Virus record (IMG/VR): IMGVR_UViG_3300031555_010707
Strand: one strand, 5' to 3'
Source of the DNA: a virus
Lineage: Duplodnaviria; Heunggongvirae; Uroviricota; Caudoviricetes
Length of the DNA: 16,199 nucleotides
Both the position numbers and the translations under genes were made by a program. Below the pieces are notes generated by a model that was not told where the DNA came from, did not search any database, and saw only the letters and a list, made by a program, of their open reading frames with translations. Position 1 is the stretch's first letter. Each line of letters starts with the position of its first letter. Positions 1 to 16,199 of this stretch are shown in pieces.

Positions 1-159
1 TTATCGATGCTTGCTTCGTTTTTCATCGTATTTCTCATAGATGGTTAGAACAACACAAATGGCCAGCAATAATCCGCATAAGCAAAATGCCCATGGCAAT
101 ACGGCAATTAACCACTCAAGAAACACGACGAGGTAATACATGAACACATTGATATTCAT
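1..159 (-). CDS. Small membrane protein, 52 aa (not in ORF track)
   Basis: Manual translation MNINVFMYYLVVFLEWLIAVLPWAFCLCGLLLAICVVLTIYEKYDEKRSKHR*; SD-like AAAGGGGAAG just upstream of ATG at 159; TAA at 1-3; long hydrophobic stretch followed by a basic tail. Confidence 0.7.
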   Translation of the reverse strand: MNINVFMYYLVVFLEWLIAVLPWAFCLCGLLLAICVVLTIYEKYDEKRSKHR

Positions 160-178
160 GTTGCTTCCCCTTTCAGCC

Positions 179-622
179 TTATTTTTTAAGGCTATTCAGT
201 ATGACTTCGTGAACTGACACATAGTACATTCCGGGCTTGTAATCAGCGTATGGCACTTTTCTTTTCTGGTGGTAGATTTTTACATTGCTGCCATCATCAA
301 TGGTGTACCAGTGATACTTGACATTTGAATACCTGGGATTATTTATCCTATATTCTTGCCCAGGTGCAACAACATATGCTTTTGCATTTGCTTGTTCCTT
401 GTTGAATTCAATAAACGCTCCGTAATCACCGACCACGATCCTAACAAAACCATTTGATACTGTAGTTCCTTTAGATGTCTGTAGTTCTTTGTCTGTGCTG
501 CCAAGCAAACAGGAAGGAATATTATTTTTGAAATATTCCCTGTACTTCTTTGACAAATCTTTCGGCAAAGGACTATATCCATATCTTTGTGCCAGTTTTG
601 CCTCAATTCCCAGAGTATTCAT
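179..622 (-). CDS. Hypothetical protein, 147 aa
   Basis: ORF 179..646 in the track; likely start ATG 622 (MNTLGIEAK) overlaps the MTase stop as ATGA, with GAGG upstream. Aromatic-rich globular sequence, no family recognised. Confidence 0.8.
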   Translation of the reverse strand: MNTLGIEAKLAQRYGYSPLPKDLSKKYREYFKNNIPSCLLGSTDKELQTSKGTTVSNGFVRIVVGDYGAFIEFNKEQANAKAYVVAPGQEYRINNPRYSNVKYHWYTIDDGSNVKIYHQKRKVPYADYKPGMYYVSVHEVILNSLKK

Positions 623-2166
623 GCTGCAACCTCTTCTGCGGTGCATATCTCAGGCAGATTCGCACGAACCAGTGCCGCAGGAATTGGAGGACACACTGCA
701 TTGCCACAACGCGCCACTTGTTCACCACGAGGATATGCTTTTCCGTCTGCATCCACATCAATTATGTAGTCGGATGGGAACCCCTGAGCATTAAAGAGCT
801 CACGAGGCGTCAGCATCCGCAGTCCAATGTCAACAATCTGGTAGTCTACACCCTTAACCGTGACAAGAGCCATTCTATCTTTTGCTGTGATGGTCGGTGC
901 AGGCTCACTTACATCGGAGCCGCTTGTACCAGAGCCATAATACTTTGTAAGGAAAGCCCTGACTTCTCCGAAATGACCGAATCCTGCGGTGATTGTATTG
1001 AGCGGTTCTTCAAGAGTCTGGCCATCACAATGATTATTGAACTGCGTAATAAAAGCCGATGCCAATCCATATCGATTTGAAGCATCGACCGTCATCAAAG
1101 GCTTGTCCACTGCTTGTCCGCGCACATTCTCGGTTTGCTCCGAGTGATATTGAATCAGGCTTGGAGCAATCATCATGTGATGACCACCTGTGGTAATAGT
1201 ATTGGCTGGCTCAGTAGGCGAAGAACCTGCGGCATTCTCATTATTACACATCATGACAGGAGTGACAATTCCCATGCCATGCTTTGCAGTAATGGTATCC
1301 AATGGCTCAGAAACATCTTGTCCCCTGAAACCCTCTCCGCTATGATTCACTTGCACAATAAACGGCGTTGGGTTATCCAATACGAATTTCTGGATTCCTT
1401 TGGCGATGCGCCGCATCGTATTTTCTGAAAGTGGCCTGACGGCACGAACGCCGTACTGTTCCATGATTTCCTCGCTTGAAGAAAAGATGGAAGGACACGG
1501 AAGGTTGAAGTCAAGGATTTCTGAAACAGGAACCCACGGCAACTTGCTTCCATTCTTCACTTCATCAGAGTCTGCCGGCGCATGAGTTGGCTCAGGCCAA
1601 ATAATTGGTTTGCCATCGCATCTGGCAATCAAAAAGAACCTTTTACGGATTGTTGGAGCGCCATAGTCGCAAGCTCGAAGAATCCTGTGTTCTACATGAT
1701 ACCCGAGGGTTTCAAGAGAAACAATGAATTCCTGGAAGGTTTCTCCCTTATGTTCTTTATCAGGACGATTCTCTTCATTGAGCGGCCCCCAATCCATAAA
1801 CTCCTCGACGTTTTCAAGCATGATAACGCGAGGGTGAACTTCCTGAGCCCATCTTGTCGCTACCCATGCAAGCCCTCGAATATTCTTATCTACTGGCTTA
1901 CCGCCCTTTGCCTTACTGTGGTGCTTGCAATCAGGACTGAACCAAGCCAATGCAACAGGCCTTCCCGCGCACGCTTCCACCGGATCAACCTGCCAGACAT
2001 CCTCACAATAATGCTTCGTCGTAGGATGATTTGCTCTGTGCATAGCAATGGCGGCAGGATCGTGATTGATGGCAATATCTACACTACGTCCAATTGCCAT
2101 TTCAATACCTGTACTGGCTCCTCCGCCTCCAGCGAAGTTGTCAACAACGATTTCCCTTTTCTTCAT
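619..2166 (-). CDS. DNA (cytosine-5)-methyltransferase, orphan phage type, 515 aa
   Basis: Motif I DNFAGGGG, motif IV variant SPDC, motif VI ENV, motif VIII PTIRKRFF, motif IX RMLTPRE, motif X GNAVCPP; ATGA overlap with the upstream gene. No cognate endonuclease in the window. Confidence 0.95.
   Translation of the reverse strand: MKKREIVVDNFAGGGGASTGIEMAIGRSVDIAINHDPAAIAMHRANHPTTKHYCEDVWQVDPVEACAGRPVALAWFSPDCKHHSKAKGGKPVDKNIRGLAWVATRWAQEVHPRVIMLENVEEFMDWGPLNEENRPDKEHKGETFQEFIVSLETLGYHVEHRILRACDYGAPTIRKRFFLIARCDGKPIIWPEPTHAPADSDEVKNGSKLPWVPVSEILDFNLPCPSIFSSSEEIMEQYGVRAVRPLSENTMRRIAKGIQKFVLDNPTPFIVQVNHSGEGFRGQDVSEPLDTITAKHGMGIVTPVMMCNNENAAGSSPTEPANTITTGGHHMMIAPSLIQYHSEQTENVRGQAVDKPLMTVDASNRYGLASAFITQFNNHCDGQTLEEPLNTITAGFGHFGEVRAFLTKYYGSGTSGSDVSEPAPTITAKDRMALVTVKGVDYQIVDIGLRMLTPRELFNAQGFPSDYIIDVDADGKAYPRGEQVARCGNAVCPPIPAALVRANLPEICTAEEVAA
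859..1365 (-). repeat. Five tandem 32-36 aa repeats in the MTase variable (target recognition) region
   Basis: aa ~268-436: GQDVSEPLDTITAK, GSSPTEPANTITTG, GQAVDKPLMTVDAS, GQTLEEPLNTITAG, GSDVSEPAPTITAK. Confidence 0.75.
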
Positions 2167-3275
2167 GATAATCCCTCTTGCTGGTATTTCATATCAAAAT
2201 ATCTGGATGCCAATTCAGGCATCTCTTTTTCAAAAGCGCGTAGTCGCTTCATGGACGCGCATTCCTTCTTATATCGCTCCTGGTCTTTATGAACAAATTC
2301 CCGGAAGCTCTTTTTCTTAAAAAAAGACGGCTGATTGCACCATCTGGCAATCACCGTATACATTCCGCTATATGGACTTTCCTCGTATCGTGCGAATCTC
2401 ATTATGTATGGCAAGCATTGATATTTCATCAGAAGTTCAATTCGCTTCCACAAATCCCGCATGTCCTGTTTCCAGAAATCAGTATCCCATTTGCCTTGTC
2501 TATCATAAGCACAGAATACATAAAACTTAGGAATCCGGCTTGTATGTCTACGCAACAACTGTAGTTTTTTCTCTACTATGTCGTAGTCCTCGATGTTATC
2601 GAATGCAAAAATATAGTCTCCATCATACCGACTTGTAAAAAGGAGTTCGCATTTTTCGTCGTTGAGTAACCTTTCATCAAGCCCTTGCTTAAACTGAAAA
2701 GGTTTTCCCGTGGCCTGCAGTTGCAGGAGCAACGTTTTCCAATCCTTGCACCCAAGGAAATTATCGTCAAGAAGACATATCTTTGGACGTGAAGGATCAA
2801 CAAATTCTTCAAGCGAACTATGAACATCCACTTTATCATAATTCCTGTTTACGCAAAAAGGACATTTTCTGAAGCATCCGCGAGTGATAAATCCTATCGA
2901 ATAATCCGTATAGTATCGATAGTCATGAGGGTTATCCCCAGCAGCTATTCTTCTTGTTACCCATTCATCATACAGGTGGTAATCTGGAAATGCGTGTTCA
3001 ATTTCAGAAGGCAGAGGACGGGCTTTATCATAGTAAAACCCGGTTCCTCCGCACTGAATATGAGGATGATTCAATACATGCGCCGGAACTTCCGTATCCG
3101 AAAATACTTTTGATATGTACACGCGATCATAATCCAAGACGCTATCGTAATCAGTCAGCAGTTGAACATAATCGCCACGAACTTTATGATAGGAACTTAG
3201 CTTCATACATGCCAAATTCGGAAACATATGCCTGAAACGCCCAATTAAATCAGCGTCTGCGATTCCGATTTTCAT
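2163..3275 (-). CDS. Radical SAM protein, 370 aa
   Basis: CxxxCxxC motif GCFRKCPFC, downstream LLDDNFL and QGLDERL; N-terminal PNLACMKLSSYHK...GGTG domain. Start ATG 3275 (MKIGIAD) overlaps the folD stop as ATGA. Confidence 0.85.
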   Translation of the reverse strand: MKIGIADADLIGRFRHMFPNLACMKLSSYHKVRGDYVQLLTDYDSVLDYDRVYISKVFSDTEVPAHVLNHPHIQCGGTGFYYDKARPLPSEIEHAFPDYHLYDEWVTRRIAAGDNPHDYRYYTDYSIGFITRGCFRKCPFCVNRNYDKVDVHSSLEEFVDPSRPKICLLDDNFLGCKDWKTLLLQLQATGKPFQFKQGLDERLLNDEKCELLFTSRYDGDYIFAFDNIEDYDIVEKKLQLLRRHTSRIPKFYVFCAYDRQGKWDTDFWKQDMRDLWKRIELLMKYQCLPYIMRFARYEESPYSGMYTVIARWCNQPSFFKKKSFREFVHKDQERYKKECASMKRLRAFEKEMPELASRYFDMKYQQEGLS

Positions 3276-4156
3276 TCGGAAGATTTCCATGAAGACGCTT
3301 CATAAACGCTCCATTCAACTTGAGCAAGCTCGACAACATTGCGAACCAGATTTGCAACAGTAAGCACTCCGATTCCACCGGGGACGGTTGTGATAGCTCC
3401 AGCAACTTTCTCAACTTCATCAAATGCTACATCACCCACAACCTTTCCATTGTCCAGGCGGTTGATGCCTACATCGATAACTGTTGCTCCCGGCTTAACC
3501 ATATCTGCGGTTACAAAGCCCGCCTTACCAACTGCACTTACAAGGATGTCAGCCTGTCTTGTAATGTCGGCTAAGTTCTTGGTGCGTGAATGGCAAACAG
3601 TTACAGTGCAATCCCTTGAAAGAAGATTTAGAGCCGTTGGCTTACCAACAATAGAAGAACGACCGATGATAACAACATGCTCGCCGCTGAGCGAACATTT
3701 GCCGTATGCGCTGACAAGAGCATCCTCAATACCACGAGCGGTGCAAGGTACTGGGTAGAAAGGTTCACCAAGCATCAGCCAGCCCTGAGAACTTGCGGTT
3801 ATGCCGTCCACATCCTTATCAGGATGAATGTATTGAGGACAGTCCTTCAAATGTTCAGGTAGCGGACACTGAACCATTACGGCATGAACAGAGGAATTTG
3901 CATTCAAATCGAGAATATGCTTTCTGAGCTCCGCTCTGGAAATCGTAGCCGGAAAATGTTGATGCAGAAATTGTATTCCGCATTGCTCGCACGCCTTTTG
4001 CTTATTGCGAATGTAGATATTGCTGGCAGGATCATCACCTACCTGAATAACGACAATAGTTGGAATACAACCATGAGAACGAAGGACTGAGGCGGTAATG
4101 CGTGCTTCCTCTTTGATAGTAGACGCAATTGCCTTGCAGTCAATGATGTTAGCCAT
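3272..4156 (-). CDS. folD: Bifunctional methylenetetrahydrofolate dehydrogenase/cyclohydrolase, 294 aa
   Basis: QVGDDPASNIYIRNK (YxxxK), QCPLP, KDVDG, PCTARG, GRSSIVGKP, VTVCHSRT, VIDVGIN, VPGGIG; TGATG overlap with dUTPase. Confidence 0.95.
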   Translation of the reverse strand: MANIIDCKAIASTIKEEARITASVLRSHGCIPTIVVIQVGDDPASNIYIRNKQKACEQCGIQFLHQHFPATISRAELRKHILDLNANSSVHAVMVQCPLPEHLKDCPQYIHPDKDVDGITASSQGWLMLGEPFYPVPCTARGIEDALVSAYGKCSLSGEHVVIIGRSSIVGKPTALNLLSRDCTVTVCHSRTKNLADITRQADILVSAVGKAGFVTADMVKPGATVIDVGINRLDNGKVVGDVAFDEVEKVAGAITTVPGGIGVLTVANLVRNVVELAQVEWSVYEASSWKSSE

Positions 4157-4584
4157 CACTTCACCCCCGTAGAACCAAATCCTCCGCGATCCACATCTTC
4201 CATGTGCTCAACGGTTTTGAAGCTAACAGCATCCATCTTCTTGACAATTCTGAACTGGCAAATGCGGTCGCCTTCCTCAATGACGGTATCGCGCATTGCG
4301 AGCGCAGGGAAACGCCAGATGTCATTCTCACCGCAGTAAGAGTTATCGATGACGCCCATGCTGTTGGTCTGGAGAACACCCCACTTCTTGAAAGTAGAAC
4401 TGCGCGGCACAACATGCGCCTCATAGCCTTCGGGGAGCTTCATGGAGATGCCCAGAGAGATGAGTTTGAAATCTCCCGCCATCATTGAAACAGTTTCCGC
4501 AGCGCGAAGGTCAATCCAGTCGCCATTCTCGATGGCAGTTACCTTTTCCAGATTCTTGTTATGATACTTGATTTTGATTGTCAT
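4156..4584 (-). CDS. dut: Trimeric dUTPase, 142 aa
   Basis: Motifs [31 protein letters not shown]; SD GGAGG upstream of ATG 4584; ATGA overlap. Confidence 0.95.
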
Positions 4585-4853
4585 GAATGAGCCTCCAGTT
4601 TGATACACATATTCTCCCACTTCTTATAAGCATCGAGGTACACTTCATTCTTATCGCCGTTGAAAGTGATCTCGTAATACATACCGTCAGCAATTCTGGT
4701 GCTGAGAAGCGCCTTATTGTTTTGCAGAGTCTTGCAAGACCAGACGATAAAAATATCGCTGACAGTGATTCTGGGATCAGTGGCATCCCTGTGTGTGTTA
4801 TAATAATCCTCTACCAGCCGAAAGCAGAGGTCATGAAAATCCTTACTGCCCAT
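4581..4853 (-). CDS. Phage hypothetical protein, DUF6275-like, 90 aa
   Basis: [16 protein letters not shown]...[26 protein letters not shown] resembles DUF6275 proteins (recognised from memory, no search run); strong SD AAGGAGG before ATG 4853. Confidence 0.75.
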
Positions 4854-4866
4854 TGATGGTTCCTCC

Positions 4867-5499
4867 TTAAGATTCACTGTGACGAGAAATCCATGAAGAC
4901 GTATGAGGATTCCATACAGCAGTGTCCCCATACGGGTATTCTCGTCTCAATTCATAGGTGTGCTGAGGTTCAGCCTTTTGCTTTTCCTCAAAAATGATAA
5001 GAGCCCTTTCTTCATTGGAAAAGGCTGCTTCAAAACCGCGATGCTTGCTTCTAATAACAAACTGAGGTTTGTTCATTGCCGTTAGTTCTGAGCGAAGTCC
5101 CATCAGAATGACACCGAGATGGTTTTCTCCCTTCTTCTTTCGCGTATCAACGCCCCAATATGTATCACCCCATGTATTGCCTTCGATCAATTCTGCGTCG
5201 CCGGTAGCAACAAGTTTCTTGGCCAGGTGTACATTCTGGACAAATTTTGCCCGGACAATTTCCTCCATGATTCTGAGCTTGACTTGTTCCCAGTCAGGGC
5301 GGAGTTTAACAAGCTGACCATGATGCTTTGCCTCTGAGGCAGAATGTTCTTGGAAAGACAGCGCTTCCTCTGCAGAAAGACATTTCATAGCCTGATATGC
5401 CGCCTCAGAGTTTTTGAATGTCATTCCATTGTAGTAAACTTTGCAGTCATAGAAGTTGCTGAGGAATCCATATTCCCCGCGAAAACTATCGATAGTCAT
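4867..5499 (-). CDS. NADAR (YbiA-like) family protein with ~70 aa C-terminal extra domain, 210 aa
   Basis: FLSNFY, SEAAYQAMK, LRPDWEQVK...M...AKF, TGDAELIEGNTWGDTYWG, GENHLGVILM; SD GGAGG before ATG 5499. Confidence 0.9.
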   Translation of the reverse strand: MTIDSFRGEYGFLSNFYDCKVYYNGMTFKNSEAAYQAMKCLSAEEALSFQEHSASEAKHHGQLVKLRPDWEQVKLRIMEEIVRAKFVQNVHLAKKLVATGDAELIEGNTWGDTYWGVDTRKKKGENHLGVILMGLRSELTAMNKPQFVIRSKHRGFEAAFSNEERALIIFEEKQKAEPQHTYELRREYPYGDTAVWNPHTSSWISRHSES

Positions 5500-5680
5500 T
5501 CTGACGCCTCCAAGTTGAGTTTTTTGCTTTTGTAAACATGGTGGTTGGTGCATGATAAAGCCTGTCGTCATCAGTCCTTATCATCGTCTGCTGGGCACAT
5601 GCAGTAGGATAATACTGTTTTACCACTACGCCTTTTACCCCAGTAGTGCAAACTACTCTATCTCCGATATGAATATCCAT
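5486..5680 (-). CDS. Small hypothetical protein, 64 aa, possible SH3/KOW-like barrel
   Basis: Track ORF 5486..5686; SD GAGGTG fits ATG 5680 (MDIHIGDRVVCTTGVKGVVVK). Confidence 0.7.
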   Translation of the reverse strand: MDIHIGDRVVCTTGVKGVVVKQYYPTACAQQTMIRTDDDRLYHAPTTMFTKAKNSTWRRQNDYR

Positions 5681-5695
5681 TAACATGCACCTCGG

Positions 5696-5836
5696 TTAAA
5701 TATCCCATGGGTCACAGTTGTCACAATCTGGATCGGCATTATTATACCGGCAAAGAGTACAGCAAAACCTTGCCTCCCATCCATCACAACGATCCCTATC
5801 GCAACAGGAATCACAAGGGTAATCGTCATCGAACAT
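5696..5836 (-). CDS. Cys/Asp-rich peptide, 46 aa (not in ORF track)
   Basis: Manual translation MFDDDYPCDSCCDRDRCDGWEARFCCTLCRYNNADPDCDNCDPWDI*; SD GGAGG at 5845-5849; exactly fills the gap between neighbours. Confidence 0.7.
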   Translation of the reverse strand: MFDDDYPCDSCCDRDRCDGWEARFCCTLCRYNNADPDCDNCDPWDI

Positions 5837-5851
5837 AATATTGCCTCCGCA

Positions 5852-6361
5852 TCATAGCCTTGTCCATCGATATATTCTCACAATCGGAGAATCCTGGAGA
5901 TTAACGCAAAGCAGGACATCTCCTCTTGAGTGCATTGTGCCATGAAGCCCAATGAGAGAATCTCCGAAATCAATACAATCAACAATTTCTACGAGTTCAA
6001 GAATTGTGCGGCTGTCATACTCTGAAGAAATGTATGCCCAGTCTCCTAATGCAACCGAACCCCAATCAACTTCGGTATTTGCAACAATCCTGCCGCCATT
6101 GAATAATCCATAGAAACAACAGGCATTTCCATCGTGGAAGCGCCAAAGCTCTGTTTCGATGCCGGAATTGGGAATAGATAATGTTCCATAATAGATTGCA
6201 TCTTCGCTCATCGGAGCCATGCTCATAATCACGTCGTTATCGCTGCTGCCATTTGTCATTGCAACGGCACCAAGCACTAAAAGAATAGCAACAACGGCAA
6301 CAACGATGCCTTCGATTATGATTCTTCTACTGCTGATAACATGCTCTTCCATTGGTATCAT
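5852..6361 (-). CDS. Membrane-anchored protein, possible degenerate sortase-like fold, ~169 aa
   Basis: N-terminal TM IIIEGIVVAVVAILLVLGAVAM; GTLSIPNSGIETEL, LGDWAYI and DVLLCV...RIYRW echo the sortase strand pattern; ATGA overlap at 6358-6361 (alternative ATG 6352). The CDS is solid; the fold call is weak. Confidence 0.7.
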   Translation of the reverse strand: MIPMEEHVISSRRIIIEGIVVAVVAILLVLGAVAMTNGSSDNDVIMSMAPMSEDAIYYGTLSIPNSGIETELWRFHDGNACCFYGLFNGGRIVANTEVDWGSVALGDWAYISSEYDSRTILELVEIVDCIDFGDSLIGLHGTMHSRGDVLLCVNLQDSPIVRIYRWTRL

Positions 6362-7035
6362 ACTGCCTCCTTGTATGTATTTAGCATACTCCACCTAAAC
6401 CTTCGGTCGCACGGAACTAACCCTTGTTCTTCAAGGACAAATCGCAGATCGTAATCATGCACCGTATAGCCGCGAGGGTTAAATGATACAGGAGAATCTG
6501 AATCCCATTTCAGCAAAATTCCCCAAAGATCAGGATAATTTCTGCGAAGCAGTCTCAGTTGCTCTATGCTCTGATTATGACAAAACCAGCAGCCTCCGCG
6601 TGTAGCAGTCGTATAGATAGGCGAAAGCAAATCATTGTCTTCGCACCACTTACGGCAATCTGCTTCAGTCCAGCCAAGGGCGGCCAGAGGAGAAACTTTT
6701 GTCTTGCCGTCCAGCCGAGCCAACCTCTCAGGTTCATCGGCGGCTATGCCTAAATAGCTTACGACAATATTTTTATCCGCCCCTTGCCGCTTGGGGCTAT
6801 TCAAAAAGTCGATAGTGCCGCCATTTTCAGTCGGTCGTTGCACCAAGCACCCCGTATCATCGGGAACCCGTATATTTGATCCTTGCGAGTTCCCGATGTG
6901 CGAGCTTTGTAGAACACGCTCTCGTAAGTTAATCTTGCTTCCGTATTTGAGCTTCTTGCACCATGCTCCTCGCACCATAGGGAAGCCTCGGATTGAGCCG
7001 ATGAACTTACCTGATGTGAGCGTTTGATAGAACAT
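6358..7035 (-). CDS. PAPS-reductase/DndC-like protein, C-terminal reading frame (cassette 1 in frame plus core C-terminal domain)
   Basis: YLGIAADEPER, SPLAALGWTEADC, PIY, RGGCWFC (Fe-S-type CxxC). The frame is open back into the (AG)11 tract, so it is most likely the continuation of 6801..7298 rather than an independent gene. Confidence 0.8.
   Translation of the reverse strand: MFYQTLTSGKFIGSIRGFPMVRGAWCKKLKYGSKINLRERVLQSSHIGNSQGSNIRVPDDTGCLVQRPTENGGTIDFLNSPKRQGADKNIVVSYLGIAADEPERLARLDGKTKVSPLAALGWTEADCRKWCEDNDLLSPIYTTATRGGCWFCHNQSIEQLRLLRRNYPDLWGILLKWDSDSPVSFNPRGYTVHDYDLRFVLEEQGLVPCDRRFRWSMLNTYKEAV
6779..6822 (-). promoter_or_regulatory. Putative -1 recoding/slippage signal (GGCGG, 10 nt, TTTTT, 5 nt, GCCCC/GGGGC hairpin)
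   Basis: mRNA GGCGG CACUAUCGAC UUUUU GAAUA GCCCC AAGCGGCAA GGGGC; a -1 shift or +1 T here joins cassette 2 to the C-terminal frame. Function is inferred. Confidence 0.35.
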
Positions 7036-7298
7036 GGACTCGTAGCTCTCTCTCTCTCTCTCTCTCTGCCTTCGGCAGCATAGTGTTCAACCTCAATGCC
7101 CCAACGTCTTTTGATGATTTCGTCGGCTTTTGCCTTGAATTCGACCATCGGAGGTAAATCAGCCGGAATGGTGTCGGTTGCCCATACTTCTGCATGGATA
7201 ATCCGATCCAGCGGCCAACCAAGTTGTTCTATTGCACCGAGACAGGCAAGGCTGTCCTTGCCGTATGAGAGAGACAGGATATGCTCCGTCCTATCCAT
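6801..7298 (-). CDS. PAPS-reductase/DndC-like protein, N-terminal reading frame (PP-loop plus cassette 2 in frame), stops at 6801
   Basis: PP-loop LSLSYGKDS; reads RERERER through the (AG)11 tract, then LTYESVFY...GFPMIRGAWCNDRLK, then TGA. Confidence 0.8.
   Translation of the reverse strand: MDRTEHILSLSYGKDSLACLGAIEQLGWPLDRIIHAEVWATDTIPADLPPMVEFKAKADEIIKRRWGIEVEHYAAEGRERERERATSPCSIKRSHQVSSSAQSEASLWCEEHGARSSNTEARLTYESVFYKARTSGTRKDQIYGFPMIRGAWCNDRLKMAALSTF
6809..7044 (-). repeat. Diverged tandem duplication, 118-nt period, two peptide cassettes in different frames
   Basis: Cassette 1 starts with TAC at 7044 (YESMFYQTLTSGKFIGSIRGFPMVRGAWCKKLK); cassette 2 starts with TAC at 6926 (YESVFYKARTSGTRKDQIYGFPMIRGAWCNDRLK). 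TGG codons at 6963 and 6845, also 118 nt apart. Confidence 0.92.
7046..7067 (-). repeat. Intragenic dinucleotide microsatellite (AG)11
   Basis: Plus strand (CT)11 at 7046-7067; the only long simple sequence repeat seen in the window. Confidence 0.97.
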
Positions 7299-7301
7299 AT
7301 C

Positions 7302-7688
7302 TCAGATTTCCTTTATTTCAATCAGATCGCTGAATCGTTCTTTGATTGCTTCATTGAATTGTACTATGACGTTTTGCTCAACCCATTCGTAGACATACTG
7401 GTACGCCAAAGCCTTTCTGCGATGATTCTTATATTCACGCGAACGCAATCCACGCTTTGCTACTCTGGTCATTGGGAATCCCAATCTGCGCTTGACATTG
7501 TTAGGCATCAGAAAAAGAAGCTCCTGCTCGGAGCATTTCCTTAATAAAGAGATTCCGAATGGATACTTGAGGAAAAATTTGCAAATCTTTGCTTTGTGCC
7601 CATAAGCAAGTTGATATAACAGGTCTGGATGAATAATTGTATTATTGCAAGAGAAGGTAGCTGTACTGCACAACTTTATGCTTTTCAT
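7302..7688 (-). CDS. Hypothetical basic protein, 128 aa
   Basis: Track ORF 7302..7721; start ATG 7688 overlaps the upstream stop as ATGA. No family recognised. Confidence 0.75.
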   Translation of the reverse strand: MKSIKLCSTATFSCNNTIIHPDLLYQLAYGHKAKICKFFLKYPFGISLLRKCSEQELLFLMPNNVKRRLGFPMTRVAKRGLRSREYKNHRRKALAYQYVYEWVEQNVIVQFNEAIKERFSDLIEIKEI

Positions 7689-7909
7689 CGCAAGATCCAC
7701 TCCTGCTTGCTGGTATCCCATTCGTAGGTCAATCCATCATAGCTGCGGCATTCGAGGAACAGCTCGCCATACATGCGAAGGTTCTTTGGATCGGAAATAA
7801 AGGCCAACGCCTCTGCTTCGTTTCGGAAGGTTTTCACCTTGCTGTACGAAGAATGACCGTTAGTGACATCGTAGCTATCCTCACGGAGCACTACATACTT
7901 CGATTTCAT
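7685..7909 (-). CDS. Hypothetical protein, 74 aa, paralogous to the NADAR C-terminal extension
   Basis: SD AGGAG before ATG 7909 (MKSKYVVL); gapless match of FxNExxAL...G.T..W.{6}WIxR to aa 160-206 of the NADAR protein. Confidence 0.8.
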   Translation of the reverse strand: MKSKYVVLREDSYDVTNGHSSYSKVKTFRNEAEALAFISDPKNLRMYGELFLECRSYDGLTYEWDTSKQEWILR

Positions 7910-7947
7910 GGTATCTCTCCTATAAAATGTTCGTTTTATGAAAGGTA

Positions 7948-8451
7948 TCAAGGTTGATAAAGCACGATTTTTCCAGCTTTTTGACTTTCTTGAATATCGA
8001 TGATCCGCTGATTGCGGCTTCCGCGATAACTCAGCGTAATATCTCTCTGATCTAAGATAAACGGCCCGTCAACGAGCACATCACACATGACCAGAAGCTC
8101 GCGCATCGAAGGATCTGCGATGATTTCTTCGTAAGTAAAGCCGCTATATACCCACACCGTAGATGCAGGCGACAGCTCTTTCAGTTCTTTGATGAACGGG
8201 ATGATAGAATCTGCTGAATACATCGGATCTCCTCCGCTTAATGTGACGCCCGAAACAAAAGGCGTCTCTCTGACGTATTCTGCAATCTGTTCCTGAATCT
8301 CAGAACCAAATGATTTGCCGGTTTTGAAATCGTGAGACTCCGGGTTGTGACATCCTTTGCAATGATGATTACATCCGCTGAAGAAAATCACAACCCGAAC
8401 GCCATCGCCATCAACGATGGATTCAAAGTTGATGCCGACGATATTTGCCAT
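7948..8451 (-). CDS. nrdG: Anaerobic ribonucleotide reductase activating protein
   Basis: ESIVDGDGVR, FSGCNHHCKGCHN (CxxxCxxC), LSGGDP, DVLVDGPF, GSRNQRII; TAATG-coupled to nrdD. Confidence 0.97.
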   Translation of the reverse strand: MANIVGINFESIVDGDGVRVVIFFSGCNHHCKGCHNPESHDFKTGKSFGSEIQEQIAEYVRETPFVSGVTLSGGDPMYSADSIIPFIKELKELSPASTVWVYSGFTYEEIIADPSMRELLVMCDVLVDGPFILDQRDITLSYRGSRNQRIIDIQESQKAGKIVLYQP

Positions 8452-10697
8452 TAGGCACCGCCTTGCGCGAAGGAGGAATAGTTGCTGTGCTTGACTCTAT
8501 CCAAGCATTCTGCAATCTTGCCCTGATTGAATCTCCTGAAATCGCTGGTCAGATAGCCGGTAACACGGCGCAGACGCTGGATTTCGGTGTTGCCACAACG
8601 CGGACAGTTATATTCGATTTCTCCTTGATAGCCACATTTCAGGCAGGTATCAATCGGGAAATTGAAGGCAAGGTATGGAATATCCAGAGACATTGCGTAA
8701 TCAACGATGCTTGCAATTGCCTTCTGGTTCTGCATAACAGCAGATTCCAATTCGATATATGTAATACAGCCAGCAGTAGCGTACTTGCAGAAGGGCGCTT
8801 CAGTTTCCAGTTTCTTATTGATAGAAACCTTCTGCCATACAGGCACATGATGGCTGTTGGTGATATACTCCCTGTCAGTGATATGCGGAAGCACACCAAA
8901 TTCATCTCTGAGAGCTTTCGCATAGGTACGGCACAAGGATTCTGCCGGGGTTGCATAGCAACCGAAGTTCAGATTGTGGCGCTCAGAAGCATCCTTTGCC
9001 CACTGATAAATGTGCGCAACGACAGACAGAGCAAAATCGTGAACCTTCGGATCTTCAGAGTGATCTTTTCCGAACAGAGCCTGACACATTTCAGCAATGC
9101 CGATATAGCCCATTGCGAGCGTTCCGTGCTTCATAGATTCATAGACGCCCTTGAAATTGGCTTCCTTGTAATCCGCAACCGTACCATTCTGATACATGAA
9201 TGGAGCGCACTGAACGGGCTGGGCGCAGATATGATAGAAGCGGTCAACCAGAGAGGTTTCGGTTAACGCGAGTACCTCATCCAGCTCCTGCCAGAATCCT
9301 GCAATATCCGCAACTTTACGTTCGCCCAAGCAGATGCCATGACGAATACCGATCTTGGGAAGATTCATGGTAGTCGGGCAAACATTGCCGCGACCGATCT
9401 TGGAATATCCAAGGCCGTGACGATCTCTGCCCATCATGGTGCGGCATCCCATCGTTGCGCATTCCGTGTCAGGATCACCGGGAGTTTCTTCATTCTGTGA
9501 GAAATCGCAGTTGACGATATTAGGGTAGATACGATGAGACAAAGACTTCTCAGCAAGCTGACGCAGATCATAGTTCGGCGTACCAGGCTTATCGTTAACG
9601 CCTTTCTTGTACTTGAAGATAGAGATCGGGAAAATTGAGGTCAGATTATACTTGCCGATACCTGCGAGGCTTGCCTCCAGCATCCAGCGCGTAACGAGTC
9701 TGCCTTCAGGAGAAGTGTCAGTGCCAAAGTTGATAGAAGAAAAAGGAACCTGACTGCCGGCGCGTGATTCAAGGGTGTTCAGATTATGATACAGTCCCTG
9801 AGCGGCCTGCCGTCCTTCCTTCTCCAGCATATCCATTGCATACTGCTTTGCCTTGGGGAAAGCGTTGAAGTTCGGATGTTCGATGCTTGCCATCGTCTTA
9901 ATACAGGTATCGTACCAATCATCGGGGAGACGAATTGCCTGCTTCTCTTCCTCAGTGACCAGATACTTGACGCCTTCCCTAAAGTGCTTGTAGAAACTCT
10001 TCTTCACATAGGGCGCAAGATCATAATCGATATGGGCGGAAGCAACACCTCCGAACTGAACCTGTGACTGACACTGGAAAATAACAGCGACAAGCTGACA
10101 GGCAGTAGAGAAACTATTCGCCGCACGGACATCACCGTTTCGGGTGCTGAACCCCTGACCCAGTAGTAGCTTCAGATCAGCAAACAGGCAGTTGTGGCTG
10201 CCGATGTCGTATTCAGAAAGGTCATGAATGTAGATTCTTGATTCACGGTGCGCCCGAGAGGTTTCAGGTCGCATAAAGGCATTCAGAGAAATGTTCTTGT
10301 GCAGGATATTTGCGCTTTCAAACTTCTTGCCGCTGAAACTGATTTCATCAATGTTGGCATTGGAGTTCTGGACATTGGTTCCGCAGATTACATTCTCAAT
10401 CTGCCGATTGATCTTGCTATTGCGTTCTCGATCCTGACTGCGCTTTTCACGGTATGTAATGTATTCCTTGGCCGTCTGCTTGAGCGAAGATTTCATCAAC
10501 TTCATCTCAACCATATCCTGTATCTGCTCAACTTCCAGAATATCTGCGGGGAAATTTGCAATCTCATCTGCAATTTTCTCAACAATTTCTGGGCTGTTTT
10601 GACCAGCACGCTTCATAGCATGACCAATTGCTTCGATGATTTTGTGCTTGTTGAATGGCTCAACCCTGCCATCCCTTTTCTTGATTTCAGTTACCAC
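8451..10697 (-). CDS. nrdD: Class III anaerobic ribonucleoside-triphosphate reductase, 748 aa
   Basis: N-terminal ATP cone (KKRDGRVEPFNKHKI), HNCL, MGCRT, Zn site CLKC/CPRC, glycyl-radical motif RRVTGYL; SD AGGAGG with GTG start. No intron or intein evident. Confidence 0.98.
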   Translation of the reverse strand: MVTEIKKRDGRVEPFNKHKIIEAIGHAMKRAGQNSPEIVEKIADEIANFPADILEVEQIQDMVEMKLMKSSLKQTAKEYITYREKRSQDRERNSKINRQIENVICGTNVQNSNANIDEISFSGKKFESANILHKNISLNAFMRPETSRAHRESRIYIHDLSEYDIGSHNCLFADLKLLLGQGFSTRNGDVRAANSFSTACQLVAVIFQCQSQVQFGGVASAHIDYDLAPYVKKSFYKHFREGVKYLVTEEEKQAIRLPDDWYDTCIKTMASIEHPNFNAFPKAKQYAMDMLEKEGRQAAQGLYHNLNTLESRAGSQVPFSSINFGTDTSPEGRLVTRWMLEASLAGIGKYNLTSIFPISIFKYKKGVNDKPGTPNYDLRQLAEKSLSHRIYPNIVNCDFSQNEETPGDPDTECATMGCRTMMGRDRHGLGYSKIGRGNVCPTTMNLPKIGIRHGICLGERKVADIAGFWQELDEVLALTETSLVDRFYHICAQPVQCAPFMYQNGTVADYKEANFKGVYESMKHGTLAMGYIGIAEMCQALFGKDHSEDPKVHDFALSVVAHIYQWAKDASERHNLNFGCYATPAESLCRTYAKALRDEFGVLPHITDREYITNSHHVPVWQKVSINKKLETEAPFCKYATAGCITYIELESAVMQNQKAIASIVDYAMSLDIPYLAFNFPIDTCLKCGYQGEIEYNCPRCGNTEIQRLRRVTGYLTSDFRRFNQGKIAECLDRVKHSNYSSFAQGGA

Positions 10698-10710
10698 TTT
10701 GAGCCTCCTG

Positions 10711-11004
10711 TTATGTATTGATATAAGCGCCTTGCCCCGACAAGAATAGATTTAATCCGCCGATGGCATTCTGCATAGCGCTGATACGATTTTCCATAGA
10801 GGCAATTTGTGTTTTCACATGTTCCTCATTACTGGAAATATAATATCCCTTTTGATCCGAACAGACGGGAATACCAGAGCTTCGCATCTGGTTGATATAC
10901 CGTCTGACCTCAGCGCCTTTGATTCCAAGTCGCTGAGAAATTCCTGAAGCCGTGATTCTTTGGTGAATGTCACGCGGAATCAAATTAAGAACCATGTCAT
11001 ACAT
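10711..11004 (-). CDS. Winged helix-turn-helix DNA-binding protein, 97 aa
   Basis: ITASGISQRLGIKGAEVRRYINQMRSSGIPVCS...KGYYI pattern; SD GGGAGG upstream. Confidence 0.75.
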   Translation of the reverse strand: MYDMVLNLIPRDIHQRITASGISQRLGIKGAEVRRYINQMRSSGIPVCSDQKGYYISSNEEHVKTQIASMENRISAMQNAIGGLNLFLSGQGAYINT

Positions 11005-11620
11005 GAGCTACTTCCTCCCTGTGTATTGGGGCACTTGCAAGTTGCTCATAGGCTTCATCGTAATGCTGCGTGATTTTTGAGATTCGTTCATAGACTTCTT
11101 TCCATGTATGCACGCGAATCCATTTACTCTCATGATTGGCTCGATTATGTGGAGCATCCATCAGGAACGGCTGAGAAATATCGCTATTCCAATTCATGAG
11201 GTTATGCGGCGCATCATCGATGATGAAATCACCACGCACCATGCTCTTGTTATGAGCAACGATTACATCCGTCCATTTGAGAAATGGGAAATGCCGAAAT
11301 AACGCAAGCTCCATCTTGTCCTGTAAGCCTTTGTAGTGCGACGCAGTGCAAATGTAAACATGATGCCCATCGTCAATAAGTCTTTTTACATATTCAACCG
11401 CGCCTGGCTTTGGCATTACTGTTTTCCAGAATTCTCTCAAAGACAAAGGAGCAAAAATTTCTTCTTTTGCAAGAGTTGGAAAAGCAATGCTCATATCCCA
11501 TTCTGTAACAGATTCAGGATCGACATTAAGTCCATGAGACGTATTGAGCCACTGTACCCAAGCGGGCACAAGCGACTCAAGCGTATCGTCCATGTCGATC
11601 AGAATATCGAAACTCCTCAT
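10997..11620 (-). CDS. HAD-superfamily 5'(3')-deoxyribonucleotidase (NT5C-like), 207 aa
   Basis: ILIDMDDTL (DxDxT), PKPGAVE, ICTAS, K...GDFIIDDAPHN; ATGA overlap. Confidence 0.9.
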   Translation of the reverse strand: MRSFDILIDMDDTLESLVPAWVQWLNTSHGLNVDPESVTEWDMSIAFPTLAKEEIFAPLSLREFWKTVMPKPGAVEYVKRLIDDGHHVYICTASHYKGLQDKMELALFRHFPFLKWTDVIVAHNKSMVRGDFIIDDAPHNLMNWNSDISQPFLMDAPHNRANHESKWIRVHTWKEVYERISKITQHYDEAYEQLASAPIHREEVAHV

Positions 11621-12933
11621 GCGGCAGGCTCCTGATCCTCATGACTCCAGTTGCTGACCATATTGATGACGCACTGATTCAGATCATCAAGGTTGCCATT
11701 GTTTACGATAGTCTCGTCGGGAACCACGTCTTTTAGAGCTGTCTCAGAAGGATGGTTGCGCTGTTCCTCGGTAAGGTCGTTTTCGACAGGACGAGTGATG
11801 TGTATATGCTGGACATCAAATCCAGCCTTCTTCAATTCACTGATCTCGTTCGGGAATCTTACATCGGGAATAAGCACATAATCCCATTCATTGGGAAACA
11901 GCTTCAAAACTTTAATGATAAAGGCAACCCAGAAGTCAGGTTCCTGCTTACGAATTACGTCAGTACCAACATATTGCAGAACATGACGACCCTTCTCATC
12001 TTTCTGACCATCCCAACCGAAGAGGGACTTACACATGAATTTGAGAAGATCAGCATTATGAATCGTGAGAACACGATGGTTCCACTCTTCTTCCAGTTCT
12101 CTCTTCATCATGTCAGCCGTTGTATCCTTACCGGCTCTTGCCTGACCAGAGATGCAAACTACCTTTGCGTGCTGCTTCTGAACAGGCTCCTTGACGAAGA
12201 TCAATTCGTCTACAAGGGGCAGCGTTTTGACCCATGCCATGAAATGAACCAAGGTCGGATCATCTTTGCCAGACCATTCATTCTGCTTATGGCCTTTGCG
12301 CTGACGAGTCATAGCAAAAATATTCTCGTATGTCAGCGTAACGGTACGCATCTGAAGCCAGGATTCAGGCAGCCAGCGAATCAGCTCCTTCCAATACTTC
12401 TTGGCGAGCTTCTTGTCCGTATCTTTATAACGCAGATAGAGCTGACGAAGCTGTTCCAGGTCATCGATAAAGTTATCGACTCTCATGCTGAGACTTGCTT
12501 CGTCAATCATATCAAGACCTTTGCAGAAGTCATCCGTTTCAAAGCAATCAATCGTGATGGGAGTCGTATGAATGGTGTGCATTGTTGAGGTGGAATTGGC
12601 AGTAGTGCCAACCTTATATGTATCGAATTCCTTCCACCAATAAAGAGGTGCCGTAATATCAACAGACACAAAAATCTGGCGGAGGAACTTACGATGCTCA
12701 CTGCCCCCCTTAATGAGAGTTTGTGCGAGCTTCAAATCCTTGGGGCCGATATATGGAATACAGGGCTTACCAAAGCCGTCGAAATAGCTGCAATGTTCGC
12801 AATGCTGATTTGGGTCATCGGAGTGACAATCATCCGAGAAGTTACTGTCACTGAGATGCCAGCTGTTCTTCGGATTTCTCATACCTCGAAAGGCATGTTC
12901 AAAACCCCATACTTGGGTTCTTTCAAACTTCAT
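11617..12933 (-). CDS. Fusion: divergent ThyX-like (flavin-dependent thymidylate synthase-like) domain plus deoxynucleoside monophosphate kinase, 438 aa
   Basis: aa 1-246: HRKFLRQIFVSVDITAPLYWWKEFDTYKVGTTANSTS, LPESWLQMRTVTLTYENI, QRKGHKQNEW. aa ~255-438: P-loop SGQARAGKDT, RHVLQYVGTD, IPDVRFPNE, HPSE, IVNNG. Confidence 0.8.
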   Translation of the reverse strand: MKFERTQVWGFEHAFRGMRNPKNSWHLSDSNFSDDCHSDDPNQHCEHCSYFDGFGKPCIPYIGPKDLKLAQTLIKGGSEHRKFLRQIFVSVDITAPLYWWKEFDTYKVGTTANSTSTMHTIHTTPITIDCFETDDFCKGLDMIDEASLSMRVDNFIDDLEQLRQLYLRYKDTDKKLAKKYWKELIRWLPESWLQMRTVTLTYENIFAMTRQRKGHKQNEWSGKDDPTLVHFMAWVKTLPLVDELIFVKEPVQKQHAKVVCISGQARAGKDTTADMMKRELEEEWNHRVLTIHNADLLKFMCKSLFGWDGQKDEKGRHVLQYVGTDVIRKQEPDFWVAFIIKVLKLFPNEWDYVLIPDVRFPNEISELKKAGFDVQHIHITRPVENDLTEEQRNHPSETALKDVVPDETIVNNGNLDDLNQCVINMVSNWSHEDQEPAA

Positions 12934-12961
12934 AAGTCACCATCTTTCTGAAAAGGGCTTG

Positions 12962-12990
12962 AAAAAGCAGCGCGATATTTCACGCGCTGC
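12962..12990 (-). terminator. Rho-independent terminator
   Basis: Minus strand GCAGCGCG-tgaaatat-CGCGCTGC (8-bp GC stem) followed by TTTTT; begins 6 nt after the stop of the 54-aa ORF. Confidence 0.8.
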
Positions 12991-12996
12991 AATAAC

Positions 12997-13161
12997 TCAA
13001 TTCTTCCGGTTCTTTCTGCTGACAACAAGATCTGTGAAGTTCTTAATTGTCAGAATAAGCCAGTATGCAACGATAAATGCCCACATGTTTTGCTGCTGCA
13101 AAAGGCCAGCGAACACAATCGCTGCATCGATACCGAGAAGGAAGATAAGAAACTGGCTCAC
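12997..13161 (-). CDS. Small two-TM membrane protein, 54 aa (not in ORF track)
   Basis: GTG start overlapping the upstream TGA (GTGA), SD GGGTG; MSQFLIFLLGIDAAIVFAGLLQQQNMWAFIVAYWLILTIKNFTDLVVSRKNRKN*. Confidence 0.75.
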   Translation of the reverse strand: MSQFLIFLLGIDAAIVFAGLLQQQNMWAFIVAYWLILTIKNFTDLVVSRKNRKN

Positions 13162-13385
13162 TTCTTATCACCCGTAATAGGCTGGCCATCGGCAAGCTTA
13201 GTGCAGATTTTGCAGAAAGCAATGACGTCTTCCAGTCTCTGTTCAACGGTTTTGCTTTCGTCGGTTGCCTTATCAAGAACAACCTTACACATAGCATATG
13301 CACCCTGCGCGACTCCTGCGGTATGTTGCTTTTGCAAGCCGCCCGTTACGACGCGCTTGAATACCTGATCGTTATGTTTTGCCAT
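13158..13385 (-). CDS. Hypothetical protein, 75 aa
   Basis: SD GGAGG before ATG 13385; coupled to the downstream ORF. Confidence 0.75.
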   Translation of the reverse strand: MAKHNDQVFKRVVTGGLQKQHTAGVAQGAYAMCKVVLDKATDESKTVEQRLEDVIAFCKICTKLADGQPITGDKK

Positions 13386-13414
13386 GAATACCTCCGCAGC
13401 CTTATGACTGCTTA

Positions 13415-13690
13415 TTATGTATTATCAAAGTCCTCTGCAAGAAGTTCTGTCTCACAGAGATCGACTTCTCCTCGGAGCTTGTATTCTCCCTTGTTCGGAG
13501 AAACTTTGCATCCGGGAATAAAGCTGTCCATCAGCTTATCGAAACAGTCAATGCAGATATGCGCTTCAAGATGTGTCAGGTCATACTTGGAACCGTAGCC
13601 AACATGATAGTCAAAGCCAAAGTCCTCCTGCTCGTCCAGTTCATCAAACACCTTTCCGCACACATTACAGACCAATTTTGCCTTAAGCAA
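13415..13690 (-). CDS. Small putative zinc-binding protein, 91 aa
   Basis: CNVC...CIDC pair; likely TTG start at 13690 with GAGG upstream (track start 13780 lies inside the phosphoesterase gene). Confidence 0.75.
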   Translation of the reverse strand: MLKAKLVCNVCGKVFDELDEQEDFGFDYHVGYGSKYDLTHLEAHICIDCFDKLMDSFIPGCKVSPNKGEYKLRGEVDLCETELLAEDFDNT

Positions 13691-14426
13691 TGGATTTCGC
13701 CTCACTTTCAGCCAATTTGGATTCCTGATCGTCAGGAGAAATCGCAATGATGTCCTCGAATAAAAACCGCATTTTATCAATTACCTTATCGGTATGATAG
13801 TGGCCGCAGTACCATTTGTGATAATGCGTATTGTCCTCTATATGATCGAGCCATTCTTCAGTGCTGGTATCCACTGTGCTCTGGTCGATGCCGGAGAGGA
13901 ACATTTCGGTTGGTATATATTTGAGGGGGCATGTGTGTGATAAAATCACATCAACATTGTGATTAAGGGAAGCAAGTTTCGCTTCCACTCTCGCCTTAGT
14001 TTCGTCATCAGGCTGTTCATCTGAGAACCACAGACGCCCGTTGCCAAGACGATAATACTTGTCTACGCTATAAGCACCGCCGCAAACAAGACATTTGTGA
14101 CCAGCAAAGTCATAGATCGAACCATCTTTGGCAAATATGATGTTCGGATAGCTCTTCTGCATGTAGGCCATATCTCCATGGAATTCCACGAGTTCATACC
14201 CGAGCTCCACGCTTGGTCTTCGTTCATGATTGCCGTGAACACAAAAAAGTGTAATAGGCAATTTTGAAAGGCTCTTTTTGAAGTAATCATCCCGGTAATC
14301 ACCAAGATAATTGATTCCTGCATCCCCAAGGATAATCATAACATCGTTTGTGGTTGTATGATGCTTTCTGCAGAACCACTGAATGCGAGAAAAATCCCTG
14401 TGAGTATCGCCTGTAATATAGATCAT
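13683..14426 (-). CDS. Calcineurin-like metallophosphoesterase, 247 aa
   Basis: Motifs GDTH, GD, GNHE, SHTCP, GHYH; SD AAGGGGG. Confidence 0.92.
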   Translation of the reverse strand: MIYITGDTHRDFSRIQWFCRKHHTTTNDVMIILGDAGINYLGDYRDDYFKKSLSKLPITLFCVHGNHERRPSVELGYELVEFHGDMAYMQKSYPNIIFAKDGSIYDFAGHKCLVCGGAYSVDKYYRLGNGRLWFSDEQPDDETKARVEAKLASLNHNVDVILSHTCPLKYIPTEMFLSGIDQSTVDTSTEEWLDHIEDNTHYHKWYCGHYHTDKVIDKMRFLFEDIIAISPDDQESKLAESEAKSIA

Positions 14427-14438
14427 CTGTCATCCCCC

Positions 14439-14639
14439 TTATTTCCGAGTGGAAGAGAGAACAATCACAGCGATGAGGAGCATAAAAAGAGAAATCCAAG
14501 TGGGAATCAAGACTGCCCACCACGACCAGCTGATAACGTCAAAGAATTTCAAAACTGCGAGAACAATCTGAAGTACCAGAAGCACATCTGTTCCGCCAGA
14601 ATCTTGACTTGTTTGATTCGTATTCAAGTTGCATACCAT
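14439..14639 (-). CDS. Small phage-type membrane protein, ~62-66 aa
   Basis: GG...LQIVLAVLKFFDVISWSWWAVLIPTWI pattern, two hydrophobic segments; start uncertain (ATG 14639 or TTG 14627). Confidence 0.75.
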   Translation of the reverse strand: MVCNLNTNQTSQDSGGTDVLLVLQIVLAVLKFFDVISWSWWAVLIPTWISLFMLLIAVIVLSSTRK

Positions 14640-14647
14640 CCTTTCAA

Positions 14648-16199
14648 TTACGCAGCAGCTTCTTCGTCTGCTCGTATATGTCGATATGAATTCAAGACGA
14701 AGTATTGGCCTTTCTCACGATCCCAGTCGATGGCATATATAATGTCATCTTTTTTGATTGGCGCAAGCTCATAGATTCGATTAAAAACGGTAAACCTGCT
14801 CTCGATGCCGCTGCCAATGGATTGAGTAAGAATACTGTAGCCGAATTGCTTTCCGTCTGATCTGCGTTTCAAGGGGTAAACCTCTTTGATGAACAGCTTG
14901 GGACGGTCTGCTTCTTTCCCAGATATGTATCCATTCTGCCCCATAATCTCACTGTAGTTCCTGACCTTTATAACATCATTCACGTCAGGCAGATTTGAAG
15001 CACGAATCAGTTCTTCGACTTCAGACAAGATTTCCATGACGTTAGTCAAAGTATAGGACTTTGCCTCAGTTCCATCTTTTCTGAGCCATGTAGCATGACT
15101 GCGGACAGGATTTTCAAGAATAGTGCCATCTACTGCTTCTCTCTTCAAAGTTTTAGCAGAGCCTTGCTTAAAGTAATTGAACAGTTCCCACATCTTCATC
15201 AGCTCACGCTGATTTCCATACTGCTGGAAATAATCAATCTTGATGAGCGGCTCGACTTTTGCCTTGACTCCTCTTTGATCGAGATCGAACAGAAGCGCCA
15301 TGAAGTCTTTGTGCTGAATCTGAGCAGAGCCCCACAGATGCTTTCCAATTGATGCAGAAAAACCTTTGATTGTGCTGATGGACTCAGTGATCTGGTTATT
15401 ATCTGAGGTTGCTACAATCGAACGATTGTCCTGTCCAAAGCGCATAGGAGGAAATTTGATATTGAAAAAACGCTTTGCTTCAGCCTTCGCTTCTGCAATC
15501 TTGTCCTTTTCGCCTCGGGAATCATAGAATTTCAGAAGAGTTTCATAGAGCTCAAGAGGATAGTGGGCTTTCATCCATGCAATATACAACGAATCGCAAC
15601 TCACGCAATAGGAATGTGAAGCATTGAAAGAATATCGCGCAGAGTCTTCGATGATTTGCCAGAGCTTCTCAGCAATCTGCTCAGCCTCTGTCTCTTCTTT
15701 TCCTTCGTCTTCGATGATAGCTTTTCTAAAACCAGCAATGAATTTTTCCTTATAAGCCAGAACCTTCTTGGCTCGCTTCTTGGCAATATCTTTGATGGCG
15801 ACATAGCATTCGGACATAGGAATACCAGCATAGTTCAAAGCTGCCATTTCCTGTTCTTGGTACAAGCAGAAAGAAAAAGGAAGTTCATCAGTCTTTAGGA
15901 TGTTGTCGAATGCTTTTACGCCATACTCAAATGGCTTGCGCGATTCGAATGTTTTGTACATAGACTTAAAACCAGGTCGGATTGCCGCCACAAAAGCGCA
16001 CAGCTCAGAAATGTTTCTTGGCTGATATGCCGTACATCTCGCGGCAGTTCCTTTGCGCTCTACCTGATTGACCCCCATACAGCAGCCCTTCTGATAAATG
16101 TCCCATGCGGGATCTTCAGGAGGACACATGGCAAGAAGTTCATTGACGGTTGGAACAGCCATCCCTACACGTTCATAAGCCATATTGATGAGTTTGACA
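14648..16199 (-). CDS. dnaE: DNA polymerase III alpha-like (family C, DnaE-type), 5'-truncated by the window edge
   Basis: GVNQVE, PRNISELCAFVAAIRPG, LYQEQ, KDIAKK, RYSFNASHSYC, WMKAHYPLE, HhH SISTIKGFS. The frame stays open upstream of ATG 16183 to the window end (VKLIN), so the true start is outside. Confidence 0.92.
   Translation of the reverse strand, partial: VKLINMAYERVGMAVPTVNELLAMCPPEDPAWDIYQKGCCMGVNQVERKGTAARCTAYQPRNISELCAFVAAIRPGFKSMYKTFESRKPFEYGVKAFDNILKTDELPFSFCLYQEQEMAALNYAGIPMSECYVAIKDIAKKRAKKVLAYKEKFIAGFRKAIIEDEGKEETEAEQIAEKLWQIIEDSARYSFNASHSYCVSCDSLYIAWMKAHYPLELYETLLKFYDSRGEKDKIAEAKAEAKRFFNIKFPPMRFGQDNRSIVATSDNNQITESISTIKGFSASIGKHLWGSAQIQHKDFMALLFDLDQRGVKAKVEPLIKIDYFQQYGNQRELMKMWELFNYFKQGSAKTLKREAVDGTILENPVRSHATWLRKDGTEAKSYTLTNVMEILSEVEELIRASNLPDVNDVIKVRNYSEIMGQNGYISGKEADRPKLFIKEVYPLKRRSDGKQFGYSILTQSIGSGIESRFTVFNRIYELAPIKKDDIIYAIDWDREKGQYFVLNSYRHIRADEEAAA

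What the first reader, a model, noticed from the sequence alone, without database searches (positions are those of the whole stretch)
6358..7298. Candidate frame-switched cassette system in a PAPS-reductase/DndC-like enzyme
Seen: the gene has the layout N-terminal PP-loop domain, (AG)11, cassette 1, cassette 2, T5/hairpin, C-terminal RGGCWFC domain. Cassette 1 shares the frame of the C-terminal domain; cassette 2 shares the frame of the N-terminus. (AG)n with n=10 or 13 gives one uninterrupted ORF (312 aa for n=10) using cassette 1. The present n=11 puts cassette 2 in frame but needs a further -1 shift (or +1 T) at TTTTT 6803-6807 to give a 313-aa product. n=9 or 12 truncates early (LRVHVLSNAHIR*). 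Established: PP-loop/Fe-S proteins of this family include DndC and SspD of DNA phosphorothioation, and SSR slippage drives phase variation. Inference: the element toggles between two versions of an active-site-proximal loop (the segment before GFP...WC), possibly changing the target or activity of a phage DNA-modifying enzyme. This would be a switch by reading-frame choice rather than by inversion or recombination; I do not know of a described equivalent.
Basis: partly seen in the sequence, partly recalled or inferred. Interest (0 to 1): 0.92.

Follow-up and report, generated by a model that had tools for sequence, protein, structure and literature searches.

The report
Repeat-selected reading-frame cassette switch
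A gut-prophage enzyme gene carries two versions of one essential segment in two different reading frames, and a hypermutable (AG)n repeat decides which one is read (or neither), so one gene can probably make two enzyme variants or switch off, a kind of genetic switch for which I found no description in the literature.

Summary
The gene (7298..6358, minus strand) has a PP-loop N-terminus, (AG)11, cassette 1 in the C-terminal frame, cassette 2 in the +1 frame (period 118 nt), a T5 run with a stop, a 5-bp GC hairpin, and the GCWFC C-terminal domain.

- **The repeat varies.** Near-identical prophages from independent assemblies carry n = 8, 10, 11, 13, 14, 15 and 16 (12 and 17 inferred). All three phases occur.
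- **Cassette 2 is not a relic.** It evolves under purifying selection in its own frame (pN/pS 0.31, against 1.72 in the frame of the long ORF).
- **The path to cassette 2 is kept open.** The +1 frame across cassette 1 is stop-free in 16 of 17 relatives, against 6 of 113 single-cassette homologues.
- **A return signal follows.** An invariant U-run plus a covarying hairpin follows the last out-of-frame cassette in 25 of 29 multi-frame loci and in 0 of 113 canonical ones.
- **Relatives extend the design.** Some use poly-G tracts and three cassettes, one per frame.

The best reading is a repeat-selected cassette switch with a frameshift return. The return step is inferred, not shown, and the enzyme's function is unknown. 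This scan noted the same design earlier on other DNA (e1-3643017, e1-2200419). I found no paper describing it.

The parts
7068..7298 (-). N-terminal PP-loop part of the enzyme (ATG 7298; SLSYGKDS at 7274-7251), constant in all phases
   Evidence: Translation. Purifying selection in this frame (8/0, 4/0, 7/0 and 6/0 synonymous/nonsynonymous changes against L078).
7046..7067 (-). (AG)11 selector: a hypermutable dinucleotide tract that sets the downstream reading frame. n=1 mod 3 puts cassette 1 in frame (state A), n=2 mod 3 puts cassette 2 in frame (state B, the state of this window), and n=0 mod 3 gives an early stop (state C).
   Evidence: TRF. n = 8, 10, 11, 13, 14, 15 and 16 in near-identical loci. 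L241 and L243 are 99.7% identical and their only gap is 2 nt in the tract. An SSR is present in 27/31 multi-frame loci against 5/142 canonical loci.
6928..7047 (-). Cassette 1 (K-type, ..GFPMVRGAWCKKLKYGSKIN), native in the C-terminal frame. In state B it is read in the +1 frame as a stop-free 39-aa spacer (ATSPCSIK..TEARL).
   Evidence: pN/pS is 0.20 in the native frame and 1.26 in the +1 frame. The +1 frame is open in 16/17 relatives against 6/113 canonical homologues.
6804..6929 (-). Cassette 2 (N-type, TYESVFYKARTSGTRKDQIYGFPMIRGAWCNDRLKMAALSTF), native in the +1 frame, which is the N-terminal frame at n=11. In state A it is read in frame 0 as a 42-aa spacer predicted to be disordered.
   Evidence: pN/pS is 0.31 in its own frame against 1.72 in frame 0. 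WIN against L078 shows 14 of 19 changes synonymous in its own frame, P=1e-4. Across 13 sequences the own frame has 0.44 identity and 8 invariant columns, against 0.29 and 3 in frame 0. AF2 pLDDT is below 50 for residues 130-177 of the state-A protein.
6801..6807 (-). U-run slip site (ACU UUU UGA): proposed -1 re-pairing of tRNA-Phe from the cassette-2 frame into the C-terminal frame. The stop codon of the 165-aa product overlaps it.
   Evidence: The frame of selection switches here. T4 is invariant in 24/24 aligned relatives. The Phe codon is always TTT, although TTT is only 37% of Phe codons elsewhere in these genes. L078 has the full heptamer U UUU UUA.
6779..6797 (-). Hairpin GCCCC-AAGCGGCAA-GGGGC, starting 5 nt after the U-run: the proposed frameshift stimulator
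   Evidence: 94% of cells paired. The middle pair is CG 11, UA 8, GC 2, AU 1, and 0 of 500 shuffles reach the observed covariation score. The U-run plus hairpin module is present in 25/29 multi-frame loci and 0/113 canonical loci. The hairpin is in the MFE fold.
6358..6804 (-). C-terminal part (LNSPKRQGADKNIVVSYLGIAADEP..DCRKWC..RGGCWFCHNQ..), common to both isoforms; the stop codon is at 6360-6358
   Evidence: Selection is in frame 0 after the U-run. PHROG 424 match for residues 172-278 of P0002.

Best explanation
The gene is a three-state contingency locus in a prophage of gut Clostridia, probably Oscillospiraceae. Replication slippage in (AG)n sets the reading frame after the PP-loop N-terminus.

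- State A (n = 1 mod 3): the ribosome reads cassette 1 natively, reads the cassette-2 DNA as a disordered spacer, and runs on into the C-terminal Fe-S/GCWFC domain. The product is 312-316 aa.
- State B (n = 2 mod 3, as in this window): the ribosome reads the cassette-1 DNA in the +1 frame as a stop-free spacer and then reads cassette 2 natively. At ACU UUU UGA, 5 nt before a conserved hairpin, a fraction of ribosomes slips -1 into the C-terminal frame. That gives a 313-aa enzyme carrying cassette 2 instead of cassette 1. The remaining ribosomes terminate and give a 165-aa product.
- State C (n = 0 mod 3): translation stops 12 codons after the repeat, so the gene is OFF.

The two cassettes belong to two types, WCK(K/H)LK and WCN(S/D)RLK. 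Each type occurs alone in single-cassette homologues, so the switch probably exchanges the substrate- or cluster-proximal segment of a PP-loop/[4Fe-4S]-type nucleic-acid or nucleotide-modifying enzyme.

Shown: the anatomy, the repeat polymorphism, selection on each cassette in its own frame, the open +1 path, and the conserved U-run and hairpin.

Inferred: the -1 return, its efficiency, that both isoforms are active, and what they act on.
For: 1. Repeat polymorphism. Near-identical genes carry n = 8, 10, 11, 13, 14, 15 and 16. Products of 312, 314 and 316 aa, of 165, 167 and 169 aa, and of 97 and 99 aa are on record. The exact n=11 product lies on at least 24 contigs of up to 358 kb, so n=11 is not an assembly error.
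2. Selection maps. The native frame of each segment is the selected one: N-terminus, then cassette 1 (frame 0), then cassette 2 (+1), then frame 0 after the U-run. The pattern is replicated in L083/L161 and in a three-frame lineage.
3. Open path. The +1 frame across cassette 1 is open in 16/17 sequences against 6/113 canonical ones. The +2 frame carries the usual number of stops.
4. Return module. The U-run plus hairpin is found in 25/29 multi-frame loci and 0/113 canonical loci. The hairpin shows covariation that protein coding does not explain: the first base of a P/S/T/A codon covaries with the third base of a Gly codon. The Phe codon is always TTT.
5. Selector. An SSR, either (AG)5-16 or G7-G10, sits at the selector position in 27/31 multi-frame loci against 5/142 canonical loci.
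6. Three-frame relatives. L086, L087, L089 and L164 have G8-G9 followed by three half-cassettes in frames 0, +1 and +2. All three frames are open up to the U-run.
7. In-frame homologues. P0101 and P0095 read ..WCTSDLKRKAIKHTF-SNGPSPSGG.. continuously, with the same spacing as the predicted -1 product ..WCNDRLKMAALSTF-LNSPKRQGA...
8. Experimental precedent for the logic. An (AG)n tract combined with a short homopolymer gave -1 compensation in M. bovis mod1, shown by mass spectrometry (bioRxiv 10.64898/2026.04.01.715767).
Against: - No full-length cassette-2 protein or junction peptide has been observed.
- Only the U UUU tetranucleotide is conserved, not a classical X XXY YYZ heptamer (L078 is the exception). 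The stem is only 5 bp, and the 71-nt region folds no better than shuffles (z = -0.59).
- Relatives whose last cassette lies in frame +2 would need a -2 or +1 shift at the same site, which is less orthodox.
- One close relative (L077, n=16) has two stops in the cassette-2 path. The L076 lineage shows weaker constraint on cassette 2 (P=0.10).
- Within-sample heterogeneity of n could not be tested, because only contigs were available.
- AF2 is not confident about cassette 1 itself.
Confidence: 0.6

Rival explanations
1. The repeat drives phase variation without a frame return. State A makes the enzyme. State B makes only a 165-aa truncated protein (PP-loop half plus cassette 2), which has a function of its own, for example regulatory, dominant-negative, or working with a separately made C-terminal piece. 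State C is OFF. On this reading the U-run and hairpin serve another purpose.
For: The 165-aa ORF is what the sequence encodes at n=11, and it is the commonest state in assemblies. Selection on cassette 2 in its own frame needs only that this product matters. In the window a TTG overlaps the stop (TTTTTGA), and gene callers place a 148-aa ORF there.
Against: - The +1 frame runs 10-20 codons past the U-run in most lineages, with no conserved stop or restart. The TTG and the internal ATG of cassette 1 are not conserved.
- The split would cut the PP-loop alpha/beta domain before its GIAADE strand.
- The module of invariant TTT-T plus covarying hairpin occurs only in multi-frame genes, and this model leaves it unexplained.
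- In-frame homologues show the continuous sequence expected of a -1 product.
Confidence: 0.22
2. Cassette 2 is a silent copy that is never usefully translated in place. It is either a donor for recombination into cassette 1 or a leftover of an in-frame tandem duplication (as in phage nd4). Its coding-like variation is imported by recombination from relatives where it is in frame. The repeat is then a plain ON/OFF switch.
For: In-frame two-cassette genes exist (nd4/L001, L189, L203, L210, L115, P0079). The region is a mosaic in which different lineages read parts of cassette 2 in different frames (P0048, P0095, P0101). L077 has stops in the cassette-2 path.
Against: - The out-of-frame arrangement is shared by about 10 lineages whose cassette-2 sequences are only about 44% identical, yet all keep the motif.
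- The stop-free +1 path across cassette 1 (16/17 against 6/113) has no role for a silent copy.
- Cassettes 1 and 2 are only 74-78% alike even in their best blocks. That is poor substrate for gene conversion, and there is no sign of homogenisation.
- The frame of selection changes exactly at the U-run.
Confidence: 0.13
3. The frameshifts are sequencing or assembly errors, or the gene is simply a decaying pseudogene.
For: Dinucleotide and homopolymer tracts are error-prone. The window comes from a metagenome-derived provirus record.
Against: - The same n=11 product is found on at least 24 contigs from several sources and studies.
- Different n values go with otherwise 99-99.7% identical DNA.
- The cassette 1 to cassette 2 frame offset lies in unique sequence.
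- Every part of the gene is under purifying selection.
Confidence: 0.03

Closest known systems
SSR contingency loci (phase variation), including the phage cases T2 agt and T4 rIIA (Gomez, Barrick & Waters, bioRxiv 10.1101/2025.10.21.683753)
   Same: A hypermutable repeat inside an ORF shifts the frame reversibly. Near-identical genomes differ only in repeat number. The logic is bet-hedging in a phage.
   Different: Described loci switch a gene ON or OFF, or tune its level. Here two of the three phases each decode a different version of an essential segment, each kept by selection in its own frame. Relatives use all three phases.
Helicobacter pylori fucosyltransferase genes futA/futB/futC: poly-C tract plus a downstream -1 frameshift cassette (Wang et al. 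1999, from my own memory; not found in the held library)
   Same: A hypermutable tract is followed by a translational frameshift signal (slippery run plus structure) that can bring off-phase ribosomes back into the productive frame.
   Different: In fut genes the stretch between the tract and the slip site carries no alternative functional coding. Here it holds one full cassette per frame, and the slip site is U UUU rather than A AAA AAG.
Mycoplasma bovis mod1 (AG)n tract with an (A)5T compensatory -1 site (Bhatti & Saikrishnan, bioRxiv 10.64898/2026.04.01.715767)
   Same: The same repeat type, (AG)n, sits in a nucleic-acid-modifying enzyme gene. A 5-nt homopolymer gave a measurable -1 rescue of the +1 phase, shown by mass spectrometry.
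   Different: In mod1 the homopolymer lies upstream of the repeat and the frameshifted peptide is a few junk residues. The outcome there is graded expression of one protein, not an exchange of domains.
Recombination-based module switching: hsdS shufflons, phase-variable mod alleles, diversity-generating retroelements (from my own knowledge)
   Same: One locus yields enzymes or binding proteins with alternative specificity modules, and the change is stochastic and heritable.
   Different: Those systems use invertases, recombination or a reverse transcriptase. I saw no recombinase, inverted repeats flanking the cassettes, or RT at this gene. Here the choice is made by the reading frame.
Programmed frameshift sites on U-runs: T7 gene 10 (G GUU UUC, -1) and arterivirus nsp2TF (G GUU UUU, -2 and -1) (from my own knowledge)
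   Same: tRNA-Phe re-pairs on a U-run with a downstream stimulator. The consensus in relatives is G(G/A/U)G UUU UC.
   Different: Those sites make a fixed ratio of two products from one incoming frame. Here the site would act as a frame reset for ribosomes arriving in different frames.
PAPS reductase / PP-loop ATP pyrophosphatase superfamily (PF01507, PHROG 424; structures TtuA, NcsA, LarE, MnmA)
   Same: SxGxDS-type PP-loop (SLSYGKDS) and conserved Cys motifs (WC, DC..WC, GCWFC). PHROG 424 hit at 1e-27. The homologue phiCD119 gp64 hits PF01507. Foldseek top hits are [4Fe-4S] PP-loop sulfurtransferases.
   Different: The window's own protein has no Pfam hit. The structural matches are weak (TM about 0.35). 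The substrate and reaction are unknown.

Membership tests
SSR-mediated contingency locus (phase variation) | Perfect short tandem repeat inside the coding region whose unit is not a multiple of 3 | tested here: met
   (AG)11 at 7067-7046, 100% matches
SSR-mediated contingency locus (phase variation) | Repeat number differs between otherwise near-identical genomes and covers several phases | tested here: met
   n = 8, 10, 11, 13, 14, 15 and 16. L241 and L243 are 99.7% identical and their only gap is one AG unit.
SSR-mediated contingency locus (phase variation) | Reversible high-frequency switching within one clonal population | not testable with these tools
   Only Logan contigs were served, no raw reads.
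Programmed -1 ribosomal frameshift site | Slippery sequence that allows tRNA re-pairing in the -1 frame | tested here: inconclusive
   U UUU is invariant in 24/24 sequences and always uses the TTT codon. A full X XXY YYZ heptamer is present only in L078 (U UUU UUA). The window has U UUU UGA.
Programmed -1 ribosomal frameshift site | Downstream RNA structure at the right distance, supported by covariation | tested here: met
   A 5-bp GC stem starts 5 nt after the U-run. 94% of cells are paired, four pair types occur at the middle pair, and 0 of 500 shuffles reach the covariation score. The stem is short and the z-score is not significant.
Programmed -1 ribosomal frameshift site | Trans-frame protein product detected | not testable with these tools
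   No proteomic or ribosome profiling data were available.
PAPS reductase / PP-loop ATPase superfamily | PP-loop motif SxGxDS near the N-terminus | tested here: met
   SLSYGKDS is invariant in 47 homologues.
PAPS reductase / PP-loop ATPase superfamily | Significant match to the family profile | tested here: inconclusive
   No Pfam hit for the window's ORFs or for P0002. PHROG 424 hit at 1.2e-27. The homologue phiCD119 gp64 matches PF01507 at 1.8e-8.
PAPS reductase / PP-loop ATPase superfamily | Rossmann-like PP-loop fold | tested here: inconclusive
   AF2 mean pLDDT is 67.7. The Foldseek top hits are TtuA, LarE, MnmA and NcsA, at E of 1e-4 to 1e-3 and TM 0.31-0.39.
DndC / SspD (DNA phosphorothioation) | Match to DndC or SspD family models | tested here: not met
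   NCBIfam gives only insignificant hits, far below the curated cut-offs, to hypothetical-protein PRK13795 models, and no DndC or SspD model.
DndC / SspD (DNA phosphorothioation) | Genomic association with dndA/B/D/E or sspA/B/C | tested here: not met
   The neighbours are NrdD, NrdG, NT5C, a dNMP kinase fusion, NADAR, dUTPase, FolD, a radical SAM protein and a C5-MTase. No dnd or ssp gene was seen in the 16-kb window.
Recombinational cassette switches (shufflon, DGR) | Invertase/recombinase or reverse transcriptase, with inverted repeats or template/variable repeat pairs | tested here: not met
   The cassettes are direct repeats only, 118 nt apart. The inverted repeats found do not flank the cassettes. 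No recombinase or RT domain occurs among the window ORFs scanned.

The most novel reading that the evidence does not exclude
A family of gut-phage PP-loop enzyme genes uses a 'reading-frame multiplexer'. A hypermutable tract, either (AG)n or poly-G and sometimes two tracts, chooses among two or three alternative versions of an essential segment, laid out one per reading frame. A shared U-run plus hairpin then resets ribosomes arriving in the +1 or +2 frame (by -1 and by -2 or +1) into the common C-terminal frame. One gene would thus give up to three enzyme isoforms plus OFF, as a bet-hedging device in the phage-host arms race.
Probability: 0.5. Interest if true: 0.95.

Novelty: categorically new. 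Interest (0 to 1): 0.88.

Why it matters
If this reading is right, it is a third way, besides recombination and inversion or retro-mutagenesis, for one locus to carry interchangeable protein modules. The reading frame itself becomes the address of the module, a slippery repeat is the selector, and a frameshift signal is the reset.

- It would extend phase variation from ON/OFF to isoform choice.
- It would give a natural example of sustained selection on two or three frames of the same DNA stretch.
- It would show a recoding signal that works on ribosomes arriving out of frame.
- It bears on annotation. These genes are called as split or 'frameshifted pseudogenes' in phage and MAG records.
- It bears on the widely reported phage 'PAPS reductase / cysH' auxiliary genes, whose real function is unknown.
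- The hypothesis is directly testable with reporter constructs.

Tried and rejected
- **Raw-read test of (AG)n heterogeneity.** The look-up of sequencing runs returned only Logan contigs. Read laying showed n=11 in two DNA runs and a +6-nt form in a third. The RNA-run contig ends at the repeat. This says nothing about heterogeneity within a sample, about transcription, or about transcriptional slippage.
- **Direct family searches.** Pfam gave nothing for the two ORFs or for the 314-aa protein. NCBIfam gave nothing useful.
- **Neighbouring genes.** PHROGs gave nothing for the flanking ORFs 7302-7721 and 5852-6394, so the neighbours do not reveal the pathway.
- **Phage GenBank search.** The DNA search found only nd4, weakly.
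- **Thermodynamics of the hairpin region.** The fold is not better than shuffles. The case for the hairpin rests on covariation.
- **RNAalifold.** It kept only 3 of the 5 pairs.
- **AF2.** It did not resolve the cassette, so 'active-site-proximal' could not be checked.
- **Split-protein model.** I considered a restart at TTG 6804 or at ATG 7035 and rejected it as a general mechanism, because neither start is conserved.
- **+1 PRF at the cassette 1/2 junction.** I considered a model in which both cassettes end up in one protein. I rejected it because the +1 frame is kept open all the way from the repeat.
- **Length variation of the T-run at the DNA level.** I rejected this as the return mechanism. 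All relatives keep the same frame relation, and no in-frame cassette-2 ORF is on record in the clusters.
- **Literature.** Four searches found no description of this architecture.
Full report
**Anatomy**

The gene lies on the minus strand from ATG 7298 to the stop at 6358. It sits in a co-directional phage nucleotide-metabolism module: C5-MTase, radical SAM protein, FolD, dUTPase, NADAR, NrdG, NrdD, NT5C, a dNMP-kinase fusion and Pol III alpha. The window is part of a 29.8-kb IMG/VR provirus record.

- Frame 1 from the ATG gives the PP-loop N-terminus (SLSYGKDS) and GRERERER from a perfect (AG)11 (7067-7046).
- It continues through 39 stop-free residues that are cassette 1 read out of frame.
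- It then reads TYESVFYKARTSGTRKDQIYGFPMIRGAWCNDRLKMAALSTF and stops at ACT TTT TGA.
- Frame 3 gives SYESMFYQTLTSGKFIGSIRGFPMVRGAWCKKLKYGSKIN (cassette 1).
- It continues through 42 stop-free residues that are cassette 2 read out of frame, and then reads LNSPKRQGADKNIVVSYLGIAADEP...RGGCWFCHNQ... to the stop.
- The third frame stops at LRVHVLSNAHIR*.

The cassettes are a diverged direct repeat with a period of 118 nt.

**The repeat is a real hypervariable site**

A search with the 225-aa ORF found a 99%-identical 314-aa protein. Its 90% cluster holds several lengths:

- 312, 314 and 316 aa (GRERERES, GRERERERES, GRERERERERES);
- a sister cluster has 165, 167 and 169 aa products ending LSTF.

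DNA of these relatives shows n = 8, 10, 11, 13, 14, 15 and 16. Called products of 97 aa and 169 aa imply n = 12 and 17.

L241 (n=15) and L243 (n=14) are 99.7% identical over 1978 nt, and their only gap is one AG unit. The exact n=11 product lies on at least 24 contigs up to 358 kb long. So n=11 is neither an assembly error nor a rare variant.

All three phases occur. Only contigs, not reads, could be laid on the window, so switching within one population remains untested.

**Cassette 2 is coding sequence in its own frame**

I aligned six relatives of 80-99% identity and made Nei-Gojobori counts:

| Region and frame | pN/pS |
|---|---|
| Cassette 2, its own (+1) frame | 0.31 |
| Cassette 2, frame 0 (the frame of the long ORF) | 1.72 |
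| Cassette 2, third frame | 1.19 |
| Cassette 1, native frame | 0.20 |
| Cassette 1, +1 frame | 1.26 |
| Region after the T-run, frame 0 | 0.19 |

- WIN against L078 alone has 14 of 19 changes synonymous in the cassette-2 frame (P = 1e-4 by simulation). In frame 0 only 2 of 19 are synonymous.
- A sliding map shows the selected frame running N-terminal frame, then frame 0 (cassette 1), then +1 (cassette 2), then frame 0. The last change falls at the T-run.
- Across 13 sequences from about 11 lineages, cassette 2 keeps 0.44 mean identity and 8 invariant columns in its own frame. In frame 0 it keeps 0.29 and 3. Cassette 1 in its native frame keeps 0.50 and 7.

**The path into cassette 2 is kept open**

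Among 240 related loci from viral, metagenome and genome collections, most genes have a single in-frame cassette.

- In 113 distinct single-cassette genes, the +1 frame across the cassette (about 49 codons) is stop-free in only 6, with a mean of 2.5 stops.
- In the 17 distinct genes with a +1 cassette 2, it is stop-free in 16, while the +2 frame has the usual stops.

This fits ribosomes that enter the +1 frame at the repeat and must reach cassette 2. It argues against a silent copy and against a +1 shift at the cassette junction.

**A return signal**

In 24 aligned multi-frame relatives, the last out-of-frame cassette ends ...LK...(V/A/C)F on an invariant T4 run. A 5-bp GC-rich hairpin follows 5-6 nt later.

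- 94% of cells pair. The middle pair occurs as C-G (11), U-A (8), G-C (2) and A-U (1). No shuffle out of 500 reaches the observed covariation.
- In frame 0 the 5' base is the first base of a Pro/Ser/Thr/Ala codon, and its partner is the third base of a Gly codon. Protein coding therefore does not explain the covariation.
- The Phe codon at the site is TTT in all 24 sequences, although TTT is only 37% of Phe codons elsewhere in these genes.
- The U-run plus hairpin module is present in 25 of 29 distinct multi-frame loci and in 0 of 113 canonical ones. The canonical genes lack the whole F.SP..QGA segment.

In the window, the cassette-2 frame reads ACU UUU UGA. A -1 re-pairing of tRNA-Phe gives ...LSTF-LNSPKRQGADKN.... 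L078 has the classical heptamer U UUU UUA. Homologues in which this cassette is in frame read ...WCTSDLKRKAIKHTF-SNGPSPSGG... with identical spacing (P0101). This step is inference. No product has been seen.

**The design is general**

The position just upstream of the first cassette carries (AG)5-16 or G8-G10 in 27 of 31 multi-frame loci, against 5 of 142 canonical loci. Some loci have two tracts.

L086, L087, L089 and L164 have a G8-G9 tract followed by three GFP..WC..LK half-cassettes in frames 0, +1 and +2. All three frames are open from the tract to the U-run. Each half-cassette is selected in its own frame.

Two cassette types recur, WCK(K/H)LK and WCN(S/D)RLK. Both occur alone in single-cassette genes (12 and 65 respectively). 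Many multi-frame genes combine one of each, in either order.

Genes with both cassettes in frame also exist: nd4, L189, L203, L210, L115 and P0079.

**What the enzyme is**

- P0002 matches PHROG 424, annotated 'PAPS reductase'.
- The homologue phiCD119 gp64 matches PF01507.
- The AF2 model has a confident core but low confidence for residues 76-177. The frame-0 reading of cassette 2 is predicted to be disordered.
- Foldseek finds, weakly, the [4Fe-4S] PP-loop sulfurtransferases TtuA, NcsA, LarE and MnmA.
- There is no DndC or SspD model hit and no dnd or ssp neighbour.

The substrate is unknown. A nucleic-acid or nucleotide modification is a reasonable guess from the family and the gene neighbourhood.

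**Comparison and novelty**

Phage contingency loci were first reported in 2025 and are ON/OFF (PMC12633550). An (AG)n tract combined with a 5-nt homopolymer that restores the frame was shown in M. bovis mod1. H. pylori fut genes combine poly-C with a frameshift cassette (from my memory). None of these has alternative functional coding laid out one version per frame.

Four literature searches found no description of this architecture. The scan itself noted the same architecture earlier on other DNA (e1-3643017, e1-2200419). I reached the three-frame relatives independently here.

**Verdict**

- The frame-choice interpretation is supported by comparative evidence.
- The return step, and the activity of both isoforms, remain to be shown.

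Noticed in passing
L001:1947-1962 (phage nd4, OR777945.1): The nd4 homologue has both cassettes in frame but carries TGA at the invariant Trp of GCWFC. Near-identical MAG prophages (L203, L210) have TGG there. This is a point nonsense mutation or an error in the nd4 record, not recoding, and the gene is annotated as two hypothetical proteins.
   Followed up: partly
window 6858-6870 / 6886-6898: A 13-nt inverted repeat (92% complementary, 15-nt loop) lies inside cassette 2, over TSGTRKDQIYGFPM. By eye on the alignment it is mostly kept in L078 through wobble-compatible changes but broken in L076. Its function is unknown and it may be chance.
   Followed up: partly
L008:3200-3260: This relative has no upstream repeat and no U-run/hairpin. 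Instead it has an (AG)6 tract at the return position, after an intact +1 cassette 2. It may use a different wiring of the same switch.
   Followed up: no
L004, L007, L010, L173 (between the VEH and GIAADE motifs): Several relatives carry two hypermutable tracts in one gene (G8+G8, AG7+G10, AG10+AG6, G10+G9) and three to four cassette copies. This suggests combinatorial switching.
   Followed up: partly
L069:3090-3140: A single-cassette homologue is split between the cassette and the C-terminal domain at CCAAAAAAC (A6). It may be a simple frameshift, an error, or another slippery return site.
   Followed up: no
window 619-16183: The whole window is one co-directional block: C5-cytosine MTase, radical SAM (PHROG 9298), FolD, a dUTPase/DCD-like protein, DUF6275, NADAR, NrdG, NrdD, HTH, NT5C, a dNMP-kinase fusion, a metallophosphatase and Pol III alpha. 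It may form a DNA precursor or modification pathway that includes the switchable enzyme.
   Followed up: partly
L077:1431-1750: In one close relative (n=16, cassette 1 in frame) the cassette-2 path has two stops, one in the spacer and one in GFPMI*GAWC. This lineage may have lost the second isoform.
   Followed up: partly

Follow-up and report, generated by a model that had tools for sequence, protein, structure and literature searches.

A Candidate Contingency Locus in a Phage PP-Loop Enzyme Gene with Tandem Cassettes in Different Reading Frames

Results

The window, that is, the whole stretch of DNA analysed (16,199 nt; Caudoviricetes, IMG/VR record IMGVR_UViG_3300031555_010707), carries on its minus strand a gene for a PAPS-reductase-like PP-loop protein (Table 1). 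An N-domain is followed by (AG)11, cassette 1, cassette 2, a T5 tract with TGA, a conserved hairpin and a C-domain; each of these elements, as laid out in the initial annotation, was recovered in its place. The N-domain segment was matched by its HMM at 146 bits and the C-domain by its own at 212 bits, with the invariant Cys residues present. The (AG)11 tract is the sole SSR of its class across the 16-kb window. The cassettes recur with a period of 118 nt (1 mod 3), and the stop codon of the cassette-2 frame overlaps a TTG of the C-domain frame. A recent tandem duplication was rejected, as the cassettes share merely 62% nucleotide identity and were not detected by the repeat search.

Table 1. 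Features of the PP-loop gene in the window.
Feature	Position	Strand	Remarks
PP-loop gene, PAPS-reductase-like	7298-6358	-	ATG at 7298
N-terminal PP-loop domain, frame 'N'	7068..7298	-	codons 1-77; motif SLSYGKDS
(AG)11 on coding strand	7046..7067	-	(CT)11 on +; found by TRF
Cassette 1, type A	6927..7044	-	YESMFY..IRGFPMVRGAWCKKLKY; motif in full span (7044-6927) YESMFY..GFPMVRGAWC; frame of C-domain
Cassette 2, type B	6804..6926	-	YESVFY..IYGFPMIRGAWCNDRLKMAAL; motif in full span (6926-6804) YESVFY..GFPMIRGAWC; N-domain frame at n=11
T5 tract and TGA	6801..6807	-	T5 6807-6803, TGA 6803-6801; cassette-2-frame stop
Conserved GC hairpin	6779..6797	-	arms 6797-6793 and 6783-6779; 9-nt loop
C-terminal domain	6358..6800	-	YLGIAADEP .. 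GGCWFCHNQ .. FRW; stop codon included

A scan for promoters and terminators within the gene returned none above shuffled sequences. Rfam, applied to positions 6300-7350, gave nothing but an lncRNA match attributable to chance (E = 0.7), and blastn against GenBank phages a single irrelevant match of 131 nt. An exact-flank search of IMG/VR for further copies of the window's gene yielded none, the window's own record possibly being masked. All sequences compared were metagenome or MAG assemblies and represent consensus sequences.

The motif SLSYGKDS is invariant, and the protein has the PP-loop motif and the adenine nucleotide alpha-hydrolase fold. The best match obtained by using VIA-align was PAPS reductase 7rge (Z 10.4, 161 residues, rmsd 3.5), followed by CysD 1zun (Z 9.9); structures of TilS, GMP synthase, LarE and TtuA scored within about 1 Z unit of the best. 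The modelled fold is a generic PP-loop, closest to PAPS reductase/CysD. Natural ORFs of isoform 1 and isoform 2 (with cassette 1 and cassette 2, respectively) gave the same modelled PP-loop fold, in which the out-of-frame cassette forms a loop with pLDDT below 50. The gene has in common with PAPS reductase, CysD and APS reductase an N-terminal PP-loop motif and a match to PHROG 424 ('PAPS reductase'; 1e-21 and 3e-9). Unlike those enzymes, it has no ECGLH-type catalytic motif at the C terminus, which reads ..RFRWSMLNTYKEAV, and intact homologues gave no Pfam match, PF01507 included, at E <= 1; the window ORFs gave none at E <= 0.01. PF01507 was present on 21% of the members of Atlas clusters. 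A PDB sequence search gave no match, and no NCBIfam family scored above its cut-off with the window ORFs or the intact homologues. The conserved Cys residues occur in the cassette motif WC and, outside it, in C..WC and GGCWFC. The enzyme is probably Fe-S dependent; by analogy with APS reductases, the Cys of the middle segment and the C-terminal CxxC may ligate an Fe-S cluster.

The initial annotation had placed the enzyme beside DndC and SspD of DNA phosphorothioation. This label was not supported: NCBIfam gave PRK13795 alone and below threshold (12-23 bits against cut-offs of at least 456), and the annotated ORFs of the window revealed no dnd or ssp partner gene (dndA/iscS, dndB, dndD, dndE, sspA-C). 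The annotations that PHROG assigned to 19 of the window's ORFs comprised DNA polymerase, dNMP kinase, NrdD/NrdG, dUTPase, FolD, radical SAM and DNA methyltransferase. DNA methyltransferase genes adjoin the gene in relatives, among which a fusion to SAM synthetase was also found; from this setting we infer a role in DNA modification or anti-restriction.

Near-identical genes (94-99% nucleotide identity) were present in independent metagenomes and differed essentially only in the repeat, with n ranging from 9 to 17; the proposal that (AG)n is a hypermutable switch was borne out in these phages. In the window's lineage n = 10, 11, 13, 14 and 17 were read from DNA, in genes of 97.5-99.4% identity with one gap each, and n = 9, 12, 15 and 16 were deduced from protein lengths, the product-length classes being taken from 90% protein clusters. 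With n = 10/13/16 (1 mod 3) cassette 1 is in frame and intact ORFs of 312/314/316 aa result, in which cassette 2 falls out of frame and forms a linker. With n = 11/14/17, the class of the window (n=11), the product is 165/167/169 aa long and consists of the N-domain and cassette 2. With n = 9/12/15 an early stop gives 95/97/99 aa ending in ..LR(V/I)HVLSNAHIR (P0367, P0364 and P0291). The frame arithmetic of the initial annotation was correct and agrees with these natural products. A natural example of n=10 is the 312-aa protein P0127 (locus L129); for n=13 it is P0131 (314 aa), which is what results when the two frames of the window are connected at the repeat, and whose gene (L128) is 99.4% identical to that of the window. 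The n = 2 mod 3 class was commonest (~22 contigs), against ~6 for the ON class and ~13 for the early stop.

The same was seen in a further pair of loci from two metagenomes. Across 3,722 nt, L002 and L003 differ in nothing but the repeat, (AG)8 in the one and (AG)7 in the other, and this one unit is all that distinguishes an open frame from an early stop; the open frame of L002, which is cut by the contig end, runs from the end of the N-domain through cassette 1 and the C-domain. Three features of an SSR contingency locus, namely an intragenic slippable repeat, length polymorphism and both intact and interrupted ORFs, were present in these sequences. At the level of the assemblies compared, ON/OFF switching of cassette 1 was shown for the window's lineage, and nothing beyond that.

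(AG)n tracts and homopolymers are classic error sites, and the window's copy has no single ORF, as would be expected if low-complexity sites had been misassembled or misread, or if the gene were a decaying pseudogene with a chance duplication. Such an origin is highly improbable: independent assemblies agree at every base except repeat number, and the repeat numbers span all three classes with product lengths to match. Decay is opposed by the strong purifying selection on the N-domain, cassette 1 and the C-domain, by the conservation of the architecture in distant relatives and by the openness of the frames that are used.

A search of homologues, as had been suggested, did uncover out-of-frame cassettes with flanking SSRs, in recurrent multi-cassette loci. 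At least 20 other phage or prophage loci from gut Clostridia carry two to four cassettes in two or three frames; the cassette types A-B-C-D are conserved by position across lineages, and the architecture is kept at 45-65% protein identity across many of them. The enlarged spacer, or multi-cassette layout, occurs in over 100 protein clusters. The N-to-C spacer measures 80-150 aa in 136 of 168 full-length homologous proteins, compared with the usual 40-70 aa; among these 136, the early cassette alone is in frame in 72, the late one alone in 21 and both in 41. SSRs are located within cassette 2 or at either border of the array, the N/array or the array/C junction; in L005 and L093 the latter is occupied by (AG)6-7.

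Two groups of related loci are found in different states. L136 (G9/G11) has an intact ORF for the cassette 1 isoform and L137 (G8/G9) one for the cassette 2a + 3 isoform, at 91.5% nucleotide identity to each other; L001 (G8/G8), about 85% identical to each, has no N-to-C ORF. Likewise, L127 with (GA)8 encodes isoform 1, and L126 with (GA)12 and G7 at the array/C junction encodes isoform 2. As intact ORFs of both isoforms exist, choice of a cassette by frame is a real property of the family. To this extent the toggle between two cassette versions that was initially proposed stands; for the window's lineage it is unproven, and no full-length protein with cassette 2 joined to the C-domain was found there, the best 'longer' match in the search being a 68%-identical relative. 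Several loci hold cassettes in frames with no known SSR leading back to the C-domain frame, which makes a model based on DNA changes alone incomplete. Loci such as L044, L087, L007 and L076 have cassettes in all three frames and SSRs upstream only.

The cassette had been described as an active-site-proximal loop. It is not peripheral: it is a core segment, and its Cys is one of the four invariant Cys residues. Variable sites at first, second and third codon positions in the window's lineage number 2/0/17 in the N-domain, indicating purifying selection, 1/0/5 in cassette 1 (own frame) and 1/5/20 in the C-domain. Family-wide, with each cassette counted in its own frame, codon-position differences amount to 89/80/161 (type B) and 12/11/27 (type A); by these counts purifying selection was shown to act on the cassettes in the frame proper to each. 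In the window's lineage, the ten variable sites of cassette 2 (5/1/4) have no third-position bias and reveal no clear codon-position constraint.

Alternative frames of the segment are seldom open by accident. Only one of 61 distinct single-cassette homologues has an open +1 frame and only four have an open +2 frame, with a mean of 3.0-3.7 stops, so the multi-frame pattern exceeds what chance would give. Precisely the cassette-bearing frames are stop-free in the window and its multi-cassette relatives, for about 310 nt or more, and a frame without a cassette contains three to nine stops. In L092, a variant with an in-frame tandem, the alternative frames are closed.

The codon pattern of cassette 2 fits a plain ON/OFF locus in the window's lineage, in which cassette 2 would be a relic linker and n = 2 mod 3 a second OFF state. 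The lineage may indeed be limited to ON/OFF of isoform 1, given the missing join of cassette 2 to the C-domain, the invariant short T5 and the unbiased cassette 2 sites; all three repeat classes occur naturally, as expected under neutral cycling through OFF states, and no protein of the form N-domain, out-of-frame linker, cassette 2 and C-domain was found. On the other hand, cassette 2 is intact and closer to single-cassette homologues than cassette 1 (42.5 against 19.3 bits with the Kb HMM), no stop interrupts its frame between the SSR and T5, and its substitution rate of 0.079 per site is far below that of N-domain third positions (17/77). Moreover, n = 2 mod 3 is found on the largest number of contigs, and relatives use type-B cassettes in intact ORFs. 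We regard a plain ON/OFF locus as a tentative reading, and a rather unlikely one.

The T5 tract was unchanged in nine of nine sequences (the window and eight near-identical genes). It is short for an SSR. When the window was aligned with L080, in which cassette 2 and the C-domain share one frame, the frame break fell at T5, in agreement with its initial designation as the break point; a -1 shift or an additional T here would join cassette 2 to the C-domain.

Gene callers started a C-domain ORF of 148 aa at the TTG that overlaps T5 (P0122, 12 contigs). Their repeated choice of this start, together with the stop/start overlap TTGA at 6804-6801, is what a split enzyme would predict: with n = 2 mod 3, the 165-aa product (N-domain, linker and cassette 2) would assemble with a 148-aa C-domain translated by coupling from the TTG overlapping TGA. 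We consider this improbable. The overlap is not conserved, the cassette-frame stops of relatives lying 0-30 nt past the U tract without a consistent start codon.

The window's hairpin is a 5-bp GC stem located 5 nt downstream of T5. Hairpins at the equivalent place were found in 18 multi-cassette loci, and their pairs show compensatory changes, stem position 3 being C-G, T-A or A-T and position 5 C-G or G-C; the arms were aligned by hand, as MAFFT placed the stems out of register, and the covariation is a direct reading of 18 sequences. Such a stem was present in one of 58 single-cassette genes compared with 9-10 of 15 multi-cassette genes. It is absent exactly in the loci with (AG)n at that junction (L005 and L093), and L092, with its in-frame tandem, lacks it too. 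In 14 of the 18 loci the hairpin is preceded, at a distance of 4-7 nt, by a U4-5 tract: CUUUUUG in the window and GUUUUC, which gives a Phe codon in all three frames, in most relatives.

These features raise the possibility that the U tract and hairpin form a programmed -1/-2 frameshift site that returns ribosomes to the C-domain frame. In the window, tRNA-Phe would then slip by -1 while UGA occupies the A site, so that n=11 gives isoform 2 at full length, and one upstream SSR would suffice for cassette choice. The compensatory changes in the hairpin, its near-restriction to multi-cassette genes and its absence where an (AG)n tract fills the junction all favour such a reset, as do the upstream U tracts, the predominance of n = 2 mod 3 in the window's lineage and the three-frame arrays of L044, L087, L007 and L076, whose cassette frames are all open up to the U-tract/hairpin site. 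A conserved, covarying structure, as expected 5-9 nt downstream of a frameshift site, is present, but the stem is short (5-7 bp) and the fold of the window has a z-score of -1.4. The incoming frame of the window reads ACU UUU UGA and does not conform to the X XXY YYZ slippery heptamer, so re-pairing of a single tRNA-Phe at -1 is the sole option. There was no Rfam match; four hairpin loci lack the U tract; and in-frame joins are fixed at the DNA level in L080 and L126, which would be needless were the reset efficient. As C/G runs, which reach G7 in L126, the hairpin arms might instead exert their effect in the DNA. On this evidence a translational reset is possible, though on balance doubtful.

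Discussion

The locus is best read as a contingency (phase-variable) locus with a tandem array of diverged cassettes in different frames, to which we assign a probability of roughly 0.7. In the proposed mechanism, an essential middle segment of about 40 aa that ends in an invariant Cys is stored as tandem diverged copies, and polymerase slippage would alter the length of (AG)n behind the N-domain and thereby determine the reading frame of the array. At n = 1 mod 3 (10, 13 or 16), cassette 1 and the C-domain would be in frame, which would be the ON state with isoform 1, and cassette 2, being out of frame, would form a disordered linker in the product. At n = 2 mod 3 (11, 14 or 17), cassette 1 would serve as the linker and cassette 2 would be in frame, with the end at the TGA in T5. 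Full-length isoform 2 would then require a second event at T5, either a change in its length or a -1 ribosomal slip beside the conserved hairpin. At n = 0 mod 3 the early stop would correspond to OFF. We infer that activity, target or vulnerability differs between the isoforms, and that cassette 2 is still used in the window's own lineage, the latter being unproven.

A more speculative extension, to which we give less credence than to the contingency locus as such, is a switch in two layers: the SSR would pick the frame and cassette, and a conserved frame-reset element, made up of the U tract (Phe in all frames) and the covarying hairpin, would return ribosomes to the C-domain frame by -1/-2 slippage. 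One of three frames, and hence one of up to four Cys-bearing active-site cassettes, would be selected. If this is true, each SSR state that enters a cassette gives a different full-length enzyme from one gene, and the window's n=11 is expressed isoform 2 and not OFF.

SSR contingency loci are well known in Neisseria, Haemophilus, Campylobacter and Helicobacter, with CT/AG and poly-G tracts, and Campylobacter phages have poly-G tracts in receptor-binding genes. Phage contingency loci have recently been reported in T2 agt and T4 rIIA (bioRxiv 10.1101/2025.10.21.683753). As in such loci, an intragenic repeat would slip here, shifting the frame reversibly and leaving populations mixed; with T2 agt the gene also shares its nature as a phage enzyme gene in a DNA-modification setting. 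The known cases, however, are ON/OFF or truncation switches, whereas here each frame encodes an alternative internal segment, the other versions are read as linker, and there is a return to the shared C-terminal frame, often with a second SSR. In the literature searched, no description of alternative cassettes in separate frames behind an SSR was found.

RNA viruses use polymerase stuttering for 'editing', as in paramyxovirus P/V/W and ebolavirus GP/sGP/ssGP. There, too, a slippery homopolymer picks one of three frames, so that a common N terminus is followed by alternative downstream modules. Editing is, however, co-transcriptional and non-heritable and gives alternative C termini, whereas the change here is found in the DNA itself, is heritable and exchanges an internal segment while the N- and C-domains on either side stay the same.

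In NgoAV HsdS, specificity is switched by poly-G truncation. Intragenic invertons are treated in bioRxiv 10.1101/2023.03.11.532203. These systems and hsdS shufflons resemble the present locus, as proposed here, in that a single locus can supply a clonal population with alternative isoforms of an enzyme related to DNA modification; they differ in their use of recombinases with inverted repeats, or of truncation, where direct tandem cassettes are here chosen by frame. Inversion or a shufflon was rejected for the window: there are no inverted repeats around the array and no recombinase among the annotated ORFs.

Diversity-generating retroelements (DGRs) are likewise phage devices that diversify a defined protein segment from repeated copies. 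A DGR was rejected, as no reverse transcriptase was found among the window's annotated ORFs and the mismatches between cassettes affect every base (A 14, T 12, C 11, G 8) and are not adenine-specific. In contrast to DGRs, the differences here lie mainly at third codon positions, and each cassette type is conserved across lineages.

SSR phase variation is usually seen as ON/OFF or truncation, and phage contingency loci are only now being recognised. On the reading favoured here, slippage can choose among mutually exclusive internal modules stored in overlapping frames, with unused modules tolerated as disordered linker and with neither recombinase nor reverse transcriptase needed. Phages and prophages of gut Clostridia share the layout widely, and its occurrence, in more than 100 clusters with an enlarged spacer, implies strong, fluctuating selection on one segment of a PP-loop enzyme. 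The enzyme, which travels with DNA methyltransferases and SAM synthetase, is plausibly part of a modification/restriction arms race. Such genes are currently listed as two or three fragmentary hypothetical ORFs, a pitfall for annotation. The conserved hairpin makes the idea of a frame reset directly testable, and the family is a natural system for studying the tolerance of proteins towards out-of-frame inserts.

Organisation of the cassette gene

Three-frame translation and profile HMMs built from single-cassette homologues placed the cassette gene at 7298–6358 of the minus strand. It encodes a PP-loop enzyme in which a repeat, (AG)n on the coding strand, and two Cys-bearing middle segments of about 40 aa (cassettes 1 and 2) lie between the N- and C-terminal domains. 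The layout and positions proposed in the initial annotation were confirmed by this translation, the HMMs and TRF. The cassettes have a period of 118 nt (1 mod 3), and cassettes 1 and 2 share 62 % nucleotide identity. As it stands, the gene gives ORFs of 165 aa (6801–7298) and 225 aa (6358–7035). Read as (CT)11, the repeat is the sole SSR of its class within the 16 kb window, which is part of a 29.8 kb IMG/VR provirus fragment. The two neighbouring ORFs gave no match in a PHROG search; the 180 aa ORF shares the last 37 nt of the cassette gene.

Features of the cassette gene and its neighbours
Feature	Position	Strand	Basis or remark
N-terminal PP-loop domain, motif SLSYGKDS	7298-7068	minus	three-frame translation and HMMs
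(AG)11	7067-7046	minus (coding strand)	TRF
Cassette 1, in C-domain frame	7044-6927	minus	three-frame translation and HMMs
Cassette 2, in N-domain frame	6926-6804	minus	three-frame translation and HMMs
T5	6807-6803	minus	TGA of cassette-2 frame at 6803-6801
GC hairpin	arms 6797-6793 and 6783-6779 (span 6779-6797)	minus	at junction of cassette array and C-domain
C-domain, GGCWFCHNQ	down to 6358	minus	three-frame translation and HMMs
Neighbour ORF, 180 aa	5852-6394	minus
Neighbour ORF, 139 aa	7302-7721	minus

With n = 1 mod 3, the N-domain, cassette 1 and the C-domain form one ORF (isoform 1, the ON state); n = 2 mod 3 brings cassette 2 into frame, and n = 0 mod 3 leads to an early stop. This frame arithmetic, put forward in the initial annotation, was correct in every part and agrees with the natural protein lengths.

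Variation of the repeat in nature

Intact proteins of 312, 314 and 316 aa, which differ in RE units ahead of SYESMFY, were found in the 90 % identity cluster of the window's C-frame ORF. One of them, P0131 (314 aa), matches the two frames of the window when these are linked at the repeat, the product that n = 13 should give, and the gene encoding it (L128) shares 99.4 % identity with that of the window. The cluster of the 165 aa ORF contains forms of 165, 167 and 169 aa, every one ending in ..LKMAALSTF, and a third protein cluster has forms of 95, 97 and 99 aa with the C terminus ..LR(V/I)HVLSNAHIR. DNA alignment gave n = 10, 13, 14 and 17 in eight genes from independent assemblies (93.7–99.4 % identical to the window's gene), with one gap per alignment, and n = 16 was deduced from the 316 aa product of L130. 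Alignments and product lengths combined thus give repeat numbers from 9 to 17, with all three frame classes represented; the approximate contig counts in the window's lineage of near-identical genes are 6 ON, 22 in the cassette-2 frame and 13 with an early stop. In another lineage, loci L002 and L003, from two metagenomes, are identical over 3,722 nt save for (AG)8 against (AG)7, and this single unit decides between an open frame and an early stop. An assembly error was rejected, because near-identical genes of independent assemblies vary in the repeat with one gap each, as do L002 and L003. A pseudogene was likewise rejected, since variable sites within the lineage accumulate at third codon positions (positions 1/2/3: N-domain 2/0/17, cassette 1 1/0/5, C-domain 1/5/20).

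Cassette arrays across the family

From IMG/VR, JGI metagenomes and GTDB genomes, some 60 distinct homologues with a single cassette and over 20 loci with two to four cassettes were retrieved, so that the recurrence of out-of-frame cassettes and SSRs, suggested as a check in the initial annotation, was found. The hosts are gut Clostridia (Lachnospiraceae, Oscillospiraceae, Christensenellaceae and Ruminococcus). All multi-cassette prophages recorded to date come from MAGs, for example the Lachnospiraceae MAG of L081. Four cassette types, which keep their positions in the multi-cassette arrays, were distinguished: A (IKGFP..WCKKLKY; cassette 1 of the window), B (IYGFP..WC.S.LK.AA; cassette 2), C (TGF..CTGELK) and D (YGFPIS..GNWCT.LK..VF). 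At the A/B junction of many loci, (I/V)DLR.Y(I/V)L in one frame is LTYE.(I/M)FY in the next; because this junction is the same in so many loci, the out-of-frame arrangement is old. The SSRs of multi-cassette loci are (AG)6–14 or G6–13 and occupy three sites: at the N-domain/cassette A junction; within cassette B, separating its YE..FY and GFP..WC halves; and at the array/C-domain junction ((AG)6 in L005, (AG)7 in L093, which is the closest relative of the window with 65 % amino acid identity, and G7 in L126). In two homology searches, the spacer between N- and C-domain measured 80–150 aa, as against 40–70 aa, in 136 of 168 full-length proteins; among these 136, 72 keep the early cassette alone in frame, 21 a late cassette alone and 41 both.

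L092 (594–1568) and the proteins P0142 and P0144 have a tandem of two cassettes, both in the frame of the N- and C-domain; the second cassette of L092 has EC where others have WC, and the hairpin is absent. In L083 (3149–3200), a relative of L005, a deletion took out the end of cassette B together with the (AG)n junction, and the N-domain and cassette A are out of frame without an SSR; this copy of the cassette system seems to be decaying. At the 5′ contig end of L004 (1–160), the C5 DNA methyltransferase motif FSGIGAF runs into the PP-loop N-domain end ..VEHICAT.. and (AG)7, the remainder of the N-domain being absent; either the contig end is chimeric or the gene has been rearranged.

Intact reading frames of both isoforms

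Uninterrupted ORFs with either cassette were found among related genes. L127, with (GA)8, encodes the cassette-A isoform, and L126, with (GA)12 and one extra base in the G7 run at the array/C-domain junction, the cassette-B isoform (isoform 2); P0147 is a further intact cassette-B isoform, and cassette B shares the C-domain frame in L080 and L078. The ORF of L136 (G9 and G11 tracts) comprises N-domain, cassette A, linker, cassette C and C-domain, and that of L137 (G8 and G9), 91.5 % identical in nucleotides, N-domain, linker, first half of cassette B, linker, cassette C and C-domain. In L001 (G8/G8), an ORF spanning N- to C-domain is absent. AlphaFold predicted one and the same fold for natural ORFs of isoform 1 (L005, pLDDT 82) and isoform 2 (P0055, pLDDT 83), with the out-of-frame cassette modelled as a loop of pLDDT <50 (residues 139–172 and 93–116, respectively).

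Selection on several frames

Between loci, conserved blocks of the cassettes compared in their own frame show an excess of third-position differences (type B 89/80/161, type A 12/11/27 by codon position). Two-cassette loci have two frames without stops across the array of about 310 nt and 3–9 stops in the third, and where all three frames contain cassettes (L044, L007, L076, L078 and L001), hardly any stops occur in any frame. Among distinct single-cassette control genes, the +1 frame is open in 1 of 61 and the +2 frame in 4 of 61, with mean stop numbers of 3.0 and 3.7 in the segment of about 51 codons; in the in-frame tandem of L092, an internal control, the alternative frames are closed. Within the window's lineage, cassette 2 (variable sites 5/1/4) shows no clear constraint, with 10 sites only.

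Possible return to the C-domain frame

With n = 11, cassette 2 of the window is in frame with the N-domain, and translation stops at the TGA in T5; comparison with L080 maps the frame break to this T run. The full isoform 2 would result from T6 in place of T5 or from a slip of −1 there. The choice of cassette by frame that the initial annotation had proposed is supported at the family level, by virtue of the intact ORFs of both isoforms elsewhere, but the cassette-2 isoform of the window is unproven: no protein joining cassette 2 to the C-domain was found in its lineage, and T5 is fixed in 9/9 genes (the window and the eight near-identical genes), T6 not being seen. Separate translation of the C-domain, via a TTGA overlap, is considered very improbable.

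A GC hairpin of 5–7 bp with compensatory changes lies at the array/C-domain junction in 18 multi-cassette loci (the window, L001, L003, L004, L007, L044, L064, L074, L076, L078–L081, L085, L087, L126, L127 and L130). Stem position 3 occurs as C-G, T-A and A-T, and position 5 as C-G and G-C; at position 3, the synonymous third base of a Gly codon is paired with the first base of a Pro, Ser or Thr codon. A U4–5 tract precedes the hairpin by 4–7 nt in 14 of the 18 loci; GUUUUC is read with a Phe codon in all three frames. Such a stem was present in 1 of 58 single-cassette genes as against 9–10 of 15 multi-cassette genes, and was absent where (AG)n fills the junction (L005, L093); L083, with its deletion, and L092, with its in-frame tandem, also lack it. 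A conserved, covarying hairpin past a U tract and specific to multi-cassette genes would suit a translational reset, in which tract and hairpin bring ribosomes back to the C-domain frame, and a reset would also explain the three-frame loci whose SSRs lie upstream only. We nevertheless hold it to be doubtful: a canonical heptamer is absent, the stem is short, with a z-score of −1.4 for the fold in the window, an Rfam search gave no match, and in-frame joins at the DNA level also exist.

Comparison with known systems

SSR slippage, by which the cassette would be chosen, is a classical mechanism of change, and in phages the poly-G tracts of Campylobacter phages are an example of contingency loci. 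Phage contingency loci have been reported only recently (bioRxiv 10.1101/2025.10.21.683753). What appears to be new is that the frame set by an SSR would determine which of several alternative internal modules is used, and that the others would be read through as linker before the shared C-domain is regained. No account of frame-chosen internal modules was found in a literature search of partial coverage. The nearest analogues are paramyxovirus-type P/V/W editing, hsdS shufflons, DGRs and intragenic invertons. P/V/W editing gives alternative C termini by a choice made at the RNA level, whereas the cassette switch selects an internal module and keeps the shared C-domain. Shufflons are switched by a recombinase and DGRs are driven by RT, whereas the cassette switch works by SSR slippage; the same difference separates it from intragenic invertons (bioRxiv 10.1101/2023.03.11.532203), which are also recombinase-driven.

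Enzyme identity and gene context

Pfam and NCBIfam gave no usable match for the enzyme, and PHROG 424, annotated as PAPS reductase, matched it. Structure comparison with VIA-align identified the fold of a PP-loop ATP pyrophosphatase. PAPS reductase 7rge was the top match (Z 10.4, rmsd 3.5, 161 aa), ahead of CysD 1zun (Z 9.9); TilS, GMP synthase, LarE and TtuA came next, within about 1–2 Z units. Membership of the DndC/SspD group, as initially annotated, was not supported by the NCBIfam search or the annotated ORFs of the window. Four Cys residues are invariant, one in the cassette WC, one in the C..WC motif and two in the CxxC of GGCWFC; analogy with APS reductase and TtuA suggests an Fe–S site partly built by the cassette.

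Genes for DNA polymerase, dNMP kinase, NrdD/NrdG, dUTPase, FolD, a radical SAM protein and a DNA methyltransferase accompany the cassette gene in the window. This module of nucleotide metabolism and DNA modification extends over 619–5571 and 7948–16183; it also includes a metallophosphoesterase, its dNMP kinase is a fusion, and its methyltransferase has 515 aa. FolD, radical SAM protein and methyltransferase together may point to a modified base. DNA methyltransferases stand immediately upstream of the cassette gene in L001, L093, L127 and L004. L001 has three more G8 tracts (456, 1627 and 2314) within the methyltransferase ORFs that immediately precede the cassette gene, and L075 has the same tracts (10521, 11692 and 12379); one methyltransferase of L001 seems split near 1627, as ORFs 908–1822 and 1861–2688 match successive parts of PHROG 116. 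The methyltransferases of this phage may thus be phase-variable too. Other long SSRs, (AC)8 and C9, in related contigs (L093 2197, L076 2409; L074 5612, 6468) may be further contingency loci.

Many single-cassette homologues are fusions with SAM synthetase (L046–L058, L014, L038, L067, L101 and L103; for example, L046 2767–4641), in which one ORF includes a complete SAM synthetase with three MetK Pfam domains. These fusions point to a putative SAM-linked role of the PP-loop enzyme. A functional analogue of the cassette gene is T2 agt, a phage contingency locus that encodes a DNA-modifying enzyme (bioRxiv 10.1101/2025.10.21.683753), and a role of the cassette enzyme in DNA modification or counter-defence is plausible.
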